A stretch of 64,000 bases of DNA, taken from assembly GCA_012514145.1 (NCBI GenBank), contig JAAZAV010000014.1, positions 119,265 through 183,264 of the forward strand, written 5' to 3'. A model generated the notes under the pieces. The model searched no databases. It worked only from the letters and a program-made list of their open reading frames with translations, and was not told the DNA's origin. Shown here in pieces: positions 1 to 64,000 of this stretch. Both the position numbers and the translations under genes were made by a program. How positions within the stretch are numbered: position 1 is the first letter of the stretch; the number at the start of each line of letters is the position of its first letter. Source of the stretch: Clostridiales bacterium. GTDB taxonomy: Bacteria > Bacillota > Clostridia > Oscillospirales > CAG-272.

Positions 1-659
1 CTGAGTCTGTGGGTTTTAAACATGAGATAATCAGCGTCAACGAGACGGGATTGGGCGGCTTTAAGGAGGTTTCCTTCATGATCGAGGGAGACGGAGCCTA
101 TTCTCGTCTGAAGTTCGAGAGCGGTGTCCACCGCGTTCAACGCGTACCGGAAACCGAGTCACAGGGACGCATTCACACCTCCACAGTTACAGTTGCGGTT
201 CTGCCCGAGGCAGAGGACGTTGAAGTCGAAATCAATACCGCGGATCTGAAGATCGAGACCATAAAAAGCAGCGGCGCCGGCGGTCAGCATGTCAACAAGA
301 CAGAGTCGGCGGTACGGCTTATTCACATCCCGACAGGTATAGTGATCGAATGCCAGGATGAGCGCAGTCAGCACAAAAACCGCGATAAAGCCATGAAGCT
401 GCTTCGTACCCGTCTTTTCGACATGAAACAGGCCGAGCAGGATGAAATGATTGCTTCCGAGAGACGCAGCCAGGTTGGTACCGGCGACCGCAGCGAACGC
501 ATCCGTACATACAACTACCCGCAAGGGCGTGTAACCGACCATCGTATAGGACTTACGGTATACAGCCTCGAAAATTTCCTCAACGGCAACATTGGCGAGA
601 TGATCGACGCTCTGATAGCCGCCGATACTGCAGAAAAACTTAAGAGCAGCGACTTCTAG
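1..659 (+). CDS. prfA: peptide chain release factor 1, C-terminal part (5' end lies outside the window)
   Basis: GGQ motif ([24 protein letters not shown]). RF1-type region [13 protein letters not shown]. The frame is open to the window edge and ends with TAG at 657-659. Confidence 0.93.
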
Positions 660-707
660 GTCTTTACTATATCCGCCGCTTGTGCGGTACAAAACAAATA
701 TATAACA

Positions 708-745
708 ATCGGTACAGCAGAGAATTCCGCTGACCGATTTATTTT
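708..745 (+). terminator. hairpin plus T-tract downstream of prfA
   Basis: ATCGGT(a)CAGC ... GCTGACCGAT stem (10 bp, one bulge) followed by TTATTTT. It ends 3 nt before the tsaC ATG. Confidence 0.5.
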
Positions 746-748
746 GAA

Positions 749-1774
749 ATGAAAACCAGAATCATAACTCCTGACGACACCGCGGGCATGCTTGCGGCTG
801 CCGAAACTCTTAGACACGGGGGGCTGGTGGCATTCCCTACCGAGACGGTTTACGGGCTTGGCGGTAACGCTCTCGATCCGGCGGCTGCCGCGAAAATATA
901 TGAAGCCAAGGGGCGTCCCTCCGATAATCCGCTTATTATCCATGTCAATTCCATCGACGAAGCGGCTCTCTATTGCGAGGTTTGCGATCTTTACGAGCGG
1001 CTTTATCGGCATTTTCTGCCCGGACCCCTTACCGTGATTCTGCCAAAGCGCGACAATATCCCGTCTGAGGTCACTGCCGGACTGGATACTGTAGCGGTTC
1101 GTATACCATCCCACCCGGTAGCACGCAAACTCATAAGCCTTTCGGGGATACCGGTTGCCGCCCCGTCCGCCAACTCTTCAGGCAGACCAAGCCCGACCAC
1201 GGCATTGCATGTAGCCGAAGACTTAATCGGACGCATAGATTTCATAATTGATGGCGGGAGCTGTGATTTCGGACTTGAATCCACGATAGTCAAACCGGAG
1301 GGCAATAATCGGCTGACCGTACTTCGACCGGGTGCGGTGACACCCGAGATGCTCTCCAAGGTTTGCGATGAAGTTACGCTTGCGCCGTCGGTAACCGGTT
1401 TTTTCAGAGGCACAACCCCGGAAGCTCCCGGCATGAAGTATCGTCACTACGCGCCGAACCTGCCGGTTGTCATACTTGACGGCAGTGGCAAAGAAATCGA
1501 AAACTTTTTATCAGACAAAACCAACTTCGGCTTTCTTTGCTTCGACGAGGATATGGATATCTTTCAAGATAGAGATGATGTTGTTGCGATATCCATGGGC
1601 GGCTGCAGCGACTACGCAGCTCAGGCACACCGGCTTTTTGACTGCCTGCGCCACTTCGACGAGGTAGAGGGCATCGACACAATCTATGCCCGGATGCCGC
1701 GCCGGGACGGTGTTTCGCTTGCTGTCTTTAACCGCCTTGTAAAGGCAGCCGGAATGGACATTCGCAAGCTTTGA
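749..1774 (+). CDS. tsaC: L-threonylcarbamoyladenylate synthase (Sua5/YwlC/TsaC type, with C-terminal Sua5 domain)
   Basis: Motifs GGLVAFPTETVYGLGGNALD and KGRPSDNPLIIH. Its 341 aa length fits the long Sua5 form. Confidence 0.9.
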   Translation: MKTRIITPDDTAGMLAAAETLRHGGLVAFPTETVYGLGGNALDPAAAAKIYEAKGRPSDNPLIIHVNSIDEAALYCEVCDLYERLYRHFLPGPLTVILPKRDNIPSEVTAGLDTVAVRIPSHPVARKLISLSGIPVAAPSANSSGRPSPTTALHVAEDLIGRIDFIIDGGSCDFGLESTIVKPEGNNRLTVLRPGAVTPEMLSKVCDEVTLAPSVTGFFRGTTPEAPGMKYRHYAPNLPVVILDGSGKEIENFLSDKTNFGFLCFDEDMDIFQDRDDVVAISMGGCSDYAAQAHRLFDCLRHFDEVEGIDTIYARMPRRDGVSLAVFNRLVKAAGMDIRKL

Positions 1775-1819
1775 TTTTCGGATACATTAACAACCGACAT
1801 ATATAACATTGGAGAATAA

Positions 1820-4024
1820 ATGGCGAGGAAAAAATCAAATAACGCAAAAGAAAAATTGGAAGTCAAACCGGTCGAGATAACTGTTCAGCCGATTACCGAA
1901 ACGATAGAAAAGAACTTCATGCCCTATGCCATGAGTGTGATAGTGGCACGTGCAATTCCCGAAATTGACGGCTTCAAGCCGGCGCATCGCAAGCTGCTCT
2001 ACACTATGTATAAGATGGGGCTGCTGACAGGCGCCCGGGTCAAGAGTGCCAATGTAGTCGGACAGACCATGCGGCTCAGCCCACACGGCGACGCGGCTAT
2101 TTATGAAACACTGGTTCGTCTTACCAGGGGCAACGATACCCTGCTTCATCCCTTCATAGATTCAAAGGGCAGCTTCGGCAAGCATTACAGCAGCGATATG
2201 GCATACGCCGCACAGCGTTACACAGAGGTTAAACTTGACCCTTTCTGTTCTGAACTGTTCAGCGGTATAAACATGAACTCCGTGGATTTCGTACCCAATT
2301 ACGACAACACCACCGAGGAACCGCTGCTTCTGCCCACGACCTTCCCAAACATACTGGTGACTCCGAACCTTGGCATAGCCGTGGGCATGGCAAGCAAAAT
2401 CTGTTCTTTCAACCTCGCCGAGGTGTGCGATGCGGCTACACAGATGCTAATGAGTCCCGAGACAACGGTAAACCAGTTGCTGGATATACTTGTAGCACCC
2501 GACTTCTCAAATGGTGCCGATCTGATCTACAGCCGTTCTCAGCTGCATGAAATATACTCCGCCGGCCGGGGAAGTTTCAGACTGCGATCAAGGTATGTTT
2601 ACGACAAATCCGCGAACTGTATAAACATCACGCAGATTCCCTACACTACTACGATTGAAGCGATAATCAAGCGGATTTCCGATCTTGTGAAGGACGGAAA
2701 ACTCAAGGAGATCACCGATTTTCGCGATGAGATCGATCTAAGCGGCTTTAAACTTACTCTGGATCTGCGGCGCGGTGTGGATCCCGACAAGCTGATGCTA
2801 AAGCTCTTTAAGATTACCCCGCTGGAGGACAGTTTCGATTGTAATTTTAATGTGCTTATTGACGGAATTCCGCGTCAGCTCGGGGTTCCCGAACTGCTAG
2901 ATGAGTGGATCCGCTTCCGTGTTGGCTGTATAAGACGTGAACTTACATATCAGCTCGACCGGCAGCGCGAGAAACTTCATCTTCTGCTTGCGCTTGGCAA
3001 GATTCTGCTTGACATCGACAAGGCTATCGCTATTATACGTGATACCAAGCTGGAAAAGGATGTTGTGCCAAACCTGATGGACGGCTTCGGCATCGACCAG
3101 GTTCAGGCTGAGTTCATAGCCGAAATCAAGCTCCGCAACCTAAACCGCGAGCATATACTTAACAGACTGCAGGAGATCGAGGACCTGCAGAAGGAGATTG
3201 CGGATCTTGAACTGACTGTCGCAAGCGATAAAAAGCTCAAGACACTTATTGTCGGTCAGCTCAAGAATGTCAAAAAGAAGTACGGAAAACCGCGCATGAC
3301 GCAGCTGATCTATGAAGACGAATTAGTCGAATACGAGGAAGAGGAGGAGATTGATACCTCCGATGTCCGTATAGTCTTTACTTCGGAGGGTTATTTCAAA
3401 AAGGTAACAAAAGCATCTCTGCGCGGCAACGACGAATTCAAGCTGAAGGATGGCGACACGATTATCTACAATGCCGACGTGCCAAACAATGCCGAACTGC
3501 TCTTCTTCAGCGATCTCGGTCAATGCTACAAAGCGAAGGTCAGCGACTTTGAGCCTCAGAAAGCCGCCGAGCTTGGTGAATACATACCGGTGCGGTTGGA
3601 TTTCGACGAGGGCGAGCGCGCCGTGACCATGGCTGTGGTGACAAACTTCATGCACGGCAATATGATATTCATATTCCAAAACGGCAAGGGCGTACGCATT
3701 CCGATATCGGCCTATGAAACCAAGACAAACCGCCGCAAACTGACCGGCGCCTATTCTGTTTCCTCACCTATTGTCGGTATATTCCAGGAGGACGCTCCGG
3801 TTGATATACTGTTAACCTCTGATGGCGGCAGGGCTCTGGTGTTCTCCAGCAATCTGATAGCCGTCAAAACTACTCGTTCATCCGTGGGTAATGCTATATT
3901 CACGTTGAAGGAAGGTCAATCGGTTATATCTGCGTCGCTCTGCGACCTTAAGTCGAATCCCGACGCCAAGTCCTACCGCAAAACTAAAATCCCGTCAACC
4001 GGGGCAAAGCAGATTCTCGGTTGA
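1820..4024 (+). CDS. parC: type IIA topoisomerase subunit A (ParC / topo IV-like)
   Basis: N-terminal GyrA/ParC signature MPYAMSVIVARAIPEIDGFKPAHRKLLY. Catalytic Tyr context AAQRYTEVKL. At 734 aa it is shorter than typical GyrA. GGAGA lies upstream of the ATG. Confidence 0.88.
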   Translation: MARKKSNNAKEKLEVKPVEITVQPITETIEKNFMPYAMSVIVARAIPEIDGFKPAHRKLLYTMYKMGLLTGARVKSANVVGQTMRLSPHGDAAIYETLVRLTRGNDTLLHPFIDSKGSFGKHYSSDMAYAAQRYTEVKLDPFCSELFSGINMNSVDFVPNYDNTTEEPLLLPTTFPNILVTPNLGIAVGMASKICSFNLAEVCDAATQMLMSPETTVNQLLDILVAPDFSNGADLIYSRSQLHEIYSAGRGSFRLRSRYVYDKSANCINITQIPYTTTIEAIIKRISDLVKDGKLKEITDFRDEIDLSGFKLTLDLRRGVDPDKLMLKLFKITPLEDSFDCNFNVLIDGIPRQLGVPELLDEWIRFRVGCIRRELTYQLDRQREKLHLLLALGKILLDIDKAIAIIRDTKLEKDVVPNLMDGFGIDQVQAEFIAEIKLRNLNREHILNRLQEIEDLQKEIADLELTVASDKKLKTLIVGQLKNVKKKYGKPRMTQLIYEDELVEYEEEEEIDTSDVRIVFTSEGYFKKVTKASLRGNDEFKLKDGDTIIYNADVPNNAELLFFSDLGQCYKAKVSDFEPQKAAELGEYIPVRLDFDEGERAVTMAVVTNFMHGNMIFIFQNGKGVRIPISAYETKTNRRKLTGAYSVSSPIVGIFQEDAPVDILLTSDGGRALVFSSNLIAVKTTRSSVGNAIFTLKEGQSVISASLCDLKSNPDAKSYRKTKIPSTGAKQILG

Positions 4025-4071
4025 ACTAAAGATAGAGTTTTATACACTCGGCATAAATCAGTAAACAAGTG

Positions 4072-4110
4072 ATACGGCAGTCCGAAAGTACAATGGACTG
4101 CCGTATTTTT
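4072..4110 (+). terminator. rho-independent terminator after parC
   Basis: Perfect 12-bp stem ATACGGCAGTCC / GGACTGCCGTAT with an 11-nt loop, followed by TTTT. Confidence 0.8.
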
Positions 4111-4238
4111 ATGTATGTTGTAAAGTCAGACAACATTCTGTGACCGCATACTGAACTGCAACTGCCAGGTAAAACAGAACACAAAAAATATATTAGCTTG
4201 TTCTCTCGCTGCTGAATAATACATAAAATTTCTAAATC

Positions 4239-5048
4239 TCACTTGTTCTCAGTAACTCCGACAGCGGCACGGATGCTCCAATCTTTCTCAATAAGACACT
4301 TCTCCGATTCTTCCGGTGTGATTTCAAGAATATCCGACACTATGGAAACGGCACGGGCACGGAGTTTGATGTTGGTAGGCTTCATATTCACCATGTAATT
4401 TCGGACGGTACAGCCCATTTTAATAAATACCGCGGTAGAAAACATATTCAGCATCATTTTCTGTGAGGTACCCGCTTTCATTCTTGTGGAACCGGTTATA
4501 GCCTCGGCACCGGTAAGAGCTTCAACCGCAATATCGGCGATCTCCGCCATCGGTGTACCCTCGTTATTAACCATAGCTCCGACGATACATCCCGCAGCCT
4601 TTGCAGCCTCCATGAATGCAAGTACAAAAGGCGCACGACCGGCTGCCGATATGCCGATTACCAGGTCTCCCGCCTTACATCCGGCCTCCTCAAACGCGGC
4701 AACACCGCGCTCGCGGCTGTCTTCACAACCCTCTGCGGCATTAACTATCGCACCCGGTCCTCCCGCGATAACCGCAGTAACGGTCTCACGGGACACACCG
4801 TAGGTCTGCGGACATTCGGAGGCATCAACCACCGCCAGCCGTCCGCTGGTTCCGCAGCCCACATAGAATATCCGACCGCCGTTCTTAAGTGTATTTACGC
4901 CGGCTTCAACAAGTTTTGCAATCTGCGGTATGCAGAGATTAACCGCAGCCGCCACGGTTGCATCCTGTTCGTTTATCATACGCAGCATATCCTCAGTAGA
5001 GGCATCGGAAATTCCTGTTGTCGCTTTGTTGACACTTTCGGTACCCAT
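4239..5048 (-). CDS. murQ: N-acetylmuramic acid 6-phosphate etherase
   Basis: SIS-domain etherase signature GRIFYVGCGTSGRLAVVDASECPQTYGV. ATG at 5048 with AAGGAG 9 nt upstream; the alternative TTG start is at 5051. Confidence 0.87.
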   Translation of the reverse strand: MGTESVNKATTGISDASTEDMLRMINEQDATVAAAVNLCIPQIAKLVEAGVNTLKNGGRIFYVGCGTSGRLAVVDASECPQTYGVSRETVTAVIAGGPGAIVNAAEGCEDSRERGVAAFEEAGCKAGDLVIGISAAGRAPFVLAFMEAAKAAGCIVGAMVNNEGTPMAEIADIAVEALTGAEAITGSTRMKAGTSQKMMLNMFSTAVFIKMGCTVRNYMVNMKPTNIKLRARAVSIVSDILEITPEESEKCLIEKDWSIRAAVGVTENK

Positions 5049-5303
5049 CAATAATATCTCCTTGTATATGTATATCCGTGATTATATGTTTTTATACACT
5101 ATAATATTTACAAATAAACGTCTCTTTTCTATAACGCTTTAATTATGTGTTTGACTTATCTGTACATTAATTATACCACCTCATAACTTGCCGGTCAAGC
5201 ATTTCAGGTACCATGTTCTTAATAAATAACACTATGTTGTATAGTATACATGTTTCAAGTGTTTAGCATCTGTTAATTTTGCTTTAATTTCAAATATCTA
5301 TCA

Positions 5304-5332
5304 TTGAAATATCAAACACTTAATGATATAAT
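5304..5332 (+). promoter_or_regulatory. sigma-A type promoter for the 5382 gene
   Basis: TTGAAA (5304-5309), 17-nt spacer, TGaTATAAT (TATAAT at 5327-5332). Confidence 0.65.
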
Positions 5333-5381
5333 GACCGCCATACGCAACACAAATCACTATTTCTACGGGAGTCATATAAGC

Positions 5382-5927
5382 ATGCAAAAGAAGCATCTTG
5401 CAGCTATAGTCGCTGCAGCCTGCATATCGCTTTCGGCGGTCGGATTTACTATATTTGCGGAAGGCGGTGAGTCATTCAGCACCGCATCCGATCCGCTTGT
5501 AACATACAGCTATCTGCAAAAGATGAAGTACGAACTAACCACCGAACTGCGCGAGTCTTTGAAGGCTGAGTTGAAAGAGTCATTAAAGACCGATCTGACC
5601 GAATCGATACGCGCAGAACTGCGAGCTGAAATGGCTGCCGAAACGCAATATAAGGTTTTAGAGATGCACAGCGGACAGCAGTTCCTTGCTTCGGGAGCCT
5701 GTGAGGTCATCCTGCGTTCGGGTGATGCGTCTGTGGTTGTAACCGACCCGGTGAACATCGCAAGCCAGATAGGTCTGTCTGACGTTACAGCCGGCAGTGA
5801 ACTGCTTATAGGTGCATCAATGCCGAAAAATCACTATATAATCATACCGAGAGGCGACGGCCGCGGTTTTTGTATAACCTCGGATATCGCTTATATAATG
5901 GTCAGGGGGGCATATACAGTTGGCTAA
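5382..5927 (+). CDS. hypothetical membrane-anchored protein with a charged coiled-coil-like segment
   Basis: One N-terminal TM (HLAAIVAAACISLSAVGFTIFA), then ELRESLKAELKESLKTDLTESIRAELRAEM. The start was moved from the TTG at 5304, which is the -35 box, to the ATG at 5382 with GGGAG 11 nt upstream. Confidence 0.7.
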   Translation: MQKKHLAAIVAAACISLSAVGFTIFAEGGESFSTASDPLVTYSYLQKMKYELTTELRESLKAELKESLKTDLTESIRAELRAEMAAETQYKVLEMHSGQQFLASGACEVILRSGDASVVVTDPVNIASQIGLSDVTAGSELLIGASMPKNHYIIIPRGDGRGFCITSDIAYIMVRGAYTVG

Positions 5928-7899
5928 AAACAGCGAAAACAAAAACGAGACAAAGAAAAAAAAGATGTCAAAGCGCGCTCTCATGGTCAGAATCATGGCT
6001 ATCATTCTCTGTGCGCTTATGCTGCTCAGTGTGATTGCTGTTCTGATTCCCTTCCTCGGGATTGATTCATATGCTGCCGGTTATGATCCTGATACCACCG
6101 TCCGTGTCGGACTGATGTACGGCAGCAATGTTACAATCGGCTTCGAAACAAAAGCCGAGCACGGGTTTGTAATCGGCTCTGTCGATGCGCTCAACAACTT
6201 CACAGCAATGTGGCAGGTTGCCGAAACGACCGTATCGGCAACCTGCGATTGTAATTTAGCTAATAATTCCCGCACCTTTTCAGCAATTTCATCCGACAGC
6301 CCGGATGTTGGCGGTTATCATCTACAAATGCCCTGGGATCAGATGCTTACACTCGAACAAGCCATAGCGAATCTGCAAGCAAATCTTGTCTCATACAACT
6401 TTAATATCTTCCCGGCTTATATAAACGGGCAGATGTGTATCAGGATCGGTTCATTCGGTTCCGAAGCCGCAGCACTTCAGATGCTGTCCGGTCTGATAGG
6501 TGTCTATCCGACACTCACCCTTGCCGTTCCGTCGCTTACCGCGGTATCGGTGGTCAATCCCTACACAAACACCATACTTTACGAGCATGACAGCCGCTCC
6601 GCGGGTTATGAACTTGGCATCGCCGCATATCAGGGCGGTACCGGGAAGTCGACACTTATCACTCCCGCACAGAACCATTATGAAGGCATCTTCGAGTTTT
6701 CGCGCAACAAAGCCGGCACCGACGGAGTGGCGCTTACAAATGTTCTGACAATAGAAGAGTATGTGGAATGTGTACTGCCCTGGGAAATCGGCAACACATG
6801 GCCTATCGAGGCTCAGAAAGCCTTCGCTATAACCGCACGTACCTTCGCTCTGTCTATGCTGGGACGGCACAGGGTGTCATACGGTTTCGATATGTGCAAC
6901 GGTACCCATTGTCAGTCATTCATGGGCTGTGCGCGGACGACGGATCTTGTGCGTCAGGCGGTAAGCGAAACTGCGGGACAGATTCTCACTTATAACGGAG
7001 AGCCCTGCAACACCTACTACTCGGCGGTTGCGGGTGGTGTGACAGCCTCAGCTGCCGAAGTATGGGGAGCCTCATCCGCCCGTCCTTATCTCACTGCCGT
7101 ACCTACCCCCTGGGAAAACTACGCCAGCCATAAAAACGGTTCATGGAAAAGAGAGGTGTCTCCGAAGGAACTGTGCGAATATCTTAACGGCAAGGGTTAC
7201 ACCGATCTGACCGGCGCGATTGCTTCAATATCCGTGAACAGTTATGCCGAGAACTCATCATACATATATTCGCTGACCTTAACCGATACCGCGGGACATT
7301 CAGTTACAATAAAGACCTGCGATAAGATACGCCTGGCTCTCGGCGCCTATGTAAACAGCGCTAACTTTGTTGTAGGACGCGCCGGGGATACTGTTGATGT
7401 GATTACCTACAGCCTCAATACAAATGTACCGATCATAGCGCCCTCTAAAACAACATATCCGGGCGCGTCTGTAATCACTGAAAACGGGGTGATAAATGAA
7501 AGGATATACGGTGAGATCAACGTGCTTACCGCTGCCGGCATTGAGACGGTCACGGCTCTCGACAGTCTTAATGTTATAACTCAGTACAGCGACAGCATTG
7601 ACTACAACATGATAAGCGAGACTGGATTTGAAGAGAGTGAAACCTATACTTATATCCCCGCTGAGCGGGCTAACCTTGGCAACATCAGGTCTTATGAAGT
7701 AATAAAGACGATTGAGCCGATCACCCTTGACGGAGCAGCAGGCAACTATGTTTTTGTCGGACGCGGCTGGGGGCACGGAGTGGGAATGAGCCAATGGGGC
7801 ACCAAGAATATGGCAGAGCTGGGCTACACAAGCAATGAAATTCTTGCTGCCTATTTCCCCGGAACCGTTGTACTCCCGATTGAACAGGTCAATCGGTGA
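5920..7899 (+). CDS. SpoIID/LytB domain-containing protein
   Basis: N-terminal TM, then SpoIID motifs EEYVECVLPWEIGNTWPIEAQKAFAITARTFAL, CNGTHCQSFMG, YYSAVAGGVTASAAEVWG and GRGWGHGVGMSQWGTKNMAELGY. TTG start at 5920; the alternative ATG is at 5965. Confidence 0.85.
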   Translation: MAKNSENKNETKKKKMSKRALMVRIMAIILCALMLLSVIAVLIPFLGIDSYAAGYDPDTTVRVGLMYGSNVTIGFETKAEHGFVIGSVDALNNFTAMWQVAETTVSATCDCNLANNSRTFSAISSDSPDVGGYHLQMPWDQMLTLEQAIANLQANLVSYNFNIFPAYINGQMCIRIGSFGSEAAALQMLSGLIGVYPTLTLAVPSLTAVSVVNPYTNTILYEHDSRSAGYELGIAAYQGGTGKSTLITPAQNHYEGIFEFSRNKAGTDGVALTNVLTIEEYVECVLPWEIGNTWPIEAQKAFAITARTFALSMLGRHRVSYGFDMCNGTHCQSFMGCARTTDLVRQAVSETAGQILTYNGEPCNTYYSAVAGGVTASAAEVWGASSARPYLTAVPTPWENYASHKNGSWKREVSPKELCEYLNGKGYTDLTGAIASISVNSYAENSSYIYSLTLTDTAGHSVTIKTCDKIRLALGAYVNSANFVVGRAGDTVDVITYSLNTNVPIIAPSKTTYPGASVITENGVINERIYGEINVLTAAGIETVTALDSLNVITQYSDSIDYNMISETGFEESETYTYIPAERANLGNIRSYEVIKTIEPITLDGAAGNYVFVGRGWGHGVGMSQWGTKNMAELGYTSNEILAAYFPGTVVLPIEQVNR

Positions 7900-7920
7900 T
7901 AAATCTTTAGCTGATGATAT

Positions 7921-7954
7921 AAACGGTGCCACGTCACATAAACGGGCACCGTTT
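7921..7954. terminator. shared hairpin between convergent genes
   Basis: AAACGGTGCC ... GGCACCGTTT 10-bp stem between the SpoIID-like stop (7899) and the BNR gene stop (8010). Short T-runs on both strands. Confidence 0.55.
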
Positions 7955-8009
7955 CCATATGCTAAATATTTATATACTACATGTATCGAAAAGAATGCGA
8001 CAGACTAAA

Positions 8010-9119
8010 TCAAAGCTTCCACCGTGTATAGAGGAAGGAGCACTTCTCACCGGGCGCATATTTCTGATAGAATACGGTAAGTATACTGCCGTCGTCCAGT
8101 TCAACCGAAGCGGGATAACCGAGATCGCCGTCGGGACCGTCGGTGCGGAGAATATACTCCTCCCAGGTCTTGCCCTCGTCATAACTGACAAGCGCTCTTT
8201 CGCCGAAGGGCGGAATGCGGCGTCCGAAGGCACATATGATAGCACCTGATGAGTGGCGGAGCAGATGCGGGGGCGAACCGCAGACGTCAAGCTGCTCCAT
8301 GGGCGACCAGGTCAGACCGCCGTCCTTCGAAATTGTCTTGAATATCGAGAAACCGTGCTTAACCGGTTCACGCTCGGCGCGGATAACACCGAGTATGCTG
8401 CCGTCTTTCAGCTCAATCGAATGAGGCTCGTGGAAGTTGTGGGGGGTGTAGCCCTCGGGGATATCAACTGCACCCAGCCGCTGCCAGGTCATGCCGTCGT
8501 CACGGCTGGAATATGCGACCACGGCATGAGGAAGCTCGGGATTCGGCCATTTTTCGGAATACAGCTCCTTGCCAAGGTAAAGCAGGCTGCCATCCGAGCG
8601 TAGAATGGGACCGTGAGGTGCACTGACCGGTAGCTGAACCGTATCTCCCCAGGTGACACCGCCATCACGGCTGAGACGCACGAATGAACCGCCGCGGTTA
8701 GCGGGATCGGGAATCTCATAGAAGGTCGCAAGCTGTGCCATGGCGACATTCGCTTCGGGGAAGTTCATCGAATTCTTGATCCCGTTTGCATAGGTATGCA
8801 AATATACTTCGGTCGGATGGGCAAACCAGGTAATAAGCAGTTTGTTATTGCCGAGGCAGACAATACCGGCATCCCGGTCGTCAAGGGGTGTATCGTTGAC
8901 AACGATAGGCGGGGTCCAGGTCTCTCCGTCGTCACGGCTTACGAACATGACCGTTTTGCCGAAGGGGCAGACATGGGCGGCACGGAAACCGGAGCAGACA
9001 GCGTATAAGACACCCTTTTCGTCTCTGGCAACCGACGGCCAGCCGTGATAACCATACATACCGGACAGACGGCTGATAATGCCGTTGCGGATTATGGTTG
9101 GTGTGACTTCCTTGTACAT
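8010..9119 (-). CDS. BNR/Asp-box repeat protein, sialidase-like beta-propeller, no signal peptide
   Basis: Five Asp-box repeats: SRDDGETWT, SRDGGVTWG, SRDDGMTWQ, SKDGGLTWS, SYDEGKTWE. Confidence 0.8.
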   Translation of the reverse strand: MYKEVTPTIIRNGIISRLSGMYGYHGWPSVARDEKGVLYAVCSGFRAAHVCPFGKTVMFVSRDDGETWTPPIVVNDTPLDDRDAGIVCLGNNKLLITWFAHPTEVYLHTYANGIKNSMNFPEANVAMAQLATFYEIPDPANRGGSFVRLSRDGGVTWGDTVQLPVSAPHGPILRSDGSLLYLGKELYSEKWPNPELPHAVVAYSSRDDGMTWQRLGAVDIPEGYTPHNFHEPHSIELKDGSILGVIRAEREPVKHGFSIFKTISKDGGLTWSPMEQLDVCGSPPHLLRHSSGAIICAFGRRIPPFGERALVSYDEGKTWEEYILRTDGPDGDLGYPASVELDDGSILTVFYQKYAPGEKCSFLYTRWKL

Positions 9120-9148
9120 AAATACCTCCCGGTTTTGATTTTTTATAC

Positions 9149-9178
9149 TTTACACAGCGCTTATGCGGGCTGTATAAT
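9149..9178 (+). promoter_or_regulatory. sigma-A type promoter for the 9208 gene
   Basis: TTTACA (9149-9154), 18-nt spacer, TATAAT (9173-9178). Confidence 0.5.
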
Positions 9179-9207
9179 ATCGACATTAAACATAACGGGG
9201 TACGAAA

Positions 9208-9867
9208 ATGCTTATTAAATCGCCGAAGAATCGCGCGGCGCTTTCACTCGCTGCGTCTTTCATTGTCATACTGACGACTGCCAAGTCGCTTCTGACCTTC
9301 TTCACCGGCTTCGGTTCAGGGAATATGTATATAACCGGTGCAGAGTGTTTCAAGTATTTCACTGTCGATTCCAACATTCTTGCCGCGCTTTGCTGCTCTG
9401 TACTTATACCATATGCACTGAAGGCTCTGTCCGGCAGCGGGGAGTATATTCTGCCGCGGTTTGCGCTCCGTCTAAAGCTGACGGGAACGGCGGCGGTGAC
9501 CGTTACCATGCTGACAGTAATATTCTTCCTTGGACCTGTTCAGGGCTACGGTTATATGTATATCGGAGACAACCTCTGGCTGCATCTGATAAATCCTCTT
9601 ATCTGTGAGGTGTCCTTCATACTCCTCGAAGCGGGTGAAATGAAAAAGCGCGACGCCCTTTACGGTATGCTTCCGACTTTGGTTTACGGTATTATCTACC
9701 TGATTATGGTCGTGGTAATCGGCGAAAGCAAGGGCGGCTGGCGTGACTTCTACGGATTCAACGCCGGCGGCATGTGGCCCGTGTCATTTGCTGCGATGCT
9801 TGCGGCAACTCTTATTATCTCATACGGATTATACGCGCTGAGACGGCTTTGCATGAATCGTAAGTAA
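9208..9867 (+). CDS. hypothetical integral membrane protein (5-6 predicted TM helices)
   Basis: Hydrophobic segments throughout. The FTVDSNIL motif is reminiscent of Pr6Pr/AIG1-like membrane proteins; that family assignment is tentative. Confidence 0.65.
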   Translation: MLIKSPKNRAALSLAASFIVILTTAKSLLTFFTGFGSGNMYITGAECFKYFTVDSNILAALCCSVLIPYALKALSGSGEYILPRFALRLKLTGTAAVTVTMLTVIFFLGPVQGYGYMYIGDNLWLHLINPLICEVSFILLEAGEMKKRDALYGMLPTLVYGIIYLIMVVVIGESKGGWRDFYGFNAGGMWPVSFAAMLAATLIISYGLYALRRLCMNRK

Positions 9868-9871
9868 TCTG

Positions 9872-10813
9872 TCAGGCAAGCAACATCCCGGCGCACACAG
9901 AGAAAACAAGCAAAACAACCACATAGCAGACGATAAATCTCACACGGATAATCGAACCGATAGCTGCCAATGAAGTTATCCGGGTCGCCGGTCCGACTGT
10001 GAGAAAGGCAAGAGCGCTTCCGCGTGAAAGCCCCTGGCTCATAAGTGAAGCCACCATCGGGATCGTACCTCCGCCGCAGGCGTAAACCGGAATACCCGCA
10101 GCGGCAGCCGCAAGAATTCCAAGCGGTGTGGTGGTGTCAAGCTCACCGAACAGCAGCCGCATTGGCAACAGGTCTACAAACGCGGCGATCGAGATGCCGA
10201 TGAGCATCATTCTTCCTACAAACAGCAGATTTTTCGCCACCGCGGCAAGGTATATGCCTATTGTGAACTTCTTACGGGGACGGTTTTCGATGTCGGAGCC
10301 GTCCCCTCTTTCTGCCATAACTTCGGGACGCACAACAAAGTTCTCAGGCAGAGGGAGCGTGAGAAATCCGCAGAGCGCTGCGAACAGAAAGACGCAAAGC
10401 AGGCGTAACAGCGCCATCTCCATTCCCAATCCCCCGGCGGTCATTATAAAGAGCTGCGGGTTCATCATTGAGGAGGCTGCCAGAAACGAAATCAGCGGCG
10501 CCGCAGGTATACCGCCGTGAAAGAGGGCTATGAGCACCGGTACGGTTCCGTAGGTACACAAGGGCGAGAGTATGCCAAGCACCGTAGCGCTGATAATCGG
10601 CAGCACATGCTTCCCCTTTGTAAAGCGGTATATGATTGCCGTCCAGGACGTGAATTTCAGCAGCTCACCGAGGAGACTGCCAAGCACCACATAAGGAAAC
10701 AGCTGAACGAAATAATCAAGTATTCCTTTCAGGAAATCGGTGATTGTGGATTTAAGAAACCAAGGGTCGGTAAATGAGGCGAACCATGCTCCCAGTTCAC
10801 GCAGAAATTCCAT
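9872..10813 (-). CDS. predicted permease, DUF318/ArsP-like family
   Basis: Polytopic membrane protein with paired Cys-containing motifs (LCTYGTVPV and YACGGGTIP) typical of DUF318 permeases. Its start abuts the upstream stop (TGA-A-ATG). Confidence 0.7.
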   Translation of the reverse strand: MEFLRELGAWFASFTDPWFLKSTITDFLKGILDYFVQLFPYVVLGSLLGELLKFTSWTAIIYRFTKGKHVLPIISATVLGILSPLCTYGTVPVLIALFHGGIPAAPLISFLAASSMMNPQLFIMTAGGLGMEMALLRLLCVFLFAALCGFLTLPLPENFVVRPEVMAERGDGSDIENRPRKKFTIGIYLAAVAKNLLFVGRMMLIGISIAAFVDLLPMRLLFGELDTTTPLGILAAAAAGIPVYACGGGTIPMVASLMSQGLSRGSALAFLTVGPATRITSLAAIGSIIRVRFIVCYVVVLLVFSVCAGMLLA

Positions 10814-10814
10814 T

Positions 10815-12422
10815 TCAGTATGTTATAGGTATCAGTTCGATGCCCTCATCGGCTCCGAGATTGCGGCTGTACTGCTTGTAGGTCGAGTTGTTCCAATGCT
10901 CAAACACACCGAGCGAACCGACAGGCTTGCCGTAGCCGTCGTGATAACCGATGCCAGAGGGCGCATCGTCCGCCAAAGCCGCTTCAACCAGGTAGTTTTC
11001 TGTAGTGTGACCGTCAGGCATGTATTTGAGCCATTTATTGTCGCCGACCGCCAGCGCCGCCGCTCTCTCCGCGAGTATGAAATCAAGACACACCGAATCG
11101 ATTGCAACCGGGTCCTGCGATGCGAAGAGTGAATTCGTCCAGCCCTTGGTTGCCTTTGTACCGCCGCCGAAGGGCGCCGAATACCACCTCTCGTCAAGGG
11201 TTACATCGCACTGCTGATGGTATGTTGCCACCAGTCCGTCACAAAGATAGAGGAATGTCTTTCCGCCGCAGTCCCTGTTGGAAATCAGGTCAACAAGTAC
11301 GCTGTATGTACCCATATCGCGCTTAGGAAGATCCCACAGTTCTTTCGGTGTGCTGTTGTAATCACGCGCCGCACAGTAGTGGTGCAGGGTCGCCCAGGTA
11401 GGCGGGTTTGTGCGGTATTTCGTCGGGAAGGTAACCGAGCCGTCGCTGTTCGTCAGTCCCGGCATTACGGTGCCGAAGTGATTCTTCGCGGATGCGGTGT
11501 AACCAGCAAGAGTGTGACCTCGGAGATTGAAGAGATTTATGATATAACTCGCCTCGGTGACACATTTCGGCCAGTAGGTGGTATTGACCTGCGGAGTTCC
11601 TCCTGAGTCTACCCAGTTGTCCTGAGTGAAGTCGTAAGACCAGTGTATAGGGCGTGTGAGATCGGCGACGGCGTCGTTTGAGCCGGTCATCTGGTAGTTG
11701 TCGTAGTATACAAAGCGCACGCCCTTGAGTTCCTCCGCGGAGCAGTATTCCTGCATGTAGGTGGGGATTACGCGGGATGGGTCGGTAACCGTTATGTCAT
11801 CGGGTTCGACTCCGTAGCCGACAAGGATTTTCAGCAGTGCTCTTACCGTCACGGGTGACGGGAAATAAGCTGTGGCGTTATTGGAGGATGCAGGGTTTGT
11901 CACACCGGTGACATTCATGTTGACTTTGATTGCTATCTTCTCTCCGGGCTTGTATGTTATCGCCTGGCCGCAGTAGCGGGTATTGAAGTCGATAAATAAC
12001 CGGTCGAGTGCATCATTTATGTCGTCCTCACCCGCCAGCGAGCAGATGATATCGCTCATCATCTGCTCAACAGCATCCGTATCGAAGTTTTTTTCAAGCC
12101 ACCAGTAACCGGAACCCGTCCATTTGAAGGCATCGGTGTTGTAAGCCCAGGAAACGCGCCCGGGATTAACGCCGATTCCCTTCCCCATTACCTGATTCGC
12201 ACCCTCATCGTCGGGGATGCGCTCTTTCTCAGTCCCGGGTGCCTCGGTCTCGGTCTTAGAAGCGGATATGATTTCTGCCGTGACCGGCTCTCCGGAGGTG
12301 TCACCGCTGCTACCCGGAACGCTTTCGCTGCAGCATACAAGCAGTACGGCAGCCAGAACTATCAGCACTGACAGCACCAATGCGGAGCCGTGCCGCTGCT
12401 TTATGGATTTCATCGGCTTCAC
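10815..12422 (-). CDS. DUF362 domain lipoprotein (predicted extracytoplasmic)
   Basis: Signal peptide with a Cys-containing lipobox-like end (AAVLLVCCSES). DUF362-like blocks PGEKIAIKVNMN, FLYLCDGLVATYHQ and DPVAIDSVCLDFI. Confidence 0.6.
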   Translation of the reverse strand: MKPMKSIKQRHGSALVLSVLIVLAAVLLVCCSESVPGSSGDTSGEPVTAEIISASKTETEAPGTEKERIPDDEGANQVMGKGIGVNPGRVSWAYNTDAFKWTGSGYWWLEKNFDTDAVEQMMSDIICSLAGEDDINDALDRLFIDFNTRYCGQAITYKPGEKIAIKVNMNVTGVTNPASSNNATAYFPSPVTVRALLKILVGYGVEPDDITVTDPSRVIPTYMQEYCSAEELKGVRFVYYDNYQMTGSNDAVADLTRPIHWSYDFTQDNWVDSGGTPQVNTTYWPKCVTEASYIINLFNLRGHTLAGYTASAKNHFGTVMPGLTNSDGSVTFPTKYRTNPPTWATLHHYCAARDYNSTPKELWDLPKRDMGTYSVLVDLISNRDCGGKTFLYLCDGLVATYHQQCDVTLDERWYSAPFGGGTKATKGWTNSLFASQDPVAIDSVCLDFILAERAAALAVGDNKWLKYMPDGHTTENYLVEAALADDAPSGIGYHDGYGKPVGSLGVFEHWNNSTYKQYSRNLGADEGIELIPITY

Positions 12423-12445
12423 CTCTCAATAAGTCTTATTAATGC

Positions 12446-14302
12446 TTACTTCGTTGTTATCCAGACGGTAACCGGCATTTTTTCGTCCCAGTTCTGACCG
12501 ACCGACGGATAATCGGCGACTGTGATATAACCATCGGTTGTTTTGACCTTCCATTCCTGCTTGCACTTGATAGCCCCCGTATCGGAGGGTTCAAGAACGG
12601 CGAAACCTTCGTTGTCGACAAGCTCGACAGCTTCTTTGATGTCCTCGCCGAACTGACTGTCGCGGGCGAGCATAACCGGACCGCGCTGAATCGCGGCATG
12701 GCAGATCGACTCGGCGTCTGCGTTGGGATCGATAGAGTCGGCGCGTATAATGCGGCAGCGCATGTCGAAGTCAAGCTCGATAATGTCGCCGCTCTTCCAG
12801 TCGCGTTCAATCACGGCATACTCACCGGCGGAAGCAGCGATCTTCTCGCCGTTTACGGTGAGTATGGTTTCCGCGCTCCAGGAAGGGATACGGAGCATGA
12901 TAGCGAATGGAGCGACCGCGTCGGTATCGACGGTTATCTTCACACCGCCGTTAATCGGATAATCAGTTTCAAAATGAAGCTTGAGAGTGCAGCCCTCCGG
13001 CAGCGAGGTGACGGTATCGCCGGGCATGTAGAGGTTGACGGCTGCGCCGTTCTTCGATGACGTAACCGCCGTCATGGCTATTAGACCGGTGCCAGCCGCG
13101 CCGATAGAAACGCAGCAGCCCCAGTAGAAACGCTTCCTGATTATGTCCTTAAAGCCGCCGACCGCCCTGCCGCGCCAGCCGTTAAACAGCGGGCTGTAGC
13201 TGTCGAAGGCGAAGACCTGACCGCGGCAGATATGATTCTCAAAATTGATAGCACCGATGAGAGCGTTGTAGACCGAGCGTTCGATCTGGTCTGCCCAAAT
13301 CGGGTCACCTGTGAGCAGCAGCAGCTGGAAACAGTACTTCATCCAGGTAACCGTGACGCAGGTCTCCTGCATGATGCCGTTGAACTTCGGGTCAAACTGA
13401 CGAACTATCGAATGGTCGAAAAGTTCGTGAGTGGTGCCGGCTGAGCCGATAACCGTGATGTCCGATTCAATGACACGGCGGCCGAATTTAACCGCCATAT
13501 CCTTGTACTTCTCCTCGCCGGTGACACGGTAATACTCGATTATTCCCTCGAAGTTTGAAATCATCTCGTAGGCTTTTGTAATCGGGTACTCATAGGGGCA
13601 GAGCTTGTCGTCAAGAGCCGCTTCGAACATGTTGAATCCGCGCATACCGCCGGCGTCTATGATCTTCTTCGCGAAGTCAAGATATCTCTGTTGACCGGTG
13701 AGGTTGTAAAGCCGAACAAACGGCTCGAGAATCGATGAAGCATTTAGACCGTTCCACCATTCGGAGGTATAGGTAATTGGGAGTTTCCCGACTTCGTCGT
13801 TCCCGATTTTGGCGACGAGATAGTCGGCGCTGCGGCACATGCATGCGATAATCTGATCAGCCAGTCCGTCGTCACGGCAGATTTCCAGGAAATACTGGAA
13901 GCCCAACAGAACATATTTCCGGCTCCAGATGTCCCAGCCGTGGAATTCAGCGGGGATTGAGTATGTGGAGATACGGCCGTATTTATCCTGCACCGTCATC
14001 ATGTCGCGCACTGTATCCTCGAGGATTTTATAGAGCTTCTCGTTCTGCGTATAGGAGTAGGTAAAGCATGCGCCGCGCATGGTCTTGCCCCAGTATTCGC
14101 CGCGCCACCCCTTGTCGTGGTCGTCTACGTTTCCGATGCGAAACTGCTCCACAAAGAGCGCCCAGAGCGCCGGATCAAGCAGCTGCTCAGCTTCGATATG
14201 CGCAATTGAATCGGATACATAACCGCTGAAGGAAGCGTATCCGTCGGCGGGCGTAAAGAGGACGTCTGTATTTTGTCTGTTCTGATATGCGGTGTATTTC
14301 AT
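12446..14302 (-). CDS. glycoside hydrolase family 127-like protein (DUF1680, beta-L-arabinofuranosidase family)
   Basis: Blocks GWRGEYWGKTMRGA and ETCVTVTWMKYCFQLLLLTGDPIWADQIERSVYNALIG. Start set to the ATG at 14302 because the track's TTG at 14314 is part of the ribosome-binding site (TTGGAGGGAAACATG). Confidence 0.8.
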   Translation of the reverse strand: MKYTAYQNRQNTDVLFTPADGYASFSGYVSDSIAHIEAEQLLDPALWALFVEQFRIGNVDDHDKGWRGEYWGKTMRGACFTYSYTQNEKLYKILEDTVRDMMTVQDKYGRISTYSIPAEFHGWDIWSRKYVLLGFQYFLEICRDDGLADQIIACMCRSADYLVAKIGNDEVGKLPITYTSEWWNGLNASSILEPFVRLYNLTGQQRYLDFAKKIIDAGGMRGFNMFEAALDDKLCPYEYPITKAYEMISNFEGIIEYYRVTGEEKYKDMAVKFGRRVIESDITVIGSAGTTHELFDHSIVRQFDPKFNGIMQETCVTVTWMKYCFQLLLLTGDPIWADQIERSVYNALIGAINFENHICRGQVFAFDSYSPLFNGWRGRAVGGFKDIIRKRFYWGCCVSIGAAGTGLIAMTAVTSSKNGAAVNLYMPGDTVTSLPEGCTLKLHFETDYPINGGVKITVDTDAVAPFAIMLRIPSWSAETILTVNGEKIAASAGEYAVIERDWKSGDIIELDFDMRCRIIRADSIDPNADAESICHAAIQRGPVMLARDSQFGEDIKEAVELVDNEGFAVLEPSDTGAIKCKQEWKVKTTDGYITVADYPSVGQNWDEKMPVTVWITTK

Positions 14303-14350
14303 GTTTCCCTCCAATTCGTGTTTCTGATGAATATCGTATCATCTGTTTTA

Positions 14351-14379
14351 ATTATAACCCCGCCGCAATTATTTGTCAA
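14351..14379 (-). promoter_or_regulatory. consensus sigma-A promoter for the GH127-DUF362-permease operon
   Basis: Minus strand reads TTGACA, 17 nt (AATAATTGCGGCGGGGT), TATAAT. It lies about 48 nt upstream of the ATG at 14302. Confidence 0.75.
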
Positions 14380-14674
14380 GGCAATAACAAATGAGTTGAC
14401 GCGGTGGGAAAACAGGTCATTTGTCGGTTGACGGCACACATAGTGAACGATATTCTGTAACTGATTTATAATGCTCAACTTAACTGATATAATACATGAA
14501 ACGATGCGGACGGTGTGTTCTGACATATGTTCTCAAACCTAAACATACACATCCATCCGGGGTATACATTCGCGGGTGAACAGACTATAATTGACGAAGG
14601 GTTTGAATGTAAGTATTGATGCTGACTCTTTTAAAACAGGCCTGCTATCCAATAAAGAACGGCACGTCAAGTTG

Positions 14675-14717
14675 AAAACAGAGCAGATTCAAGTTGCTTT
14701 TCCTGAATCTGCTCTGT
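14675..14717 (-). terminator. rho-independent terminator after pduL
   Basis: 13-bp perfect stem ACAGAGCAGATTC / GAATCTGCTCTGT (14678-14690 and 14705-14717), followed on the minus strand by TTTTC. Confidence 0.7.
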
Positions 14718-14767
14718 CTCCAGTCTGTATCCACGGTGTCCCGGGGATACCTTACATTATTCACAGT

Positions 14768-15343
14768 TTACTTGACAATATCACCGTATACCATGCCGAA
14801 TGCACAAGCTGCGTTGGACTCGTCGGTGTCGATGTGTGCCGCAGCTGCGAACTTCGGGGAGACGCGGCATACAACATCGCCGAATATAAGCGAACGTCCG
14901 TTGCCCTCAACCTTGAGCGATACTATTTCCTTGTCGGAAACACCAAACTTTTCAGCGTCGGCGGGAGTAAGGTGGATATGACGCTTCGCGGCAATAACAC
15001 CCTCGCTGAGTTCAACCTCACCACAGGGACCTATCAGCTTGCAGGCACCCGAGCCGGCGATGTCACCGCTTTCACGCACGGGAGCGTCGCAGCCGAGAGT
15101 ACGGGCATCGGTAAGTGAAACTTCAACCTGGGATGCAGTGCGTGCCGGGCCGAGAATTATGACATTCGGAATGGACTTCTTCGGACCGACTATAGTTACT
15201 CTCTCCTCGCAGGCGAACTGACCGGGTTGACTAAGATCTTTCTTATGGGTCAGGGTGGCACCCTTGCCGAAGAGAATCTCAATGTGCTCCTCGGTCAGAT
15301 GTACGTGACGGGCAGAGGTCTCGACGAGAATTTTGTTTTCCAT
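14768..15343 (-). CDS. pduL: phosphate propanoyltransferase / PduL-type phosphotransacylase
   Basis: Duplicated PduL signature: VETSARHVHLTEEHIEILFG ... LSQPGQFACEERVTIVGPK, and a second AAKRHIHLTPADAEKFG. Confidence 0.88.
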   Translation of the reverse strand: MENKILVETSARHVHLTEEHIEILFGKGATLTHKKDLSQPGQFACEERVTIVGPKKSIPNVIILGPARTASQVEVSLTDARTLGCDAPVRESGDIAGSGACKLIGPCGEVELSEGVIAAKRHIHLTPADAEKFGVSDKEIVSLKVEGNGRSLIFGDVVCRVSPKFAAAAHIDTDESNAACAFGMVYGDIVK

Positions 15344-15394
15344 ATAATTGAATCTCCTTAACTGGCTTGTGAAGCCTTGATTTGTATTGAGTTA

Positions 15395-15423
15395 ATTATA
15401 CTATACTTTTATTACAAAGTAAA
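15395..15423 (-). promoter_or_regulatory. sigma-A type promoter for pduL
   Basis: Minus strand reads TTTACT, 17 nt, TATAAT. It lies about 50 nt upstream of the pduL ATG. Confidence 0.65.
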
Positions 15424-15546
15424 TACTTCTCGCCAAATTTGACATTTGAAGCTCCGATTGTTCCGGATTTGTACTGGAATATATCAAATTCGATGTCCTT
15501 TATTCAAAATCACACCTAATTTCGGGGAAAACGGTCGTGTGCTCTG

Positions 15547-17004
15547 CTATGTAAGTGACACTTCCTCCTTACTTGTCATACGGTCGCCCTGACGGAAAAT
15601 CGAAACAAGGAAGCAGACAGCCACGATGCAGAGTATAAACTCAGCACAGGGCTGAGCATACGCCAGACCGTACATCGGGAAGAGTCGGTTGAGTATGATT
15701 ATAGCGGGTATCTCGAGTACTATCTTACGCAGAAAAGCGAAGAGCAGCGACCAATGTCCCATTCCGCAGGCTTGAAATACTCCCACACAGAGGAAGTCCA
15801 CGCACATGAAAGGCTGCGCAAGGCAGAGTCCGCGCTGCAACGCCGCACCCATTTTGACTATTTCCGGGTTCTTCATAAACAGAGCGATGATGTTCGGCGC
15901 AAAGATAGTATAGAGAATTGCGGTAGTTGTCAGAAGTCCGACCGCCATACCCAAAGCGAATAGTATGGCTTTTTTCATTCTTTTTCGGTTGCCCGAGGCG
16001 TAATTGTAACCCACCAGCGGCTGAAGTCCGTGTGATATGCCGAAGGCTATCTGCATAGGAACAGAAGTGGTTTTGTTTGCAACACCCATCGCGGCGACAG
16101 CCATTGAACCGTATGCGGCGGCGCAGTTGTTTAATACCGTCATTCCGGTCACATTCAGCAAATTCTGCACCGCGGCAGGTATACCGACTTTGAAGACACC
16201 GCCGACAATTTCCTTCGTCGGTCTGAAATCGTGCGGGGCAAGGGAGACATAACAGCTCTTACGCTTAATAAATATTAGAATGACGAAGTATAGACATGCT
16301 ATGCAGTTCGCGATGAAGGTAGCCAATCCCGCTCCTGCAGCTCCCATGTCAAGCCCCCAAGGCATGATAAAGAAGGGGTCTATTATAATATTCAAAACAC
16401 AGCCGCTCATTGTTCCGATACCGGCATGCATAGCAAGGCCCTGGGAGCGTACAAGATACGAAAAAACGATATTCAATATCGACGGCACAGCGCCGAGACA
16501 TACCGTCCAGAACATGTAGTCGTAGGTAACGGATATATTGTCATCGCCGGCACCCAAGAGCCTGAGCAGCGGTGTTTGAAAGATAAATACCAAAAGCGAA
16601 TAAAGTGAGCCGCATATGAGTGCCATATAGAAACCGAATGCTGAGGAACGGCGGATTGTTTGATAGTCTTTTGCTCCCAGCGCACGGCTCATCATACTTG
16701 AGGAACCCACACCGAACAGATTGGTAAAGGCATAGAAAGCGAGCAGCACCGGCGCAGCGAGTGTCACCGCTGCATTCTGTATCGGTTCGTTAAGCTGACC
16801 GACATAGAATGTATCGGCTAAATTGTAAAGCACCGACACAAGACTGCTGAGTACCGTCGGCATGCACATCGACAATACGGCGCGCGGGATTGGTGCTCTT
16901 TCAAACAGCTCGGTACGCGGATCGGCAGCCCTTACGGTGCCGACTGCATCATTTGGCAAGGTTATCATCTCCGTCGTCTTATAATGGTGGTTATTATAAC
17001 ACAT
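15547..17004 (-). CDS. MATE family efflux transporter
   Basis: About 12 TM helices. N-terminal MATE pattern PIPRAVLSMCMPTVLSSLVSVLYNLADTFYVGQL. The start is uncertain: ATG at 17004 or ATG at 16968. Confidence 0.85.
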   Translation of the reverse strand: MCYNNHHYKTTEMITLPNDAVGTVRAADPRTELFERAPIPRAVLSMCMPTVLSSLVSVLYNLADTFYVGQLNEPIQNAAVTLAAPVLLAFYAFTNLFGVGSSSMMSRALGAKDYQTIRRSSAFGFYMALICGSLYSLLVFIFQTPLLRLLGAGDDNISVTYDYMFWTVCLGAVPSILNIVFSYLVRSQGLAMHAGIGTMSGCVLNIIIDPFFIMPWGLDMGAAGAGLATFIANCIACLYFVILIFIKRKSCYVSLAPHDFRPTKEIVGGVFKVGIPAAVQNLLNVTGMTVLNNCAAAYGSMAVAAMGVANKTTSVPMQIAFGISHGLQPLVGYNYASGNRKRMKKAILFALGMAVGLLTTTAILYTIFAPNIIALFMKNPEIVKMGAALQRGLCLAQPFMCVDFLCVGVFQACGMGHWSLLFAFLRKIVLEIPAIIILNRLFPMYGLAYAQPCAEFILCIVAVCFLVSIFRQGDRMTSKEEVSLT

Positions 17005-17056
17005 AATCCGGATATTTTCAAGGCTTGAAGCCCGGCTAAAGTTTCCTGCATTACAC

Positions 17057-17085
17057 TTGCCCGAAATATCAGGACATGTTATAAT
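17057..17085 (+). promoter_or_regulatory. sigma-A type promoter (extended -10) for the 17121 gene
   Basis: TTGCCC, 17 nt, TGtTATAAT (TATAAT at 17080-17085). Confidence 0.6.
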
Positions 17086-17120
17086 TGATCAGAGCATAAT
17101 ACAGCAAAGGAGAAACATGT

Positions 17121-19058
17121 ATGTATACAGTTACCATACCAGTTCATACCAGCGATTACTTCGATGTTGAAGCCACCCTTGCCGAGCTTAAGCGTGCAAA
17201 AGCCGACCGCGTTCTGCTGGCAGTGTCCCGCAGGCTTGTACCGGCTCCCGAAGGAATGCGCATTAAGCCCGACGCATATATCGATCTGATTCGCGATACG
17301 ATTCCGCTTTACGAAGCCGAAGGGCTTGAAGTCGGCGTCTGGATAGGCGAAACCATGGGACACGGCGGTGCATTGCTCAATAGTGTAGTTAAGCCGGGAG
17401 AACAGGGCGCACCCGCCTATACTCCCTTTACCTCCATAACCGGACGAGCGTCTTCCGGTTCCTTCTGCTGTGCCGACCCGTTTTTCCGTGCCGATGTGTG
17501 CGCCTGGGCTGCCTGTTCCGCAAAGGCGGGGGCAAAGCTTATTATACTTGATGACGACTGGCGAATGTCACTGCACGGCGACGGTCTGTATGCCGGCTGC
17601 ATGTGTGATGATCATATACGCCGTTACTGTGAGCTTGCAGGAGAGCAGCTTACCCGTGAGGAGATCGCGAATTCAGTATTCACCGGAGGTCCGAGCCGTT
17701 ACCGCAAGCTCTGGCAAAAACTGATGGGCGGCGACATGCTGCGTCTTGCGCGTGAAATCCGCGAGGCCGTGGATGCGGTAAATCCTGATTGCCGCATCGG
17801 TATCTGCTGCGCTCCGTCGGTGGTGGGTCTGGACGGTTCGTCACCCATGGGAATTGCGCAGACACTGGCAGGCAAGACCCGTCCTTATCTGCGTCTTATA
17901 TGCGCGCCTTATTGGGCAAAGACCGGCGCGGAGCTGGCGTCTGTCATGGCTTCCGAGCGGCTGTATGCCTGGTATGCCGATGAGTGGCGCAGAGAGACCG
18001 ACGCCGAGATACTGCTTGAAGGAGATGCCTATCCCCGTCCACGCTTCGTTACTCCGGCGGCGTATCTCGAGTGCGCGGATCAGATCTGCAGAGCCGACAA
18101 ACATTTCACCGGCTCGATGATGTATGTTATTGACTACTTCTCCACCCCGGGTTACGAGCGCGGATATATCGATAAGCATGTAAAAAACCGAGAACTGTCC
18201 CGTAAAATCGAAGCCATGTTCGAGGGTAAGCGTCAACTCGGCTTCAAACCCGCCGAATACCGCGAGTTATTCCTGTCCTCCGTATTGCCCGACGATCCTT
18301 TGACCGGCAATGCCACAGCTTACAGCCGTTTCCGAGGTATTGCACCCGGGGCGCTTGCCAACGCTTCGGCTCCGATATCATTCGATGACGGTGTGACGGT
18401 GCTGTTCGGCGAGAATGCCCGTATGGCGGATGAAAAGCTGGTAAATAGGGGCGCAATACTCGACGCTTACGCCGCGAGAATCCTCACCGAGCGCGGCTTT
18501 GATGTGGGATTCGTTGACGACAGTTATCTCGGCAGCGGAGCATCAGAGCTTTTCGGCGGCACCGATGTGGTAAACTGTTCTGAGCGCATCAATCACCGTG
18601 AATGCGCGCTGCGGTCAATTAAAGCTGCCGAAGGCGCCGAGCGGCTTACATGGTTCGCCGACGGAACCCCGGGAGTCTATCGCTATGAAAACGCTGAAGG
18701 CTCGCGCTATGTGGTTTATCCGATTAATGTGGCGCCGGATGACCGCTCCACGTACTTCCGAGCCTACACCCGTCAAAAGGAGCTTTATGATGCGGCTGAA
18801 TATATATCAGGAAGCCGTCTCCCTGTCGAGATAACCGGTCACCCCGACATAACTGTTATAATGGCACAGGACGAAAATGAACTGGCAGTCGGTATATGGA
18901 ATCTGTTTCCCGATTCTGTTGACAAGCCGCTTCTAAAGCTCACCTTCATGCCCTCTTATGTTCGCACGGTAGGCTGTTCGGCTCAGCTGACGGCGGACGG
19001 CGTGGTTTTGTCGGAAATCGCACCCTTCGGCTTCGCGGGAATCATTCTCGGAAAATAA
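17121..19058 (+). CDS. hypothetical protein, 645 aa, no family recognised
   Basis: Long ORF with AAAGGAG 8 nt upstream, its own promoter and terminator, and no signal peptide. The context of flanking GH127-type genes suggests a carbohydrate-active role, but no motif was recognised. Confidence 0.75.
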   Translation: MYTVTIPVHTSDYFDVEATLAELKRAKADRVLLAVSRRLVPAPEGMRIKPDAYIDLIRDTIPLYEAEGLEVGVWIGETMGHGGALLNSVVKPGEQGAPAYTPFTSITGRASSGSFCCADPFFRADVCAWAACSAKAGAKLIILDDDWRMSLHGDGLYAGCMCDDHIRRYCELAGEQLTREEIANSVFTGGPSRYRKLWQKLMGGDMLRLAREIREAVDAVNPDCRIGICCAPSVVGLDGSSPMGIAQTLAGKTRPYLRLICAPYWAKTGAELASVMASERLYAWYADEWRRETDAEILLEGDAYPRPRFVTPAAYLECADQICRADKHFTGSMMYVIDYFSTPGYERGYIDKHVKNRELSRKIEAMFEGKRQLGFKPAEYRELFLSSVLPDDPLTGNATAYSRFRGIAPGALANASAPISFDDGVTVLFGENARMADEKLVNRGAILDAYAARILTERGFDVGFVDDSYLGSGASELFGGTDVVNCSERINHRECALRSIKAAEGAERLTWFADGTPGVYRYENAEGSRYVVYPINVAPDDRSTYFRAYTRQKELYDAAEYISGSRLPVEITGHPDITVIMAQDENELAVGIWNLFPDSVDKPLLKLTFMPSYVRTVGCSAQLTADGVVLSEIAPFGFAGIILGK

Positions 19059-19073
19059 CATTCGTAAAATTGC

Positions 19074-19108
19074 GCCGGCACCCCTTAACTTCGGGGCACC
19101 GGCTTTTT
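19074..19108. terminator. hairpin terminator between convergent genes
   Basis: GCCGGCACCCC ... GGGGCACCGGC stem (9 bp plus a 2x2 internal mismatch) followed by TTTTT on the plus strand. Confidence 0.72.
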
Positions 19109-19139
19109 CATTGTATTATCTTTTAGTTAACTCGATAAT

Positions 19140-20969
19140 TTACACTCTCGGCAGTTCGGTCATGTGGAGGCGTGATGCGCCGTATGGCTTGAAGCGAATA
19201 ATTTTCTTTTCGCCGGTTGGCTCTAATGACACTGGTGTCTCACGCGCCACCACACCGTCAAAACCCTCCGCATAGCCCCAGTTAATCGGCACAACCTCAA
19301 CCGACAGCTCGGTCGGCGGGTTCAGCGGGTCAAACGGAAGTTTTGCGATACCGTTCTCGGTAAAGGCGAAATCTTCAGCCTCCCCGGCAAAGGCATACTG
19401 CCAATCTGTGGTTGGGTAGATTTCATAGTCGCAGTATGGGTATTTGCGCTCAACATTGTTTCGTACATACTCAAGCCGCTTCTCCTCTTCTCCGATGTCT
19501 ACGGTATAGACCAGCGGTCCGCGCTCGAGGGAGAACATACCGGTGGGACGTGCGATAAAGCGGTTTTCAAATCTCAGCTTTACGGTTATCACGGTACTGC
19601 CGTTCCATTCACGCTCGATTACAGTGTATCCTGTATCGGCTGCTTTGCCGTCAATCTCGGTAGAAGCCGCACATGACGGGATTCTGAGCGCCAGCGGGAA
19701 ATTCACCGGTTTGTCTGCGGTTACCGTATAAGTCAGCGTATCGCCAAACGGATAGCGTGTGGCACAGTCTATCTTCACCTTGGCGCCGCCGATTTCAGTC
19801 TCAATCACAGACGGTGCGATGACGCCGACCGCGACCCCGCTATCCTTACGGTAGTATGCAGACAGAGCGAACTTCGGCCAGCCCTGATTGAAGTTGGCGG
19901 TACAACAGCCGTAATTTGGCTCCAGACCGAATATGTTCGCCTCGACACCGTTTGTACCGAAGGGAGTTTTGTCAAAAACCTTACAGACTATCTGGTTGGT
20001 CATCTGGTCGTATTGGTGGGTCCACATGTCGGCGGAACAGGTGCCCGGAAGAGCGTTGAATGCGAGCTTTTCACAGCGGTCTGCCCATATAGGGTCGCCG
20101 GTCAGCTCGTGCAGAATCTCGTAGGAGTACATGGCTTCCACCACTGAACAAAGCTCGGTGCCGCGAATAGGGCTGAAACCCGCGAGGCATTCGTCACCGT
20201 TGAAGTGTCCGACCGCCGTGCCGTGATATTCCATAAGCAGAGACAACATGCGCTCAGACGCCGTTGTGTCTACCTTGCCGTCTGCGACAGATGCGAGAGC
20301 GCCGGATTTCAGCGCCATACCCTGATTTACGATGTGGTATTCGAAGGTCCAATGGTCTGATATATTTCGGTAACCTTCGGTTTCGCAGACCTCGGTATAA
20401 TTCATCCCCTGGCTGCGCAGAGTCCGTGCCAGTTCAAGCAGCCAGGGTTCGCCGTAGCGGTCATAGGTAAAATAGATGGGTATCAGACATTCAAACCATC
20501 GGGCGTGCGCCCACGACTTAATCGGATAATCCTTTACATGGAAGCTGAGATTGCGCAGCGCCCGGAAGATAACACCGGGAATGCGCTCGTCTGCGGTGCA
20601 GTCGTAATAGACTGTAAGCACCTTGCAGATGAGGTAAAGCGCCCACATGTCATAACCACCGCGCTCCTCATAGCTGCAGGGGCAAATCCAGCCGTCGGGC
20701 TGCTGACCTGCCAGAATAGCCTCGATGTAGGCGCGGGCGCGGTTTTTCATGTCCTCGTCATCAAGCAGCCAGGCAAGCGGTATGAAACCGTCCAACCAGT
20801 AGGGTACGCGTTCCCAGCCCTCGCGGTCACCGCCGACCCAGCGGCTGTCTCTTACATCCGGCCATACCTTGTCAAGGCTGCCCGAAAGCGAAGCCGCCTG
20901 AACCTCAAACTGCCTGCGCAGCCACCCTGCGGGCTTGATCTCCTTAGTTGTAAAGTGTTTGTCGAGCAT
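19140..20969 (-). CDS. GH127/DUF1680-like glycoside hydrolase
   Basis: Blocks ELCSVVEAMYSYEILHELTGDPIWADRCEKLAFNALPG and the Cys-rich NYGCCTANFNQGWPKF, as in the beta-L-arabinofuranosidase family. Confidence 0.75.
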   Translation of the reverse strand: MLDKHFTTKEIKPAGWLRRQFEVQAASLSGSLDKVWPDVRDSRWVGGDREGWERVPYWLDGFIPLAWLLDDEDMKNRARAYIEAILAGQQPDGWICPCSYEERGGYDMWALYLICKVLTVYYDCTADERIPGVIFRALRNLSFHVKDYPIKSWAHARWFECLIPIYFTYDRYGEPWLLELARTLRSQGMNYTEVCETEGYRNISDHWTFEYHIVNQGMALKSGALASVADGKVDTTASERMLSLLMEYHGTAVGHFNGDECLAGFSPIRGTELCSVVEAMYSYEILHELTGDPIWADRCEKLAFNALPGTCSADMWTHQYDQMTNQIVCKVFDKTPFGTNGVEANIFGLEPNYGCCTANFNQGWPKFALSAYYRKDSGVAVGVIAPSVIETEIGGAKVKIDCATRYPFGDTLTYTVTADKPVNFPLALRIPSCAASTEIDGKAADTGYTVIEREWNGSTVITVKLRFENRFIARPTGMFSLERGPLVYTVDIGEEEKRLEYVRNNVERKYPYCDYEIYPTTDWQYAFAGEAEDFAFTENGIAKLPFDPLNPPTELSVEVVPINWGYAEGFDGVVARETPVSLEPTGEKKIIRFKPYGASRLHMTELPRV

Positions 20970-20982
20970 ATTCTTCCCTCCG

Positions 20983-22464
20983 TTACTTCAGCAATTCTGC
21001 TGCTTTATTGAGTATCTCCTTGTATTTATCCGCATTAGCGGCAATGGTTGACAGTATAGCGGTTTCGTTCTTTGTGGCGGCATTGCGCATCAGACTGTCG
21101 ATGTCTATGCCGTAGCTGCTCATTACCAGCGCCAGATCAACCGTGAAGTTGTTTAGTATTATATCGAGCATACGCGCCGAGTCCTCGTCGCGGGTATACT
21201 TGGATTTGAGCATGATGTCATAGAATGCGGGGCTAATTGTTTCGGATGAGTAGAATGCCATATCCTCCAGCAGCATACCCGACATTTCAAGGTCAGCAGT
21301 GTTCAGCGGCACAACAACCGCAGTGGCGTTGTTGTTATGCAGGTACGATGAATACATCTCCTGCTTTTCATTTGCCTTGGGCACCGGGATTATGCCGAAG
21401 TCGTCGTTCATATCGCGGAACTGGGGCACACCGTAAATCAGTTCCACAAAGAAGAGCGCCTGCGAGTCGCGGAACATCTGCACCGTCAGCGCGCCCAGGT
21501 CGGCGATACCCGTTGTATGGTTGACGTTAAAGGTTGATTCTTTGTTATTAAGGAAGGCTACAACCGCGCTGATGGCATTGTAGTTTTTCTCGGAGTCGGC
21601 GTCGAGGTATGGCATGTCGTCCGCATCCTTGCCGATAAGCAGCTGACCGCTGCCGTAGAACAGGGGCTGCCACGCAAAGCTCGAGCACTCGGTGCCGTAG
21701 CAGTCCTTCTCGGTATACACGCCGTCACCGTCAAGGTCGTGCGTCACCTCGGCCGAAAGCCGGGTCATGGCTTCAAGCGTCCAGCTGCCCGCATCCACAA
21801 GATCATATGGCGATTCAAGAGCATAGTCCGAACAGATCTGCTTGTTGAAATAGACAATACCCGCCGAGTTCATGGCGCCTACATTCATATCGCCGACTAT
21901 GAAATAGCTCTTGCCGCCAAATGAGGTACTCTCAAGTATGTTGCCCCGCCACCAGGGCTTTCCCGGGTCGATAAACGGTACATCGGTAATCTTGAAGATC
22001 ATGCCGTCCGTGGCAAGCTGGAAGGAAGCCGACAGCCCGGGAAATGCGGCGTCATACATCGCGTCACCCGCACTGACTGCCTTGCCCAGCTCACTGCGGA
22101 TGTCGCCGTGCTGCGGCTTTGTGACCGACTTGAGATTGATGTTATACTTCTCTGAGAGCGTAAGGTTGCGTAGCCAGACCGCGTCATTCAGGGTTTCGCC
22201 GTTCTGCGTCTCCGCCTCGATTTCAGGATAGGGATGGGCATTGTAGTTGGGGCTCTGCGCCCGGTTGAGAATGGTAAAATCAGCACCCTCAAAGTCACGG
22301 GCTTCAAGACCCGTGTACTTCGCTTCGGTCACGGTATCCGGCGTATCGGTACTTGCGGTGTCGGCGGCATCACCGCCGCCAACATGTGAAGCACAGCCCG
22401 CAAACAGCGGCAATGTGAGCATAAGTGCTGAGAATATTGAGATAATGCGGTTTCTTGTTTTCAT
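20983..22464 (-). CDS. extracellular solute-binding lipoprotein (ABC-type sugar SBP, about 490-aa class)
   Basis: Lipobox LPLFAGC. Blocks DLDGDGVYTEKDCYG and FGIIPVPK typical of large family-1 SBPs. No permease gene is adjacent. Confidence 0.8.
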   Translation of the reverse strand: MKTRNRIISIFSALMLTLPLFAGCASHVGGGDAADTASTDTPDTVTEAKYTGLEARDFEGADFTILNRAQSPNYNAHPYPEIEAETQNGETLNDAVWLRNLTLSEKYNINLKSVTKPQHGDIRSELGKAVSAGDAMYDAAFPGLSASFQLATDGMIFKITDVPFIDPGKPWWRGNILESTSFGGKSYFIVGDMNVGAMNSAGIVYFNKQICSDYALESPYDLVDAGSWTLEAMTRLSAEVTHDLDGDGVYTEKDCYGTECSSFAWQPLFYGSGQLLIGKDADDMPYLDADSEKNYNAISAVVAFLNNKESTFNVNHTTGIADLGALTVQMFRDSQALFFVELIYGVPQFRDMNDDFGIIPVPKANEKQEMYSSYLHNNNATAVVVPLNTADLEMSGMLLEDMAFYSSETISPAFYDIMLKSKYTRDEDSARMLDIILNNFTVDLALVMSSYGIDIDSLMRNAATKNETAILSTIAANADKYKEILNKAAELLK

Positions 22465-22511
22465 GAAGCATAACCTCCCGATATGATAAAATCTGAAAAT
22501 CTATTTCGGTG

Positions 22512-22540
22512 TTGACATAACCGCCGATGTAGTTTAAAAT
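22512..22540 (+). promoter_or_regulatory. near-consensus sigma-A promoter for the GH43 / BNR (and possibly nagBA) unit
   Basis: TTGACA (22512-22517), 17 nt, TAAAAT (22535-22540). Confidence 0.72.
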
Positions 22541-22571
22541 TAGGTGAACAACTTGAAGAGAGGTGATTACT

Positions 22572-24023
22572 ATGGCACTCGATATTTATCGGAAAAAGAC
22601 CTGGTGCAACCCCCTTTCAATGCCCGATGTTCATCGCGGTACCGACAGCTACCGTATGGACTTCACCGGCGAGCCCTATCGCTCCTACCGCTCGATATCC
22701 GACCCCAGTGTGCTTTATCATGACGGGAAATGGTATCTCTACCCCAGTTATGATATGGCGTATGTCAGCGAGGATTTTGTGAACTGGGAGTATGTTCCCT
22801 GCACTCCCCCCGACGCAGTCGACGGTCCCCGCTACAGTCCTGCGGTGGTACCCTGCGGCGATAGGTTCCTGCTAACCATCTCGGGCGAGCGCCTTTTTAT
22901 CGGTAATACTCCGACGGGGCCTTTTGAGCCGCTTGGCGACTGCATAATGCCGAACGGCGCACGCTTCAAACCCTGCGACCCCGGTCTGTTCCGGGATGAC
23001 GACGGCAGGATATATATCTATTGGCACGGGAGCCGTACCCATCCTGTGCGCGGCGTGTGGTCGTCGCTGACGCTTGCCGCCGAGTTGGACGCAAATGATC
23101 CCTGCCGCCTGCTTTGCGAGCCCGTCATGCTAAACGAGTTCGACCCCGAACATACCTGGGAATGCTTCGGCGAATACAACCAAAACACTTCAAAGGGCTG
23201 GATAGAGGGGCAGTGGATGTTCAAGCACAACGGCCGCTACTACCTTATCTATTCCGGCTGCGGAACCGAGTTCGGCGCATACGCCATGGGCGTATACTAC
23301 TCGGACAAGGGACCTCTCGAAGGTTTTGTATACCAGAAGAAGAATCCGCTTACCTTCAATCGCACCGGTCTGATAAAGGGTGCCGGACACGGCAGCGTGG
23401 CACACGGTCCGAATAACAGTATCTGGGTGTTCTACACTACCACCATGTGCTATACCCACTGCTACGAGCGGCGCATCGGCATGGACAGGCTTGAGGTTGA
23501 CGAGAACGGCGAGTTATATTGCCCTGCAATTACCGATACGCCACAGTACGGCGCCACTGAGCCTGAGATTGGCGACACCGGACTAAAACCGCTGACTGTC
23601 TATATTCGCGCCCGACATCGCGCCAGCAGTCACAGCGAGGGCAGAGATTCGCTCTACGCGCTGGATGAGAGCATGCAGACCTGGTGGCAGCCGGCTGCCG
23701 ATGACAAACAGCCCTGGCTGCTTGTCAATCTTGAAGGAGACTTCGTTATTGAGGCTTCGCGCATTATCTGGTATGATGTGGGACTCGATTACGACAACGG
23801 CGTACTGCCCGGTCCATTCAAGTATAAGATAGAAGCCTGCACCTCCCTCGAAAAGGAGGACTGGACTGTGATCCTCAACATGACCGAAAACAACGAGGAT
23901 CGCTGCATCGACTACCGCAGTTTTAAGCCCTTCAAAGGTAGTGCGGTGCGGCTTACAATCACCGGAAGTCCCGAAGGCATCACACCGGGCGTTATCAGCT
24001 TTTCGGTATTCGGTAAAATGTAA
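22572..24023 (+). CDS. GH43-like glycoside hydrolase with a C-terminal F5/8 type C (CBM32-like) domain
   Basis: GH43 blocks DPSVLYHDGKWYLYPS and CDPGLFRDDDGRIYIYWHG. C-terminal discoidin-like part (QTWWQPAADDKQPWLLVNLEG ... RLTITG). ATG at 22572 preferred over GTG at 22563 (GAGAGGTG upstream). Confidence 0.8.
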   Translation: MALDIYRKKTWCNPLSMPDVHRGTDSYRMDFTGEPYRSYRSISDPSVLYHDGKWYLYPSYDMAYVSEDFVNWEYVPCTPPDAVDGPRYSPAVVPCGDRFLLTISGERLFIGNTPTGPFEPLGDCIMPNGARFKPCDPGLFRDDDGRIYIYWHGSRTHPVRGVWSSLTLAAELDANDPCRLLCEPVMLNEFDPEHTWECFGEYNQNTSKGWIEGQWMFKHNGRYYLIYSGCGTEFGAYAMGVYYSDKGPLEGFVYQKKNPLTFNRTGLIKGAGHGSVAHGPNNSIWVFYTTTMCYTHCYERRIGMDRLEVDENGELYCPAITDTPQYGATEPEIGDTGLKPLTVYIRARHRASSHSEGRDSLYALDESMQTWWQPAADDKQPWLLVNLEGDFVIEASRIIWYDVGLDYDNGVLPGPFKYKIEACTSLEKEDWTVILNMTENNEDRCIDYRSFKPFKGSAVRLTITGSPEGITPGVISFSVFGKM

Positions 24024-24041
24024 GGAGGCGTGTTACAGGTT

Positions 24042-25109
24042 ATGCAATACTATACCGTATCAAATGACCGCAGCATATACGAGGCGTGGCCTGATGTGGC
24101 GCTTTGCGACAGCGGACGGCTGGTCTGCTGCTTTTCGGAATGCACTACCCATGGCAACCGCGATCTCGCTCGCATAACTCTTGTTACCTCGGACGACCGG
24201 GGGCGCACCTGGAGCGGCAAGAGATATCTCAGCGACCGCGGCAAAAAGGACGCATATTACAACTGCGCCAGAATATCAAAGCTGCGCGACGGCACATTGA
24301 CGCTTGTCTGTGACTTTATTATAGGCTCGGAGAACGGGCGCAATGTGGCGGTCTATCTCTGGACAAGCTCAGACGAGGGCGAGAGCTGGGAGGGACCTAT
24401 TCTCACTCCGGCGGTCGGCATCGTTCCCGAACATATTACCGAACTCGAAAGCGGACGCCTTCTTCTCGCCGCACACACCCCGGATCTCACAACGGGAAAG
24501 CTGACACAGTACCTCTGGTATACCGACGACCGGGGAGCAACCTGGTCGGAGCGGGTTACCGTTGGCAGCGACCCGCGTTATAATCTCTGTGAAGCGTCGC
24601 TCCTGCCGCTGGGCGGGAACGAGCTGGTCTGTTTCATGCGTGAAAACTCAGGCATGGGCTATGACTGCTTAAAGTCCTTTTCACATGACGGCGGAGCAAC
24701 CTGGGACGGGGTATATAACACTCCAATGCCGGGCGCTCACCGCCCAACCTCCGGATTTATACACTCGACAAATCCTCTGCTTGACGGCTGTATTCTTGTC
24801 ACCTACCGTTATATGCAGGGCGGCGGAGTATGCAGGCTCAAGGACGGAAGCACCCGCAGTTTCGGCAGCACGCAGAGCGTTCACGGCGCCATTATGCGCC
24901 CCGAATCGGTTAAAGCCATCGAACGTTTCCGTCAGAACGCACGCATTTTCCAGCTTGCCTACGACCGGGCGCCGACCCCCGACCTCGGCTATACCGGCTG
25001 GGTGCAGTTTGACGACGGCGAGATATATCTTGTCAACTACATCCGAGACCTTGAGTATAAAGCCTGGATTCAGGGGATATCCTTCACACCCGAGGAACTT
25101 ATGGCGTAA
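24042..25109 (+). CDS. BNR/Asp-box repeat protein, sialidase-like, no signal peptide
   Basis: Asp-boxes SDDRGRTWSG, SSDEGESWEG, TDDRGATWSE and SHDGGATWDG. Start ambiguous: GTG at 24030 is 1 nt after AGGAGG, and ATG at 24042 is 13 nt after it. Confidence 0.78.
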   Translation: MQYYTVSNDRSIYEAWPDVALCDSGRLVCCFSECTTHGNRDLARITLVTSDDRGRTWSGKRYLSDRGKKDAYYNCARISKLRDGTLTLVCDFIIGSENGRNVAVYLWTSSDEGESWEGPILTPAVGIVPEHITELESGRLLLAAHTPDLTTGKLTQYLWYTDDRGATWSERVTVGSDPRYNLCEASLLPLGGNELVCFMRENSGMGYDCLKSFSHDGGATWDGVYNTPMPGAHRPTSGFIHSTNPLLDGCILVTYRYMQGGGVCRLKDGSTRSFGSTQSVHGAIMRPESVKAIERFRQNARIFQLAYDRAPTPDLGYTGWVQFDDGEIYLVNYIRDLEYKAWIQGISFTPEELMA

Positions 25110-25357
25110 TTAAGCCGTAGCATCGGTGACATAATTGAGCCCAAGCCGTGGTGCCCGTCGTATAGTCCGGTTCGTCGGCAAACTCCAGCGAAAAGGAATG
25201 ACGCGCATATAATAATCAAAAGCCTTTACATCGGATTCTCCCATTACTGATGTTTGCAGAATTATATCATAAACAGCTAACCGTTTCAACAGTTATATTG
25301 TTAAGGTTAAAACTACATTGTAAGCCAATTCATCAACAATTTTATGGAGGTATTTAT

Positions 25358-26212
25358 ATGGACATTATGAGAATTCCACCTGAGGAGTTGGGTATCGGTT
25401 CCTCTATCAGACTTGAGCGCTGCAACACCGAGCATGACATCTACTGGAAGATGGCAATTGAGATGGTCGAACTCATCGCAAAAAACAACGCAGTCGGCAA
25501 GACCACCTTTATGGTTATCCCTTATGGCCCTCTCGGTTCCTTCAATATTCTTGTTTATCTTATCAACAAGTATCGCGTCAGTCTGAAAAACTGCGTATTC
25601 ATCAATATGGATGAGTATCTTAAGGATGACGGCAGCTATATTGATACAAGCGACGCACTGTCATTCCGCGGCGGAATGGATCGCATCTTCTACGGTTTAA
25701 TCGATGAAGAGTTAAATGTACTGCCCGAAAACCGTTACTTCCCGGATCCCGCGAATCCCGGTCAGGTGCTCGAACTCATGGGAAAATACGGCAAGTTCGA
25801 TATGACCTGGGGCGGTATCGGCATCAACGGTCACTTCGCCTTCAACGAGCCGCCGGAACCCGATGAGGAGTGCACCAACGAGGAGTTTCTGGAGCGTCCT
25901 ACCAGAATCCTCCCGATTTCCCGCGAGACCCGCACAATCAATGCCTACATGAACTGCGGCGCAAACCTTGAAGCCATTCCCAAACTATGCATCACCGTTG
26001 GCATGAAGGAAATCTGGCAGTCTGAACGAATCCGTATTCTAATGCCTCGAGACTGGCTGGCGGCTATGCTGCGCCGTGTTCTTCACGGTGAGATTACCTG
26101 CCGAGTTCCCTGTTCACTATTCCGCAATCATCCCGACTGCATGGTTTACGCCTGCAACGATGCGATTTACGGCGACGTTATTCCGAAAATCAGAGTTTAC
26201 AACAAAAAATGA
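25358..26212 (+). CDS. nagB: glucosamine-6-phosphate deaminase/isomerase family protein
   Basis: NagB-type motif WGGIGINGHFAFNEP. Start set to the ATG at 25358 (GGAGG 8 nt upstream); the 36-codon upstream extension in the track is not protein-like. Confidence 0.8.
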   Translation: MDIMRIPPEELGIGSSIRLERCNTEHDIYWKMAIEMVELIAKNNAVGKTTFMVIPYGPLGSFNILVYLINKYRVSLKNCVFINMDEYLKDDGSYIDTSDALSFRGGMDRIFYGLIDEELNVLPENRYFPDPANPGQVLELMGKYGKFDMTWGGIGINGHFAFNEPPEPDEECTNEEFLERPTRILPISRETRTINAYMNCGANLEAIPKLCITVGMKEIWQSERIRILMPRDWLAAMLRRVLHGEITCRVPCSLFRNHPDCMVYACNDAIYGDVIPKIRVYNKK

Positions 26213-27396
26213 AAGCGATTACCGGCGGCAGAATAGTTCTGCTCGATAAAAACACCGAAGGCAGCATTGCCGACGGCTGCACGCTGCTCTATGACAAGGG
26301 AAAAATTATAGGCATAGTGCGGGATGAGGTCATTCCGGACTGCGCCGAACGTATTGACGCGAAGGGGGGGTATGTCCTTCCCGGCTTTGTTGATATTCAT
26401 GTTCACGGCGGCGGCGGCAGCGACTTTCTCGACGGTACTGTTGAAGATATCCGCACCGTCACCCGTACACACGCACTGCACGGCACAACCTCCATTCTGC
26501 CCACCACTCTCACCTGTCCGAACGAGGTATTATTCAGAAGTCTTGATCTTATCATCGGTGAGATGGAGCGCGGCAGCGGAGACGGTGCTGAAATTCTCGG
26601 CGTTCATCTGGAGGGCCCTTACTTCTCCGGTGCGTCAAAGGGCGCCCAGGCTGTTGCAGAGCAGCGGATTCCCACTCTTGAGGAACTTGAGGAGATCAAC
26701 GCCCACGCCAAAGGACACATTGTCCGCTGGGATGCCGCTCCCGAACTACCGAATATGGATCTCTTCGCCGCCTGGCTGCGCGAACACGGGATTCTCGGTT
26801 CAATCGGCCATTCGGCAGCCGACGCCGAGTGTTCGCTCGAGGCCTTCGAGAAGGGCTTCACCCACCTGACACACATGTACTGCGCCACCACAACCGAACA
26901 CAAGAAGGATCAGAAAGTGCATGCCGGTCAGATCGAGGCGGTCTATCTTGAGGATGGCTTCACCACAGAGCTCATCGGCGACGGCTGTCACATTCCGCGC
27001 GAAACGATGCAGCTTGTCTTCAAACTCAAGGGGGCAAAGAAAACCGCGCTGATTACCGATGCCATGCGTGCCGCCGGTACCGACTGCGAGCGTTCGATAC
27101 TTGGCGACCGTGTCAGCGGCACTCCGGTTATAATCGAGGACGGTGTTGCAAAACTTGTAGACCGAACCTTCTTCGCGGGCAGTATAGCGACTCTCGACGC
27201 AGCACTCAGAACAGCTATAGGTTTCGGTATACCGCTTATCGATGCTGTGTGCTCGGTAACACTGACACCTGCGGAGATTATTGGATTCGATAACAGAAAA
27301 GGCTCGCTTGAATCAGGCAAGGACGCTGACATTGTAATCACCGACCCTTCGCTTAGTGTATGCGATGTGATTATCGGAGGACGGTCAATCATGTAA
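26209..27396 (+). CDS. nagA: N-acetylglucosamine-6-phosphate deacetylase
   Basis: GFVDIHVHGGGGSDF metal-binding motif, 395 aa. ATGA start/stop overlap with nagB. Confidence 0.9.
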   Translation: MKAITGGRIVLLDKNTEGSIADGCTLLYDKGKIIGIVRDEVIPDCAERIDAKGGYVLPGFVDIHVHGGGGSDFLDGTVEDIRTVTRTHALHGTTSILPTTLTCPNEVLFRSLDLIIGEMERGSGDGAEILGVHLEGPYFSGASKGAQAVAEQRIPTLEELEEINAHAKGHIVRWDAAPELPNMDLFAAWLREHGILGSIGHSAADAECSLEAFEKGFTHLTHMYCATTTEHKKDQKVHAGQIEAVYLEDGFTTELIGDGCHIPRETMQLVFKLKGAKKTALITDAMRAAGTDCERSILGDRVSGTPVIIEDGVAKLVDRTFFAGSIATLDAALRTAIGFGIPLIDAVCSVTLTPAEIIGFDNRKGSLESGKDADIVITDPSLSVCDVIIGGRSIM

Positions 27397-27405
27397 TGCA
27401 ATATA

Positions 27406-27445
27406 ACAGGGAAACCGTTTTGAATCCGGTTTCCCTGTTTGTTTT
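27406..27445 (+). terminator. rho-independent terminator after nagA
   Basis: 12-bp perfect stem ACAGGGAAACCG / CGGTTTCCCTGT followed by TTGTTTT. Confidence 0.8.
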
Positions 27446-27464
27446 AGAATTATGGATTTTCTTA

Positions 27465-27493
27465 TTGAAATATACGCCGCTCGGTGATAGAAT
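27465..27493 (+). promoter_or_regulatory. sigma-A type promoter (extended -10) for the 27533-33247 unit
   Basis: TTGAAA, 17 nt, TGaTAGAAT. Confidence 0.65.
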
Positions 27494-27532
27494 GTATCAA
27501 AATCATTCACGCAAACACATCGGAGGAACATT

Positions 27533-28963
27533 TTGGATTACATCACCTACGAGGCATACGGCGCTGTCGGCGACGGTGTCGCGAACGATATGCCTGCAAT
27601 CATAGCCGCCCACAAGGCTGCCAACGACACCGGACGTCCGGTGAAAGCCAGGAAGGGCGCGCACTATTTCATCGCCAACAAAGCAGCCAGTGCTGTTATC
27701 CATACAGATACCGACTGGACAGGCGCCCGTTTTACCATTGACGATCGCGATCTGGATAACGTCCGTGTCCCGATTTTCTCGGTAAGTGAAGATGAAAGCG
27801 AACCGATGAATCTGGCGCTTGAAAGCCTGGTTCACGGACAAACGCAGATAGATAATCCGACAGGTCGCGAGCTTTATGTCGCTGTATTCAACGACGACCA
27901 TCTCGACTACATTCGCAAAGGTGCGAATGAGAACAAGGGCACAGCCCGCCGCGATTGCTTTATAGTACGCCCGGACGGCAGTCTGACTTCACCGGTTTCC
28001 TTTGATTTTGAAAAGATCACGCGCGTCTTTGCCAAACCGGTAGCCGAAAAGCCGCTGGTTCTTCGCGGCGGAGAGTTTACTACAATCGCTAACTGCTGCG
28101 AATCGCGCTATAATTACCATTCACGAAATATAAGTATCACCCGATCCCGGGTGGAGGTTGACGGGTTAAAGCATTATATCACCGGAGAGCTTGATCACGG
28201 CGCACCCTACAGCGGTTTTCTAAGTATATCCGATTGCGCATATACCGATGTGCACGACTGCCTGTTTACCGGTCACAAGATTTATGACACCATCGGCGCT
28301 GCCGGCGTGCGTGTAAGTATGGGCTCCTACGATATCAGCATAGGTTCGGCAATATCTGCGGCTTTCCGGCGATGTTCCCAAACCACCGACATACTTGACC
28401 GGGGATACTGGGGGCTGATCGGATCGAACTTCTGCCGCGATCTGCTGTTCGAGGACTGTGTGTTCAGCCGATTTGACGCACATATGGGTGTGACAAACTG
28501 TACTCTGCGCCGCTGTAAGCTGGGCTGGCAATGTCTGAACGCAATCGGTTTCGGCGAGTTTCTTATTGAGGAAACCGAGGCGCTCGGTCACTCTTTTGTA
28601 AATCTCAGAGGTGACTACGGCTGTACCTGGTGCGGCTCGTTTACCATACGCAACAGTATCTGGCGACCAATGGGCGACAGCCGGTATATATTCCGCGCCT
28701 ATAACGACGGCAGCCATGACTTCGGTTACGACTGCTATCTGCCGCAGAATATCGTGATCGACGGACTTCGGGTGGAGTCTGACAAGCCGCAGTCACAGGC
28801 GTATGTTTTCAACGATTTTGTCGGAAAGGCGGGAATCGAAGGCGAGTATGCAATGAAGCGTCCGATATCGGTCAGCGCCCGCGGCATAACGGGTATCGGA
28901 GGACTGAAGCTCTGCGAGAACGACAAGCTCATGTCTGAAACGAAATTCACATATACAGATTGA
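27533..28963 (+). CDS. right-handed beta-helix protein (pectate-lyase-3 / GH28-related N-terminus)
   Basis: N-terminus YGAVGDGVANDMPAIIAAHKAA, typical of the Pectate_lyase_3 superfamily. TTG start 6 nt after GGAGG. No signal peptide. Confidence 0.65.
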   Translation: MDYITYEAYGAVGDGVANDMPAIIAAHKAANDTGRPVKARKGAHYFIANKAASAVIHTDTDWTGARFTIDDRDLDNVRVPIFSVSEDESEPMNLALESLVHGQTQIDNPTGRELYVAVFNDDHLDYIRKGANENKGTARRDCFIVRPDGSLTSPVSFDFEKITRVFAKPVAEKPLVLRGGEFTTIANCCESRYNYHSRNISITRSRVEVDGLKHYITGELDHGAPYSGFLSISDCAYTDVHDCLFTGHKIYDTIGAAGVRVSMGSYDISIGSAISAAFRRCSQTTDILDRGYWGLIGSNFCRDLLFEDCVFSRFDAHMGVTNCTLRRCKLGWQCLNAIGFGEFLIEETEALGHSFVNLRGDYGCTWCGSFTIRNSIWRPMGDSRYIFRAYNDGSHDFGYDCYLPQNIVIDGLRVESDKPQSQAYVFNDFVGKAGIEGEYAMKRPISVSARGITGIGGLKLCENDKLMSETKFTYTD

Positions 28964-28979
28964 GGAGAACAATAGTACA

Positions 28980-31589
28980 ATGGAAAGAAAAATCACCGAC
29001 CTGCTGAACGGCAGGGGCGAAAACTACATACTTCCTTTCTTCTGGCAGCACGGCGAGGACGATGAGACCCTTATCCGCGAGATTGATGCCATATACAACA
29101 GTTCAATCAGGGCGGTCTGCGTCGAGTCCCGCACCCATGAACAGTTCTGCCGTGACGAATGGTGGCACACAATGGATGTCATACTCGACGCCTGCGCAAA
29201 ACGCGGGATGAAAGTATGGCTTCTTGACGACAAGCATTTCCCTTCGGGTTACGCAAACGGTATTATACCCGAGAAGTACCCGGATCAGACAATGTGGGGC
29301 ATGACCGAGCGCCATATGGATGTATACGGTCCGCAGAAGGACGGAGCGGTAGAGTATTTTACACGCACATCCCCGAATGACGAACTGCTGGCTGTGGTGG
29401 CATGCAAGCGGTCGGGTGTGGGTGAAGAGCTGACCGGCGAGGCGATTGACCTTACCGACTGTCTCGAGGATGATATGGTATACTTCGACGTACCTGAGGG
29501 CTGCTGGCGTGTATATTTCATATTCAAGACACAGTCGGGTATCGGCGCACACTTCCTGCGCTACGCGGACAAGCTCACCGAATTCGGCGGCGATGCCTAC
29601 ATCGAGGCGGTGTATCAGCCTCACTTTGAGCGTTACGGCAGTTACTTCGGCACAACCTTCGCCGGCTTTTTCTCGGATGAGCCTTGTTTCTCAAACGGGC
29701 TGGCGGTCGGGAAGCGCCCCGATCTCGGCGTCAAATACTCACATTTCCCCTATGCCCCCGAGGTCATCGAAAAGCTGAGTGAGCGCTTCGGCGAGACATA
29801 TCGTTCAATGCTGCCCTTTATCTGGGGCGACGCGGATGCGCCGGTGATGCGCACGATACGCCTGGCATATATGGACATTATCACCGACATGTACAAGCGC
29901 TACTTCTCGGGCAAGCTGGGAGACTGGTGCCGCGCCCATGGCTGCGAATACATCGGGCACATAGTTGAAGATGATGAGCAGCACACCGGAACCGGACACA
30001 GCGCCGGACACTTCTTCCGTTCACTTGACGGTCAAGATATGGCAGGTATTGACGTTGTGCTCTGTCAGACGGTTCCGGGCATGACCGATAACATAATCAC
30101 TGTGCCCTGTTCCTATGACATTGTAAATCCTGATTTCTATCACTTCACGCTGCCGAAGTTAGGCTCATCCCACGCGCATATTCAGCCAGAGAAGAAGGGG
30201 CGCGCCATGTGCGAGATCTTCGGCGCCTACGGATGGGCCGAAGGGCTTAAGATGATGAAGTGGCTCACCGACCTTATGCTGGTGCGGGGAATAAATCACT
30301 ATGTTCCGCACGCATTTACGCCGAAATTTCCCGACCCGGACTGTCCGCCGCATATGTTCGCCCAGGGCACTAATCCTCAGTATGTGCTCTTCCGGCGTCT
30401 CGCCGAGTATATGAACCGTGTCTGTCACATAACAAACGGCGGTCGGCATATTCAGTCGACGGCGCTGCTCTATCACGCCGAGGCGCGCTGGGCATCAAAA
30501 TGCGAGAATTATATGAAGGTGGATGTTCCTGCGCGGTACCTGACCGAGCACGGTCTGGACTACGACATTGTTTCCGCAGATTATCTGAACGGTGCAAAGG
30601 TTGAGAACGGTCAGCTTATGCTGGCAGACGAGAGCTATCCATGCCTTGTCATTCCTCAGGCCGAGTATCTGCCCGAAAAGCTGCTGCGCGATATCGCGTC
30701 GCTGGCAAATGACGGGCTCCCGGTTATCTGTATAGGTCAGGTTCCCGAAGCTGCCGAAGGCGGTACTTATTCTCTTGGTGATATCGACAACGTCAAGACA
30801 GTAAAACTCGAAACGCTGGATTCCGCAGTACGCAAGTACTCCAAGGATATCACCGTATCCGGAGAATATCCTCGTTTCCTGCGCTTCTATCACTATGTGT
30901 CGGGTGATACTCATTATTATATGTTTACCAACGAAGGCATCCGTGACACAATCGAATGCAGCGTACGGTTTCCGGTGTTCAAGTTCGGTCATTATGTGGT
31001 ATATGACGCTATGGAGAATATTGCATGGCGAGAGACCGATCTTGACGGCTCGATACGCATCAGTCTCAAGCCTTATGAATCGCTTATTTATGTTTTCGGC
31101 GATACCGAAGGTATCCCTCTCGGCGCGAAACCGGTCGAACGCTGCAATTTCAAATCTGAGATTACCGAATTGAGCGGCACCTGGGAGATATCCACCGCCG
31201 AACCGGCAGCATACCCGGTATTCACACCTTATCGCAGCAGTGATACTCTCTTTAATATAACCGGTCGGGGTATGTTACCCCGCTTCTCTGGTCACATAAA
31301 ATATGAGCTGACCTTTAATAATGCCTACTCTGCAAAGAAATCGGCTGTTATTGACCTTGGTTATGTTGGCGAGTGTGCCGAGTTGTATGTCAACGGTCAG
31401 CCTGCCGGCACGCGCATTGCACCGCCCTACCGCTTTAATGTCAGTTCGCTGCTCTGCAAAGGCGAGAACCGCCTGACAGTCGAAGTGACAAACCATTACG
31501 GCTGGAAGATGCGCGACCGTCTGTCACAGTATCTGCTGTTTGAGCCATCCGGACTGCTTGGTCCGGTGACTCTGGAAATCGAGAAATAA
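28980..31589 (+). CDS. large putative glycoside hydrolase with a C-terminal jelly-roll / galactose-binding-like domain
   Basis: 869 aa. N-terminal block ILPFFWQHGEDDETLIREIDAIY ... KVWLLDDKHFPSGYANG. C-terminal LYVNGQPAGTRIAPPYRFNVSSLLCKGENRLTVEVTN, a sugar-binding jelly-roll pattern shared with GH2/GH106-type enzymes. The exact family is not resolved. Confidence 0.7.
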   Translation: MERKITDLLNGRGENYILPFFWQHGEDDETLIREIDAIYNSSIRAVCVESRTHEQFCRDEWWHTMDVILDACAKRGMKVWLLDDKHFPSGYANGIIPEKYPDQTMWGMTERHMDVYGPQKDGAVEYFTRTSPNDELLAVVACKRSGVGEELTGEAIDLTDCLEDDMVYFDVPEGCWRVYFIFKTQSGIGAHFLRYADKLTEFGGDAYIEAVYQPHFERYGSYFGTTFAGFFSDEPCFSNGLAVGKRPDLGVKYSHFPYAPEVIEKLSERFGETYRSMLPFIWGDADAPVMRTIRLAYMDIITDMYKRYFSGKLGDWCRAHGCEYIGHIVEDDEQHTGTGHSAGHFFRSLDGQDMAGIDVVLCQTVPGMTDNIITVPCSYDIVNPDFYHFTLPKLGSSHAHIQPEKKGRAMCEIFGAYGWAEGLKMMKWLTDLMLVRGINHYVPHAFTPKFPDPDCPPHMFAQGTNPQYVLFRRLAEYMNRVCHITNGGRHIQSTALLYHAEARWASKCENYMKVDVPARYLTEHGLDYDIVSADYLNGAKVENGQLMLADESYPCLVIPQAEYLPEKLLRDIASLANDGLPVICIGQVPEAAEGGTYSLGDIDNVKTVKLETLDSAVRKYSKDITVSGEYPRFLRFYHYVSGDTHYYMFTNEGIRDTIECSVRFPVFKFGHYVVYDAMENIAWRETDLDGSIRISLKPYESLIYVFGDTEGIPLGAKPVERCNFKSEITELSGTWEISTAEPAAYPVFTPYRSSDTLFNITGRGMLPRFSGHIKYELTFNNAYSAKKSAVIDLGYVGECAELYVNGQPAGTRIAPPYRFNVSSLLCKGENRLTVEVTNHYGWKMRDRLSQYLLFEPSGLLGPVTLEIEK

Positions 31590-31616
31590 TACTATAACAG
31601 TAATCGAGGTATAATC

Positions 31617-32252
31617 ATGGAACTCAAGGGAAAAGTAATCAGCTTTTTAGGCGACAGCATAACCGAGGGCTGCGGCACAAGCGGTGTCGAAAAGCATTTC
31701 GTTACGCTTATCGGAAAACGCTGCGGATTTAAGCGTTTCAACAACTACGGCATAGGCGGCACCCGTATCGCGCCGCAGCATACTCCCTCCGCAACCGCAC
31801 GCTGGGATCTCGACTTCTGCGGACGCTGCAAGAACATGGATCCCGAATCGGATATCATTGTGGTTTTCGGCGGTACCAATGACTTCGGTCACGGCGACGC
31901 CCCGATAGGAGACTTTGAGGATCGCGGTACCGATACCTTCTGCGGCTCCTGCCATTATCTCATGAGAACACTGATCGAAACATATCCGGAGGCGGTTATA
32001 GTCATCTGTACTCCACTGCACCGCGGCGGCGAAAACAACCGACAGCCTGTCACTATGGCGGAATACAACGCCATAATCAAACGCACCGCAGAATACTATT
32101 CCCTGCCCGTTCTCGACCTCTGGAGCATATCCGGCATGCAGCCTGCGGTGGAAGTCATAAAATCCAAGTATATGCCTGACGGACTGCATCCCAACGACGC
32201 CGGTCATGAGCTGCTTGCCGCAAGGATTACAGGCTTCCTGCAGGCTTTATAA
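31617..32252 (+). CDS. SGNH/GDSL hydrolase family esterase
   Basis: Block I ISFLGDSITEG and block V DGLHPNDAGHELLA. Confidence 0.8.
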   Translation: MELKGKVISFLGDSITEGCGTSGVEKHFVTLIGKRCGFKRFNNYGIGGTRIAPQHTPSATARWDLDFCGRCKNMDPESDIIVVFGGTNDFGHGDAPIGDFEDRGTDTFCGSCHYLMRTLIETYPEAVIVICTPLHRGGENNRQPVTMAEYNAIIKRTAEYYSLPVLDLWSISGMQPAVEVIKSKYMPDGLHPNDAGHELLAARITGFLQAL

Positions 32253-32290
32253 CGCTGTGAGGCTTTTACACTCAATAAGGAAGGTTTGAC

Positions 32291-33247
32291 ATGTCATATA
32301 CCGATATACGCGCCGCGCAGGATGATTTTTCGAGTCTGCGCTGGGGTGTTTTCCATCATTATCTCTGGAATCCACGTGTGTTTCCCGGCAGGCCAGAGGC
32401 GGCTGACTGGGCGAAGAACATAGAATCCTTTGACACCGACCGTCTGGCGCGAACTCTGCACGATATGGGCGCCGGGTACTATTTCATTACCATGGTGCAC
32501 GGCACCGAGTATATGATCGCGCCGAATGACGCTTTCAGATACATTGCCGGTTCGTGGGCTGACAGTGTATCTCCGCGCCGCGACCTTGTTGAGGATCTTT
32601 ATACATCGCTGTCACGCTACGGAATCAGGCTTTGTCTGTATTTCAACGCCTCGACACCGCTACTCACCTCTGTTGCCGCCGAGATGAACACCGCATTTGA
32701 CCGTGGCACCGAGCTTCCGAAGCCGGGAGTGAATGTGACACATCTTGCGGTACCCGAATCAACACGGTTGTGGGCGGAGGTGCTGCGGGAATACGCGGTG
32801 CGTTATGGCGACAAAGTGACAGCCTGGTGGCTGGACAGCTGTTACACCTGGTACGGCCACACGCCGGAAACAATGAAGTTGCTGTACGACGCCATAAAAG
32901 CGGGAAATCCGAATGCGCTCACCGCCTTCAACGGCGGAGTTATGAAGGATATTGTAAAATGGTATGCTGACGAGGAATTTACCTGCGGTGAATTCAATGA
33001 GTTCGACTATGTTCCCGACGGACGCTTCACCGATGGAGCTCAGAATCACATTCTCGCACCGCTGGGCTACACTCAGCATTACCGCGGCGGCTGGGGTGAG
33101 AAAAACTCCAAGATAACCGGCGAAGAGCTGCGCAGTTACCTGAAACGGCTTGAAGCGGCAGGCTGTCCGCTTACGATTGATGTCCACGTGCGCCCCGACG
33201 GTACCTTCGACCCTGTTCAGGAGGAGATTCTGCGTGCTCTCGCGTAA
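32291..33247 (+). CDS. hypothetical TIM-barrel-like hydrolase, possibly alpha-L-fucosidase (GH29)-related
   Basis: LRWGVFHHYLW and VTAWWLDSCY weakly resemble GH29 N-terminal blocks. The assignment is tentative. Confidence 0.5.
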   Translation: MSYTDIRAAQDDFSSLRWGVFHHYLWNPRVFPGRPEAADWAKNIESFDTDRLARTLHDMGAGYYFITMVHGTEYMIAPNDAFRYIAGSWADSVSPRRDLVEDLYTSLSRYGIRLCLYFNASTPLLTSVAAEMNTAFDRGTELPKPGVNVTHLAVPESTRLWAEVLREYAVRYGDKVTAWWLDSCYTWYGHTPETMKLLYDAIKAGNPNALTAFNGGVMKDIVKWYADEEFTCGEFNEFDYVPDGRFTDGAQNHILAPLGYTQHYRGGWGEKNSKITGEELRSYLKRLEAAGCPLTIDVHVRPDGTFDPVQEEILRALA

Positions 33248-33281
33248 TCCTGCCGATACGCGGTTATTTTACAAAATCCGG

Positions 33282-33310
33282 TTGATTGTAACCCCGTTAT
33301 CTGATATAAT
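33282..33310 (+). promoter_or_regulatory. sigma-A type promoter (extended -10) for the aminotransferase operon
   Basis: TTGATT (33282-33287), 17 nt, TGaTATAAT (TATAAT at 33305-33310). Confidence 0.72.
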
Positions 33311-33359
33311 AAAAGTTGAAATTTGAATTTCACAATACCTGATGAAGGAGTGACGTAAC

Positions 33360-34823
33360 ATGAACCGTTTGACATCTCCGTGTCTGTCGCTGTGCGATAT
33401 ACTCGGTGAGGAATACATTTCTCAGATACTGCGCTCTGCCGAGCTGACCGGCATCGACACCGATCCGAAACTCGCATACAAGAAGGTTGATTTTCTGCCT
33501 GATTCGAGGATTGAACAGCAGAAGAAGCTTCTCGCTGCGGTGGGCAGCAGCGTTAAGGAAGCCTGGAATGATACCGAGGACGGTTCTCCCACGGCATCGT
33601 TCAAAAAGGCTGATAACCGCAAAGCCGCATCGGTCGGCGGCGTGGGCTGCATGCGTGTCGGCGAGGACGGCAGACTATATCTTGTCGGCAAGAGCGAGCA
33701 TTACCATGCATCCCTCGGACACGATTTCGGCGGTTACAAGCTCATAAGTTACGCCAAATCCCTTGGTATTTCCAATGCAGCTCACAATAACAGCCGCGGC
33801 TATATCACCCGTCTGCTTGAAAGGCGGCTTGTCGAGACAATCGGCGTTCCCAGGCTTGACCGTGTCATCAACCTGGAAACGGGCAGTATTGCCTGTGAGG
33901 CGGGCATCAAAATGATGCTGGCGCGCTTCTATGCTCTTGACAATACTTTCGCAGAGCCGGTTTACAGCGGAAAAACGCCCGTATTCCTGGTGCTGAAAGG
34001 CAACTACCACGGCACAAATGTGGTTTCACAGATCCTCCGCGGCATGTGGGGCGGCATGTACAAAAAGCTGGAGGAAGCCGGAATCGTAAAGGTCGTCGAG
34101 CTTATCCCAAACGATATTGAAGAATTCAAAGCTAAGCTCACCGAACACAACAGCGGTTCATTCAAGACTGCAGGCTTCCTTCATGAGCTGATAATGATGA
34201 ACAACGGCGCCATAAAGCTTGATAAGGAATATATCCGTACTGTGTACAAGTTATGCGCCGAGAGCAATACTCCGACACTTGTGGACGAGATCCAGACCGG
34301 CATGTGGTATACCGGTATGTTCCTGTTCCGCCTGTACGGTCTTAAGCCTGACTTTGTCGTCATCGGCAAGGGCTTCCCGGGCGGTGAATACCCGGCAAGC
34401 AGGATTGTCACCAATGCCAAGATGGATACCCTGAATCAGTTCGGCGCCCTGGTCACCAACGGTCAGGAGGAACTGGCTTCCCTTGCGTACCTTATCACAA
34501 TGGAGTACCACAAAGCAAACGCCGAATACATCGGCAAACTCGGCGATCACTTCAATGCGTCTCTTAAGGCGATCGCTGACAGATATCCCGCACTTATAAC
34601 CTGCGTCGAGGGAATGGGGCACTGTTCTTCTCTTCAGTTCGTCAATGTTGAAGCGGCTGCCGATTGCGCCTCACACCTTAACAAGCGCTGCATTGACTGC
34701 TCGGTTCAGCTATACAAGGCCGAGTGTCCGCCGGCGCTGCTGCTCAAGCCGCCGCTTGTTGCCGACACCGATGTACTTGATTTCATAACCGACGCCATCG
34801 ACGAGGTGCTTAAGAATCTATGA
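33360..34823 (+). CDS. class-III (PLP-dependent) aminotransferase family protein
   Basis: DEIQTGMWYTGMFLF ... DFVVIGKGFPGG (class-III DExQTG block and Schiff-base Lys context). 487 aa with an N-terminal extension. GAAGGAG ribosome-binding site. Confidence 0.8.
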   Translation: MNRLTSPCLSLCDILGEEYISQILRSAELTGIDTDPKLAYKKVDFLPDSRIEQQKKLLAAVGSSVKEAWNDTEDGSPTASFKKADNRKAASVGGVGCMRVGEDGRLYLVGKSEHYHASLGHDFGGYKLISYAKSLGISNAAHNNSRGYITRLLERRLVETIGVPRLDRVINLETGSIACEAGIKMMLARFYALDNTFAEPVYSGKTPVFLVLKGNYHGTNVVSQILRGMWGGMYKKLEEAGIVKVVELIPNDIEEFKAKLTEHNSGSFKTAGFLHELIMMNNGAIKLDKEYIRTVYKLCAESNTPTLVDEIQTGMWYTGMFLFRLYGLKPDFVVIGKGFPGGEYPASRIVTNAKMDTLNQFGALVTNGQEELASLAYLITMEYHKANAEYIGKLGDHFNASLKAIADRYPALITCVEGMGHCSSLQFVNVEAAADCASHLNKRCIDCSVQLYKAECPPALLLKPPLVADTDVLDFITDAIDEVLKNL

Positions 34824-36256
34824 TTGTACTCGGAATAGATGTGGGAACCACAGGCACCAAGACTCTTGCCCTTAACGACAACGGTGAGATACTCGGCCGC
34901 GGCTACCATGAATACGGGCTTATCACACGTCCCGGCGGCATAGTTGAGCAAAAGGCTTCCGACTGGTACGATGCGGTCGTGATATCTGTAAGACAGGCGA
35001 CTGAGGGTCTCGAAAGGGACGACATAGCAGCGATCTCGCTCTCTACCCAGGGTGCGTCCATGACCGCGGTTGACTCGGATTTCAACGAACTCTGCAATGT
35101 CATCACCTGGATGGACAGACGCGCAGTCGAGGAAGCCGATTATATAAACGGCGTAATCGGCAGCGAGAATGTCTACCGCACTACCGGCTACTCCATCGGT
35201 CCCAGCATAGACGCTCCGAAGATACTCTGGCTGCGAAAGAACAACCCGGAGCTGACCGAAAAGACGCACAGTTATGTTTCTACAATCGAGTATATCAATT
35301 ATAAGCTCACCGGCGTCAATGTTATCGACCCCACCAACGCCGCCATACGCGGTATGTTCGACATCAACAAAGTCGGCTGAAGTGATAAAATCCTCGCCGC
35401 CATGGAACTTGACCTAAAATATCTGCCCGAGACGGCGGTCAGCAGTACCTGCATCGGCAGTCTGACCGAAACGGCTGCTTCCGACCTGGGAATAAGTCGT
35501 GATGTGAAGGTATATCTCGGCGCGCATGACCAGTATTGCGCGGCTCTCGGCAGCGGCGCGGTTAATGCGGGCGACATGCTGCTGTCAACCGGCACAACCT
35601 GGGTGGTTCTCGGAATATCCGACCGCATCATCTACAGTTCAAGCCATATCTCCCCAGGCATACACCCGGTAAAGGGGCTTTACGGCGAGCTGGCATCCCT
35701 TAAAAACGGCGGTTCGGCTCTCAAGTGGTATAAGCAGTTGGTGTCTGCCGAAAGCTATGCCGACCTGGATGCCAACGCCGCAGAGCGGCTTCACAGCTCC
35801 GCCGGACTGCTTTTTGCACCCTATTTTAACGGCGCGGGCTTCCCCACCTCGGATAACACCCGTTTCGGCAGTCTTCAGGGGCTGCAGCTGCATCACGATA
35901 AATACGACATCGCCCGGGCGCTTATGGAGGGTGTGGCATTTGAAATCAGGCGCACGCTCGATGAATTCGCTGCCAACGGGCTTGAAGTAAAAAATCTAAA
36001 ATTCATGGGCGGTGCGGCTAACAGCCGTCTCTGGACAGAGATCACCGGCTATATCACCGGTTGCCGAATGACACGCATGACCGAAAGCGAGGCATGTGCC
36101 GTGGGTGCGGCGCTTATCGCAGGCGTCGGCTGCGGTATGCTGCCGTCCTACGATATAGGGCTTGCATCCGAGGATATCGAGCTTAGCGACAAATCGCTGT
36201 ATGATTTCTATGATGATAAATTCAATGATTATGTCAATTTCGTAACAAGGATGTGA
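34820..36256 (+). pseudogene. FGGY-family carbohydrate kinase interrupted by one in-frame TGA (35378-35380)
   Basis: ORFs 34820-35380 (IVLGIDVGTTGTKTLAL, FGGY_N) and 35402-36256 (MGGAANSRLWTEITGYITG, FGGY_C) are in the same frame. Read-through gives ...FDINKVG*SDKILAAMELDLKYLPE, with the stop at the position of the Trp that I recall as conserved in FGGY kinases. Confidence 0.8.
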
Positions 36257-36263
36257 CCGTAAC

Positions 36264-37280
36264 ATGAGAGTAGAATATTTTGAACGCACGCCGCTGGATG
36301 CAGAGTTCTATGACAAATATCTCAAAGACCGCATCCCTTCAAAACTCATCGACATGCACCTACACTTCACCAAACCCGAGTTCTGCACCAACCTTCAGGT
36401 AGACCCAAACAGCTGGGCATCACAATGCAGCTCGAAAATGGAGTTTGAGGATTACAAGTATTACGCGAATATTTTCTATCCCGACACCGAGTTCTTTGTC
36501 AATGCCCTCCCATCGGTCACCAAGGGCATTGACATAGTGGGCAACAACGGCTATATCGCCGAACTGAAGGCTGCCGGCAAAGCCAAATACGCACATATGC
36601 TGGTCAATCCCGAGTGGACAGGCGATTACACCGAGAAAATGTTCCTTGAGGGCAATTTCGACGGCTACAAGCCCTATCCCGACTATGTATCGGGCAAGCG
36701 CGGCGCAGAGATCGGCATGTTTGATTTCGTCAACCCAGATCAGTATGAGATTCTTAACAAGTATAATAAGTCCATGGTGCTCCACCTTCCGAGAGCCGGA
36801 CGCTATCCCGACGACAACAACATCAAGGAACTGATTACAATCCGCGAGAAGTACCCGAATATTAAAGTCATCATCGCACACTGCGGCCGCTCTTACGCCA
36901 TGTATTTTATTACCGAAGCGGCAAGGAAGCTGGGCTCCATGTTCAACGACTTCTACTACGATCTCGCCGCAGTGCTCAATCCCGAGGTGTTAGATTTCAT
37001 GATGGCGAATGTTGATAACAAACGCATCATGTACGGCACCGACCTGCCGGTATTCCTGTGGCATGGCAAGCGCCGCTGGACCTACACCGAATATTTCAAC
37101 CTCGTCCGCGAGGATTTCAAATTCAACAAGCACGAGGAAGGCCCCGAGAAGGAAGCGGGCTACACCTTCTTCCTGTATGAGCAGCTTAAGAACATACTTG
37201 ATGTCACCGACAAATACGGCGGAAAGAAAACCGCCGAGGACATATTCTATAACAACGCAGTGAGAATTGTGGAGGGCTAA
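36264..37280 (+). CDS. amidohydrolase-2 family metal-dependent hydrolase (TIM barrel)
   Basis: LIDMHLHF near the N-terminus, IIAHCGRSY and MYGTDLPV blocks typical of Amidohydro_2. Confidence 0.7.
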   Translation: MRVEYFERTPLDAEFYDKYLKDRIPSKLIDMHLHFTKPEFCTNLQVDPNSWASQCSSKMEFEDYKYYANIFYPDTEFFVNALPSVTKGIDIVGNNGYIAELKAAGKAKYAHMLVNPEWTGDYTEKMFLEGNFDGYKPYPDYVSGKRGAEIGMFDFVNPDQYEILNKYNKSMVLHLPRAGRYPDDNNIKELITIREKYPNIKVIIAHCGRSYAMYFITEAARKLGSMFNDFYYDLAAVLNPEVLDFMMANVDNKRIMYGTDLPVFLWHGKRRWTYTEYFNLVREDFKFNKHEEGPEKEAGYTFFLYEQLKNILDVTDKYGGKKTAEDIFYNNAVRIVEG

Positions 37281-38654
37281 ATGGAAAAACTGAAAGTAGG
37301 GCTCCTGCCTCTTTATATCAAGCTTTATGACGACTTTTCGGCGCAGATGCGCCCGCGTATCGATCTCTTTTATGAGCAGATTACTGAGGCTATCCGTGCG
37401 AAGGGTGCAGAAGTTGTAACCTCACCTGTCTGCCGCCTGACCAAAGAGTTCAAAGCGACTGTTGCATATTTCGAGGAAGCCGGTGTTGACGCCATAGTCA
37501 CCCTGCATCTCGCCTACTCGCCTTCGCTGAAATCAGCCGAGGTTCTGGCTAACACCAGGCTGCCGATTGTTGTTCTTGACACTACCCCAACCTATATTTA
37601 CGATGCCTACACCGACCCCGCCGAGCTTTCATATAACCATGGCATCCACGGTGTACAGGATATGTGCAACCTGCTTCGCCGCAACGGCAAGTTCTTCCGG
37701 ATTCACGCCGGCCACTGGGAGGAGTCGGACGTCATAGACCGTGTCCTGGCATCTGTAAAGGGCGCAAAGTTGGCGAAGAAACTCCCCTCCATGCGTGTCG
37801 GAATGGTTGGTGAGCCTTTCAAGGGTATGGGCGACTTCCAGCTTGGCGGACGCAAGCTCAACAAGCTGCTTGGCTTCACCACCATCGACTTTGATATGGA
37901 TTCACAGTACGAAATATCCACGGCAGAGGCAGAAAGCGAATACGCGTATGACGCCGTTCGTTATGATGTTTCCGCGCTGACAAAAGATGAATATCTCGAG
38001 CGTGTAAAGGTTGATCTTGCAATCCGCAAGTGGGTCGAGGAACAGAAACTCGACGCCTTCACCGTAAACTTCCTCTCCACCTCAAAGGATAACGCCATGT
38101 ACTACATGCCCTTCACCGCCGCAAGCAAAGCCATGCGCGACGGTATCGGCTATGCAGGCGAAGGCGACCTTATGACCGCGGCTCTGGTCGGCACCTTCCT
38201 CAGCCAGTATAATGAGACATCCTTCACCGAAATGTTCTGCCCCGATTGGAAGAACAACTCGATATTCCTCAACCATATGGGCGAGCAGAACCCCAACTGC
38301 GCCGTCGGGTCCCGCTATGTAACCAGTTCATTTAAGTATACAGACGCCGGCGAGCCTATGAAGTTGGTCGGAACATTCAAGCCCGGCAAGGCGATATTCG
38401 CCTGTCTTGCTCCGCAGGCCGGCAACAAGTTCACTCTTATCGCTTCTCAGGTTGAGATGCTGGATACTCCTGCCGACAACCGTCACACCGGCGGCGTAAA
38501 CGGCTGGCTCAAGCCTGCCAAGCCGGTTTCGGACTTTCTTGAGGATTACAGCAGAAACGGCGGCATTCACCACGCGATGCTTGTCTACGGCGGAGATATC
38601 GAGGTTGTTAAAGCATTTGCCGAATATTCGGGTTTCGGTTTCGTTGAAATCTGA
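37281..38654 (+). CDS. L-fucose/L-arabinose isomerase family protein
   Basis: N-terminal KVGLLPLYIKLYDD pattern and about 457 aa length resemble the AraA/FucI-like family. The start abuts the upstream TAA. Family call from memory, not a search. Confidence 0.6.
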   Translation: MEKLKVGLLPLYIKLYDDFSAQMRPRIDLFYEQITEAIRAKGAEVVTSPVCRLTKEFKATVAYFEEAGVDAIVTLHLAYSPSLKSAEVLANTRLPIVVLDTTPTYIYDAYTDPAELSYNHGIHGVQDMCNLLRRNGKFFRIHAGHWEESDVIDRVLASVKGAKLAKKLPSMRVGMVGEPFKGMGDFQLGGRKLNKLLGFTTIDFDMDSQYEISTAEAESEYAYDAVRYDVSALTKDEYLERVKVDLAIRKWVEEQKLDAFTVNFLSTSKDNAMYYMPFTAASKAMRDGIGYAGEGDLMTAALVGTFLSQYNETSFTEMFCPDWKNNSIFLNHMGEQNPNCAVGSRYVTSSFKYTDAGEPMKLVGTFKPGKAIFACLAPQAGNKFTLIASQVEMLDTPADNRHTGGVNGWLKPAKPVSDFLEDYSRNGGIHHAMLVYGGDIEVVKAFAEYSGFGFVEI

Positions 38655-38693
38655 CGCAGACGCCGCATATATGTTTCACAGTGAGGTATTTAT

Positions 38694-39884
38694 ATGAATA
38701 ACATTGTAAAGATAGGTGTATTCGGCACCAAGCGCGGCAAATCCTTCATAAACGCTTTCAAAGATGTCGACGGTGTGAAGGTCACCGCACTATGCGATAA
38801 AAACACCGCAGCGCTCGATTCGGCAGCCGCTCTCTGCGATCCCGATGTGCAGAAGTATACCGACTTTGACGAATTCATCGAAAAGTCGGGTATTGACGCG
38901 GTTGTTCTCACCAACTATTTCCATCAGCATACCCCCTTCGCCATAAAGGCAATGGAGCGCGGAATCCATGTACTCAGTGAGACCACTCCTGCCTCGACTA
39001 TGGCGGAATGCGTTGCGCTCTGCCGCGCCGTTGAGCGTACCGGCTGCAAGTATATGCTTGCCGAGAACTATCCCTTCATGTGCTCATGTATTGAGCTTAA
39101 GCGCGTGTACGAAAGCGGCAAGCTCGGTCCGGTTATGTATGCCGAGGGTGAATATGTGCACCCCATGTCAGCCGCGGATTCCAATTCCATTTCCCCCGGT
39201 GAATTCCACTGGAGAAGGTGGCTGCCCCGCACCTATTATCTCACCCACTCACTGGCGCCTCTGATGCATATGACCGGCGCTATGCCGCTTAAGGTCAACG
39301 CCCGCACCTCCTGGCGTCCCGAATATTCCCTCGAGCGCGGCCGTGCGGTAGGCGACGGGCACAGCACCATCATGCTTGCCATGGATAATGACTCGGTGTT
39401 CCGTGTAGCCGGCTCATGCTGCTTCGGTCCTCATGGAAACTGGTACCGTCTCGGCTGTCTGCGCGGCGGCATTGAAACGGTGCGCGGCGATCAGAGCTCT
39501 GTCAGGCTTGTTTACAACTCCTGGGAGACTCCAGAAGGTGAGGAAAGCCGCACCTACACAGCCGAATGGAGAGAGCTGGGCGAGCTGGCAAGCAAAGCGG
39601 GACACGGCGGCGGCGACTTCTGGGTATGTTACCACTTCGCCAGGTATCTGACAGATGATGTCAAGCCATTCTTCGACGTGTACCGCTCAACTGCGATGTC
39701 GGCTGTCGCTATTCTCGCGTGGAGAAGCGTGCTTGAGGACGGTGCGACCAAGACTGTTCCCGACTTCTCCGACGAGGAGCAGCGGAAGCTCTGGGAAAAC
39801 GATACCGCCACCCCCTTCCCCACCGATGAGAACGGAATGGCAGCGGTATCTATGCCCTGCTCCAGCCGCGAGTTTAAAGTGTAA
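38694..39884 (+). CDS. Gfo/Idh/MocA family oxidoreductase
   Basis: N-terminal Rossmann KIGVFGTKRGKSF ... VTALCD ... DAVVLTNYFHQHTPFAIKAMERGIHVLSE(T)P pattern. Confidence 0.8.
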   Translation: MNNIVKIGVFGTKRGKSFINAFKDVDGVKVTALCDKNTAALDSAAALCDPDVQKYTDFDEFIEKSGIDAVVLTNYFHQHTPFAIKAMERGIHVLSETTPASTMAECVALCRAVERTGCKYMLAENYPFMCSCIELKRVYESGKLGPVMYAEGEYVHPMSAADSNSISPGEFHWRRWLPRTYYLTHSLAPLMHMTGAMPLKVNARTSWRPEYSLERGRAVGDGHSTIMLAMDNDSVFRVAGSCCFGPHGNWYRLGCLRGGIETVRGDQSSVRLVYNSWETPEGEESRTYTAEWRELGELASKAGHGGGDFWVCYHFARYLTDDVKPFFDVYRSTAMSAVAILAWRSVLEDGATKTVPDFSDEEQRKLWENDTATPFPTDENGMAAVSMPCSSREFKV

Positions 39885-39907
39885 TTGTTGTGAACTTATA
39901 GTTATAA

Positions 39908-39949
39908 CTCCCTGGTACCCAAAATCAAAGGTATCAGGGAGTTTTGTTT
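39908..39949. terminator. hairpin terminator between convergent operons
   Basis: CTCCCTGGTACC / GGTATCAGGGAG 12-bp stem (one G-U pair) followed by TTTTGTTT on the plus strand. Confidence 0.75.
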
Positions 39950-39958
39950 ATTCGGTTG

Positions 39959-40807
39959 TCACAATATAATATCAGAGTAAACGGGCATATGGTCGGAAAT
40001 CGGCATATACCATTCGGGCGCAGCGCGAACGAAGTTCCTGACTGTGCCATCGGCTATACCCCGGCAGAGGATGTGGTCAATTGCCTGTTCAAAGGTACCG
40101 GGATCGGGGTTAAGGTCAAAACCGCTGTTTCCGCATATGTGATGACCTCTTGTTTCGTCCGCATGGGCTGTGGCTATATCATGCGCATGGAGATAGCCGC
40201 GTGTCAGCAGCGATTGAATCGCCTCGGAGGAATACACGGCGTTAAGATCGCCGACGATATACCCGGGACAGTCATACTTTTCACAGAAGGCGTCAACCTC
40301 ATCCGCAAGGATGCCCAGCTGGTATTTCCGGGCTGCACCGCTGAAGGGCTGATAGGATTTTGATTCGGGATTGTCGCTCTTCCACCAAAGATGAGTGGAG
40401 GCAAAGACAAAGAGCCTGCCGTTCTCCTTGACCCGAAATACGGCTATTGTGCGGGATTTGGTTTTGCCGTTGTTGAAGCTGCCCTCGTGACCCGGGAGCT
40501 CTTCATCGTAAATTGCAAAACGCGAGTCAACTAACTCCAGGCGGTCGGCACGGTACCAGATCGGCGTATCGCGCCCCCAAAGTACGGCATAGTCTTTGCC
40601 GAGTGCGGTCAGTGATTCCTGTACCAGTTCGGTCATACGGGCGGAGATTTCCTGCAGACCGATAACGTCGGGAGCGGTCTCGTCTAAAATCCTCGCCACA
40701 CCCGGCGCACGGGCGTTAACGGAGCAGTCAAGCCCTTTCTCCGCCCATGCGGGCTGGTTTGTGTCGCATTTCCACAGGTTAGCGCTCAATATTCTCAGCT
40801 CTGCCAT
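39959..40807 (-). CDS. endonuclease/exonuclease/phosphatase (EEP) family protein
   Basis: LRILSANLW, VIGLQEI, GDLN and the C-terminal SDHMPVYSDI blocks. Confidence 0.85.
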   Translation of the reverse strand: MAELRILSANLWKCDTNQPAWAEKGLDCSVNARAPGVARILDETAPDVIGLQEISARMTELVQESLTALGKDYAVLWGRDTPIWYRADRLELVDSRFAIYDEELPGHEGSFNNGKTKSRTIAVFRVKENGRLFVFASTHLWWKSDNPESKSYQPFSGAARKYQLGILADEVDAFCEKYDCPGYIVGDLNAVYSSEAIQSLLTRGYLHAHDIATAHADETRGHHICGNSGFDLNPDPGTFEQAIDHILCRGIADGTVRNFVRAAPEWYMPISDHMPVYSDIIL

Positions 40808-40818
40808 GTTTATTCTCC

Positions 40819-41829
40819 TTATTTCTTGATGAAATTCGCCGTGGATGCCGTCATGTGCTTTGCATATTCCAGGTCAATTTCATGTTCCAGCGGCTCAATG
40901 CCGGCGATAAACCTGCGCAGATCGCCGATGAGCGCAAGAGTGACATGCTCTCTGATGTCGGTAGTCGGACCGCCGCGGTGAGGAACGAGATATATACCCT
41001 CAATTCCCCGCAGCGACGAATCGGCAGGCAGAGGCTCGCGCTCATACACATCAAGTATGGCGCGTATTCTTCCCTCGCGGCAGACTTTTGCCAGGTCATC
41101 CTCCACTATAATCGCACCGCGTGCGGTGTTGACAAAGAGTGCGTCCGGCTTCATTTTCTCGAAATAATGTGCATCGATCATATGATAGGTATCTTCTCGC
41201 AGGGATTCATGCAGCGATACAATGTCGCATGTTTCGAAAATCTCGTCCATATCGCACTTCTGAGCCCGATATTCCGTCTGCATTTCGGGCAGGAAATAAT
41301 CGGAGCATATTTTCACCGTGCATTCGAACGCCTGCAGCATCTTCGCAAGGTTCTTGGCAATCATGCCGAAGCCGATGATACCAATCGTCTTGAAGCGGAT
41401 ACCGTCGGAGCGGCGGTAGGGCGCCCAGCCGTTGTTATGGGTTTCGTTTATGACATCCACCAGTCTGCGCTGCGCCGCGATGATATAGCCGATTGTCCCC
41501 TCTGCCACCGAATTGGCATAAAGCCGGTTGCCGCAAACAAGACGTATGCCACGAGCGGTCATTTCCTCTGTCATGATACCTGCTACGCTGCCGCCGGTGT
41601 AGCAGACCAGTTTTAGTTTGTCGGCATTTCTCAGAAAATCATCGGTCATCTGAGGCATCCCCCAGTTGCCGAATAACACATCGACACCGGCCAGGGAGTC
41701 CCGCAGTTCGTCACGGCTCATAATTGCATATTTGGCATCGCCGCAGGTCTCAATCTCGGTTTTAGCACGCTCGGTGAAGAATGTGTTCTGAACTTCGGCG
41801 CTGGCGCTGCTGCTTACAAGTATATTCAT
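40819..41829 (-). CDS. D-isomer-specific 2-hydroxyacid dehydrogenase family protein
   Basis: NAD-binding IGIIGFGMIAKNLAKML and the catalytic-region block NTARGAIIVEDDL ... VPHRGGPT. Start set to the ATG at 41829 (AAAGGAA 11 nt upstream) rather than the track's 41883. Confidence 0.85.
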   Translation of the reverse strand: MNILVSSSASAEVQNTFFTERAKTEIETCGDAKYAIMSRDELRDSLAGVDVLFGNWGMPQMTDDFLRNADKLKLVCYTGGSVAGIMTEEMTARGIRLVCGNRLYANSVAEGTIGYIIAAQRRLVDVINETHNNGWAPYRRSDGIRFKTIGIIGFGMIAKNLAKMLQAFECTVKICSDYFLPEMQTEYRAQKCDMDEIFETCDIVSLHESLREDTYHMIDAHYFEKMKPDALFVNTARGAIIVEDDLAKVCREGRIRAILDVYEREPLPADSSLRGIEGIYLVPHRGGPTTDIREHVTLALIGDLRRFIAGIEPLEHEIDLEYAKHMTASTANFIKK

Positions 41830-41840
41830 GTATATGATAA

Positions 41841-41906
41841 TTCCTTTCGCTGCGCTCAAGTCACAAAAGGGTAATGAAACCAAATGCGGCGGCGCAGAGT
41901 TAAAAT
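41841..41906 (-). repeat. 66-nt direct repeat copy R1 (5' leader of the dehydrogenase gene)
   Basis: Hand alignment with 46675-46739 shows one 1-nt indel in an A-run plus 2 substitutions. It contains the ribosome-binding site and ends 11 nt before the ATG. Confidence 0.9.
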
Positions 41907-42045
41907 ATGTGATATGATAAGCTTGAGAAAAGGCACACTACAGAGTACGTGGAGGTTAGTGGACACAGCGCACGCTGAACCGTATGTTTATATGTACCGA
42001 TTTCTCAGGTTCGCAGAGGATTCTATGCCTGAACTTCATTATATC

Positions 42046-42081
42046 GGAGCTGTATCAATATCTTCGTTTTGATACAGCTCC
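42046..42081 (-). terminator. hairpin downstream of Ig-like paralog A
   Basis: Perfect 12-bp stem GGAGCTGTATCA / TGATACAGCTCC, but no clear U-tract on the minus strand. Confidence 0.4.
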
Positions 42082-42129
42082 GCTTTCGGTTGTTATGCGA
42101 GTTTGCCGGGTTGGTCAGGCTTTATGGTG

Positions 42130-44361
42130 TTAAGGATTGATATATTCGATTTTAACATGAAACGTCAGCTTTCCGCCGTATCTGTCGGTGATGATGCAGT
42201 CAGCTTCCGTGTATAAAGTCAAAGAATATATATACCAATCATCACGTCCCTGCAGCCAGCCATCTCCCCCGGTATGTACTTTGTATGATCCGTATTCCCC
42301 GGTCGTGCTGATTCCCAGTTTCGAGCCGTTAACTTCCGTTCTTACTATATGAACCACGGAGCCGTATTTCTCGACGCGATATTCCGGCTCGATGATATAA
42401 AGGTTTTCCGGCACCAGATTTTTGCGCCCCTGCCATTCAAAAGTCAGTCCTTCGCCGAGGACATAATCTCTCATGTCTATCCAATAGAGAGTGCCGTCCT
42501 TGGTGACTTCAAGTTTCGTCTGAGTCAGGTTATCCCGCTTGTATCTCAGCGTGCCTTCAAGCTTTGCCGGCATTGTCGCGAAATTGTGACCGTTTACCTT
42601 TCCTTTGCAGCGGAACCAGCAGCCGGAGGATTCCGACCCGACAAAGACATCGATTTTCTTGGAGTTGGTGTCGGGAAGGTCGACCCAGTTGCCGCCTTCG
42701 CTTCTGCGCTGCCAGACGCACTCGAGACTGTTGACTTTAAGTCCGATAAAATCAAAATCGAAACTGACACGTTCGTTGAATTTAGCTCTGACGCTCTTTG
42801 GATTCCGGATATTGTAATCTTTCGGCGCCGTGTCGTAGGTAATGGAAACCTCGTTGGAAATGACAGGTTCCGAATGCTGCCCGCTGATTACGCAGCGGAA
42901 TTTGAAAGTACCGCTGCCGTCCTCTTTGTACCATGTAAGCGTCGGAGTGTCAAATCCGGCAAACTGTGGGTTTTTATCGGGGACATCTCGCCAGTTGTTC
43001 AGCCATAAAAACTGCCAACGATAAAAGATCAAAGAATCGCCCGTTGCCTTGACATGAATCTCGGCAGGAACATTCTCTGTCTTGACAACGTTTTGCGGCT
43101 GCTCGGTTATTTTCAATTCCAGAAGCGAGTTGACTTTTGCCGGGGAAGAGGATACGGTAAGGCCATATCTGTCGGTGATAAGACAGATATACTCAGGCAG
43201 GCTGCCCGGTAATATTACATTTAATATCGGCGGCGGGTTTACCACGAGCGACAGCGTATTCGTCTGGGCGCCGGAGTAATTGGTTCCATCCTTTATATTT
43301 CTGTATTCATAGGACATGAATACTCCCTCTTCTTTGCTGAAGCTTCCGACCAGCTCCTGCCATTGATACTTAAGGTCAAGACCTTCGGCGCCGACATAGA
43401 GTGTGGCGATTTCTCCCGCCTTCTTTGTCTGTTCCTTCGGCTGCACGGTGATATTGATGCCTGGGCTTATAGGAATTATCGAAGCATAATCGGATGTGAC
43501 GGATTTGCCGTTTTTATCGGTTATGACGCAGCGGTAGCTGCCCGATCTGATCGCATATATATCGGCCAATATCGTCAGCTTCGATGCGGCTGCGCCGGAA
43601 ATGCCGCTTGATTCGTATAGGTCAACCCAGTTCCAGGAAGACGCCGCAGCGCTTTCCGGATTTGAATCGAAGGCTCTTTCATCCCGCTGCCATTTATATT
43701 TAAGACCCTCTCCGGACGCTTTGACTTCGAAGACCGCATAATCGCCCTCTTTGACATTGCAGTCTTCCGGCTGTTTTTCGATAACCGGTACGCCGGACGA
43801 CTCCGAAACCGGTTTCTCGTCGGAACCCGGCTTTTCGTCGGAATCCAAATCCGGCGTCGGCGCTCCTTTAAGCGTCAGGCTGAGCGTTCTCGCCTTCGGA
43901 TCCCAGACGTATTCTTTAGCGTAAAATTTCGCCAGGTCGTCGACGTAGATTATCGTACTGCCGCCGACGTTGAAGCTGTCCACCTTTACGCCGTCAAGAT
44001 AGGTGACAATGTCGGTGAAATACACCGGCATCGCCTTCGAGCCGATAGGATGGGTGTTTTTCTCCGGCTTGTATCCGCCGACTACCGGCACGCTTTCCAG
44101 CCGCCTTACGGTCAGCTCTCTTTCGACTCCGTACCATACTACATAAAAGCCGTAGTTCGAAAGGTCCTCAACTATAACGGCGGTGTTTCCTTTGATGTTG
44201 TAGGAACGAATTGGCAATCCGTTGATATAGGTTATGATGTCGGTGTGAAGAACATGATCGACCACATCCCCGACTTTCGGAGCGGCGAAGATAACCTGCG
44301 GCAGACACGCGAGAATTGTCAGGGTGAGCGCTAAAGCTAAGAATTGCTTGATTGCTTTCAT
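42130..44361 (-). CDS. secreted repeat protein, paralog A: signal peptide, two N-terminal ~65-aa repeats, linker, Ig-like modules
   Basis: Signal peptide ending IFA|AP. Repeats TDIITYINGLPIRSYNIKGNTAVIVEDL and TDIVTYLDGVKVDSFNVGGSTIIYVDDL. Ig-like signatures KYKWQ...GSYRCVITDKNGKSVTS, KYQWQ...EYICLITDRYGLTVSS, FYRWQ...FKFRCVISG and CVWQ...CWFRCKG. GAAAGGAA ribosome-binding site. Confidence 0.8.
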   Translation of the reverse strand: MKAIKQFLALALTLTILACLPQVIFAAPKVGDVVDHVLHTDIITYINGLPIRSYNIKGNTAVIVEDLSNYGFYVVWYGVERELTVRRLESVPVVGGYKPEKNTHPIGSKAMPVYFTDIVTYLDGVKVDSFNVGGSTIIYVDDLAKFYAKEYVWDPKARTLSLTLKGAPTPDLDSDEKPGSDEKPVSESSGVPVIEKQPEDCNVKEGDYAVFEVKASGEGLKYKWQRDERAFDSNPESAAASSWNWVDLYESSGISGAAASKLTILADIYAIRSGSYRCVITDKNGKSVTSDYASIIPISPGINITVQPKEQTKKAGEIATLYVGAEGLDLKYQWQELVGSFSKEEGVFMSYEYRNIKDGTNYSGAQTNTLSLVVNPPPILNVILPGSLPEYICLITDRYGLTVSSSPAKVNSLLELKITEQPQNVVKTENVPAEIHVKATGDSLIFYRWQFLWLNNWRDVPDKNPQFAGFDTPTLTWYKEDGSGTFKFRCVISGQHSEPVISNEVSITYDTAPKDYNIRNPKSVRAKFNERVSFDFDFIGLKVNSLECVWQRRSEGGNWVDLPDTNSKKIDVFVGSESSGCWFRCKGKVNGHNFATMPAKLEGTLRYKRDNLTQTKLEVTKDGTLYWIDMRDYVLGEGLTFEWQGRKNLVPENLYIIEPEYRVEKYGSVVHIVRTEVNGSKLGISTTGEYGSYKVHTGGDGWLQGRDDWYIYSLTLYTEADCIITDRYGGKLTFHVKIEYINP
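43865..44303 (-). repeat. 439-bp near-identical block (copy in paralog A)
   Basis: Aligns without gaps to 46167-46605 at an offset of 2302. About 5 mismatches in a 133-nt stretch compared by eye. Confidence 0.85.
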
Positions 44362-44415
44362 TTCGGTTCCTTTCGTGGTTTGATTTCGTGTTGCGTCTTG
44401 CTTTGAGTTCGGGAT

Positions 44416-44444
44416 ATCGGCGGCTTACACTGTCAGCCGCCGAT
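44416..44444 (-). terminator. hairpin between paralog B and paralog A
   Basis: Perfect 10-bp stem ATCGGCGGCT / AGCCGCCGAT. No U-tract, so it is at best a weak or partial terminator or an RNA-stability element. Confidence 0.4.
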
Positions 44445-44461
44445 TATCCAGGCTTTATTGG

Positions 44462-46663
44462 TTATTCCCAATCATATTCGATTGTAACATGAAATGTCAG
44501 CTTCTCGCCGTATTTATCGGTAATGTTGCAATACGCTTCTTCGTATAATTTTTCAACCACATACATTTCATCGTTGCCTGACCCGCTAAAATAGTACCTA
44601 TAATGGGTTGTACTTATCCCTAATCTCGGTCCATCAACTTGTGTTCTTATTACCCCAATTTCAGAGCCATGTGGCTCGAAGCGAATTTCCGGTTCAATGA
44701 TATAAAGGTTTTCGGGTATCCAGTTGTTGCGCCCTTCCCATTCATAAGTCAGACCTTCGCCTACGATATATTTGCTGACGTCTATCCAGTGCAGCTCGCC
44801 GTTAGTTTTGATTTTCATCGTTGTCTTCGTTAATCCGCTGCGTTTCGGAACCAGCGTACCCTGAAGCTGAGCCGGCATTGTTGTGAATTTATGACCGTTT
44901 ACCGTCCCCGTGCAGCGGTACCAGCAGCCGGAGTTTTCCGGAGTGATCTGCAGTAAAATGCTTGTGTCGGTAGGGTTTTTGCTTGGAAGATCAACCCACT
45001 TTCCGTCATTCCCTTTCATCTGCCATATACATTTTAGACTGTTAACCTTGATATTATAAAATCCAAAACTGAAAAAAGCTTCATCGTAAAATTTGCCTCT
45101 GAAAGTTTTAGGTTGGTATATCTGGTAATCTTCGATCGGCAGTTTGAAGGTAATCGCAGCTTCGTTGGAAATAACCGGTTCGGAATTCGGTCCGTCGACT
45201 ATGCAGCGGACATTTGAAGTACCGCTTGTATCTCGGCTCCATGAAAGCGTCGGTGTGTCAACGCCGGCAAATTTCGGATTATTTTCGGGGATGTCCGTCC
45301 ACTTTCCCAGCCATATAAACTGCCAGCGGTAAGAAAGCGGGAAATCGCCCTCCGCTTTTATATGAAGTTCGGCGGGAGCATTCTCGGTCTGTATAACATT
45401 TTTCGGCTGCTCGGTTATCCTGATTTCCCTGTAAGAGTTGATCATAGCCGGAGAAGAGGATATTGTCATGCCGTAGCGGTCGGTGATAAGACAGATATAC
45501 TTCTGTGTCCCGCCGGGCACTACTACCCCGAACATTTTCGACGCATCGACTTTAACCGTCAGAGTCTTCGTTTTGGTACCGGAGTATTTGCCGCCGTCAT
45601 CAATATTCTGGTATTCGGAGCTCATTAATATTCCGGAGCTGCTGTCGGCGTTGTATTTTAATACCAGCTCTTGCCACTGATATTTTAAGTCACTGCCGGT
45701 TGCTTCAACATAAAGGGTGGCGTATTCTCCCGCCTTCTTTCTTTGATCCTGCGGCTGTGTGATGATTTTAATGCTGGGCTTTAAGGGAATTATCGACACA
45801 TGATTTGATGTGACGGTTTTTCCGTTGCTGTCTGTTATAATGCAGCGATAGCCGCCGGAATAAACAGCGTCAAGGTCCACCAATACGGAGAGCTTCGATG
45901 TTTTTGCGCCGGAAATCCCTCCCCCGTCCGAAAGATTGACCCAATTCCAGGAGGAAGAAGTTGAGGCGCTGTCCGGCGTCGTTGATTTGGAGTCTGATTC
46001 TTCCCGCTGCCATCGGTATTTTAAGCCGTCTCCGGATGCTTTTACTTCAAAGAACGCATATTCGCCTTCTTTAACGCTGCAGCTCTCCGGTTGCTTTTCA
46101 ATGACCGGTTCTCCGGATGAACCAGAGCCCGGTTTATCTTCCGAACCTGAACCCGATGCAGAAGCGCCTTTAAGCGTCAGGCTGAGTGTCCTCGCCTTCG
46201 GATCCCAGAAGTATTCTTTCGCGTAGAATCTCGCCAGGTCGTCGACGTAGATTATCGTGCTGCCGCCGACATTGAAGCTGTCCACCTTTACGCCGTCAAG
46301 ATAGGTGACAATGTCAGTGAAATACACCGGCATCGCCTTCGAGCCGATCGGATGAGTGTTTTTCTCCGGCGTATAGCCGCCGACTACCGGTACGCTTTCC
46401 AGCCGCATTACGGTGAGTTTTCTTTGATCTCCATACCATACGACATAAAAGCCGTACTTCGAGAGATCCTCAACTATTACGGCGGTGTTGCCTTTGATGT
46501 TGTAGGAGCGGATCGGCAATCCGTTGATATAGGTTATGATGTCGGTGTGAAGAACATGATCGACCACATCCCCGACTTTCGGAGCGGCGAAGATAGCCTG
46601 CGGCATACCTGAAAACATTAATACAGCAAGCGCGAGGGCGATGAATCTCTTAATGGATTTCAT
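44462..46663 (-). CDS. secreted repeat protein, paralog B (same architecture as A)
   Basis: Start set to the ATG at 46663 (MKSIKRFIALALAVLMFSGMPQAIFA|AP; AAAGGAA 11 nt upstream). Residues of the two N-terminal repeats are almost identical to A, while the Ig-like part is clearly diverged (YRCIITDSNGKTVTS, KYICLITDRYGMTISS, VRCIVDG, CWYRCTG). Confidence 0.8.
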   Translation of the reverse strand: MKSIKRFIALALAVLMFSGMPQAIFAAPKVGDVVDHVLHTDIITYINGLPIRSYNIKGNTAVIVEDLSKYGFYVVWYGDQRKLTVMRLESVPVVGGYTPEKNTHPIGSKAMPVYFTDIVTYLDGVKVDSFNVGGSTIIYVDDLARFYAKEYFWDPKARTLSLTLKGASASGSGSEDKPGSGSSGEPVIEKQPESCSVKEGEYAFFEVKASGDGLKYRWQREESDSKSTTPDSASTSSSWNWVNLSDGGGISGAKTSKLSVLVDLDAVYSGGYRCIITDSNGKTVTSNHVSIIPLKPSIKIITQPQDQRKKAGEYATLYVEATGSDLKYQWQELVLKYNADSSSGILMSSEYQNIDDGGKYSGTKTKTLTVKVDASKMFGVVVPGGTQKYICLITDRYGMTISSSPAMINSYREIRITEQPKNVIQTENAPAELHIKAEGDFPLSYRWQFIWLGKWTDIPENNPKFAGVDTPTLSWSRDTSGTSNVRCIVDGPNSEPVISNEAAITFKLPIEDYQIYQPKTFRGKFYDEAFFSFGFYNIKVNSLKCIWQMKGNDGKWVDLPSKNPTDTSILLQITPENSGCWYRCTGTVNGHKFTTMPAQLQGTLVPKRSGLTKTTMKIKTNGELHWIDVSKYIVGEGLTYEWEGRNNWIPENLYIIEPEIRFEPHGSEIGVIRTQVDGPRLGISTTHYRYYFSGSGNDEMYVVEKLYEEAYCNITDKYGEKLTFHVTIEYDWE
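46167..46605 (-). repeat. 439-bp near-identical block (copy in paralog B)
   Basis: See 43865-44303. Confidence 0.85.
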
Positions 46664-46674
46664 TTTTATGACCT

Positions 46675-46739
46675 TTCCTTTCGCTGCGCTCAAGTCACAA
46701 AGGGTAATGAAACCAAATGCGACAGCGCAGAGTTAAAAT
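46675..46739 (-). repeat. 65-nt direct repeat copy R2 (5' leader of paralog B)
   Basis: Matches 41841-41906. It contains the ribosome-binding site and ends 11 nt before the ATG at 46663. Confidence 0.9.
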
Positions 46740-46789
46740 TCTTACCAGTTGTTTACATTAAACCATGCTTGTTTAATGTGCGCTTTCTG

Positions 46790-46951
46790 CTATTAAAAGC
46801 AAGAACAAGTCCCCCTGGAATTGTCAAACGTTACAATGCTCTGAAAAAGCGCAGGGGTCACAAGAAAGCAGTGATTGCTATTGCTCGAATGCTGCTGACT
46901 GCCATCTTCAGCGTTCTCAAAAAACACGAACCTTACCCCCCGGAACTTTAT
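46790..46951 (+). mobile_element. IS110-family transposase C-terminal remnant (5'-truncated, non-functional)
   Basis: Only IVKRYNALKKRRGHKKAVIAIARMLLTAIFSVLKKHEPY resembles the extreme C-terminus of IS110/IS1111 transposases (..RGKKKAIVAVARKLL..). No DEDD N-terminal domain is present, and the rest of the 162-aa ORF is not protein-like. Confidence 0.6.
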
Positions 46952-47239
46952 CGCAAATCCGACACTCCTCCGGAGATTAGTAATGTGCCTTTTGATAAAT
47001 CAGTCTTTATTTTACAGCGTCAGAGGTATTTATTTCGTCTTAGTCTTAAGGCGGTTGAGTTTAATTTATATCCATCTCAATCACCTTTACGGAGGTCTGT
47101 TTTTTGCGCCTGTTTTTATTCGCTTAGCCGATCATTTATCAATCTTATCCTCCAATCAAAGTCATTATCTTTCATAATCTATAATATCACCACGCTGACG
47201 CACGGTCAAGTGGCAGATTCATTATTTCCGTTCTTATGC

Positions 47240-47268
47240 TTGTCTGTATCCGGCTAATGTGGTATACT
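47240..47268 (+). promoter_or_regulatory. sigma-A type promoter (extended -10) for the 47312 gene
   Basis: TTGTCT, 17 nt, TGgTATACT. Confidence 0.55.
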
Positions 47269-47311
47269 TTAAGTGGATAAACCTCACCGACATTAATGTG
47301 GAGGCCAGATT

Positions 47312-49570
47312 ATGACAAAAGCTGAAGTTAAAAAACATAACGGTACACCAGCGATCTTCATCGACGGAAAGGTATACCCGCCGATGACCGCTACCATACG
47401 CACTAACTGCCGGGACCATATGAAAATCGACCGCGACTACTACCGCCGTCTCGGTGAATCGGGAATCAAACTCTACTTTCTCATCTGCGACACCGAATGG
47501 CTCAAGCCCGGTGCACTTGCACAGTTCCGTGAGGAGGCTGAGATCTTACTCGAGGAAGTACCCGATGCCTATATCATACTGCGTATAGGACTGCACCCTC
47601 CGGTATCCTGGTGTGAGAGTAATCCCGATGAGCTGGTGCGTTACAGTGACGGCTCGCTGCGTCCGAATCATCTCTATACAGAGTCATACGAGGCGGACTA
47701 TCCTGCCATGTATTCCCTCTGCTCCGACAAGTGGCGCCAGGACGCGGGAAAAGCACTCATGGAAACCTATGACGCCATCAAGGCGCTGCCCTATGCCGAC
47801 AGGATTGTCGGTTACTTCCTGGCAGCCGGCAATACCTCGGAGTGGTACTACCACGACGCCGACCGATCAGACGGCAGTTATCCGGGCTTCAGTCCCGCTT
47901 TCCGCCGCGAGTTTACGCGCTACCTAACAGCAAAATACGGCAGCGACAAGGCGTTGAACGAAGCATGGCGCACCACGGGCGAAACCCTCGATAATCCTAC
48001 TATCCCACCCCAGAACGAGCGCGACTACTTCTGGAAGGTTGAGAATCGAATCTTCAATCCCGGCAGACTTTATTCCACATCGCCGAAACCCGCGATGCCG
48101 AAGCTCAACTGCCACGTGGGCGCATATCTCGATGTTGATAAGAGTCTGCGCACATTGGATTTTCTGCACGCCTGGCACCTCGGCACTGCAAACTCCGTCG
48201 TACACTTCGCATCGCTAATAAAGCAGCGCTCAAAGTATAAACTCACCGGCGCCTTCTACGGCTCCCACAATCACGGCGGCTTCAGCGGAATTGCCTGCGG
48301 AGTACAGCGCATACTTGATTCTGGAGTTGTAGATTTTCTTGCGGCACCCGGCGACTACCGAAATCGCCAGGTCGGCGGTTTCTGCGGTCATCGTGAAGTG
48401 GTCGATGCATTCACGTTGCGGAACTGCATGTACATTATGGAAGAAGACACCCGCACCCACGCCGAGAACACATACTATAACAATTTTGTCGAAATGTACG
48501 ACATGGACGACACTATCAACGTCATGAAGCGGGATTTCGGACGAAATCTCTGCGAGGACATGAACGCCTGGTGGTTTGATCAGCATATCGGCGGTGGGCG
48601 CTATAAGTACGAGGAGATTTATTCGCTGATCTCGCATCAACAGAAAATTGCCGCCAGGTCTTACGAACTCGACCGCCTAAAGCGCAACGAGGTGGCGTTC
48701 ATCTTCGATGAGGAGACACCCCACTGTGTATCAACGCTTGCCCATCGTGAGAGCGTTGAAGATTTTCGCGACTTTGAGATTTCTCGCATCGGACTGTCCG
48801 GAGACCGCTATTATCATGACGACCTGGCGAACCCCGACATGCCCGACTATAAGCTATATGTCTTTGTTGACTGTCACGTATTGACTGCCGATGAGCGTGA
48901 TGCGATACATGCAAAGCTCTCCAAGAACCGTGCCACAGCCGTGTGGATGTGCGCCTCGGGCTTAATAGACCCGGAAGCAACCACACGTCTTGACCCGGCA
49001 CATGTGAGCGAATTGACCGGAATCCCGATGCGGCTGGAGGACACTTATATCTCACCGAAGTTCAAGTTCGTAAAGGACGGTCATCCTGCGTTCGCCGCCC
49101 TTGACACGCATGAAATCTACGGCTTCAGCTACCGACCCATGTTATCGGTAGTCAGTGCAAACTTCTCAAACAGATATTATTACCTATGTCCAGTCGTTGT
49201 GCCCGAGGAATCGCCTGGCGTCACGGTTGCAGCACGCTTCTGCGAGACCGGATGGCCGTCGGTTGCGGTAAAGGATAACGACAGCTTCACCTCTGTTTTC
49301 GTATCGACCCGCTCCTGCCGTGCCGACTTCTTCCGTGAAGCCGCCAGGTATGCCGGATGTCATGTCTTCTGCGACAGCGATGATGTAATCTACGCCTCAC
49401 GCAACTTTGTAACCATTCACGCATCGTCAAGTGGAGAGAAAAAACTGCGCTTCCCTTCAATCTGCTCACCATACGAGGTGTATGAGGAAAGAAAATACGC
49501 AGAAAATACCGACAGCATAACCTTCACTATGTACCGCGGCGAAACGAAGACCTTCGCGATTTTCGAGTAA
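47312..49570 (+). CDS. hypothetical protein, putative GH42-like TIM-barrel glycosidase
   Basis: 752 aa, no signal peptide. FSPAFRREFTRYLTAKYGSDKALNEAWRT resembles the F..WL...YG....LN.AW block of GH42-type enzymes. The assignment is tentative. Confidence 0.7.
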   Translation: MTKAEVKKHNGTPAIFIDGKVYPPMTATIRTNCRDHMKIDRDYYRRLGESGIKLYFLICDTEWLKPGALAQFREEAEILLEEVPDAYIILRIGLHPPVSWCESNPDELVRYSDGSLRPNHLYTESYEADYPAMYSLCSDKWRQDAGKALMETYDAIKALPYADRIVGYFLAAGNTSEWYYHDADRSDGSYPGFSPAFRREFTRYLTAKYGSDKALNEAWRTTGETLDNPTIPPQNERDYFWKVENRIFNPGRLYSTSPKPAMPKLNCHVGAYLDVDKSLRTLDFLHAWHLGTANSVVHFASLIKQRSKYKLTGAFYGSHNHGGFSGIACGVQRILDSGVVDFLAAPGDYRNRQVGGFCGHREVVDAFTLRNCMYIMEEDTRTHAENTYYNNFVEMYDMDDTINVMKRDFGRNLCEDMNAWWFDQHIGGGRYKYEEIYSLISHQQKIAARSYELDRLKRNEVAFIFDEETPHCVSTLAHRESVEDFRDFEISRIGLSGDRYYHDDLANPDMPDYKLYVFVDCHVLTADERDAIHAKLSKNRATAVWMCASGLIDPEATTRLDPAHVSELTGIPMRLEDTYISPKFKFVKDGHPAFAALDTHEIYGFSYRPMLSVVSANFSNRYYYLCPVVVPEESPGVTVAARFCETGWPSVAVKDNDSFTSVFVSTRSCRADFFREAARYAGCHVFCDSDDVIYASRNFVTIHASSSGEKKLRFPSICSPYEVYEERKYAENTDSITFTMYRGETKTFAIFE

Positions 49571-49587
49571 TGTCATAAAATATAAAA

Positions 49588-49615
49588 ACAGGGATGCCCT
49601 AACCGGTATCCCTGT
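49588..49615. terminator. bidirectional hairpin terminator
   Basis: ACAGGGATGCC / GGTATCCCTGT 11-bp stem with a 6-nt loop. Flanked by AAAAA on the left (a U-tract for the minus-strand gene) and TTATCGTT on the right. Confidence 0.7.
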
Positions 49616-49629
49616 TTATCGTTATCGAG

Positions 49630-51750
49630 CTATTCCCCGCGGACTTCAAAGCGCACTACAATGCGGTGCTTTTCTGACGGTGCGGTCTTGTAGTATATAT
49701 GATACTGATTTGGCATGTCTGCGGCAAACTCGGCGGGTACGCCGTCGTTCAGGTCGGTATCGTATTTGTCGCTCAGCTCGGGTAACCCGAGATCGCCTTC
49801 AACAGGGGAAATCGTCAGATGCCTGCCGCCGCGCACCACATGCACCCGCTTTCCTTCGGCTTTGGGTTTTGAGAGAGTATGCAGCGGGTATGTCACTGTT
49901 ACGAGTTTGTCAGCCTCAACCTCGTCGATGACGGTCAGGAGATCCTTCTCAAGCTGCAAAGTGCGCCGCCAGAGAGTCAGCATCGGATATGCACTGCTCA
50001 AATCCAGCACGGCGGTCTTTACCGCGCCGTCGTCGCGGCATTCGACGATCCTGCCCCGCGACTCGATGCTGTTCCATGGCTGACCTTCTCCGTCGATGAG
50101 CAGCGCATTGTGAGCCTTGGTGGTTTTTGTCCATTTGAAATGATGGTTTGTGCCGTAACCCCGGCCGAAGTAGCCGGAGGGTGAAATCAGAGCTTTACCG
50201 TTTGAAAACAGCGCAAAACTGCCCTGATCTGCGTGACGATGGCTATCCGATCCGAACTTTGACGCTCTTGCCATAACCGCCAGATCATCACCCGAACCGT
50301 TCAAAAGGTCGGTGTGCATACTTACAAAGCCGGCATCCGGGAAGCATTGAACATTCTCAGCCTTCCCGGTCAGGGCTGCCTGGGTTGATGCGCGGTCGGG
50401 AATGAATACATCCAACAGGTGCAGCAGGTAGATGTTCTGCTCTGCCGCGTCGTCCGAAAGACGCTTAGCCTCAGGAGGACCGAAGCGGTCTGCGTAAAGC
50501 CGGAAGGGATTCTGGGCAAAGAAACCCGGCCATTCCTTGTCCTCTGGATGGCACCAGTAGCCGTCGCCGAAGGGATGATTCTCATGCGCAGGATTTGCGA
50601 AGTGGAGAAAAAACTGTGTCAGCCGCTGATAGAATGGTCTGTCGAGGAATGCACAGCCGCTGTAGCGCTCAACCGCACAGAAGAAAGGCAGATACCAGCG
50701 GGTGTAGCTGGTAGAATAGAAGGTTCCCTCCGCCCAGCCGCCGTCCGGAGTTCCGAAGTAGGGGAAAATACCGCCGTAAATGTCAAGCGCGTAATCGAGC
50801 CAGTTCAGTGCCTCTTCCCTCGACTGTATGCCGCTGTCTTTGAGGACAAGCGCCGCTTCGCCGAGGTATGCCGCGATGCGCCCCGCGTGTGAATCTCCGG
50901 GGTTGGCGCAGTAGTCAAGTTTCTTGAGACGTATCCAGCACTGCTCTGCATATGTGCGGACGGTATACGCGACATATCTCCGCTCTTTATCATCAAGCAG
51001 CTGCCACAGCAGGTCGTAAACCGAGGGTAAACAGCGCGAACAGCTGAGTCCTATCTCGTCGCCCCAGGGACCCAGCAGCGAACAGGGACCGTGAGGGTTC
51101 CAGTCGCATATGGTAAGCAGCAGCTCCTTGGCGTATGCGCCTGCCATCTCATCTCCGAGTAATGCGTAACCCAATGAGCACGCCACAAGGTCGCGGTCGC
51201 AGTAATCGCGGAATCTGCCGAAGAACTCACGATAGGGCAGCGCAGCCGGGTCGCGATGATACATGGGGCGCTCGGGCATGCCGTTTGCGTATGCCGTGTC
51301 GATATTCCGGCGCAGTACGGCAAGCTCTGTCTGCCTGGCGCGGAGGATTTCAGGAATATCACTCGTCGAGAATAGGTGACGAGGATGCTCTGCCGGTATG
51401 CTGTCGTAAAGCTCTTCAGCGGTGACCCGTTTGATTTTTACCGCGTAATCGGCTATGGTGAAGTTCCAGAGTCCCCTTCTCCGACCGTCTGCAAATATGT
51501 CCCAGGTATAATCACCGGACTCAAGGGGAATATCGGGGACTATGTAGTTTTTCTGCGTCTCACCGCTCCACAGCTCGCTGCCGCCGCGGTACAATACGAC
51601 CTTATATGTCACACTGCCGCCGACAGGCAGCCAGGACAGACAGGGCGGGTTTTCCTCCACAACGCGTCCGTCCTCCGGGAAGGGGAAAAGCTGTCTCGGA
51701 TTTGTCCGCGTCTGACTGAAATATTCGGGATTGCTCATCTTTATTTCCAT
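49630..51750 (-). CDS. heparinase II/III-like polysaccharide lyase family protein (DUF4962 N-terminus)
   Basis: C-terminal block DSHRHADQGSFALFSNGKALISPSGYFG ... HNALLIDGEGQ typical of Hepar_II_III. N-terminal PPCLSWLPVGGSVTYKVVLY. GGAGG 5 nt before the ATG. No signal peptide. Confidence 0.8.
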   Translation of the reverse strand: MEIKMSNPEYFSQTRTNPRQLFPFPEDGRVVEENPPCLSWLPVGGSVTYKVVLYRGGSELWSGETQKNYIVPDIPLESGDYTWDIFADGRRRGLWNFTIADYAVKIKRVTAEELYDSIPAEHPRHLFSTSDIPEILRARQTELAVLRRNIDTAYANGMPERPMYHRDPAALPYREFFGRFRDYCDRDLVACSLGYALLGDEMAGAYAKELLLTICDWNPHGPCSLLGPWGDEIGLSCSRCLPSVYDLLWQLLDDKERRYVAYTVRTYAEQCWIRLKKLDYCANPGDSHAGRIAAYLGEAALVLKDSGIQSREEALNWLDYALDIYGGIFPYFGTPDGGWAEGTFYSTSYTRWYLPFFCAVERYSGCAFLDRPFYQRLTQFFLHFANPAHENHPFGDGYWCHPEDKEWPGFFAQNPFRLYADRFGPPEAKRLSDDAAEQNIYLLHLLDVFIPDRASTQAALTGKAENVQCFPDAGFVSMHTDLLNGSGDDLAVMARASKFGSDSHRHADQGSFALFSNGKALISPSGYFGRGYGTNHHFKWTKTTKAHNALLIDGEGQPWNSIESRGRIVECRDDGAVKTAVLDLSSAYPMLTLWRRTLQLEKDLLTVIDEVEADKLVTVTYPLHTLSKPKAEGKRVHVVRGGRHLTISPVEGDLGLPELSDKYDTDLNDGVPAEFAADMPNQYHIYYKTAPSEKHRIVVRFEVRGE

Positions 51751-51770
51751 TTGCGCCTCCCCCGCGCCAT

Positions 51771-52331
51771 TTATTCGGTATCGCTCTTATCGCGGTTGTA
51801 CCAGTGATATTTACCGGTCACCGGATCTATATGTCCCACCTGACGCGCCGGAACGCCTGCCATAATGGCATAGTCTGGTGTGGATTTGGTCACCACCGCG
51901 CCGGCACAGCAGAGATTTGCCCTTCCGAGCTTTACGCCGCCGGTAATGGTAACACCGCTGGCAAGCCAGGAACCGTCGCCTATCACAATCGAATCGTCGC
52001 CGTCACGTTCGGTACGAGCCGAGAACCAGCCGGTGGCAGGATCGAATTTGTGGTTGCCTGCGGAAATCGAACAGTGCGGGCCTATAAGCACGTTGCTGCC
52101 CACTTTAACATTGCCGTTTATATATACATAAAGACCTACGAAAATATTGCTGCCGAAGTTGTCCTTTGGCGTGCGGATAATTGCGCCCGGAGCTACAAGT
52201 ATCTTTTTTTCAGCCGGAAAGCCGAGTACTATTGCACGGCGTGTGTCGTCGGGTCCGTTGTCGGAATTGTTGCAGTATTCTGTCAGCTGACGGAACATCT
52301 CGTCGCTCATATCAATTTGCATGTCAATCAC
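51771..52331 (-). CDS. hexapeptide-repeat (LbH) sugar O-acetyltransferase family protein
   Basis: Left-handed beta-helix repeats (IGPHCSISAGNH, IGDGSWLASGVTITGGVKLG) and MAGVPARQV near the C-terminus. Confidence 0.8.
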   Translation of the reverse strand: MIDMQIDMSDEMFRQLTEYCNNSDNGPDDTRRAIVLGFPAEKKILVAPGAIIRTPKDNFGSNIFVGLYVYINGNVKVGSNVLIGPHCSISAGNHKFDPATGWFSARTERDGDDSIVIGDGSWLASGVTITGGVKLGRANLCCAGAVVTKSTPDYAIMAGVPARQVGHIDPVTGKYHWYNRDKSDTE

Positions 52332-52360
52332 CTAAATTATATTTAATAATATATACTAAA

Positions 52361-53404
52361 TCAGCGCCCCGCCAGATATTCTTTCACAAACTCATCATCG
52401 GTGAGGTGCGGATACATGGCACACACCCGATCAAGTTCCTCGCTTTGACCGGGGGAAAGGGTCTCTTGAGGGTCGAGACACCAGATTCCCTTCATCAGTC
52501 CCTGACGGCGCAGAACCTCGTGAATTCCGGCTATACAGCCGGCATAATTATTTGCAGCGTCAAACACGGCGCCGTTTGAATCGGTTATCTCCGCGGCAAG
52601 GGTCAATAGCCCGGGGTCAGCCGGACGGCTGCGCAGCGTCTCAAAGAGTTCAACCACCCGCTTAGTCCAGACACTCCAGTGTCCGAGCAACCCACCCTTG
52701 AAGCGAGCGGTATATGTCCTGCCGTCTGAGGTAAATGAGAACTCGGTCAAAAGGTCTATGACAATATTATCATCGTTGCCCGTGTAGAGCGTAATTTCAT
52801 CCGCTCTTGATGAGAGAGCGCAGGCTCTCACCACGTCAAGCGTGAGGTAGCGATTGAAGGGAGCGCACTTTATAGCGACAACACCCGGTATCTCGCAGAG
52901 CTTTTCCCAGTATTCGCGGGAGAAAACCCGTCCGCCAACCGCAGGCTGCAGGTAAAAACCGATAACCGGCAGCACTTCACCTATGGCTATGGTGCGCTCT
53001 AAAATCTCAGCCTCGCTTAGTTCCGACAGACCGCCCGGACTGGCAAGCAGCGCATCGTAATCGTAACTCCTGGCGATCTCCGCTTCCCGCACAGCCTGAT
53101 TTGTTCTGCCGCAGACACCAGAAACCTTGACAATCGTTTTTCCGCTCTTTGCTTCAAAATCGGCTATCTCCTCAGACACTGCGGAAAGCACCGGTTCAAA
53201 CATGGCGTGTTCCGGATTGCGGATGGCAAATTGCGTGCTGTGCACTGCGGTGGCGATTCCTCCCGCACCGGCGGCAAGATAATAGCCGGTCAGCAGCTTC
53301 TGCTGTTCGGGGTCGAACCTGCGATTCTCATCTATTGCCAGCGGAGTTGCGGGAATTACCGTGCCTTCAGATAAGATTTTAAGCGCTTTTTTGTGTCTGT
53401 CCAT
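52361..53404 (-). CDS. dihydrodipicolinate synthase/N-acetylneuraminate lyase (DapA/NAL) superfamily class I aldolase-like protein
   Basis: TIM-barrel pattern with a candidate Schiff-base Lys in VVAIKCAPF. ATG at 53404 (TTG alternative at 53410) overlaps or abuts the upstream stop. Confidence 0.68.
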   Translation of the reverse strand: MDRHKKALKILSEGTVIPATPLAIDENRRFDPEQQKLLTGYYLAAGAGGIATAVHSTQFAIRNPEHAMFEPVLSAVSEEIADFEAKSGKTIVKVSGVCGRTNQAVREAEIARSYDYDALLASPGGLSELSEAEILERTIAIGEVLPVIGFYLQPAVGGRVFSREYWEKLCEIPGVVAIKCAPFNRYLTLDVVRACALSSRADEITLYTGNDDNIVIDLLTEFSFTSDGRTYTARFKGGLLGHWSVWTKRVVELFETLRSRPADPGLLTLAAEITDSNGAVFDAANNYAGCIAGIHEVLRRQGLMKGIWCLDPQETLSPGQSEELDRVCAMYPHLTDDEFVKEYLAGR

Positions 53405-53406
53405 AA

Positions 53407-54429
53407 TCAATAGCTGCCCTTTCTCTCTTCAAAATGTGTCGGCTTGCCAAGCTGGCGTCCACCGTCCAGCAGCCATTCCGCCTGCCAGCGGATAAGAGTG
53501 CGAATTCCGTATGCCGGATAGCCCATCAGATCAACCGCCTCGGAGGAATCGCTGAGGTAGGCATCGTTTCCCGGAGTTCCCTCGAAAACCGGCTTGCGGC
53601 CGAGGTATTCACCCAGCAATGTCGCCGCCCGGGCAATGGAAACCGTTTCGGGGCCGGTGACATTCAATATCTTCGCCGGACTTTCGGCATATAGCAGCGA
53701 ACGTATGGCAAACTCGTTGGCGCTTCCCTGCCAGATGCAGTTGAGACAAGGGGTTGAAAGGTCTATCGGCTCGCCCGCAAGAATCTTGTTTGCCATGTCG
53801 CAGAGTACGCCGTAGCGCAGGTCGACTGCGAAATTCAACCGGAAAATCAGAACTTTTGTACCCCATTTCTCAGCGGCGTAGCGAAACGCCCTCTCGCGGG
53901 CAAGACAGCTCATTGTATATTCACCTATGGGACCGATGGGGTCTCTTTCGGACGACCCGCCGGAGGAAAGCGGTACAATAGGATAAATATTACCCGATGA
54001 GAACACGGTAAACCGCGAACCGCTGAACTGCTCGGCGACAAAGGTCGGCAGCGATGAATTCATTGCCCAGGTCAGATTCTCGCCGCCCGCTGTGCCGAAC
54101 TTGCGTCCCGCCATGAATATTATATTTTCAACCTGCGGCAGCTTTGAACGCTGTGCCGAATCCAGAAGGTCGCAGGATATTGTTTCCACACCGCTGTCAT
54201 TTAACAGCGCTGAAGCAAGCGGATCGGTAAACCGTGATACGGCTATTACCCGCTGTTTGTCTCCGATGCCCGCCGCTTCTATTGCTTTTTTTACAAGTAT
54301 GCTGAGGGTGGGCCCCATTTTGCCGCCGGCACCCATCACCATAATGTCACCTTTGATCCGTTTCATATCTTCAATCAGCGCCGGTGACGGATTTGTCAGC
54401 ATTGCATCAAGCTTTTCTTCGTTCCACAT
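53407..54429 (-). CDS. NAD(P)-dependent epimerase/dehydratase-type (extended SDR) oxidoreductase
   Basis: Rossmann IMVMGAGGKMGPTL. Start set to the ATG at 54429 (GGAGAA upstream); the 89-codon extension in the track is Cys/Arg/Thr-rich and not protein-like. Confidence 0.75.
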   Translation of the reverse strand: MWNEEKLDAMLTNPSPALIEDMKRIKGDIMVMGAGGKMGPTLSILVKKAIEAAGIGDKQRVIAVSRFTDPLASALLNDSGVETISCDLLDSAQRSKLPQVENIIFMAGRKFGTAGGENLTWAMNSSLPTFVAEQFSGSRFTVFSSGNIYPIVPLSSGGSSERDPIGPIGEYTMSCLARERAFRYAAEKWGTKVLIFRLNFAVDLRYGVLCDMANKILAGEPIDLSTPCLNCIWQGSANEFAIRSLLYAESPAKILNVTGPETVSIARAATLLGEYLGRKPVFEGTPGNDAYLSDSSEAVDLMGYPAYGIRTLIRWQAEWLLDGGRQLGKPTHFEERKGSY

Positions 54430-54481
54430 AATATTCTCCGTTTCCCGGAACCGACCGTCCCCGGTTCGGTTCCGAATAATG

Positions 54482-55324
54482 TCATCTGCTTCTGTATGTG
54501 TATTCGTCACGTATATGCTCTCCCGTATATGTGTCTCTTGCCGGAATATACTGCCTCGGTATGAAATAATATGACTCAAAACTGCCGTCAGGATGCAGCA
54601 AAAGCTCGCGCCAGCCCCGGTAGGCGGTGGCGTAATCGGTATCGTCGCAGCTGTAGCTGAAATGTCCCGTCCGCAGAATCGGCAGCCTGCCGGCATCCTC
54701 AGGAGTAAATGACACGTTTGTCAGGTGGTCGTGACCCATGAATAGCGCTTTTATACGCTGCTCCTCAGCGAGCAGCGCTTTGAACTCTGCCGATTCGAGG
54801 GCAAAGTCAAAGTAATGCGCACAGAGGAACACCAGCAGCTCAGGCTTGTCAGCCATCGCACGACGGATATATGCTACATCAACCGGAACATAGGTGCCGT
54901 CGCTGTTCTCCGATGGGTCAAGATCTCCCGAAAAACTGTCAAGCAGGATGAACAGCGCTCCTCCCGCTGTGACACATTGCTGTCTTTCGCCGCCGGTGAT
55001 TCGCCGCCAATCATTGTGACCGTATTGCTCATGATTGCCGGGGATGATATAAGACGGCTGGGGGAGCGACGGCATATATCTTTCGACAAATTCCGCAGTA
55101 CGGCTTACCTTCGGTTCCCAGAGATATGAGCCGCCCTGATGCCAGCCCCAGAAATCGAGAGACACATCACCCAGAACCAGGGAAAGCGCGTAATCATTCT
55201 TTCCCTTCGCCGCCGTCACGGCTTTCATGAGGTCTTCAAGCTGCTCCTCGTTGGTCGTGCCGTACCATGACTGATGACAGACGTGAATGTCGGAAAGCAG
55301 CATTATTCGTGTGGTTTCATACAT
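54482..55324 (-). CDS. metallophosphoesterase (calcineurin-like) family protein
   Basis: LSDIHVCH, GDVSLDF, GNHEQYG and GHDH motif series. Confidence 0.8.
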   Translation of the reverse strand: MYETTRIMLLSDIHVCHQSWYGTTNEEQLEDLMKAVTAAKGKNDYALSLVLGDVSLDFWGWHQGGSYLWEPKVSRTAEFVERYMPSLPQPSYIIPGNHEQYGHNDWRRITGGERQQCVTAGGALFILLDSFSGDLDPSENSDGTYVPVDVAYIRRAMADKPELLVFLCAHYFDFALESAEFKALLAEEQRIKALFMGHDHLTNVSFTPEDAGRLPILRTGHFSYSCDDTDYATAYRGWRELLLHPDGSFESYYFIPRQYIPARDTYTGEHIRDEYTYRSR

Positions 55325-55395
55325 TGTGTTTACCTGTGTGTTGTTTGTTCAATTTGGATTTTAGCTGAATCAATATCGTATCACTCGTTTTATAG

Positions 55396-56424
55396 CTACT
55401 CTTTTCTCCAGGCGCATTCAAAAAGCGCCTCAAACAGACAGTAATGGTGCAGCAGAATCTCCTCAGCCGTGAAGGCGTTCTTATCGATCAGCCCCTCATT
55501 TGACTCATATGTCGAGGACACCGCGCCGCAAACATGGTGGATTGCCGATGTCAGGTTGAAGGAGGGCGGCGGGTTGCCTATATGCTCGTTTACCGGAATA
55601 ATATGAGATTTCAGTCCGAGCGAGGTCTGTTTTTTCGCCACTGCAGCGGCAAGGCGGTGAACGCCCTCCTTTGCCGCAAGGGTGACATAGTCGGGCTGGA
55701 GCAGCACATTCGTTGAGTTTGAGCCGCCGTGCAATCCTATGGCACATTCTGGAGCCTCTGAATCGCAAAGGGTCAGCAGCGCCCGGGTCTCCTCCGCCAT
55801 TGGAGCGAAGAAATTGTCGTGCATCAGGTTGATGCCATTGTCGTTGTAGTAGGCGCCGAGAAATCCGGCTGCATCCTTTATGGGGTGAACCGCTTTACAC
55901 TCGGGCCAGCCGCAGAGACTGCCGTCCTTCCAGGTGCCCTGACCGTGATAGCGCAAACTTCCCGGCAGTTCGTCAATCATGGAGTCGGGTACGCAGCGTC
56001 CGCGGCCGTCGGCATTGTATACCGGAATGATAATCAGCCGCATGGGCGAAGTGTCAAATGCCTGTGTAATTGACGGCACCTCAAGTCCCCGCAGATCCCG
56101 CCCGGTTTCCAAGAGCGAAATTAAGTTGAGCAGTCCCGCCACCCCCTCGGTCTCCTGACCGTGGGTCGCACCGATCAGCAGCACCGTCGGAGCCTTTCCC
56201 GCCCGGTCGGCATAAAATACCGTATTACGGGCACCGCATGCCGAGGAGTAGTTTGCCCGGCGGCGATAGTCGGGTTTATTTCCGTAGACTATATAGCGCA
56301 CTTCATGACCGCCAGGTGTGGTGCAAAGGGTATGTACCTTGCCCTTTTTTGCGGAATTCAGGGCGGCATCGACATCGGCGAGTGTGGTCCGCCAGAAGGG
56401 ATATTTCTCGAATGTGTTTATCAT
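55396..56424 (-). CDS. M14-like zinc carboxypeptidase/deacylase family protein
   Basis: LIGATHGQETEG (HxxE), IIPVYNADGR and IGLHGGSN resemble the M14 zinc-ligand blocks. Start set to the ATG at 56424; the upstream extension is not protein-like. Weak ribosome-binding site. Confidence 0.62.
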   Translation of the reverse strand: MINTFEKYPFWRTTLADVDAALNSAKKGKVHTLCTTPGGHEVRYIVYGNKPDYRRRANYSSACGARNTVFYADRAGKAPTVLLIGATHGQETEGVAGLLNLISLLETGRDLRGLEVPSITQAFDTSPMRLIIIPVYNADGRGRCVPDSMIDELPGSLRYHGQGTWKDGSLCGWPECKAVHPIKDAAGFLGAYYNDNGINLMHDNFFAPMAEETRALLTLCDSEAPECAIGLHGGSNSTNVLLQPDYVTLAAKEGVHRLAAAVAKKQTSLGLKSHIIPVNEHIGNPPPSFNLTSAIHHVCGAVSSTYESNEGLIDKNAFTAEEILLHHYCLFEALFECAWRKE

Positions 56425-56502
56425 GAAAATAATACCATACTGGAATTTACTATTTCGGTGGGAATTACATACAAATGGTAAAACCGTCTGACTGTATGGA
56501 TC

Positions 56503-56551
56503 GTTAAAACGAACAAATCGAGGGCGGGCAGCTCCGCGAAGCCGTCCGCCC
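56503..56551 (-). terminator. GC-rich hairpin plus U-rich tail in the SBP/M14 intergenic region (terminator or attenuator)
   Basis: Minus-strand RNA GGGCGGACGGCU-UCGCGG-AGCUGCCCGCCC (11 bp, one mismatch) followed by UCGAUUUGUUCGUUUU. Confidence 0.45.
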
Positions 56552-56564
56552 CATGCCCGAGACA

Positions 56565-56593
56565 ATTGTAACATATATCTTCCCGCAGCGCAA
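56565..56593 (-). promoter_or_regulatory. candidate internal sigma-A promoter (extended -10)
   Basis: Minus strand reads TTGCGC, 17 nt, TGtTACAAT, immediately upstream of the 56503-56551 hairpin. Confidence 0.45.
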
Positions 56594-56725
56594 GATACAG
56601 ATTTGTTTTTATCTCCGATGAGGTTTTGATATCCCACGGACTTTTTGACCTGATAATTTCCGTCTATGTATACCGATTAACGGACATTAGTGTTAAGTTA
56701 CTGTTCCTATTTGTGAATATATCGG

Positions 56726-58174
56726 TTACTTTTTTGCAAAAAACTCCATTACTACTGCTATACGCGCCTCCTCCTTGCTTTTGTTGGATTCATAGTATGA
56801 GGCGAAGTTGCCCTTGTTGGTTAAGACATTGTTAACAATCTGCTGGAAGCAGCTGCCGCCTCCTCCGTAAATATACGAAAAGCTTAGCACACGGTTTTTG
56901 AACATGATATCCAGCATTTTCACCGACTCGGGGTCGTTTGCGTAGCGTCCCTTGAGGGCATACTCATAATAGCGCGGTATAACCTGACGATAACTTTCGG
57001 CGCTGAGCGCTTCAATGAGCATGCCGGTGCGGTCGGTTTCCTTTGTGGTAATGGGGATAATGCCCGGCAGCTCGGTGCAAGCGCAGATATAGTCGGTCTG
57101 AGTTTCGGTGGTCTTTGGCATCGGGAGTATGCCGTAATTGGTCTCGGTAGTGAGCAGACCTTTGATAAGATGCCCAATGGCGCCATAGGTGTAGAGTACA
57201 CGCCCCTCAGAGAACCAGGTGTTGGAGCTGTCGTCACCATAGCGATCCGAATGGCTGGCGGAATAGAAACAGACCGAACGTCCGCTTACAAGCCAGTCGC
57301 AAAGCTTGTCCATTAGCGCGACTGTTTTGTCCGAGTAGGTATCGAGGAAGAGCTCCGAGCCGTCCTCTGTCTTGCCCCATGCTTCAAAGCCGAAGTTTTC
57401 GAACAGGCAGTATGGCACTGTCATGGCGAAACCGTATATATCATCCTTGTCCACAACGCCGTTGCCGTTTTTATCATCATATACATCCTTGGTCATGGAT
57501 ATCAGTTTATCAAGCGTCCATTCGTTGTTATCCACAAGCTCATACGGGCTTGGCAGACCGTAGGAATTCACCATATCGCGGTTGAAGAATATTGTGCGGG
57601 TGGAGTGGAAACCATAGTAGGAAATGTAGTTGGAGATAAGATACATCTGTCCGTTGAGAGTGAGAGAGTCAACGGTGTATGACGGCCACCAGGGCTTTGA
57701 GAAGTCAAGGTATGGCATGTCATAGAGATTGATAAACAGTCCTTTCAGCGAAAGGTTGCCGGCTCCTATATCGTGAATGAATGCGGTATCAAAGGCGTCA
57801 TCGCCCGCAAGTATGGGTGTCTCGACCTCCTGGTTCGCCGTCCAGGTGGACTGTACAACTTGAGATAGCTTTATGTTATAGCGCTCCTCTACCGCACGGT
57901 TGGCTTCGTAGAGCACATCATTTATCTGCGAGCCGTTGAGTTCCTCTGCATATATGAAGAAGATGTAGTCGTTATCCGACATGATACGGAAATCATATCC
58001 GCCGTAATCTTCTTCGGGCAGATTGTCAGCCAGAGGATTTACTGTGTCTTCTGTCTCGATAACCGTGTCCGCGTCTGCGGCTGTGTCGGATATTGTGCCG
58101 GACTGTGAACCGCATGCAGTGAGTATAAGCATAGCGGCAAGCAAGAGTGTCAAGGTTATTCTTTTCATTTTCAT
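56726..58174 (-). CDS. extracellular solute-binding lipoprotein (ABC-type sugar SBP, about 480-aa class)
   Basis: Lipobox MLILTACGS. Blocks DKNGNGVVDKDDIYGFAM and YGILPMPK parallel those of the SBP at 20983-22464. No permease gene is adjacent. Confidence 0.8.
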   Translation of the reverse strand: MKMKRITLTLLLAAMLILTACGSQSGTISDTAADADTVIETEDTVNPLADNLPEEDYGGYDFRIMSDNDYIFFIYAEELNGSQINDVLYEANRAVEERYNIKLSQVVQSTWTANQEVETPILAGDDAFDTAFIHDIGAGNLSLKGLFINLYDMPYLDFSKPWWPSYTVDSLTLNGQMYLISNYISYYGFHSTRTIFFNRDMVNSYGLPSPYELVDNNEWTLDKLISMTKDVYDDKNGNGVVDKDDIYGFAMTVPYCLFENFGFEAWGKTEDGSELFLDTYSDKTVALMDKLCDWLVSGRSVCFYSASHSDRYGDDSSNTWFSEGRVLYTYGAIGHLIKGLLTTETNYGILPMPKTTETQTDYICACTELPGIIPITTKETDRTGMLIEALSAESYRQVIPRYYEYALKGRYANDPESVKMLDIMFKNRVLSFSYIYGGGGSCFQQIVNNVLTNKGNFASYYESNKSKEEARIAVVMEFFAKK

Positions 58175-58201
58175 GTAATACCTCCGTTATTTATTGATTT
58201 G

Positions 58202-58230
58202 AGTTTATCACATCATGCTGCCTATGTCAA
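58202..58230 (-). promoter_or_regulatory. sigma-A type promoter (extended -10) for the SBP-to-lyase operon
   Basis: Minus strand reads TTGACA, 17 nt, TGaTAAACT. Confidence 0.68.
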
Positions 58231-58297
58231 TTGTTGTCGATATATTTGCGGATTCTGCGCTTTATACCAAATTTTGCAGGAAATGCGTAAAAAACAC

Positions 58298-58326
58298 TTG
58301 ATTTAACAGCAGTTGAATGATATCAT
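58298..58326 (+). promoter_or_regulatory. sigma-A type promoter (extended -10) for the GH2 gene
   Basis: TTGATT, 17 nt, TGaTATCAT. Confidence 0.55.
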
Positions 58327-58367
58327 TACGTTAAACGACAGTTCCGTGCAAAATATGAGGTGGCATT

Positions 58368-61262
58368 ATGATAAAACTGACTGTTAACCCGAACGAACGG
58401 GTGATTCCGGTGTCGCCGGGCTGTGCGCTGCATGAAGGATGGCTTATCATGCACGACCCGGATGATCGGGGGCGCGACGAGGGTTGGCCGCTGTATGGTC
58501 TGCCCGAAGAAGCTCTGCCGGCGGAGGTTCCTTCGCTGGTGAATATGTATTATCCTGACGGTTACGGTGTGGCGTGGTATTCCCTGTGCTTCAGCCCCGA
58601 TCTCAAGGGTGACGGCGGGCTTGACTGTCTGCTGCGCTTCGGCATGGCGGAATACTGGTGCGATGTCTGGCTCAACGGTCAGTTTGCCGGAAATTACCGG
58701 GGTTGTGAGGATCCCTTCACAATTAACATAACCCGGTTTGTGGAACGTGATGTTCCGAACAGGCTGGTTATACGTCTCAGCAAACCTCATGACGAACCGA
58801 TGAACGGACTGACGCTTGAACAGATCCCGCACCGGAATCAGCGACGTCACGACCACTGCCCCGGCGCTCAGCAGAATGTTTTCGGTCTGCGTGAGGAAAT
58901 ATCCCTGTTGCAGCAGCCCCGGGTGCGTGTGACCGATTTGTATATTTACGGCGACATCGAAGCCGGCTGCATAAAAGCCCAAGTCGAGGTATATAACGGC
59001 ACACCGAAGCGGCGCGAAATCCGTATTTCGGTTGATGCGGGACTTAAGCGCACCGGCGAGGTTATGTCGAGGGTATGCGAAAAGCACGAAATTCCGCTCG
59101 GAAAGACTGTGATATCTCTCGATATCCCCATTCAGGATTTGCGGCTCTGGAGCCTCGACGACCCGAATCTCTACTTTGTGAATCTATCGCTGACAAGCAG
59201 AATAAGGAAGAAGAAATATATTCACAGCCTCACCGGCCGAACCGGTTTCCGTGATTTCAGAGTGGGCGACGACGGATATTTCCGGCTCAACGGAAAACGC
59301 ATCTTCCTGCGCGGCTCCCACAGCGGCAATAATTTCCCATACGGTATCCAGCAGTGCTGCGATCCGGCTCTCATGCGGCGCGACTTCGATATGGCCAAAA
59401 CCGCCGGGCTGAACTGCGTGCGTTTCATTGCCGGTTATTCGCAGACAGAGCAGCTCGACTACTGCGATGAAATCGGACTGCTTATATATCAGGAGCCATC
59501 TGCGGCCTGGCTGCTGCATGATTCAACTATGGCGAAAGAGCTTTATCTCGAGAACCTGTATTCGCTGGTAAAGCGCGACCGTTCCCATCCTTCGGTTGTT
59601 ATCTGGGGACTGCTGAACGAAACTCCCACACACGAACCCTTCGGAATGGCTTTCGAGGCGGCAAGAGACTGTCTCGGTGAATTGACCGAAATCGACAACA
59701 CCCGGCTTATCCTGCTGAACAGCGGGCGCTTTGACGGATACCGCGGCATCGGCTCTCTCTGCAATCCCGGCGAAAAGCATTGGCAGTGCATCTGGAATGA
59801 GGAGGAAGAAGGCGCCGAAGACCAGGCAGGCTATCGCTCCGGCGACCCGGGAGGGATGTTCAGACATGTGGGTGACATGCATGCTTATCCCACCTTCCCG
59901 ATTTCTTGGGAGGACACTCTGCTGCTCCGTGAATATGGCAAGGAGGGTAAGGCTGTATTCATATCCGAATTCGGTATCGGCTCATTGTTCGATGTGGCAA
60001 CTCTCAGCCGCCGTTACGAACAGGAAGGCATACCGCCTGATGCTCCCGACTACCGCTGGATACGCATGATGTATGACGGATTCATGGCTGACTATGATAA
60101 ATACGGACTTAACGATATCTATCCCTTCCCGCAGGACATGATGCGTCACAGTGCGCTGCTGCACAGCCGTCAGCGCAGGATAACCTTCAACATAGTCCGG
60201 GCAAATCCCCGTTACTGCGGCTACAGTATTACGGGTCTGTTGGATCACGCCATTTGCGGCGAAGGGCTCTGGACGATATTCCGTGAATACAAGCCGGGTA
60301 CCGCAGAGGCGCTTGCCGACGGCATGGCTCCGCTGAAATGGTGTCTCTTTGTCAATCCGACACATGTTTACTCAGGTCGTCCCTTCACTGTCGAGGGCAT
60401 ACTCGCCGATGAGGACATTCTCGCCAACCGCGAGTATGAAGCGGTGGTGAGGATTTTCGGTGCAGAAGGCAAGGTCTGGGAGAAGAATTATAATTTCCGT
60501 AATTCACTGCCGCGCGCGGGTCTGTCGATTCCGGTTTTCTCGGAGGAGCTGACTCTTGAACTTAAGACCGGCTCATATGAACTTTGTGTCGAGCTGACCG
60601 AAGGGGGAGCCGCAACCGACGGGCGCATGACCTTCCATGTCACAAATCCCGCCGATATGCCTAAGCTATCCGGTATAATCGGAGCTTACGGACTGCCAGA
60701 AAATATAACAGCTCTGCTCGAAACTCAGGGCGTGAGCATAGACGCCTCGGATAGTTTCGACAGCCAACCGGTGATTCTTGTATGCAACGTCGCCGCCGAT
60801 GACCGAATAAATCTGTGGCAGAGGCTTTACGCCGCCGCCGAATCGGGAGCGGTTGTAATAGCCCTCTCGCCCGATGCCTTCCCTGAAGGCGACCGGCATG
60901 TCTGCCGCAGATATCACCGAGAATGGCTCTATCACAAAGAGTATGTCGCGCTGCGCCATCCATACTTCGATTCGATTCCTGCATACGGTATAATGGACAG
61001 CGAGTATTTCGGCAGACTGATAAACGGCATCGCCTTCCGTGACGGAGACGAGCCGGATGAGGTTGCCGCCTGCTGTCTCGGCACCGGGATGAACACTTCT
61101 CCAACCGGATATGACGGCGGCTTTAACATCGGGCGATATACCATAGGAAACGGCTCGCTTGTCGTCAACAGTCTTGACATTCCGGGACAGGTCGGGCTCA
61201 ATCCCGCCGCTGATATGCTGCTGCTGAACATGCTGCGGCACCATATGGAGAGCCGTCTGTAA
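58368..61262 (+). CDS. glycoside hydrolase family 2 protein
   Basis: GH2 sugar-binding, Ig-like and TIM-barrel order. Blocks FRLNGKRIFLRGSH, NCVRFIAGYSQTEQLDYCDEIGLLIYQE and SHPSVVIWGLLNE. 964 aa. Confidence 0.85.
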   Translation: MIKLTVNPNERVIPVSPGCALHEGWLIMHDPDDRGRDEGWPLYGLPEEALPAEVPSLVNMYYPDGYGVAWYSLCFSPDLKGDGGLDCLLRFGMAEYWCDVWLNGQFAGNYRGCEDPFTINITRFVERDVPNRLVIRLSKPHDEPMNGLTLEQIPHRNQRRHDHCPGAQQNVFGLREEISLLQQPRVRVTDLYIYGDIEAGCIKAQVEVYNGTPKRREIRISVDAGLKRTGEVMSRVCEKHEIPLGKTVISLDIPIQDLRLWSLDDPNLYFVNLSLTSRIRKKKYIHSLTGRTGFRDFRVGDDGYFRLNGKRIFLRGSHSGNNFPYGIQQCCDPALMRRDFDMAKTAGLNCVRFIAGYSQTEQLDYCDEIGLLIYQEPSAAWLLHDSTMAKELYLENLYSLVKRDRSHPSVVIWGLLNETPTHEPFGMAFEAARDCLGELTEIDNTRLILLNSGRFDGYRGIGSLCNPGEKHWQCIWNEEEEGAEDQAGYRSGDPGGMFRHVGDMHAYPTFPISWEDTLLLREYGKEGKAVFISEFGIGSLFDVATLSRRYEQEGIPPDAPDYRWIRMMYDGFMADYDKYGLNDIYPFPQDMMRHSALLHSRQRRITFNIVRANPRYCGYSITGLLDHAICGEGLWTIFREYKPGTAEALADGMAPLKWCLFVNPTHVYSGRPFTVEGILADEDILANREYEAVVRIFGAEGKVWEKNYNFRNSLPRAGLSIPVFSEELTLELKTGSYELCVELTEGGAATDGRMTFHVTNPADMPKLSGIIGAYGLPENITALLETQGVSIDASDSFDSQPVILVCNVAADDRINLWQRLYAAAESGAVVIALSPDAFPEGDRHVCRRYHREWLYHKEYVALRHPYFDSIPAYGIMDSEYFGRLINGIAFRDGDEPDEVAACCLGTGMNTSPTGYDGGFNIGRYTIGNGSLVVNSLDIPGQVGLNPAADMLLLNMLRHHMESRL

Positions 61263-61287
61263 ATATTGCTGTTACAGCACTTTATAT

Positions 61288-61340
61288 CCCCTGAAGAATA
61301 CTTTGCTGGAAAATCAGGTATCGTATTCTTCGGGGTTTTT
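61288..61340 (+). terminator. rho-independent terminator after the GH2 gene
   Basis: CCCC(t)GAAGAATAC / GTATTCTTCGGGG stem (13 bp, one bulge) followed by TTTTT. Confidence 0.75.
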
Positions 61341-61431
61341 GTTAATGTCCAACAGTTTCATATAGTCTGTGTCAGAATATAAAATCCATCATCAAATAAG
61401 CGCGTAAAACTGAGTATCGAAAATCCCAACC

Positions 61432-61460
61432 TTGACATCATTCGCTTCATATGATATAAT
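61432..61460 (+). promoter_or_regulatory. consensus sigma-A promoter (extended -10) for the MBL hydrolase / gltX / glnS unit
   Basis: TTGACA, 17 nt, TGaTATAAT. Confidence 0.75.
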
Positions 61461-61498
61461 TCTATGATGTATGATAAAACATAAACGGAGGCTGAGAA

Positions 61499-62146
61499 AT
61501 GACAATTCTGACATTTATTGTCGGGGCGGTTCAGACTAACTGTTACTTCGTTATTGACGAAAAGACCTCTCGGTGCGCGGTCATTGACCCCGGCGCGGAA
61601 GCTCGGCGGATAATCAATAAGGCTGCTGAGCGCGGGCTTACTATATCGCAGATCCTACTAACTCATAGTCACTTTGATCACATGCTAGCTCTTGAGGAAC
61701 TTAGACGGGTTACCGGTGCACCGCTGGCTATACACAGACTTGACGCACCGGCACTGACAAACAGCGAAATCAACTGCATGAGACGCTTCATCAGCGGCGC
61801 TGAGCTTAACTGCCGTCAGGCTGAACGTCTGATAGAGCACGGCGATATAATCGAAATCGGAGAGATTAATCTTACGGTCATGCATACACCCGGTCATACC
61901 ATCGGTTCTGTTTGCTACCTGTCAGACGGTGTGATTTTCTCGGGCGACACGCTTTTCAGAGATGGCATCGGACGCTATGATCTCTGGGGCGGCGATTACT
62001 CCGCCCTCTGCGAATCGCTGGCATCGCTTCGCGATCTGGACGGAGATTACCGGGTTTATCCCGGGCACGGTTCTACAACTTCGCTGAGTCATGAGCGGGC
62101 GAATAATCCATATCTTGCGATGTCACAGCCCGATGCATGGATGTAA
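61499..62146 (+). CDS. MBL-fold metallo-hydrolase (glyoxalase II-like)
   Basis: LLTHSHFDH motif, later TPGHTIGS and PGHG. ACGGAGG ribosome-binding site. Confidence 0.85.
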   Translation: MTILTFIVGAVQTNCYFVIDEKTSRCAVIDPGAEARRIINKAAERGLTISQILLTHSHFDHMLALEELRRVTGAPLAIHRLDAPALTNSEINCMRRFISGAELNCRQAERLIEHGDIIEIGEINLTVMHTPGHTIGSVCYLSDGVIFSGDTLFRDGIGRYDLWGGDYSALCESLASLRDLDGDYRVYPGHGSTTSLSHERANNPYLAMSQPDAWM

Positions 62147-62205
62147 GGCACAATACCAACCACAATAACGAACATATGCAGATTACTGACGAATGGTGAT
62201 ATATT

Positions 62206-63888
62206 ATGAATTACAATGAACTTGCGGAGCTTCTCTTTCCGAATGTTACCCTCACTCCCGAGGATCTCGAGGAGAGATATCCTCCGCGCAACCTTCCCGA
62301 GGGCGCAAAGGTTGTGCGTTTTGCGCCCAGCCCTACCGGCTATGTGCATTTCGGCGGCATATACCAGGCCGTTGTGGACTACATGCTCGCCAGCCAGAGC
62401 GGCGGTGTGTTTTCGCTGCGTATAGAAGATACCGACAGCCAGCGCGAGGTTGACGGTGCGGTTGAGGCGCTTGTGAGAACCCTGGCACAATACGGCATTG
62501 AGTATGACGAGGGTGTTATTCTAAACGAGGACGGCAGTATCGGAGAGCGCGGCGCATACGGACCTTATAAGCAAAGTCAGCGCACCGAGCTATACGCCGT
62601 ATATGCCAAGAAATTAGTCTCCGAGGGCAAAGCATATCCCGGGTTTGCCACCGAAGAAGAACTGGAAGCCATTCAGGAGACCGATAAGAAGGCTGAGATT
62701 AAAAACACCGACTGGAGTGTTGCCGCTGAGCAGAAGCGAGCCGCCATGCTGGCGGGACGCGAGTTCACTATGGACGAGGTAAAGGCGCATCTTGCTGCAG
62801 GCAATCCCTTTGTCATCCGCATCCTTGCCGACGGCGATCAGGAGAAAAAAATAAAGTTCACCGACATGGTGAAGGGGGTTCTCGAGCTTCCCGAAAACGA
62901 TGAGGACTTTGTGCTACTCAAATCTGACGGCGTACCCACATACCATTTTGCCCACGCGGTGGATGACCACCTGATGCGTACTACCCATGTGATACGCGGT
63001 GAGGACTGGCTGCCCAGCCTGCCTAAGCACATTCAGCTGTTCAGATATCTCGGCTTCCGCATGCCAAAATATCTGCACACTGCCCAGATTCTCAAAATTG
63101 ATGAGAATGGCAATAAGAAAAAGATTTCCAAGCGCGACAGAGGCGCAAAGATGGACGACTACGCCGAGATGGGTTACTGTACCGACGTGGTATGGGAGTA
63201 TCTGCTCACACTGCTCAACTCCAACTATGAGGAGTGGCGCATGGCGAACCCCGACGTTCACTACCGCAATTATCCATTCAGTATCAAGAATATGTCGGTA
63301 TCAGGCTGTCTCTTTGACTTCGACAAGCTAAACGATGTCTCGCGCAATGTAATCTCCCGCATGACCGCCGACCAGGTCTACACCCAGGTGCTTGACTGGG
63401 CTAAGATATATGACCCGGAATTCGCCGTTCTGCTCGCCGAAAAGCCGGATTACGCCAAGGAAATACTCGCCATAGGCCGCGGCGGCAAAAAGCCCCGCAA
63501 GGACATAACCGTCTGGAGCGGTGTTAAGGAGTATATGTCCTTCTTCTATGACAATCTCTTTGAGCGCGGCGACTATCCCGAGGGCTTCCCGTCCGAGGAT
63601 ATCAAGCGGGCGCTTGCCGAATTTGCCGCAGTCTACAATCCTGATGACGACAACACCACCTGGTTCGCGCGTCTTAAGGCAATCGCCGGCGATATAGGTT
63701 ATGCTCCCGAGATGAAGCTCTGGAAGCAATCCCCGGAGTCCTACCGCGGAAACGTAGGCGACATCTCAATGTTTGTCCGCGTGGCAATCACCGGACGACA
63801 GAATTCCCCCGACCTGCACGATGTCATGCGCATACTCGGTGAGAAGCGTGTAAGAGAGCGTCTCGCGTCGGCAATCGCGGCACTTTAA
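62206..63888 (+). CDS. gltX: glutamate--tRNA ligase
   Basis: RFAPSPTGYVHFGG (HIGH-region variant), class I GluRS core DGVPTYHFAHAVDDHLMRTTHVIRGEDWL, and a KMSKS-like KISKRD. At 560 aa it is long for a bacterial GluRS. Confidence 0.9.
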   Translation: MNYNELAELLFPNVTLTPEDLEERYPPRNLPEGAKVVRFAPSPTGYVHFGGIYQAVVDYMLASQSGGVFSLRIEDTDSQREVDGAVEALVRTLAQYGIEYDEGVILNEDGSIGERGAYGPYKQSQRTELYAVYAKKLVSEGKAYPGFATEEELEAIQETDKKAEIKNTDWSVAAEQKRAAMLAGREFTMDEVKAHLAAGNPFVIRILADGDQEKKIKFTDMVKGVLELPENDEDFVLLKSDGVPTYHFAHAVDDHLMRTTHVIRGEDWLPSLPKHIQLFRYLGFRMPKYLHTAQILKIDENGNKKKISKRDRGAKMDDYAEMGYCTDVVWEYLLTLLNSNYEEWRMANPDVHYRNYPFSIKNMSVSGCLFDFDKLNDVSRNVISRMTADQVYTQVLDWAKIYDPEFAVLLAEKPDYAKEILAIGRGGKKPRKDITVWSGVKEYMSFFYDNLFERGDYPEGFPSEDIKRALAEFAAVYNPDDDNTTWFARLKAIAGDIGYAPEMKLWKQSPESYRGNVGDISMFVRVAITGRQNSPDLHDVMRILGEKRVRERLASAIAAL

Positions 63889-63918
63889 TCCGTAAATACA
63901 CAAAATGAGGATATTATA

Positions 63919-64000
63919 ATGGAAGAAACCACCTCCAATTTTATTCATGATATAATCGCAGCCGACCTGGCTGCCGGCGTTAATACTGTTGTGCATACCC
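63919..64000 (+). CDS. glnS: glutamine--tRNA ligase, N-terminal 27 codons (3' end lies outside the window)
   Basis: ATG at 63919 with GAGGA 8 nt upstream. MEETTSNFIHDIIAADLAAGVNTVVHT matches the GlnRS N-terminal pattern (SNFI..II..DL..G......TRFPPEPNG). The call rests on only 27 residues. Confidence 0.6.
   Translation, partial: MEETTSNFIHDIIAADLAAGVNTVVHT

Follow-up and report, generated by a model that had tools for sequence, protein, structure and literature searches.

In the catabolism of GlcNAc and GalNAc (NagA/NagB, or AgaA/AgaS with a kinase), the sugar is deacetylated, its nitrogen is removed and it is phosphorylated. The L-arabinose pathway, and likewise those with FucI/FucK and RhaA/RhaB, couples an isomerase (AraA) to an FGGY kinase (AraB), and GH109 comprises NAD-dependent N-acetylgalactosaminidases (2ixa, 6t2b). 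Keto-sugar dehydrogenases also work with aminotransferases; the couples NtdC/NtdA (kanosamine) and GabT1 (1-deoxynojirimycin) are biosynthetic, NtdA being of another PLP fold type. In the Tpa/Ald system a taurine:pyruvate aminotransferase is accompanied by an alanine dehydrogenase that regenerates pyruvate.

The operon described here, from a 64,000-nucleotide stretch of DNA analysed as a whole (the window), resembles each of these in part. Its predicted logic is that of the GlcNAc/GalNAc routes, and a NagA gene lies upstream, but it has an Amidohydro_2 rather than an Amidohydro_1 protein, a PLP transaminase rather than a deaminase-isomerase, an FGGY rather than a ROK or PfkB kinase, and an AraA-type isomerase without counterpart in those routes. 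As in AraA/AraB, an isomerase with aligned metal and catalytic residues accompanies an FGGY kinase, but both fall below the equivalog cut-offs (84 of 622 bits against AraA and 313 of 380 bits against XylB), they are joined by an aminotransferase and an amidohydrolase, and the operon holds no AraD or aldolase gene, the sole Aldolase_II gene lying on another contig. The explanation that we favor, with a probability of about 55%, is that the operon encodes five cytoplasmic enzymes belonging to a widespread, uncharacterised module for the catabolism of an N-acylated amino sugar, with the kinase broken here.

Operon anatomy

The region is a single promoter-to-terminator operon of five genes, all on the forward strand. 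The first-pass annotation had counted six, but the open reading frames at 34820-35380 and 35402-36256 share one frame and align as one interrupted FGGY kinase. The 112-bp gap ahead of the first gene contains a sigma-70-type promoter (33282..33310; TTGATT, 17 nt, TGaTATAAT) with the extended -10 that had been read there; it matches 10 of 12 consensus positions, has the TG and shares the top score of a promoter scan. As the scan gives 23 sites against 9.2 +/- 3.5 in shuffles, one promoter-like site alone is weak evidence. Just past the -10 lies a perfect 7+7 inverted repeat (TGAAATT-TG-AATTTCA, 33317..33332), a candidate operator; no regulator gene is found within this operon, and related cassettes do have DeoR genes. 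GAAGGAG stands 9 nt ahead of the first ATG.

The tight coupling described earlier was found at both junctions, an ATGA overlap at 34820-34823 between aminotransferase and kinase and a TAAATG abutment at 37278-37283 between the Amidohydro_2 and isomerase genes. The terminator (39906..39952), also proposed earlier, combines a 14-bp stem, a 10-nt loop and a T-tract; its stem (39906-39943) has a dG of -26.8 kcal/mol (z -4.9), equalled in none of 200 shuffles, and it was overlooked by a pattern scan because of the 10-nt loop. This anatomy supports the earlier view of one compact unit. Pfam assigns the products to Aminotran_3, FGGY_N plus FGGY_C, Amidohydro_2, the AraA central and C-terminal domains, and GFO_IDH_MocA. 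In profile searches of each protein, none of the five reached the cut-off of an NCBIfam equivalog (release June 2026), consistent with no canonical pathway.

Four intact enzymes and an interrupted kinase

The first gene (33360..34823) encodes an atypical class-III PLP aminotransferase of 487 aa, present as a single copy in the genome. The N-terminal extension attributed to it is real, about 90 aa long and kept in relatives: the Aminotran_3 match (87 bits) covers residues 94-484. Among 8000 scored candidates, 2250 proteins belong to the family at E <= 1e-20; the 120 listed are 50-56% identical to the query, except one conspecific at 98%, and 119 of them span at least 97% of it. Relatives keep the Schiff-base Lys (K337 in GKGFPGG) and DEIQ without exception, whereas the usual Arg ahead of the PP motif is replaced (LLKPP) and the active-site loop reads DEIQ..MWY in place of DE.QTGFGRTG. 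Because this canonical carboxylate-binding Arg of class III is missing, the protein may be no ordinary transaminase.

It could instead be a PLP lyase, mutase or epimerase acting on the kinase product, as in pairs of an amino-alcohol kinase and a phospho-lyase. The replaced Arg and altered loop would fit such a role, as would a best NCBIfam score of 88 bits where the cut-off is 378 and the fact that aminotransferase and FGGY kinase form the tightest pair, adjacent in 42 of the 80 related loci examined. We regard this as unlikely, since the cassettes of two loci (L042 and L054) include an alanine dehydrogenase gene and, in 23 loci, a canonical Gfo/Idh/MocA keto-sugar dehydrogenase gene adjoins the aminotransferase gene, an arrangement typical of sugar transamination. 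A true transaminase is further favored by the conserved PLP Lys and DEIQ and by ThrE-type exporter genes inside four cassettes. The alanine dehydrogenase in L042 was identified by Pfam scan, and those in L054 and L060, the latter upstream of the cassette, by clustering. The resulting likeness to Tpa/Ald, a class-III amine transaminase encoded alongside alanine dehydrogenase, is limited to these 3 of 80 loci, a scarcity that counts against the favored explanation; the gene is absent from the window, and the substrate here is predicted to be sugar-like. The 23 loci likewise recall NtdC/NtdA and GabT1, but the dehydrogenase lacks an orthologue in this genome (the closest of 32 matches is 28% identical), which also counts against the favored explanation.

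The third gene (36264..37280) encodes a divergent Amidohydro_2 metallohydrolase of 338 aa, with a Pfam match of 34.5 bits confined to residues 161-264 and PDB matches to uncharacterised structural-genomics entries only. Its invariant residues (H32, H34, K136, H174, H206, D260 and several Arg) give a binuclear-type ligand pattern, HxH/K/H/H/D, which suits an amide hydrolase, and we propose an N-deacylase. Six long or odd proteins among the 150 best family representatives were scanned for fusions: one is FGGY-Amidohydro_2, one Amidohydro_2-aminotransferase, two are fused to GNAT domains (in either order), one includes an incomplete Gfo N-terminal region and one has no added domain. The FGGY and aminotransferase domains of the fused proteins are only 21-22% identical to those of the window, and the fusions are analogous and not orthologous to its enzymes, a further point against the favored explanation. 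The Amidohydro_2 family includes sugar lactonases, and a lactonase-like role had been suggested for this protein; the ligand pattern and the GNAT, FGGY or class-III aminotransferase fusions argue otherwise. Most characterised members act as decarboxylases, lactonases or hydratases and not as deacetylases, which counts against the N-deacylase proposal.

The fourth gene (37281..38654) encodes an AraA-type aldose-ketose isomerase of 457 aa. Its family profile matches L-arabinose isomerase 7cx7 with 138 bits over positions 62-461, and the invariant E294, E317, H332 and H430/H431 align with the AraA motifs GEGD, E, HM and HH. A 2-acetamido sugar would offer such an enzyme no obvious substrate before its nitrogen is removed, a point against the favored explanation.

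The last gene (38694..39884, 396 aa) had been called a Gfo/Idh/MocA oxidoreductase. The Pfam families named for the operon hold, but this role, like that of a lactonase, does not. The family profile matches GH109 structures over the full length (186.8 bits against 2ixa, positions 3-371 of 404, and 152.7 bits against 6t2b), while the next Gfo protein reaches 77 bits in the N-terminal part only. The protein by itself scores just 52 bits against 2ixa. It has the Rossmann N-terminus and lacks the EKP lysine, and its invariant Y154, H185 and H304 align with the catalytic Tyr226, His259 and His404 of AmGH109A. In contrast to GH109, no signal peptide was seen on inspection of its N-terminus. We thus describe it as a GH109-like homologue of NAD-dependent glycosidases.

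The second gene (34820..36256, 478 codons) encodes a xylulokinase-like FGGY kinase (FGGY_N 180 bits, FGGY_C 96 bits) interrupted by an in-frame TGA at codon 187 (35378..35380), where Trp is nearly invariant and present in all nine aligned relatives, one of them a conspecific protein of 97% identity. Two of five conspecific variants have a broken kinase, with the stop at Trp187 here and at Trp97 in another, and the remaining four operon genes are intact in all five. This probably reflects recent, recurrent kinase loss and, because of the premature stop, the route is probably impaired in this strain. It is improbable that the kinase still works, with the TGA either an assembly error or read through as Trp. 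Both breaks do fall precisely on Trp codons, low-level UGA read-through by tRNA-Trp occurs in bacteria, and in divergence the broken alleles do not exceed neighboring genes (the kinase differs at 9-13 of 478 residues, the aminotransferase at 8-16 of 487). However, TGA serves as a normal stop, closing 17 of the window's 40 long open frames, that of the aminotransferase among them, and among the 35 tRNAs found in the 85%-complete genome the sole tRNA-Trp has anticodon CCA, with no UCA-anticodon or Sec tRNA. In addition, the 186-aa fragment is recorded from six contigs of several sources, alongside three intact alleles, and nonsense codons arise most often by a change of TGG to TGA or TAG.

A shared core and its proposed route

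In the core of the module the aminotransferase is paired with the FGGY kinase, and the Amidohydro_2 enzyme with the AraA-type isomerase; this core is co-conserved over hundreds of genomes with shuffled gene orders. In the 80 loci kept, the FGGY gene is near the aminotransferase gene in 65, the Amidohydro_2 and isomerase genes in 48 each and all three in 43; where at least 8 kb was available on both sides (31 loci), these counts are 30, 27, 28 and 27. The Amidohydro_2-isomerase pair is adjacent in 33 of the 80 loci, which show 41 distinct strings of cassette genes, and in 5/5 genomes whose locus had only the aminotransferase-FGGY pair it lies adjacent elsewhere. A pattern search of species genomes gave at least 599 matches, and 578 of those listed encode an aminotransferase relative; the carriers include cultured Paenibacillus species. 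Within the order to which the window belongs, 6 of 151 genomes were found to carry the gene, and the seven other genomes of its family gave no match.

From the sequences, the module probably degrades an N-acetylated amino sugar. In a tentative order, the GH109-like NAD-dependent enzyme would cleave an imported glycoside to release an N-acylated amino sugar, the Amidohydro_2 enzyme would take off the N-acyl group, and the class-III enzyme would transaminate the sugar with pyruvate as acceptor, forming alanine and a keto sugar. In many other genomes the adjacent canonical dehydrogenase, whose gene is missing here, could reduce the keto sugar; the AraA-type isomerase would then form a ketose, and the FGGY kinase would phosphorylate it for central metabolism. 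N-acyl chemistry is suggested by the Amidohydro_2 ligand pattern, the GNAT fusions, the GH109-like catalytic residues and the NagA gene 7 kb upstream. The first-pass annotation had proposed an unusual amino or keto sugar from an imported oligosaccharide: an amine-bearing sugar from an imported glycoside survives in the favored explanation, and the dehydrogenase-plus-lactonase logic is lost. Its nagBA pair stands for NagA (26209-27396; 242.9 bits against a cut-off of 225.65) and not for NagB, the product of 25250-26212 being only NagB-like and divergent (78 bits, with a cut-off of 236.9). The operon is located among glycosidase genes, but this tie is particular to this genome among the loci examined, with the upstream glycosidases matched in none of the 80 and the NagA-like and NagB-like genes weakly matched in one.

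A housekeeping or biosynthetic role, for example in the synthesis or recycling of an amino sugar of the cell envelope, is very unlikely. In eight loci the cassette stands downstream of mreB-mreC-mreD-PBP2 on the same strand, and in 13 downstream of YfhO-ruvA-ruvB, placements that could point to such a role, and no single transporter type is conserved. Against it stand the patchy distribution, the kinase loss in two of five conspecific variants, the position of this operon among glycosidase genes, and the uptake systems and DeoR repressor genes of many cassettes (DeoR in 16 + 9 loci); DeoR genes, varied transporters and patchiness also favor a catabolic, accessory character. There is equally little likelihood that the gene set is an already described pathway missed by text searches and curated libraries. 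The text search covered open-access full text only, without supplements, and many recent pathway papers lie outside it, but it returned no published description of the set and nothing relevant; together with the missing equivalogs, this agrees with the earlier statement that no known sugar pathway is matched. Least probable is an oxidative sugar route, in which a Gfo-type dehydrogenase makes a lactone that the Amidohydro_2 enzyme opens before isomerase, kinase and transaminase act: the Pfam families of the two proteins and the lactonases within Amidohydro_2 would allow it, but the GH109-like last gene, the binuclear-type pattern with GNAT fusions and an operon without a dehydratase or keto-deoxy-acid aldolase gene all oppose it.

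For the canonical dehydrogenase, the closest relatives of solved structure are 6a3f and a scyllo-inositol/L-glucose dehydrogenase. No more than 19 of the 80 loci have a gene that clusters with the GH109-like one, which has nine near-full-length paralogues in this genome. Both facts count against the favored explanation: this gene may be accessory to the module and not part of its core.

The operon and its co-conserved partners

The operon is made up of five co-directional genes that encode a class-III aminotransferase (AT, 33360-34823), an FGGY sugar kinase (34820-36256), an Amidohydro_2 protein (AH2, 36264-37280), an AraA-like isomerase (ISO, 37281-38654) and a protein of the Gfo/Idh/MocA fold (GFO, 38694-39884). 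Six genes had been counted in the first-pass annotation, but the open reading frames 34820-35380 and 35402-36256 form a single kinase gene with an in-frame TGA (35378-35380). The promoter-like site and the terminator are present as first described, and so are the ATGA overlap and the TAAATG abutment. The promoter-like site (TTGATT-17-TATAAT with a TG upstream, 33282-33310) matches 10 of 12 positions; because the scan yields many such sites (23 found, 9.2 expected), its weight comes from its location in a 112-bp gap. The terminator has a 14-bp stem (dG -26.8 kcal/mol), and an equally good structure was found in none of 200 shuffles. A perfect inverted repeat, TGAAATT-TG-AATTTCA (33317-33332), lies immediately 3' of the -10 box and could be an operator. 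The operon contains no regulator gene, and an Rfam search of 32800-40300 (E <= 0.1), which takes in the leader and the operon, returned neither a riboswitch nor any other known RNA.

Pfam supported the original family assignments, giving Aminotran_3, FGGY_N with FGGY_C, a partial Amidohydro_2, the AraA central and C-terminal domains and the GFO_IDH_MocA N-domain. The claim that no canonical sugar pathway is matched also held, as none of the five proteins reached an equivalog cut-off in NCBIfam. None of the Nag, Aga, Fuc, Rha or Ara enzyme sets is complete in the operon, their cut-offs being unreached by the five proteins, and no aldolase or epimerase gene is found within it.

Scanning a single genome for each species uncovered at least 578 relatives of AT, the carriers being, among the matches listed, mostly Clostridia MAGs with several named Paenibacillus. 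With tblastn, the 80 loci kept around AT homologues contained FGGY in 65 cases, AH2 and ISO in 48 each, and all three together in 43. Restricting the count to the 31 loci flanked by 8 kb or more on each side gave 30, 27 and 28, with all three partners present beside AT in 27; the comparison of neighbourhoods that the first-pass annotation had proposed shows co-conservation. Gene order is highly variable (41 different strings); AT and FGGY are adjacent in 42 loci and AH2 and ISO in 33. Where a locus held AT-FGGY only, an adjacent AH2-ISO pair was found elsewhere in the genome (5/5 genomes). Common companions are GFO4, a canonical Gfo/Idh/MocA dehydrogenase (33 loci), the GFO type of the window (19 loci) and DeoR regulators (16 and 9 loci), and the transporters belong to different classes (CUT1 ABC, Bmp/PnrA-type ABC and MFS). 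AT was present in 6 of 151 genomes of the window's order and in none of the 7 other genomes of its family; the patchy distribution in the order indicates that the module is accessory, not core. Many carriers are gut Clostridia and some are soil Paenibacillus, and the named, cultured Paenibacillus among them, which include P. dakarensis FF9, P. agaridevorans T-3040 and P. chungangensis, make the module testable in practice. No published description of the AT-FGGY-AH2-ISO gene set was found in the open-access literature searched, and we regard it as an ordinary-looking yet genuinely orphan catabolic module.

A lipoprotein of ~500 amino acids that carries a lipobox and matches no Pfam family adjoins AH2-ISO or the GFO5-GFO4 gene pair in 9 of the 80 loci (L116:4474-6021, L028, L037 and L074 among them). 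A solute-binding protein of this lipoprotein type was also seen beside separate AH2-ISO pairs in several cases, and it is probably the solute-binding protein of the module. In some Clostridia the cassette lies directly 3' of mreB-mreC-mreD-PBP2 on the same strand (L001, L006, L010, L012, L017, L019, L044 and L046), and in other Clostridia directly 3' of YfhO-ruvA-ruvB, again on the same strand (L018, L022, L036 and others).

Roles of the encoded enzymes

What is new here is two corrected enzyme roles, those of GFO and AH2, and one strain-level observation. A profile built from GFO together with 15 of its homologues from cassettes matched the GH109 alpha-N-acetylgalactosaminidase 2ixa (186.8 bits, covering positions 3-371 of 404) and the Akkermansia GH109 6t2b (152.7 bits), while the next-best Gfo protein reached 77.2 bits and over its N-terminal part only. 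The catalytic residues of AmGH109A are Tyr226, His259 and His404 according to PMC10755693, and in the alignment they correspond to Y154, H185 and H304 of GFO, all invariant; one offset of +25 between chain index and published numbers fits all three. The EKP lysine typical of ordinary Gfo dehydrogenases is absent from GFO. The protein had been labeled a Gfo/Idh/MocA oxidoreductase and is, judged by its sequence, a GH109-like NAD-dependent glycosidase homologue. GFO4, in contrast, carries the EKP motif; its nearest solved relatives are 6a3f and a scyllo-inositol/L-glucose dehydrogenase, and no GFO4 orthologue was found in the window's genome. That 2.8-Mb genome contains 37 matches to the GH109-like profile, 9 of them near full length (for example C48:336-1481, C46:25681-26850, C2:90358-91566 and C44:72679-73827), and, counted separately, 32 places matching a canonical Gfo/Idh/MocA query. 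These counts amount to a striking expansion of NAD-dependent glycosidase-like genes.

AH2 had been placed in a family that includes sugar lactonases. It matches Pfam Amidohydro_2 only partially (residues 161-264), and its profile showed no similarity to a characterised lactonase; the PDB matches below E 1e-4 were the uncharacterised 2f6k, 3cjp and 3ij6, and decarboxylases and one hydrolase appeared at E > 1e-3. By these comparisons AH2 is far from anything characterised. Binuclear-type amidohydrolases have a ligand set that runs, in order, HxH, Lys, His, His and Asp. H32, H34, K136, H174, H206 and D260 of AH2, which are invariant in an alignment of 28 sequences, would be compatible with this pattern, and a deacylase is now the likely reading. 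A route built on a dehydrogenase and a lactonase is not supported.

The AH2 family comprises 299 representatives at E <= 1e-30 in an exhaustive profile search. A word-based search for longer, fused forms had found none, and the profile search then revealed them: among six long or odd proteins scanned out of the best 150 representatives, there were one FGGY-AH2 fusion, one fusion of AH2 to a class-III aminotransferase and two fusions with GNAT in opposite orders (Amidohydro_2-GNAT and GNAT-Amidohydro_2; P0269 and P0326). A Verrucomicrobiota cluster listed independently in the protein Atlas has both domains in 13% of its members. Since the fused FGGY and AT domains share only 21-22% identity with those of the window, the fusions represent a recurring association of chemistries, not orthology. 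That GNAT occurs in both orders may point to coupled deacetylation and acetylation.

AT matches Pfam Aminotran_3 with 87.2 bits (gathering score 30.5) over residues 94-484, which agrees with the N-terminal extension originally described; the extension lies within the match to relatives. K337 (GKGFPGG) and D309 (DEIQ) are invariant in 14 aligned sequences and align with GKaLsGG and DEVQ in acetylornithine and ornithine aminotransferases. In class-III transaminases, an Arg before the PPL motif binds the alpha-carboxylate of the co-substrate. The usual Arg before the PP motif is missing in the AT family, which has LLKPP where 5viu, 1z7d and 4uox have IRLAPP, IRLTPP and IRIEPP. No curated subfamily was found for AT, the best being ornithine aminotransferase with 87.8 bits against a cut-off of 378.4. 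Full-length relatives number in the thousands and, among the matches listed, share 50-56% identity apart from one 98%-identical conspecific; a second copy was not found in the window's genome. In L042 and L054 the DeoR and FGGY genes flank an alanine dehydrogenase gene, which in L060 lies upstream, and ThrE-type exporter genes are found inside four cassettes. These neighbors fit a predicted amine:pyruvate transaminase yielding alanine.

The ISO profile matches L-arabinose isomerases over its full length, although ISO misses the AraA equivalog cut-off (84.2 bits vs 622). The metal and catalytic set of AraA consists of two Glu and two His, and in the alignment with 7cx7 and 4r1o the invariant E294, E317, H332 and H430/H431 of ISO fall on the GEGD, ME, HM and HH motifs. 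A sulfoquinovose route was considered because ISO has a weak match to SftI (35 of 700 bits) and because NAD-dependent sulfoquinovosidases exist, as described in PMC10755693. It was ruled out, as AraA outscores SftI for ISO, GH109 is the clear best match of GFO, and genes for an aldolase, transaldolase or transketolase are missing from the operon.

Breaks in the kinase gene

The kinase matches FGGY_N with 179.7 bits and FGGY_C with 96.2 bits and misses the XylB equivalog cut-off (313.2 bits vs 380.25). Its codon 187 is the TGA at 35378-35380, whereas 9/9 aligned relatives have Trp at this position, including a 97%-identical conspecific protein. The 90%-identity cluster of the kinase contains three intact variants of 478 amino acids, one pair of 186 + 284 amino acids (that of the window) and one pair of 96 + 381 amino acids. 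The 186-aa piece is recorded on 6 contigs. The 96 + 381 pair comes from another contig and is broken exactly at the invariant Trp97. None of the five conspecific variants has a truncated AT, AH2, ISO or GFO, and the broken kinase alleles, with the assignment of variants to strains assumed, have diverged no more than the neighboring genes. When 30 related genomes were searched at the DNA level for a close relative of the kinase, all matches were weak and partial, and codon 187 could therefore not be read in a sister genome.

We read these breaks, from the allele comparison, as a recent, recurrent and kinase-specific loss. Low-level read-through of the TGA may nevertheless occur. Recoding of TGA was excluded, because TGA is a normal stop here, closing 17 of 40 long frames, and the 35 tRNAs found include no suppressor, neither UCA nor Sec. 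Nonsense alleles confined to the kinase offer a natural test, on a small scale, of which step is expensive to maintain.

A possible route and the surrounding genes

With GFO re-read as GH109-like and AH2 as a likely deacylase, the substrate search narrows to N-acylated amino-sugar glycosides. Families, partner genes and fusions suggest a route that would comprise glycoside cleavage, N-deacylation, transamination to a keto sugar (then reduced in carriers of GFO4), isomerisation and phosphorylation, not necessarily in this order. We tentatively propose, with a probability of about two in five, an undescribed and widespread route in which an N-acylated amino sugar would lose its nitrogen through deacylation and PLP transamination, replacing a NagB/AgaS-type deaminase; cytoplasmic GH109-like NAD-dependent glycosidases would feed it in some lineages, and this gut species would be losing the kinase step repeatedly and specifically. 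If the sugar were identified, four large families of orphan enzymes would gain a function in one stroke, and models of glycan use in the gut would acquire a further nutrient niche.

Upstream of the operon lie genes for GH43, a BNR protein, a divergent NagB-like protein, NagA, a GH106-like protein, an SGNH esterase and a GH29-like protein. The opposite strand encodes an EEP-family protein and a 2-hydroxyacid dehydrogenase downstream of the operon, and a heparinase II/III-like gene is located at 49630-51750. The first-pass annotation had linked the operon to its glycosidase neighbors and to an upstream nagBA. The first link found no support in the comparison of the 80 loci, where the upstream glycosidase genes had no match and a single locus weakly matched the genes for the NagA-like and NagB-like proteins. 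The naming of nagBA stands for NagA, which is above its cut-off, but not for NagB: the protein encoded at 25250-26212, which has an N-terminal extension and adjoins the true NagA, is only divergent (78 bits vs a cut-off of 236.9). No canonical NagB above the cut-off was found in the 85%-complete assembly, which contains two further divergent NagB-like genes.

Four large ORFs of 476-752 amino acids (17121-19058, 20983-22464, 27533-28963 and 47312-49570) are found among the glycosidase genes and have no Pfam or NCBIfam match. Two tandem paralogues of 742 amino acids are encoded on the minus strand at 42130-44361 and 44462-46693, their sole Pfam signal being a weak Ig-like domain.

Follow-up and report, generated by a model that had tools for sequence, protein, structure and literature searches.

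In bacteria, in-frame stops occur commonly as polymorphisms of short duration, and carbohydrate-metabolism genes are frequently affected (Belinky et al. 2021, PMC7918605); a reading of such stops as sites of frequent read-through also goes back to that study. UGA is the leakiest stop codon and tRNA-Trp is its near-cognate reader, and opal read-through by tRNA-Trp(CCA) is enhanced by variants with a 4-bp anticodon stem or with A9C/G24A (PMC13092985). FGGY kinases, exemplified by XylB, GlpK and GntK, combine an FGGY_N and an FGGY_C domain with an N-terminal DxGTT motif, a GAHDQ motif and a segment of the form W-[SD]-x-x-[IL]-L ... L-P.

The locus described here lies in a 64-kb stretch of DNA, the whole of which was analyzed and is referred to as the window. 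It resembles the nascent pseudogenes of the published survey in that a single in-frame stop interrupts an otherwise intact conserved gene in near-identical genomes only, that dN/dS is well under 1, and that carbohydrate metabolism is among the commonest categories there (PMC7918605). Unlike those stops, it shows no sign of cross-species conservation or reversal, and it is joined by a damaging-looking glycine-to-serine change. As in near-cognate UGA decoding by tRNA-Trp(CCA), the UGA stands at a tryptophan position and its decoding would yield the native protein; in contrast to such systems, UGA is a frequent genuine stop in the window, and no signs of elevated read-through were found. The gene shares both domains and both motifs of the FGGY kinases, and the mutated tryptophan falls within the W-[SD]-x-x-[IL]-L segment. 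It differs from xylose operons in its setting, an aminotransferase-kinase-amidohydrolase-isomerase module that is atypical for them. The feature is thus an ordinary strain-level nonsense polymorphism, of a kind already known.

An FGGY kinase frame divided by one stop

Translation of the forward strand gave one frame of 478 codons with a sole internal stop. The original prediction that two ORFs share a frame and that an in-frame TGA splits an FGGY kinase was borne out by this translation and by Pfam. The features of the gene are as follows.

34820-36256 (+): FGGY-family carbohydrate kinase, whole frame with a single interruption (translation, Pfam, NCBIfam, homologues)
34820-35380 (+): N-terminal remnant ORF, 186 aa, ending within FGGY_N; "hypothetical protein" NLE12610.1 (GX628_02910) at NCBI
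35378-35380 (+): premature opal stop TGA at codon 187, arisen from TGG (Trp) by G-to-A at 35380 (sister haplotypes, homologues)
35402-36256 (+): C-terminal remnant ORF, 284 aa, starting at internal Met195; likewise a "hypothetical protein", NLE12611.1 (GX628_02915)
35444-35446 (+): codon 209, AGT (Ser), a private change at a near-invariant Gly, 22 codons past the stop (haplotype and homologue alignments)

Read through the stop, the translation runs ...GMFDINKVG*SDKILAAMELDLKYLPE. With Trp placed at the stop, FGGY_N (PF00370) matches residues 2-244 and spans the interruption (E 1e-52; 179.7 bits, cut-off 28.8), and FGGY_C (PF02782) matches residues 255-437 of the read-through translation (E 2.8e-27; 96.2 bits, cut-off 27). 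These matches across the stop are far above chance. The DxGTT motif is present as GIDVGTTGTK at residues 5-14 and the G-x-H-D-Q motif as GAHDQY at residues 234-239, and in an alignment of 121 sequences D7, G9, T10, T11, H236, D237 and Q238 occupy invariant columns. Both halves therefore retain their family motifs, as had been proposed. The further statement that no other lesion is visible holds for stops, as the frame contains no second one, but overlooks the private Gly209-to-Ser change. In a six-frame scan of the window for stop-separated segments of at least 100 codons, no other interrupted gene was found; the remaining pairs were neighboring separate genes or antisense ORFs.

Family membership is best expressed as descent. 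An FGGY kinase is an uninterrupted two-domain polypeptide, whereas this frame breaks at codon 187 within FGGY_N, so that the gene is a family member through its ancestry but not an intact one. Its best NCBIfam match is XylB TIGR01312, at 313.2 bits against a cut-off of 380.25; another XylB equivalog, NF011601, gives 170.2 bits against 912, and the protein scores under the curated cut-off of every NCBIfam equivalog. Among solved structures, those nearest to it are E. coli XylB (2itm, E 6e-46) and the gluconate kinase 3gbt. The label "xylulokinase-type" is accordingly apt for the nearest relative but goes beyond what the equivalog cut-offs allow. The gene is best named a fresh pseudogene or a null-to-strongly-hypomorphic allele, and NLE12610.1 and NLE12611.1 are to be annotated as halves of a single FGGY kinase pseudogene.

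Ancestral codon and reality of the TGA allele

The position of the stop is one of strong conservation. A database search returned 931 homologues at E <=1e-20; in an alignment of the best 120 of these 931, column 187 is W in 119 and Y in one. At the nucleotide level, 73 of 80 species-representative genomes (Oscillospirales/Eubacteriales MAGs) have TGG at codon 187 and the other seven have a tyrosine codon (TAC/TAT); in all 80, the kinase gene is free of in-frame stops over its whole length. In solved structures, E. coli XylB (2itm) has the W of its WSD motif at this column, and gluconate kinase 3gbt and xylulokinase 5vm1 have W there as well. Closer relatives were obtained from a 90%-identity protein cluster holding three intact 478-aa alleles (P0001, P0123 and P0124), about 97% identical to the window kinase. 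The contigs of these alleles, together with a further contig, L012, constitute four sister haplotypes with 96.7-98.2% nucleotide identity to the window over 9.3 kb. All four carry TGG at codon 187; therefore, TGA is the derived state and arose through a G-to-A transition at 35380. The proposals that a conserved tryptophan underlies the stop and that TGG changed to TGA are both upheld by these comparisons.

A true TGG obscured by a sequencing or assembly error is conceivable for a single-base difference from relatives in a metagenome-assembled genome (the window belongs to the NCBI MAG 'Clostridiales bacterium', the source of NLE12610.1 and NLE12611.1). However, nine contigs from ENA, JGI and Logan encode exactly the 186-aa N-terminal product, and the eight loci that were fetched (L004-L011), produced by different pipelines, match the window at 99.94-100% identity and without exception read GGC TGA AGT. 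They come from seven datasets (ENA ERZ773285; JGI 3300026311, 3300020072, 3300019239, 3300019237 and 3300019224; Logan SRR5007708), some of which may have a common origin, with at least five separate libraries among them. Moreover, the local sequence at the stop, GGCTGAAGT, is free of homopolymers and repeats. Because independently assembled contigs carry the identical TGA, an error is excluded for practical purposes, and we regard an artefact as extremely improbable; the original prediction had listed it as an option, which is refuted by at least seven other datasets. The same approach, a search for the allele in independently assembled public contigs, allows in-frame stops of MAGs to be validated without reads.

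The species, an uncultured member of the Clostridia from biogas reactors, has the TGA fixed in a single clonal strain. Since all carriers are one clone, they are uninformative on how long the allele has lasted. The species is absent from the GTDB-representative collection, where the best kinase relative is 56% identical. An exact 64-nt pattern with N at the mutated base had no match in the genome_contigs or metagenome_contigs collections, and a metagenome scan for further haplotypes with intact P0124 gave only one human-gut locus, at 50% identity.

The haplotype comparison also drew attention to the segment around the stop. Amino-acid differences among the haplotypes are concentrated in codons 186-225, which hold 10 of the 23 variable codons. 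Codon 199 (35414-35416) encodes four amino acids (L, S, P, P, Q) over five haplotypes that are about 97% identical. Codons 190-225 of the kinase look like a locally hypervariable surface segment, to judge from these substitutions.

Loss of function weighed against read-through, adaptive loss and recoding

We consider it highly likely that the TGA at codon 187 is a real and recent allele that abolishes or strongly reduces kinase function. This reading accords with the very recent nonsense pseudogene of the original prediction, which is the best supported of its options given the restriction of TGA to one clone, the low private divergence, the Gly209-to-Ser change and a nonsense allele in a sister strain. 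The change at codon 209 (GGT to AGT) is private to the window; the four sister haplotypes have GGT or GGC, and the column is Gly in 118 of 119 homologues. It could possibly represent early decay or a second inactivating hit. The sister lesion is found in L012, the nearest haplotype (98.15%, SRR13001970), where the TGG of the invariant Trp97 is replaced by TAG (L012:5998-6000, equivalent to window 35108-35110). Its kinase is split into 96 and 381 aa, and the TAG allele was seen in a single contig only. This TAG is a nonsense allele independent of the window TGA. An earlier lesion common to both nonsense-bearing haplotypes was considered and rejected; they share only Tyr201, at a variable column. 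The species seems to tolerate or favor loss of the kinase because a sister strain has a separate amber codon at Trp97, and the Gly209-to-Ser change together with the sister TAG tips the balance toward loss of function over maintained read-through. What the two nonsense alleles have in common is loss of the kinase, not restoration of tryptophan.

The lesion is young. Relative to a TGG haplotype, dN/dS is 0.13 before the stop and 0.12 after it, within the 0.05-0.24 of the neighboring genes, and the window kinase has five private codon changes, including the stop, at codons common to the other four haplotypes. Neighbor-like dN/dS and only five private codons therefore indicate a recent origin. 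As most of the divergence is older than the mutation, the same ratios do not discriminate between inactivation and maintained function.

The consequences can be outlined from the domain map. RF2 would terminate translation at UGA187 and release a 186-residue fragment, which, lacking 58 residues of domain I and the entire domain II, would be expected to be inactive; the remaining 291 kinase codons would be left untranslated. Expression of the tightly packed downstream genes may drop through lost coupling or polarity. A small fraction of ribosomes may insert Trp by way of near-cognate tRNA-Trp and produce a full-length protein carrying Ser209. Kinase activity would be abolished, or limited to the yield of tRNA-Trp read-through at UGA, and in this strain the pathway of the cluster is predicted to be without, or nearly without, its kinase step. 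From these sequence comparisons we infer that the gene has lost its function and that the kinase is dispensable. The rest of the cluster is intact in both nonsense-bearing strains, which is unexpected if the whole pathway had become useless.

Two alternatives attribute a benefit to the allele. One holds that the stop is leaky and under selection, with low but useful read-through by tRNA-Trp keeping the allele as a down-tuned gene. The TGA lies exactly at a Trp codon, where read-through restores the native residue; the base at +4 is A, which is not the strongest termination context; and the dN/dS of 0.12 after the stop would also result from continued selection. In bacteria, read-through of UGA can be increased by certain tRNA-Trp(CCA) variants (PMC13092985). 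Nevertheless, the stop recurs in none of the diverged orthologues: its carriers are at least 99.94% identical, with no sign of persistence through divergence, and the four sister haplotypes and 80 species genomes are without it. Furthermore, the Gly209-to-Ser change downstream suggests that this part has lost its protection, a search downstream for a stimulatory RNA structure was negative, and TGA is a genuine stop in 14 of 43 other genes, which gives no hint of genomic adaptation to a leaky UGA. The sister lesion, in turn, is a UAG, and UAG is not expected to be efficiently read by tRNA-Trp. Read-through of UGA187 as a functional mechanism is somewhat disfavored on these grounds, and a leaky stop maintained by selection appears improbable. 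The argument that both stops fall at Trp codons and hence signal read-through was rejected as well, as one of them is UAG and the coincidence has a chance probability of about 0.07-0.13. This estimate reflects the composition of the gene, in which 14 of the 25 transitions that create a stop start from TGG; with a transition/transversion ratio of 1.9 among the haplotypes (kappa about 3.9), the TGG share of nonsense mutations is about 26%.

The other alternative, adaptive loss, is a sub-variant of the loss-of-function reading that differs in the selective cause: inactivation would be advantageous in the habitat of the species, for example by avoiding a toxic sugar-phosphate intermediate or wasteful phosphorylation, and knock-outs would arise and sweep repeatedly. 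Consistent with this, nonsense alleles occur in two of five haplotypes versus none of 80 species-representative homologues (nominally significant, Fisher p = 0.003), the kinase alone is affected while the other cluster genes are intact in both strains, and it was the TGA clone that turned up in at least seven datasets. However, the comparison uses a small sample of five haplotypes ascertained partly through the stop itself, and with the window left out the p value is 0.048. That both hits fell on TGG is also unremarkable, with a probability of about 0.07 that is higher still given that G-to-A, along with C-to-T, is the commonest change among the haplotypes. Repeated adaptive loss is unlikely, a little less so than the leaky stop. 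Taken at face value, the two independent nonsense alleles hint that the kinase is dispensable or costly in anaerobic digesters, which is of modest ecological interest. A broader version, in which the kinase is a recurrent target of selection and either a leaky UGA187 knock-down that leaves a little native enzyme or a UAG97 knock-out is favored, for example against sugar-phosphate toxicity, is more doubtful than either; if true, such stops at Trp codons would serve as a switch of expression that is thrown in one step and quickly reversed.

Programmed recoding, whether as selenocysteine, as a code-4-like UGA=Trp assignment or as a functional two-subunit split kinase, is the least credible account, and we give it almost no weight. 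An in-frame TGA within an otherwise intact gene would fit such schemes, and an ATG at 35402, 21 nt past the stop, would fit a split kinase. Yet this ATG is an ordinary internal Met in every haplotype, no Shine-Dalgarno-like sequence was seen before it, and the break falls within FGGY_N. The best 120 homologues are all single chains of 477-500 aa, and none is naturally split outside this species. Regarding selenocysteine, the column is Trp or Tyr and never Cys or Sec, a 90-nt segment around and past the stop folds with no more stability than shuffled sequences (z = -0.04), and no Rfam family reaches its gathering threshold in the 64 kb. Under a reassigned code, UGA would not serve as a terminator and would turn up repeatedly at Trp positions of many genes, but this in-frame TGA is the only one in the 64 kb. 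The 45 non-overlapping ORFs of the window end in TAA (25), TGA (16) or TAG (4), and with the two kinase pieces left out, TGA ends 14 of the 43 other genes. Pfam profiles also run to the protein C-termini, reaching 403/403 at residue 484 of 487 in the aminotransferase and 141/144 at residue 450 of 457 in the isomerase. Profiles ending at C-termini and 14 genes ending in TGA together demonstrate normal use of TGA as a stop, in agreement with the earlier view that recoding is excluded, here within the window, where no second gene is interrupted. ARAGORN detected no tRNA gene in the 64 kb, and hence no tRNA-Trp. Selenocysteine, code reassignment and a structured read-through signal were ruled out by the fold, tRNA, Rfam and column results.

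The surrounding gene cluster

The interrupted kinase has intact neighbors on both sides, identified by Pfam.

33360-34823 (+): class-III aminotransferase, intact, upstream, with an ATGA overlap with the kinase start (Pfam, ORFs)
36264-37280 (+): Amidohydro_2 protein, intact, downstream (Pfam)
37281-38654 (+): L-arabinose-isomerase-like protein, intact (Pfam)
38694-39884 (+): GFO/IDH/MocA oxidoreductase, intact (Pfam)

The ATGA overlap said to couple the kinase to the aminotransferase was confirmed, with the kinase starting at 34820. In 80 species loci (L018-L097), the neighbors of kinase homologues include an aminotransferase in 54, an amidohydrolase in 39 and an isomerase in 38. The aminotransferase-kinase-Amidohydro_2-isomerase module (33360-38654) recurs in many gut and rumen Oscillospirales/Eubacteriales MAGs. 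None of the module proteins matches at an NCBIfam equivalog cut-off; consequently, the substrate of the module appears uncharacterised. By these recurrent neighbors, the kinase thus belongs to a conserved, uncharacterised catabolic module.

On a larger scale, the kinase sits in a large glycan-utilisation region, with the following assigned members.

22563-24023: GH43
24030-25109: BNR/sialidase-like
26209-27396: Amidohydro_1
28980-31589: GH106-like
31617-32252: GDSL esterase
32291-33247: GH29-like
49630-51750 (-): heparinase II/III-like

Two further observations concern genes downstream of the module. A segment of about 5.3 kb (41836-47144) is missing from the sister contigs L012 and L013, whose alignments skip from 41835 to 47145. 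Two tandem minus-strand paralogues of 743 aa are encoded within it, both with Ig-like domains and, judged by eye, an apparent N-terminal signal sequence; these are 62% identical overall, and their first ~170 residues are nearly identical. The segment is a putative strain-variable surface-protein island. A 2-hydroxyacid dehydrogenase gene (40819-41883, -) is listed with 354 aa from a TTG in the window but called with 336 aa in the sister contigs; the downstream start is probably the true one. No other gene of the window haplotype has as many private changes (12 synonymous and seven non-synonymous).

Follow-up and report, generated by a model that had tools for sequence, protein, structure and literature searches.

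Introduction

IS900 and IS901 of Mycobacterium avium, which belong to the DEDD/IS110 family of insertion sequences (ISs), are described as inserting between a Shine–Dalgarno (SD) sequence and a start codon in two articles that refer to earlier work (PMC2942039, citing Doran 1997 and Inglis 2003; PMC8141618, citing Doran 1997). Elements of the IS110 group have a long left end (LE), which encodes a bridge RNA with a stem-loop at its 5' end and two further loops, one for the target and one for the donor (PMC11208160). In addition, IS110 loci that bear cargo and are partly duplicated have been reported (Hu et al., bioRxiv 2026, 10.64898/2026.08.14.744561).

Here, we analyzed a locus in a 64,000-nt stretch of clostridial DNA, the whole of which is called the window below, where a 66-nt direct repeat forms the 5' leader of two genes. 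The first-pass annotation, made from the sequence alone, had explained the repeat either as an attL/attR-like or duplication scar of a cassette insertion or as a portable leader or cis-regulatory RNA. The best explanation as a whole, to which we assign a probability of roughly 90%, is that the repeat copies are LE relics of an IS110 clade that targets the interval between SD and ATG, that they belong to a 5.3-kb unit with cargo genes, and that the cassette would have arrived by way of the IS, with deletions in the IS copies following later.

Results

A 66-nt Direct Repeat Precedes Two Unrelated Genes

Positions 41841–41906 and 46675–46739 were aligned by blastn in the same orientation with 63 of 66 columns identical (E = 5e-24), the differences being one 1-nt gap in a T/A run and two substitutions, in agreement with the earlier hand alignment. 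When a 31-mer of the repeat was searched with up to 3 mismatches, exactly two sites were found in the window, against 0 expected from 100 shuffles. The high-identity blocks stop 11 nt short of the minus-strand ATGs at 41829 and 46663, the distance that had been noted for each copy, and beyond the 66 nt a fainter similarity (family D9) reaches to 2–5 nt from the ATG in the alignment. The genes that follow are unrelated, as had been stated: Pfam identified a 2-hydroxyacid dehydrogenase (40819–41829, minus strand; 2-Hacid_dh_C, 3e-46) and an Ig-domain protein. The latter, Ig-like paralog B (44462–46663, minus strand; 733 aa from the ATG at 46663), lies in tandem with Ig-like paralog A (42130–44361, minus strand; 743 aa); both were taken from the ORF list, both match Pfam Ig_3 and I-set, and the two are 70–88% identical in nucleotide sequence. 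The segment had also been called AT-richer, and its GC content (0.47–0.50) is indeed below that of its neighbours (0.52–0.56), but the difference is mild. Exact-protein look-ups for paralog B and for the neighbouring 752-aa protein gave no matches. The same look-up for the dehydrogenase returned short contigs alone, which break inside paralog A.

A search for further copies, which had been proposed together with the annotation, yielded a third. Specifically, a 19-mer search of metagenomes gave 24 matches, of which the real ones were on two contigs of the same metagenome, L028 and L029; L029 is 100% identical to the window, and L028 carries a relic in front of pepP that stands between copies 1 and 2 in sequence. 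A 19-mer scan of genome contigs gave six chance matches in unrelated taxa without extension. The pepP-efp part of L028 correlates with the window in tetranucleotide composition at r = 0.855 (window median, 0.858), and pepP homologues are at most 59% identical. Furthermore, a second cargo locus is seen on L028, where two IS fragments enclose an ABC transporter. We also considered that the pepP-efp promoter and leader on L028 had been copied to the two other genes; this was dropped, as the same sequence is the left end of an IS.

Both Repeat Copies Are Left Ends of an IS110-Family Element

Read on the plus strand, each repeat copy is the LE of an IS of the IS110 family. Copy 1 (41833–42006) matched the LEs of two relatives from other metagenomes, L033 and L040, both of which have the two transposase domains, in the sense of the IS at 76–77% identity over 182–184 nt (blastn, E = 1e-27 to 1e-29), and copy 2 matched the first ~50 nt of the same LEs. 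The leaders of the two genes are thus, on the strand opposite to the transposase, the first ~70 LE bases of two decayed copies of one IS110-group IS, hereafter IS_1 and IS_2.

IS_1 (41832–42005, plus strand; blastn and alignment with five LEs) includes copy 1 and consists of a core AT at 41832–41833, degenerate from TT, and LE 1–176. Similarity to the relatives ends after 42005 in the multiple alignment, and the rest of the element, including the right end (RE) and the native flank, is gone. Copy 1 is therefore longer than the 66 nt first given for it, its IS-derived sequence extending from 41832 to 42005. The left part of IS_2 (46664–46739, plus strand), delimited by alignments, the junction table and blastn against the L033 and L040 LEs, includes copy 2 and is composed of flank TT, core TT (46666–46667) and LE 1–72. 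Its junction to the ATG of paralog B, CAT TT TT ATGACC, is the standard junction of the element. The right part of IS_2 (46748–47146, plus strand; blastn against L033, L040 and L028) contains a C-terminal transposase fragment (~46748–47056) and the RE to 47146, which ends in ...ATCAATC-TT; the end motif in the RE alignment is TTTCA(G/A)(A/T)CTT. The fragment corresponds to residues 117–210 of the second L033 ORF (tblastn, 63% over 95 aa, E = 5e-35), and these last ~95 residues alone gave no Pfam match. Copy 2 is collinear with an IS110 element, in that LE 1–76, the transposase C-terminus and the RE lie in the correct order on one strand, and an internal deletion of ~1.2 kb joins LE ~76 to the right part at 46740–46747. 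Accordingly, the truncated IS110 that had been seen next to the outer copy is present, but it is not a separate neighbour: it is the same element as copy 2, with the deletion in between. No intact copy of the IS turned up in the window or otherwise in this strain.

These homologies bear on an alternative in which the repeat would be a cis-regulatory leader RNA in its own right (riboswitch, attenuator or protein-binding leader), common to a regulon comprising pepP-efp, the dehydrogenase and paralog B. In favour of this, the repeat lies in the leaders of three genes that are unrelated, includes a hairpin and has an SD at its end, and it is in fact portable and an SD-like source for two unrelated genes in the window. 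However, Rfam gave no match at the gathering threshold over the 64 kb, with chance-level hits around copy 1 appearing only at E ≤ 10; the fold z-scores are modest (−1.25 and −2.6), and the two substitutions are not compensatory. Identity of 92–96% among the copies together with unrelated flanks indicates recent copying and not a conserved regulon motif. Moreover, the orthologous dehydrogenase of sister strains lacks the repeat, and the homology extends past the hairpin into the IS110 LE. We consider an independent leader RNA very improbable; what had been taken for one is the antisense of an IS110 LE.

A 5.3-kb Unit Separates the SD of the Dehydrogenase from Its Start Codon

Four sister-strain contigs (L056–L059), whose dehydrogenase is 97% identical to that of the window and whose flanks are 96.5–97.4% identical over 21 kb, carry the empty site GGAGGAT-AA-ACATG. 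In these contigs, 168 nt separate the 752-aa gene from the dehydrogenase, and the repeat, the IS and the Ig-like genes are all absent. On the plus strand, the empty site reads CATGT-TT-ATCCTCC (target sequence, CATGTTTATCCTCC) and the occupied site CATGT-AT-[LE...RE]-TT-ATCCTCC, so that 5.3 kb separates the empty-site halves in the window with the core on both sides. A unit bounded by LE and RE (41832–47146) therefore sits exactly between the SD and the ATG of the dehydrogenase. From left to right, it comprises IS_1 (LE 1–176), a 124-nt spacer, paralogs A and B, and IS_2; besides the IS, the two Ig-like genes are its only supported ORFs, and the ORF list contains no integrase or other recombinase in 41832–47146. 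The spacer (42006–42129), which runs from IS_1 to the stop of paralog A and includes a hairpin at 42045–42082 (inverted repeat I11), showed no similarity to the IS relatives and is homologous by eye to the region 3' of paralog B (44362–44461). The copies had been said to bracket the inserted segment; they do lie on both sides of the paralogs, but the block is 41832–47146, and on the outer side it ends with the RE of IS_2, not with copy 2.

A scar of the attL/attR or duplication type would mean that the dehydrogenase originally had the 66-mer as its leader and that this leader was duplicated by site-specific or Campbell-type integration. Two direct copies do flank the paralog cassette, and the insertion at the dehydrogenase site is real, the cassette having been put between the old promoter and SD and the ATG. 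However, the empty site holds zero copies of the repeat, where a single copy before the dehydrogenase had been expected, and the native leader is unrelated and has its own SD, GGAGGA. In addition, the repeat shares homology with left ends of IS110 elements from unrelated genomes, a third copy precedes pepP, the insertion extends past copy 2 to 47146, and the 5.3 kb lacks an integrase. Such a scar is improbable in the extreme; of the earlier proposal, insertion stands, and att sites or a duplicated leader do not.

It is also conceivable that the IS inserted twice independently, before the dehydrogenase and before paralog B, with the cassette already upstream and the IS uninvolved in its acquisition. 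Both LE–ATG junctions are standard for the element, and the clade sits before many different genes, which speaks for this reading. On the other hand, the RE of IS_2 adjoins the SD and promoter of the dehydrogenase and not an SD of paralog B, and the empty site lacks the entire block from IS_1 LE to IS_2 RE, which in the window has the core on either side; an ancestral cassette would need a deletion that exactly restored GGAGGAT-AA-ACATG in the empty strains. We regard independent insertions as quite unlikely, and arrival of the unit through the IS remains our preferred reading. Note that the empty strains could instead have lost the unit, since IS110 excision is precise.

The Clade Inserts between SD and Start Codon of Opposite-Strand Genes

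The insertion geometry was compared in five relatives with complete LE and RE from other metagenomes (L033, L040, L042, L048 and L051) and in three relics. At 8/8 junctions (5/5 relatives and 3/3 relics), a gene on the opposite strand has its ATG 5 nt away from the LE, and in 5/6 sites (4/5 relatives and the window) the sequence flanking the RE reads as an SD when reverse-complemented. This indicates that the clade inserts into the interval from SD to start codon of opposite-strand genes, with the LE by the ATG and the RE by the SD. A short core lies on both junctions without target duplication beyond it, and the relatives have the same geometry. The clade was found in front of many different genes. 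The relatives are only ~76% identical to the window in the LE. In the five relatives, the LE is 303–310 nt and the RE ~90–110 nt long, and inspection by eye of the element ends, ATGACCATTCC... and ...TTTCAGAC, showed that they do not form an inverted repeat. The L033 ORFs match DEDD_Tnp_IS110 and Transposase_20, and in L033, L042 and L051 the domains PF01548 and PF02371 are both present on two ORFs, which could reflect a frameshift, decay or a genuine architecture. From P0123 (L036), P0125 (L037–L039) and P0239 (L049 and L050), only 5'-truncated IS copies without LE were obtained. In L033, there was no antisense ORF of more than 125 aa and none beginning at the RE flank.

The Left End Contains Candidate Bridge-RNA Features

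The inverted pair CUGCGC...GCGCAG, pointed out previously in the repeat, does fold as a hairpin (CTGCGC...GCGCAG, 41850–41897, plus strand; second copy, 46683–46730), on either strand at −16.6 to −17.6 kcal/mol with z of about −2.2 to −2.5; it matches a hairpin in the LE of L033, L040 and L042, whose stem sequences differ. In IS110-group elements, the 5' stem-loop of the bridge RNA is encoded at the corresponding LE position (PMC11208160), and we infer that the hairpin is this stem-loop. Rfam models gave no meaningful match to the IS element, even at relaxed thresholds.

Downstream of the hairpin, an internal loop is predicted, closed by the stem GGTACAC/GTGTACC with 3 compensatory pairs. On its 3' strand, the segment TATGTTT (41983–41989, plus strand) resembles a left target guide and equals the empty-site left target CATGT-TT at 6/7 positions. 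Within the 7 nt that follow GAACCG in the LE, two variable bases are the same as those of the element's own left flank in 6/6 elements, a match equalled by 288 of 100,000 permutations (p of about 0.003). Hence, at the sequence level, the guide-like LE segment covaries with its own flank, as expected for a bridge RNA, and the LDG-like LE segment covaries with the RE end. On the 5' strand of the predicted loop, TGGAGGTTAG (41950–41959, plus strand) resembles a right target guide; paired by hand with the core and right flank of the dehydrogenase site, TTATCCTCCA, it would form 8 Watson–Crick pairs and 1 G–T pair out of 10. L042 has ATAAGGTG at this position and CACTTTAT in place of CCTCC in its flank. 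The right-guide assignment is tentative because the register varies between elements: 1-nt bulges are required in some of them, and no single register fits all.

Antisense Left Ends as Candidate Substitute SD Sequences

Comparison with L056–L059 places the native SD of the dehydrogenase operon, GGAGGAT, at 47147–47153 (minus strand), now 5.3 kb from its ATG. A candidate for the native promoter of this operon, TTGACC-17 nt-TG-n-TATTAT (47181–47209, minus strand; 10/12 consensus positions plus the TG), is the best in the region, is conserved in the empty-site contigs and now faces IS_2 and paralog B. We also considered both signals as those of paralog B, an assignment overturned by the empty site. 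Neither a promoter scan nor inspection by eye revealed a convincing outward promoter in the antisense LE, and the only SD-like sequence now before the dehydrogenase and paralog B is that of the antisense LE. Judging from these sequences, (G)AAAGGAA of the antisense LE probably serves as a substitute SD for both genes, although its distance of 12–13 nt from the ATG at copy 1 is a long spacing, and paralog B, paralog A and the dehydrogenase are probably transcribed from the native dehydrogenase promoter through the relics.

Proposed History of the Locus

Since the LE of IS_2 has the standard junction to the ATG of paralog B, the cassette would most likely have been acquired in one of two ways: an IS at the dehydrogenase site may have recombined with an IS located before paralog B and so brought the cassette in, or a composite of two ISs may have moved into the dehydrogenase site. 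Possible orders of events include a cointegrate, a composite move and stepwise growth, with the RE of IS_1 and its native flank being lost. The deletions in the IS copies would have come after arrival of the cassette. Given the decay of both IS modules, the unit has probably lost its mobility.

Discussion

This locus provides a natural example, with an empty-site control, of a presumably RNA-guided IS that split a gene between SD and ATG, left behind a probable replacement for the SD and brought two cargo genes into a host operon. For annotation, the lesson is that a short repeat in the leader beside a start codon can be what remains of an IS110 end, and that such repeats should not be taken for regulatory RNAs or att sites. 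If the guide assignments are true, they offer a base-pairing reason why some IS110 elements, since IS900, target translation initiation signals, as well as a compact natural recombinase–guide pair for SD-to-ATG junctions. A more speculative idea, which we hold to be possible but rather doubtful, is that the bridge RNA of this clostridial clade recognizes translation initiation regions generally and that, with a replacement SD in the LE and cargo capture, the element is a natural "operon knock-in" vehicle. In that case, a GGAGG-containing guide would pair with the antisense of the SD, and recognition of the start codon and of two freely reprogrammable bases would fall to a second guide. The LE would have evolved its antisense replacement SD so that the target gene is not silenced. 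Foreign genes would thereby come under the control of a promoter of the host, as with the two Ig-like genes in the dehydrogenase operon, and the relic leaders would keep their complementarity to the bridge RNA of any copy that is active.

In insertion behaviour, the element resembles IS900 and IS901, members of the same family for which the articles cited above describe insertion from SD to start codon in one orientation. It differs from them in its clostridial (Oscillospiraceae-like) host, found in biogas and gut-type metagenomes, in lacking (as examined in L033) a long antisense ORF like "hed", which in IS900-like elements spans the element and is expressed from host signals, and in having the transposase on two ORFs in all relatives seen here. 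Furthermore, its LE carries the antisense SD-like GGAAAGGAA, which would take the place of the SD that was displaced; we found no such report for IS900.

The LE and RE lengths, the lack of terminal inverted repeats and the dinucleotide core on both junctions are shared with IS621 and the IS110 group. A predicted LE 5' hairpin followed by an internal loop, with segments that appear to match the left flank, complement the right flank and match the RE end, would fit this group as well. However, the core is TT here and CT in IS621, and the target is a translation initiation region here and a REP element for IS621. The left and right target guides of the IS621 RNA are in the opposite order to the guide-like segments of our element.

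As in the expanded IS110 loci (Hu et al.), an LE-to-RE unit of more than 2 kb is recognizable against an empty site, and it holds cargo other than a transposase together with a duplicated but incomplete IS110 module, without another recombinase. Unlike those loci, the cargo here is two secreted Ig-domain proteins instead of plasmid or resistance genes, and both IS modules are decayed. Finally, passenger genes between two directly repeated IS copies are reminiscent of a composite transposon or cointegrate. In contrast to a composite transposon, the outer junctions here would be RNA-guided and site-specific, lying at one SD-to-ATG site and not at random positions with target duplications, and one inner junction is a standard insertion junction before a cargo gene.

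The 66-nt Repeat Comes from an IS110-Family Left End

The first-pass annotation had reported a 66-nt direct repeat, and a blastn search of the window with both leaders aligned 41841-41906 (copy 1) with 46675-46739 (copy 2) in direct orientation, with 63 of 66 columns identical (E 5e-24) and one 1-nt gap. No third copy was found in the window by this search, and a degenerate 31-mer with three or fewer mismatches matched at the two repeat sites only (0 expected in shuffles), so both approaches recovered exactly two copies and the observation was accurate. Beyond the repeat core, weaker similarity (family D9) stops only a few bases short of each ATG. Downstream of copy 1 is the D-2-hydroxyacid dehydrogenase gene (40819-41829, minus strand), and downstream of copy 2 is the gene for Ig-like paralog B, an Ig-domain protein (44462-46663, minus strand); Ig-like paralog A (42130-44361) lies between the copies.

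A search with the transposase fragment returned many proteins that have a Transposase_20 domain alone, and their contigs carry elements with a DEDD_Tnp_IS110 ORF, a Transposase_20 ORF, a left end (LE) of 303-310 nt and a roughly 100-nt right end (RE). Window 41833-42006 matched the LEs of two such metagenomic relatives, L033 and L040, at 76-77% identity over 182-184 nt (E 1e-27 to 1e-29), on the window plus strand, opposite in sense to the leader of the dehydrogenase. Over its first ~50 nt, copy 2 matched the same LEs. The repeat is thus an IS110 LE, and the riboswitch reading is wrong. The multiple LE alignment gave the anatomy of the relics: copy 1 comprises LE 1-176 with no element sequence beyond, and copy 2 comprises LE 1-76, a junction (46740-46747), a transposase C-terminus (46748 onward; 63% identity to L033 ORF2 residues 117-210) and an RE ending at 47146. 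Copy 2 thus forms a single element with the "truncated transposase" beside it, with a ~1.2-kb internal deletion. We conclude that two IS110 LE relics make up the feature and delimit a cargo-bearing IS110 unit, which is inserted in a translation initiation region.

The transposase was split in every relative examined (L033:3411-4654, L042, L048, L051) into a DEDD ORF of ~200 aa and a Transposase_20 ORF of 186-225 aa, which overlap or stand a few bases apart, and the best 120 database matches to the fragment were all 146-230 aa with PF02371 only. This split may represent a two-ORF or frameshift architecture, not random decay.

Recombination between copies 1 and 2 (66 nt, 95% identical, direct) could delete the intervening 4.8 kb, with a single LE relic before the dehydrogenase as the predicted product; no such derivative was seen among the retrieved contigs. 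In addition, the N-terminal 300 nt of paralogs A and B (43823-44122 and 46125-46424) are 88% identical and the remainder 70-82%, a difference that points to gene conversion or to a more tightly constrained signal-peptide and N-terminal domain.

Sister Strains Carry an Empty Site

The closest dehydrogenase homologue (97% identical) is encoded on four sister-strain contigs (L056-L059), one of 115 kb and one from a biogas fermenter. In 4/4 contigs, a 752-aa gene and the dehydrogenase gene are divergent neighbours 168 nt apart. L056 aligned with window 57115-47145 at 96.5% and 41835-30816 at 97.4%, with a 4-nt overlap. The empty site reads, on the gene strand, TTGACC-17-TGaTATTAT ... AATTGGAGGAT-AA-ACATG, and the window carries 5.3 kb (41832-47146) between GGAGGAT-AA and ACATG, with the dinucleotide core on both sides. 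The cassette insertion proposed at first pass was therefore right in outline. Its att-scar form was rejected, as the 66-mer is absent from the empty-site contigs and the unit starts with the LE of relic 1 and stops with the RE of relic 2. Alternatively, the empty-site lineage may have lost the unit by precise excision.

By this comparison, both the Shine-Dalgarno sequence (SD; 47147-47153) and the promoter-like site (47181-47209) are those of the dehydrogenase operon. The 5' UTR from the -10 to the native SD (47154-47180 vs L056:9963-9989) differs at ~12/27 positions between occupied and empty-site strains, against 96.5-97.4% identity in the flanks; relaxed constraint after insertion or a recombination tract could account for this. 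The surroundings of the site (35400-52400) are an apparent sugar or polysaccharide utilisation cluster, kept and collinear in L056, with an FGGY kinase, an AraA-like isomerase, a GFO/IDH/MocA oxidoreductase, an EEP-family protein, a heparinase II/III-like protein and the 752-aa protein, which has no Pfam match.

The native promoter would now face the 483-nt relic of copy 2 (antisense), paralog B, paralog A, a hairpin and the relic of copy 1, and then the dehydrogenase and EEP genes. Within 20 nt of either ATG (paralog B or dehydrogenase), nothing resembles an SD except the antisense LE segment (G)AAAGGAA, which relatives keep as GGAAAGGAATGGTCATAA. It lies 12-13 nt from the ATG at copy 1, a long spacing; a change in copy 2 creates an additional AAAGG at the more favourable distance of 8 nt. 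That the segment is conserved may reflect selection for a substitute SD, or for IS donor and promoter functions.

Relatives Insert Between SD and Start Codon

In all five relatives for which both ends are complete, 5 nt separate the LE from an opposite-strand ATG (genes for Imm33, a 174-aa protein, a GT2 glycosyltransferase, LicD and a Na+/H+ antiporter). The LE junction is CAT-NN-TT-ATGACCATTCCTTTCC and the RE terminus is ...TTTCA(G/A)(A/T)C-TT, followed in 5/6 sites by an SD reverse complement (GCCTCC, CTCCT, TTTCCTC, TCTCCTC, ATCCTCC).

The bridge RNA encoded in the LE of IS110-group elements combines a 5' stem-loop with two further loops, one binding the target and one the donor (PMC11208160). 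The CUGCGC...GCGCAG pair pointed out at first pass forms a hairpin; relatives have an equivalent one at the same LE position with other stem sequences (L033, AUGCUG/CAGCAU; L040; L042, GUUUC/GAAAC). Further into the LE, RNAalifold predicted an internal loop with the closing stem GGUACAC/GUGUACC and three compensatory pairs. In 6/6 elements, 7 nt of its 3' strand equal the element's own left flank, including two variable bases (AG, AT, AA, TT, AT, GT), a dinucleotide match equalled by 288/100,000 permutations; in the window this guide-like segment is TATGTTT (41983-41989) vs CATGT-TT in the empty site. The 5' strand holds a GGAGG segment (41950-41959 in the window) that complements the flank on the SD side; in L042 the corresponding segment is AUAAGGUG and the flank CACTTTAT, and the pairing register on this side varies among elements. 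A third LE segment (~208-219) covaries with the RE end (AGACTT, AAACTT or AACCTT). No Rfam model matches the LE. In these sequence-level tests, the LE shows bridge-RNA features. The right-flank guide-like segment lies 5' of the left-flank one (window 41950-41989; L033, L040, L042, L048, L051), the reverse of the guide order in the IS621 bridge RNA.

A Second Cargo Locus and the Arrival of the Cassette

A 19-mer from the repeat found only chance matches in the reference genomes and two genuine loci in the metagenomes, both in one sample. One of these, L029, and the window are 100% identical around copy 2. In the other (L028), the repeat precedes an operon of Xaa-Pro aminopeptidase (pepP) and efp, is intermediate in sequence between copies 1 and 2, and has ~90 additional upstream bases in common with copy 1. 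As the tetranucleotide signature of the pepP-efp part matches the window (r 0.855; median 0.858 for the window's own 3.5-kb pieces), L028 is probably a further locus of the same organism. It holds two fragments resembling the "truncated IS110" beside copy 2, with a foreign ABC transporter between them (GC 0.35 vs ~0.50 in the adjacent pepP-efp).

L028:1-2660 is thus a second example of a cargo-bearing IS110 locus in the same community: a fragment of the same IS family flanks the transporter on each side. Its LE-plus-RE relic, LE 1-155 fused to 117 nt of RE, occupies the entire gap from the transporter stop codon to the pepP ATG.

In the window, the LE of the copy 2 relic meets the ATG of paralog B in the junction standard for this element, CAT-TT-TT-ATGACC, whereas its RE abuts the dehydrogenase SD. 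Homologous recombination could have joined an IS in the dehydrogenase site with an IS before paralog B on incoming DNA; alternatively, a two-IS composite could have moved into the dehydrogenase site. Either event would have been followed by the deletions seen today. The cassette probably arrived by one of these, the simplest histories; the data fit both alike.

Comparison with Known Systems

IS900 and IS901, of the same family, are reported to insert between SD and start codon (PMC2942039; PMC8141618, citing Doran et al.). The clade of the window element has the same insertion behaviour; it differs in that a hed-like antisense ORF was looked for in L033 and not found. The locus is of some use both as a clear natural case and as a hint at how targeting of the IS900 type may be encoded. 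Cargo-bearing IS110 loci with partial module duplications have been described (2026 preprint, 10.64898/2026.08.14.744561), and the structure of the window unit matches them.

Follow-up and report, generated by a model that had tools for sequence, protein, structure and literature searches.

Two tandem genes, A and B, lie in the window (the whole 64,000-nt stretch of DNA analysed here), and we lean towards the view that they encode surface-displayed, adhesin-like binding proteins that are Sec-exported and non-enzymatic. The pair belongs to an ordinary lineage-specific family of secreted multi-Ig proteins, with Ig modules of the bacterial/phage I-set type carried on a divergent stalk, and is not a foreign, eukaryote-like island.

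Both genes are real. Gene A (42130-44361, minus strand, 743 aa) is the downstream member of the pair and gene B (44462-46663, minus strand) the upstream one; as the preliminary description had it, they are same-strand ORFs arranged head to tail, and the repeat spacing is 2302 bp. The B product has 733 aa counted from the ATG at 46663, which follows a good match to a Shine-Dalgarno sequence (GGAAAGG), and its reading frame is open further to a TTG start at 46693 (44462-46693); the corresponding sequence before gene A is AAAGGAA. Overall the two proteins share 62% identity, rising to about 94% across residues 27-168, and they have the same architecture: a signal peptide, a 142-aa N-terminal domain of two repeats and, after an acidic Ser/Gly linker, five Ig-like modules. 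The product of gene A is identical to the MAG protein GX628_02945, which is annotated as a 'hypothetical protein'.

Export and the N-terminal double repeat

The sole hydrophobic 19-mer of each protein is N-terminal (within residues 1-30), in agreement with the signal peptide ending IFA↓AP that had been noticed in both. In A this occupies aa 1-26 (44284-44361, minus strand; ...PQVIFA↓AP, the cleavage site being predicted from sequence), and its counterpart in B is at 46586-46663 (minus strand). Cys19 of A (in ILAC) is missing from B and from all seven of the seven close homologues, so the signal is of the signal-peptidase I type rather than that of a lipoprotein; a bacterial lipoprotein would call for a conserved Cys in a lipobox closing the signal peptide, and was ruled out on that ground. 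A C-terminal LPXTG motif with a hydrophobic segment is absent from A and B (A has a single LPxT-like string, LPDTN at aa 562 within module 4, and B has none), and the Pfam families SLH, CWB2, LysM and SH3 gave no match to the whole proteins at E<=1 or to isolated domains at E<=10. No catalytic family in Pfam, NCBIfam or PADLOC matched either protein, and no NCBIfam model of any kind did. The earlier statement that catalytic motif, LPXTG, SLH and C-terminal transmembrane anchor are all lacking is thus upheld by Pfam, motif and hydrophobicity scans. An anti-phage defence system was also considered, but was dropped, as the PADLOC defence-system models gave no family match at E<=0.01.

The N-terminal domain (aa 27-168 in both proteins; 43858-44283 in A and 46160-46585 in B, minus strand) is 94% identical between A and B. 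It consists of two repeats of ~65 aa, as first described, which are homologous to each other (hhalign 97%) and form two beta-rich units in an AF2 model with a pLDDT of 96, each half showing a pattern of a beta-sheet plus one helix. The suggestion that these repeats recall the copper-amine-oxidase-N stalk gained support through relatives of the domain. PF07833 itself did not match the N-terminal domain of A even at E<=10, nor whole A and B at E<=1; a Foldseek search of the domain against the PDB gave nothing (best E=0.7), and PDB sequence searches with the domain and its profile gave chance-level matches only. Among 53 domain-only relatives, taken from the best 150 listed matches to the domain profile (E<=1.4e-38), 24 match PF07833 at E<=0.1, and two pass its cut-off of 24.2 bits (27.7 and 24.4 bits), the stronger of these spanning profile positions 3-107 of 108, that is, the whole two-repeat unit. 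Foldseek against BFVD gave as its best matches (probability 0.99-1.0) a peptidase C51 protein and phage proteins that bear the name 'Copper amine oxidase', the latter at E=1e-3 and 4e-3 with a probability of 1.0 and a TMq of 0.46-0.49. As judged from these intermediates and from the modelled fold, the domain is a divergent Cu_amine_oxidN1 (PF07833) domain within a large unnamed subfamily.

The extent of this subfamily is apparent only from an exhaustive profile search, as a word-indexed search for homologues of the isolated domain yielded no more than 8 short proteins. Against 1.84 billion representative proteins, the domain profile gave 1857 matches at E<=1e-3 (441 of them at E<=1e-30); these are clusters at 50% identity, so the family comprises at least 1857. 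Every named member seen is a 'hypothetical protein', and many lie below the detection of Pfam and NCBIfam. In 153 of 170 proteins the domain directly follows the signal peptide (it is C-terminal in 14 of the 170), and it is combined with unrelated extracytoplasmic passengers, including Ig_3, SprB, WG repeats, trypsin-like proteases, BspA-type LRR, GH26, CAP and phage lysozyme. This position and the varied, unrelated passengers are what would be expected of a module that displays or anchors proteins. The domain represents a very large unannotated branch of Cu_amine_oxidN1 and makes a good candidate for a domain of general use in surface display by Clostridia, and knowledge of the binding function of one member would let a function be proposed for well over 1000 protein clusters.

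For PF07833 in general, association with the wall is a putative role, whereas dimerisation has been shown for PaSOD. In Desulfotomaculum reducens the domain is present in cell-wall hydrolases and in proteins exposed at the surface (PMC4137172); the cohesin proteins OlpC (of C. thermocellum) and ScaG (of A. cellulolyticus), located at the cell surface, have it too (PMC3413522), and in Paenibacillus hydrolases it is listed as one of the modules predicted to bind the wall (bioRxiv 10.64898/2026.09.23.753664). In these stalk proteins, as in A and B, it is N-terminal in a secreted protein with varied passengers; A and B differ in that their own N-terminal domain is a remote member, below Pfam detection. 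In the one biochemically studied case found in the literature searched, PaSOD of Paenibacillus, the N-terminal PF07833 domain mediates homodimerisation and has no catalytic role (PMC10432803). It is conceivable, though we think it rather improbable, that A and B are released in soluble form and bind or agglutinate, the N-terminal domain dimerising so that bivalent Ig rods cross-link particles or cells. Besides the PaSOD precedent, this would fit the missing matches to the established wall-binding families SLH, LysM, CWB2 and SH3, and the neutral pI of the domain (6.3-7.1), whose charge thus does not point to an affinity for anionic wall polymers. However, a domain found behind a signal peptide and ahead of dozens of unrelated extracellular passengers fits a display module better, and PF07833 proteins of D. 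reducens were recovered in a surface-shaving proteome (PMC4137172). Dimerisation and wall anchoring are compatible roles for the domain.

The Ig-like modules and their relatives

In A, the N-terminal domain is joined to the Ig part by a linker (43795-43857, minus strand, aa 169-189) that is acidic (pI 4.05), made up of Ser, Gly, Asp, Pro and Glu, and poorly conserved between the paralogues. The five modules that follow lie likewise on the minus strand: module 1 (43468-43794, aa 190-298); module 2 (43126-43467, aa 299-412; hhalign 99% to module 1); module 3 (42838-43125, aa 413-508; 96-97% to modules 1 and 2); the divergent module 4 (42547-42837, aa 509-605; 49% to module 1, with W550 and C585 kept); and the C-terminal module 5 (42133-42546, aa 606-743), in which W643 and C722 are kept with ~70 aa inserted between them, and which showed no homology to the other modules by hhalign profile comparison. 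Module 1 carries the Pfam matches. In whole-protein scans, Ig_3 (PF13927) scored 37.6 bits for A and 38.0 for B against a cut-off of 30 (aa ~190-285), and I-set (PF07679) 24.8 and 26.3 bits against a cut-off of 23.7. When module 1 was scanned alone, I-set passed (25.8 bits) and Ig_3 fell below its cut-off (23.7 bits), and modules 2-5 scanned singly were under both cut-offs. The proposed Ig_3/I-set pattern is supported by these module 1 matches and by the homology of modules 1-3.

In the family alignment an invariant strand-C Trp is present in all five modules (224, 334, 449, 550 and 643), as is the strand-F Cys (278, 393, 490, 585 and 722, in YRC, YIC, FRC, FRC and DC, respectively), and all five align in register with the canonical tandem repeats of other Clostridia proteins, including P0025 of Eubacterium sp. 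The strand-B position is occupied by F, L or V (as in 'AVFEVKA'), and the extra Cys residues (201, 548 and 581) are elsewhere than in strand B, so that the B-F disulfide that is canonical in the extracellular Ig domains of eukaryotes is lacking, only the strand-F Cys being conserved. A full-length AF2 model from the single sequence had a pLDDT of 30 and was unusable.

All 288 of the 288 homologues returned were bacterial. Among phage-family profiles the Ig part matched phrog_3995 'tail protein', its strongest profile match (E=1e-18, covering module 1 and the start of module 2), and a Hoc-like head decoration protein (E=1e-5), and the closest PDB chains are the phage Ig-like 9ncf_S and 9c2d_S (E~1e-12); identity to phage proteins is 23-27% and is confined to the repeat modules. 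On these sequence comparisons, the nearest relatives of the Ig modules are found among bacterial proteins and among the tail and Hoc-like decoration proteins of phages, not in eukaryotes, and the term 'eukaryote-style' in the preliminary description was misleading on this count as well as for the missing disulfide. A recent gain of the modules from a eukaryote, which might be imagined from the predominance of metazoan sequences in Pfam Ig_3 and I-set and from weak PDB matches to DSCAM, titin and Roundabout (E=0.03-0.6), is effectively refuted: the significant homologues are all bacterial or phage, the strand-B Cys is missing, and GC3 and codon usage are near those of the host genes.

This last point bears also on the description of the pair as an 'AT-rich islet' and 'compositionally foreign'. 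The GC contents of 35-47% inside and 55-60% in the flanks on which it was based were wrong, the computed values being 49.7% for A and 47.4% for B against 53.0 ± 2.3% for the 41 other genes of the window (z = -1.4 and -2.4). GC3 is 59.1% and 54.1% against 60.6 ± 4.3% (z = -0.3 and -1.5), inside the local range, and the shift is mostly at GC1, because the proteins are rich in K, S, T and V and poor in A, L and R. Synonymous codon-usage distances (0.095 and 0.107) are modestly the highest, compared with 0.029-0.072 for ten other long genes (550 codons or more). The claim of foreignness was therefore overstated.

Among the closest known systems are the 'immunoglobulin domain-containing proteins' of Clostridia, with Ig_3/I-set modules in tandem (such as P0025 and the LRR-Ig proteins P0020 and P0056). 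A and B share with them the signature QP..v..G..a.F.V.A.G.gL.YqWQ ... YrC.vTD..G..v.S and align in register over several modules at 26-34% identity, and they are likewise secreted and without a catalytic domain. The Clostridia proteins differ in having regular repeats of ~100 aa and in the domains at their N-terminus or otherwise combined with these repeats (PT linkers, BspA LRR, PKD), whereas A and B have five dissimilar modules, insertions of 20-70 aa and the stalk-type N-terminal domain. No experimental characterisation of the Clostridia proteins was found in the literature searched.

The Ig decorations of phages (T4 Hoc-like phrog_2973, and the FelixO1-like/Shigella phage Sf14 tail proteins phrog_3995, 9c2d_S and 9ncf_S) are of the same I-set-like class. 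They are accessory, surface-exposed domains with a weak adherence to glycans (PMC9271167, PMC9853417, PMC13370021), and are the best functional analogy for A and B. Phage proteins, however, attach to capsids or tails through binding domains of their own, whereas A and B are encoded on the chromosome and combine a Sec signal with a stalk-type domain. That the pair might be phage-derived, either as a prophage remnant or as a bacterial decoy imitating phage Ig decoration domains, we regard as very unlikely. The strength of the phrog_3995 match, the further matches to Hoc-like and FelixO1-like tail proteins and the IS110 fragment that adjoins the pair (see below) would be in keeping with such an origin, but identity to phage proteins is low and does not extend beyond the repeat modules, the same repeats are found in hundreds of chromosomal Clostridia proteins, and no phage structural, lysis or integrase gene is nearby. 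Moreover, a scan of 2.9 million IMG/VR contigs revealed no close relative, and PADLOC gave no match.

Evolution of the array and of its locus

A related MAG, GX897, has a three-copy array in an unrelated context. Gene B is the orthologue of copy 2 of that array (77% aa identity), and the best match of gene A is copy 3 (69%). The A/B duplication is older than the split of the two bacterial lineages, a further argument against a recent eukaryotic source. The family is small and tandem, with two or three copies per genome, and occurs in biogas-reactor Clostridia, the close relatives with a stated source all being biogas or anaerobic-digester assemblies; a scan of JGI metagenomes with the family alignment found only the already known locus.

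Different parts of the proteins have evolved at different rates. Pairwise dN/dS is 0.07-0.16 for the N-terminal domain and 0.17-0.55 for the Ig modules, and is highest (0.25-0.55) in module 5, the fastest-evolving part, with 45-66% aa identity; in no 40-codon window does it exceed 1. Diversifying pressure on the Ig part, as had been proposed, is thus not shown, and what is seen is a gradient from a strongly constrained anchor to a fast C-terminal module. Between A and B, the N-terminal domains have a dS of 0.33 and a dN/dS of 0.08, and these low values point to concerted evolution within the genome. The array is a compact case of mosaic evolution, with the anchor homogenised in each genome, the tip diverging and leaders swapped on relocation. 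It is tempting to extend this to a variable surface-display system in which the N-terminal repeat would represent an unnamed class of Clostridia display modules, with gene conversion of the anchor, a diversifying Ig tip and exchange of segments between lineages, but this is speculative and we would not expect it to hold. If true, it would be a bacterial counterpart of the variable Ig decorations of phages, possibly serving to recognise partners or particles, or to interact with phages, in anaerobic digesters. Neither the display-domain nor the mosaic-evolution point alters current concepts.

The pair has been relocated to its present site, as evidenced by a flanking repeat, an IS remnant and the different context in GX897. 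Direct repeats of ~82 nt, which are 87-95% identical and include the Shine-Dalgarno sequence and the start codon, provide the leader, Shine-Dalgarno sequence and ATGAA both of gene B (46659-46739, minus strand) and of a 2-hydroxyacid dehydrogenase gene downstream (41825-41906, minus strand; ATG at 41829). An exact-match look-up with the dehydrogenase gene returned one 2.9-kb contig, which, suggestively, ends within the direct repeat; the same look-ups for A, B and P0001 found none on record. Immediately beyond the repeat, on the flank that corresponds to the position of copy 1 in the GX897 array, is the C-terminal remnant of an IS110-family transposase (46823-46933, plus strand; model positions 307-343 of 343 are left). 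A rearrangement probably brought the array here, cutting between copy 1 and copy 2, and the same event would have joined copy 2 (now B) to a duplicate of the dehydrogenase-gene leader and left the IS110 fragment alongside. Two hairpins were predicted within the locus: a GC-rich one in the B-A spacer (44412-44449, minus strand; CGGCGGCTGAC...GCCGCCG; -25 kcal/mol, z = -3.5), without a U-tract and with conserved counterparts in the two spacers of the GX897 array, and a perfect 14-bp one (42045-42082, minus strand; z = -5.6), terminator-like but also without a U-tract, 50 nt past the stop codon of A.

The neighbours of the pair are carbohydrate-metabolism enzymes without signal peptides, as the preliminary description had recognised, and include a heparinase II/III-like enzyme, an isomerase, a kinase and dehydrogenases. 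They might suggest that A and B are tied to the flanking sugar/uronate catabolism, capturing extracellular polysaccharide, with B and the dehydrogenase co-regulated through the shared leader; the glycan binding reported for phage Ig-like domains of this type (PMC9271167, PMC9853417) would also suit such a role. We consider it unlikely. Enzymes that lack signal peptides imply that no extracellular degradation step would be served, and the surroundings of the GX897 array (FtsH, unknown genes, a metallophosphatase and a sortase) contain no sugar genes nearby. The flanking 752-aa gene has 22 relatives in 185,579 species genomes, none of which (0/22) has an adjacent Ig gene. As for the leader, its two copies fold weakly (z = -2.0 and -1.3) and no RNA family was found by Rfam over 41500-47500, for which reasons a riboswitch was rejected. 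The expectation that the pair would not be universally syntenic proved correct, as it lies outside any conserved syntenic block in the relatives examined, although no empty insertion site could be defined, as gene order around the site is poorly kept in all relatives and even the closest relative of the 752-aa gene (91% aa identity, L006) shares no neighbour with the window. With its genomic context not conserved, the pair gains no functional clue from it.

A putative surface role

For the surface-displayed binding proteins that we favour, we infer retention through the N-terminal domain, an outward orientation and a binding function. After cleavage of the signal peptide, the double repeat would hold the protein non-covalently at the envelope, perhaps pairing with a partner; the acidic Ser/Gly linker would serve as a flexible spacer; and the five I-set-like modules would form an outward rod with the most variable, C-terminal module as its distal ligand-binding tip. 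By analogy with the Ig domains of phage Hoc and tail proteins, the ligand is probably a glycan or other surface polymer on particles, other cells or phage. Of the roles first suggested, that of an adhesin remains the leading candidate, and that of host interaction is unlikely, given the biogas and digester sources of the close relatives. The tandem superantigens IbpA and IbpB of Ruminococcus gnavus were considered as an analogy and dropped, as there is no sequence link and the sources are not gut samples.

The overall design of A and B, in which a signal peptide is combined with a module for attachment, a spacer and a beta-sandwich rod ending in a variable distal tip, recurs in Gram-positive adhesins with Ig-like rods (MSCRAMMs and Big-domain proteins) and in SLH/CWB2 proteins, and multigene families are frequent on both sides. 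In those proteins, however, attachment is either covalent at the C-terminus (LPXTG and sortase) or mediated by SLH/CWB2 triplets, neither of which A and B have, and the Ig families differ, being DEv-IgG, Big or Cna-B in the Gram-positive adhesins and I-set-like in A and B.

Architecture and relatives of the Ig modules

The two genes lie head-to-tail on the minus strand with a repeat period of 2302 bp, A at 42130-44361 (743 aa) and B, the upstream member, at 44462-46663 when counted from its ATG (733 aa) or to 46693 from a TTG start. The 733-aa form of B is adopted here because its ATG is preceded by the Shine-Dalgarno-type motif GGAAAGG (AAAGGAA precedes the ATG of A). The ORFs are arranged as the preliminary description gave it. 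Each protein has a single hydrophobic segment, which is N-terminal and ends ...IFA|AP. Judged from their sequences, A and B are exported proteins, and no catalytic signature was found in either. They are 62% identical over their whole length, but unevenly so: identity reaches 94% at residues 27-168 but falls to 48-64% further along, in the later modules.

An acidic, flexible linker separates the N-terminal module from the Ig modules. In both proteins, module 1 carries Ig_3 and I-set matches above the Pfam cut-offs, so the Ig_3/I-set pattern first read by eye is borne out by HMM scanning through this module. Profile comparison showed modules 1-3 to be clearly homologous to each other and module 4 weakly so, and detected no homology of module 5 to the others. 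Nevertheless, five modules are the best count, since each of them shows, when eight family members are aligned, an invariant Trp (W224, 334, 449, 550 and 643) and an invariant Cys in its Y/F-x-C motif (C278, 393, 490, 585 and 722), and since blastp alignment with two bacterial proteins with regular tandem Ig repeats (P0025 and P0009) holds its register through module 4 and into 'GEGLTFEWQ' of module 5. Module 5 contains an insertion of c. 70 aa, and its assignment to the Ig type is from sequence only. The modules of A and B lack the Cys that strand B contributes to the classical Ig disulfide.

All 288 matches in a homologue search were bacterial, mostly Clostridia proteins described as 'immunoglobulin domain-containing', LRR or hypothetical. 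Among characterised proteins, those that match the Ig part best are from phages: PDB 9ncf_S and 9c2d_S at E~1e-12 (9c2d being the tail of Shigella phage Sf14; PMC11821841), the 'tail protein' family phrog_3995 (E=1e-18), Hoc-like head decoration proteins (E=1e-5) and FelixO1-like tail proteins (26-27% identity). These likenesses might be taken to favour a phage-derived or decoy role, which we regard as very improbable; IMG/VR yielded no full-length relative of A or B. Eukaryotic PDB matches (DSCAM, titin, Robo) were at chance level, and a eukaryotic origin, which the earlier term 'eukaryote-style' might suggest, is scarcely credible: with relatives in bacteria and phages, the term is an overstatement that fits the names of the Pfam families rather than the A and B genes.

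The N-terminal stalk-type domain

Residues 27-168 comprise two homologous repeats of c. 65 aa (hhalign 97%), encoded at 43858-44283 in A and 46160-46585 in B. Neither Pfam nor NCBIfam recognised this domain in A or B, and a PDB sequence search gave no relative. A search of 1.84 billion representative proteins with a profile made from 13 copies gave 1857 matches at E<=1e-3, 441 of them at E<=1e-30. The double-repeat family (members include P0129-P0272) comprises no fewer than 1857 clusters when grouped at 50% identity. Among 170 proteins at hand with the domain, it lies directly behind the signal peptide in 153 and is C-terminal in 14. It is coupled to extracytoplasmic modules of many kinds: Ig_3, SprB repeats, WG repeats, trypsin-like proteases, BspA-type LRR, GH26, CAP, phage-type lysozyme, fn3 and others. 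Across the family, then, the stalk-type module behaves like a generic display domain. Every looked-up member for which a source gives a name bears the label 'hypothetical protein'.

The loose likeness to copper-amine-oxidase-N stalk domains, noticed at the outset, proved well founded. Pfam Cu_amine_oxidN1 (PF07833) was matched by 24 of 53 domain-only segments from relatives, the other 29 giving nothing at E<=0.1. Two segments passed the gathering score of 24.2 bits, the better of them (27.7 bits) aligning its residues 21-137 with profile positions 3-107 of 108; this near-full coverage implies that the whole two-repeat unit is one divergent PF07833 domain. A confident AF2 model made with the family alignment (pLDDT 96, pTM 0.89) consists of two beta-beta-beta-beta-alpha-beta-beta units. 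Foldseek found nothing for it in the PDB, but its four best BFVD matches included three 'Copper amine oxidase' phage proteins (the third-best being a peptidase C51 protein), the top two with probability 1.0 and TMq 0.46-0.49.

PF07833 has been described in surface-exposed proteins and cell-wall hydrolases (PMC4137172), is carried by the cell-surface cohesin proteins OlpC and ScaG (PMC3413522) and has been treated as a predicted wall-binding module (bioRxiv 10.64898/2026.09.23.753664). In the sole biochemical study that we found in the literature, homodimerisation through PF07833 was shown for PaSOD (PMC10432803). The domain marks a large, unnamed branch of Cu_amine_oxidN1 whose probable role in Clostridia is surface display. 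The recognition of this branch is the most useful by-product of this analysis, and a dedicated profile for the double repeat would annotate the proteins of the family.

Divergence of the array and a proposed function

The MAG 'Clostridiales bacterium' GX628 encodes a hypothetical protein with the same sequence as A. There are few full-length relatives (59-63% identity), and these come from biogas or anaerobic-digester assemblies where a source is stated. Three copies in tandem (737, 733 and 800 aa) are present in a related MAG, GX897 (GCA_012800735.1), as well as in three independent assemblies, and their surroundings differ from those in the window (FtsH, unknown genes, a metallophosphatase, a sortase and a giant SLH protein). 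GX897 copy 2 is orthologous to B (77% identity), while A is nearest to copy 3 (69%). The B-A spacer is kept in both GX897 spacers, including a GC-rich hairpin (CGGCGGCTGAC...GCCGCCG) without a U-tract, located at 44412-44449 in the window and at c. 9915-9945 and c. 12225-12250 in the GX897 locus (L001). Conserved in this way between two MAGs and between spacers, the predicted hairpin may act in attenuation within the operon or may stabilise the mRNA. From the copy-by-copy orthology and the conserved spacers, it follows that the duplication predates the split of the two organisms, and that the array is inherited as a unit.

By Nei-Gojobori estimates made separately for each module, dN/dS was 0.07-0.16 in the N-terminal domain; in the Ig modules it was 0.17-0.55, with the maximum in module 5. 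The diversifying pressure on the Ig part suggested earlier was therefore overstated, because no 40-codon window exceeded 1; with so few sequences, the estimates may still be compatible with site-specific selection. For the N-terminal domain, dS was lower between paralogues in the same genome (0.33-0.45) than between orthologues (0.72-1.01), which argues for gene conversion inside a genome. The Ig modules showed the opposite pattern, with very uneven values: between B and GX897 copy 2 (L001:10001-12202), dS was as low as 0.13 in module 2 but reached 0.83-0.85 in modules 4 and 5, compared with 0.72 in the N-terminal domain. Such unevenness points to a mosaic history, with recombination or gene conversion inside genes.

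Although A and B are uncharacterised, their domains are of known kinds and follow a common Gram-positive surface-protein design. Our preferred reading, held with moderate confidence, is that they are envelope-retained, outward-projecting multi-Ig binding proteins. The N-terminal module would hold the protein, perhaps in dimeric form, at the cell envelope, with the Ig rod pointing outward and the fast-evolving C-terminal module as the ligand-binding tip. By analogy with Ig domains of phage Hoc and tail proteins (PMC9271167, PMC9853417, PMC13370021), the ligand is probably a glycan or other surface polymer. The main rival, a released dimeric agglutinin, seems unlikely to us. The dimerisation of PaSOD would suit it; the surface contexts of PF07833 are more consistent with retention. 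Neither A nor B has a second hydrophobic segment, a C-terminal LPXTG motif or an SLH match (as the preliminary description had stated for the last two). Overall, the earlier observations were largely correct except for the GC figures, and their interpretation partly so: the repeat-built architecture holds, as does the putative adhesin-like role.

Proposed relocation and local setting

The pair had also been regarded as an AT-rich, foreign islet with a marked GC contrast. As computed, GC is 49.7% in A and 47.4% in B, against 53.0 ± 2.3% for the 41 other genes of the window, and GC3 (59.1% and 54.1%, against 60.6 ± 4.3%) is inside the local range. Most of the shift is in first codon positions, because the proteins are rich in K/S/T/V and poor in A/L/R. 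In a comparison of the twelve genes with 550 codons or more, A and B deviate most in synonymous codon usage, yet modestly so (0.095 and 0.107, against 0.029-0.072 for the others), and the islet claim was thus too strong. With GC3 so near to native, a move within the genome or an exchange between close relatives is favoured over recent distant transfer.

A direct repeat of c. 82 nt (minus strand; copies 87-95% identical, the only two in the window, spaced 4833-4834 nt) flanks the two-gene unit at 46659-46739, at B, and at 41825-41906, downstream. Both B and the 2-hydroxyacid dehydrogenase gene immediately downstream of A take their leader, Shine-Dalgarno sequence and ATGAA start from it, and upstream of B it replaces the array's native spacer. 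It had no Rfam match, and its predicted structure is weak. Just outside the upstream copy, in the AT-rich spacer (40.6% GC) between B and a gene for a 752-aa protein, is the C-terminal remnant of a transposase of the RNA-guided IS110 family (46823-46933, plus strand, inside ORF 46769-47257; model positions 307-343 of 343, or the last c. 37 codons), the remainder of the element being missing. The shared repeat implies duplication of the leader in the course of relocation. On the simplest reading, a rearrangement carried an array truncated to copies 2 and 3 to this site and duplicated the dehydrogenase leader. An empty site was not found: among species-level relatives of the flanking 752-aa gene, even the closest (91% aa identity) has no neighbouring gene in common with the window. 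An independently assembled contig (L028, from Logan SRR5007708) is 100% identical to 38976-41869 and ends inside the downstream repeat; this could be an assembly break at a junction that varies among strains in the presence of the 4.8-kb unit, or a mere coverage effect.

The neighbours are, as first described, cytoplasmic carbohydrate enzymes: on one side an FGGY kinase, an amidohydrolase, an AraA-like isomerase, a GFO/IDH/MocA oxidoreductase, an EEP-family protein and the 2-hydroxyacid dehydrogenase, and on the other the unassigned 752-aa protein and a heparinase II/III-like protein. Through the shared leader, B and the dehydrogenase gene may be co-regulated, and A and B might conceivably capture substrates for the neighbouring sugar genes; the different setting of the GX897 array does not speak for such a role, which we consider quite improbable. 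The 752-aa gene (47312-49570, plus strand) adjoins the heparinase II/III-like gene. Its product has no Pfam match, has full-length relatives (23-91% identity) in MAGs of Clostridia, Phycisphaerae, Lentisphaerae, Verrucomicrobiota and Planctomycetes, and is a candidate for an uncharacterised family of carbohydrate-active enzymes. Two promoter-like sites, recognised by consensus match only and each with an extended -10 TG, lie divergently, back to back, in the spacer between B and this gene: TTGACC-17-TATTAT (47181-47209, minus strand) faces B, c. 520 nt 5' of its ATG, and TTGTCT-17-TATACT (47240-47268, plus strand) faces the 752-aa gene.
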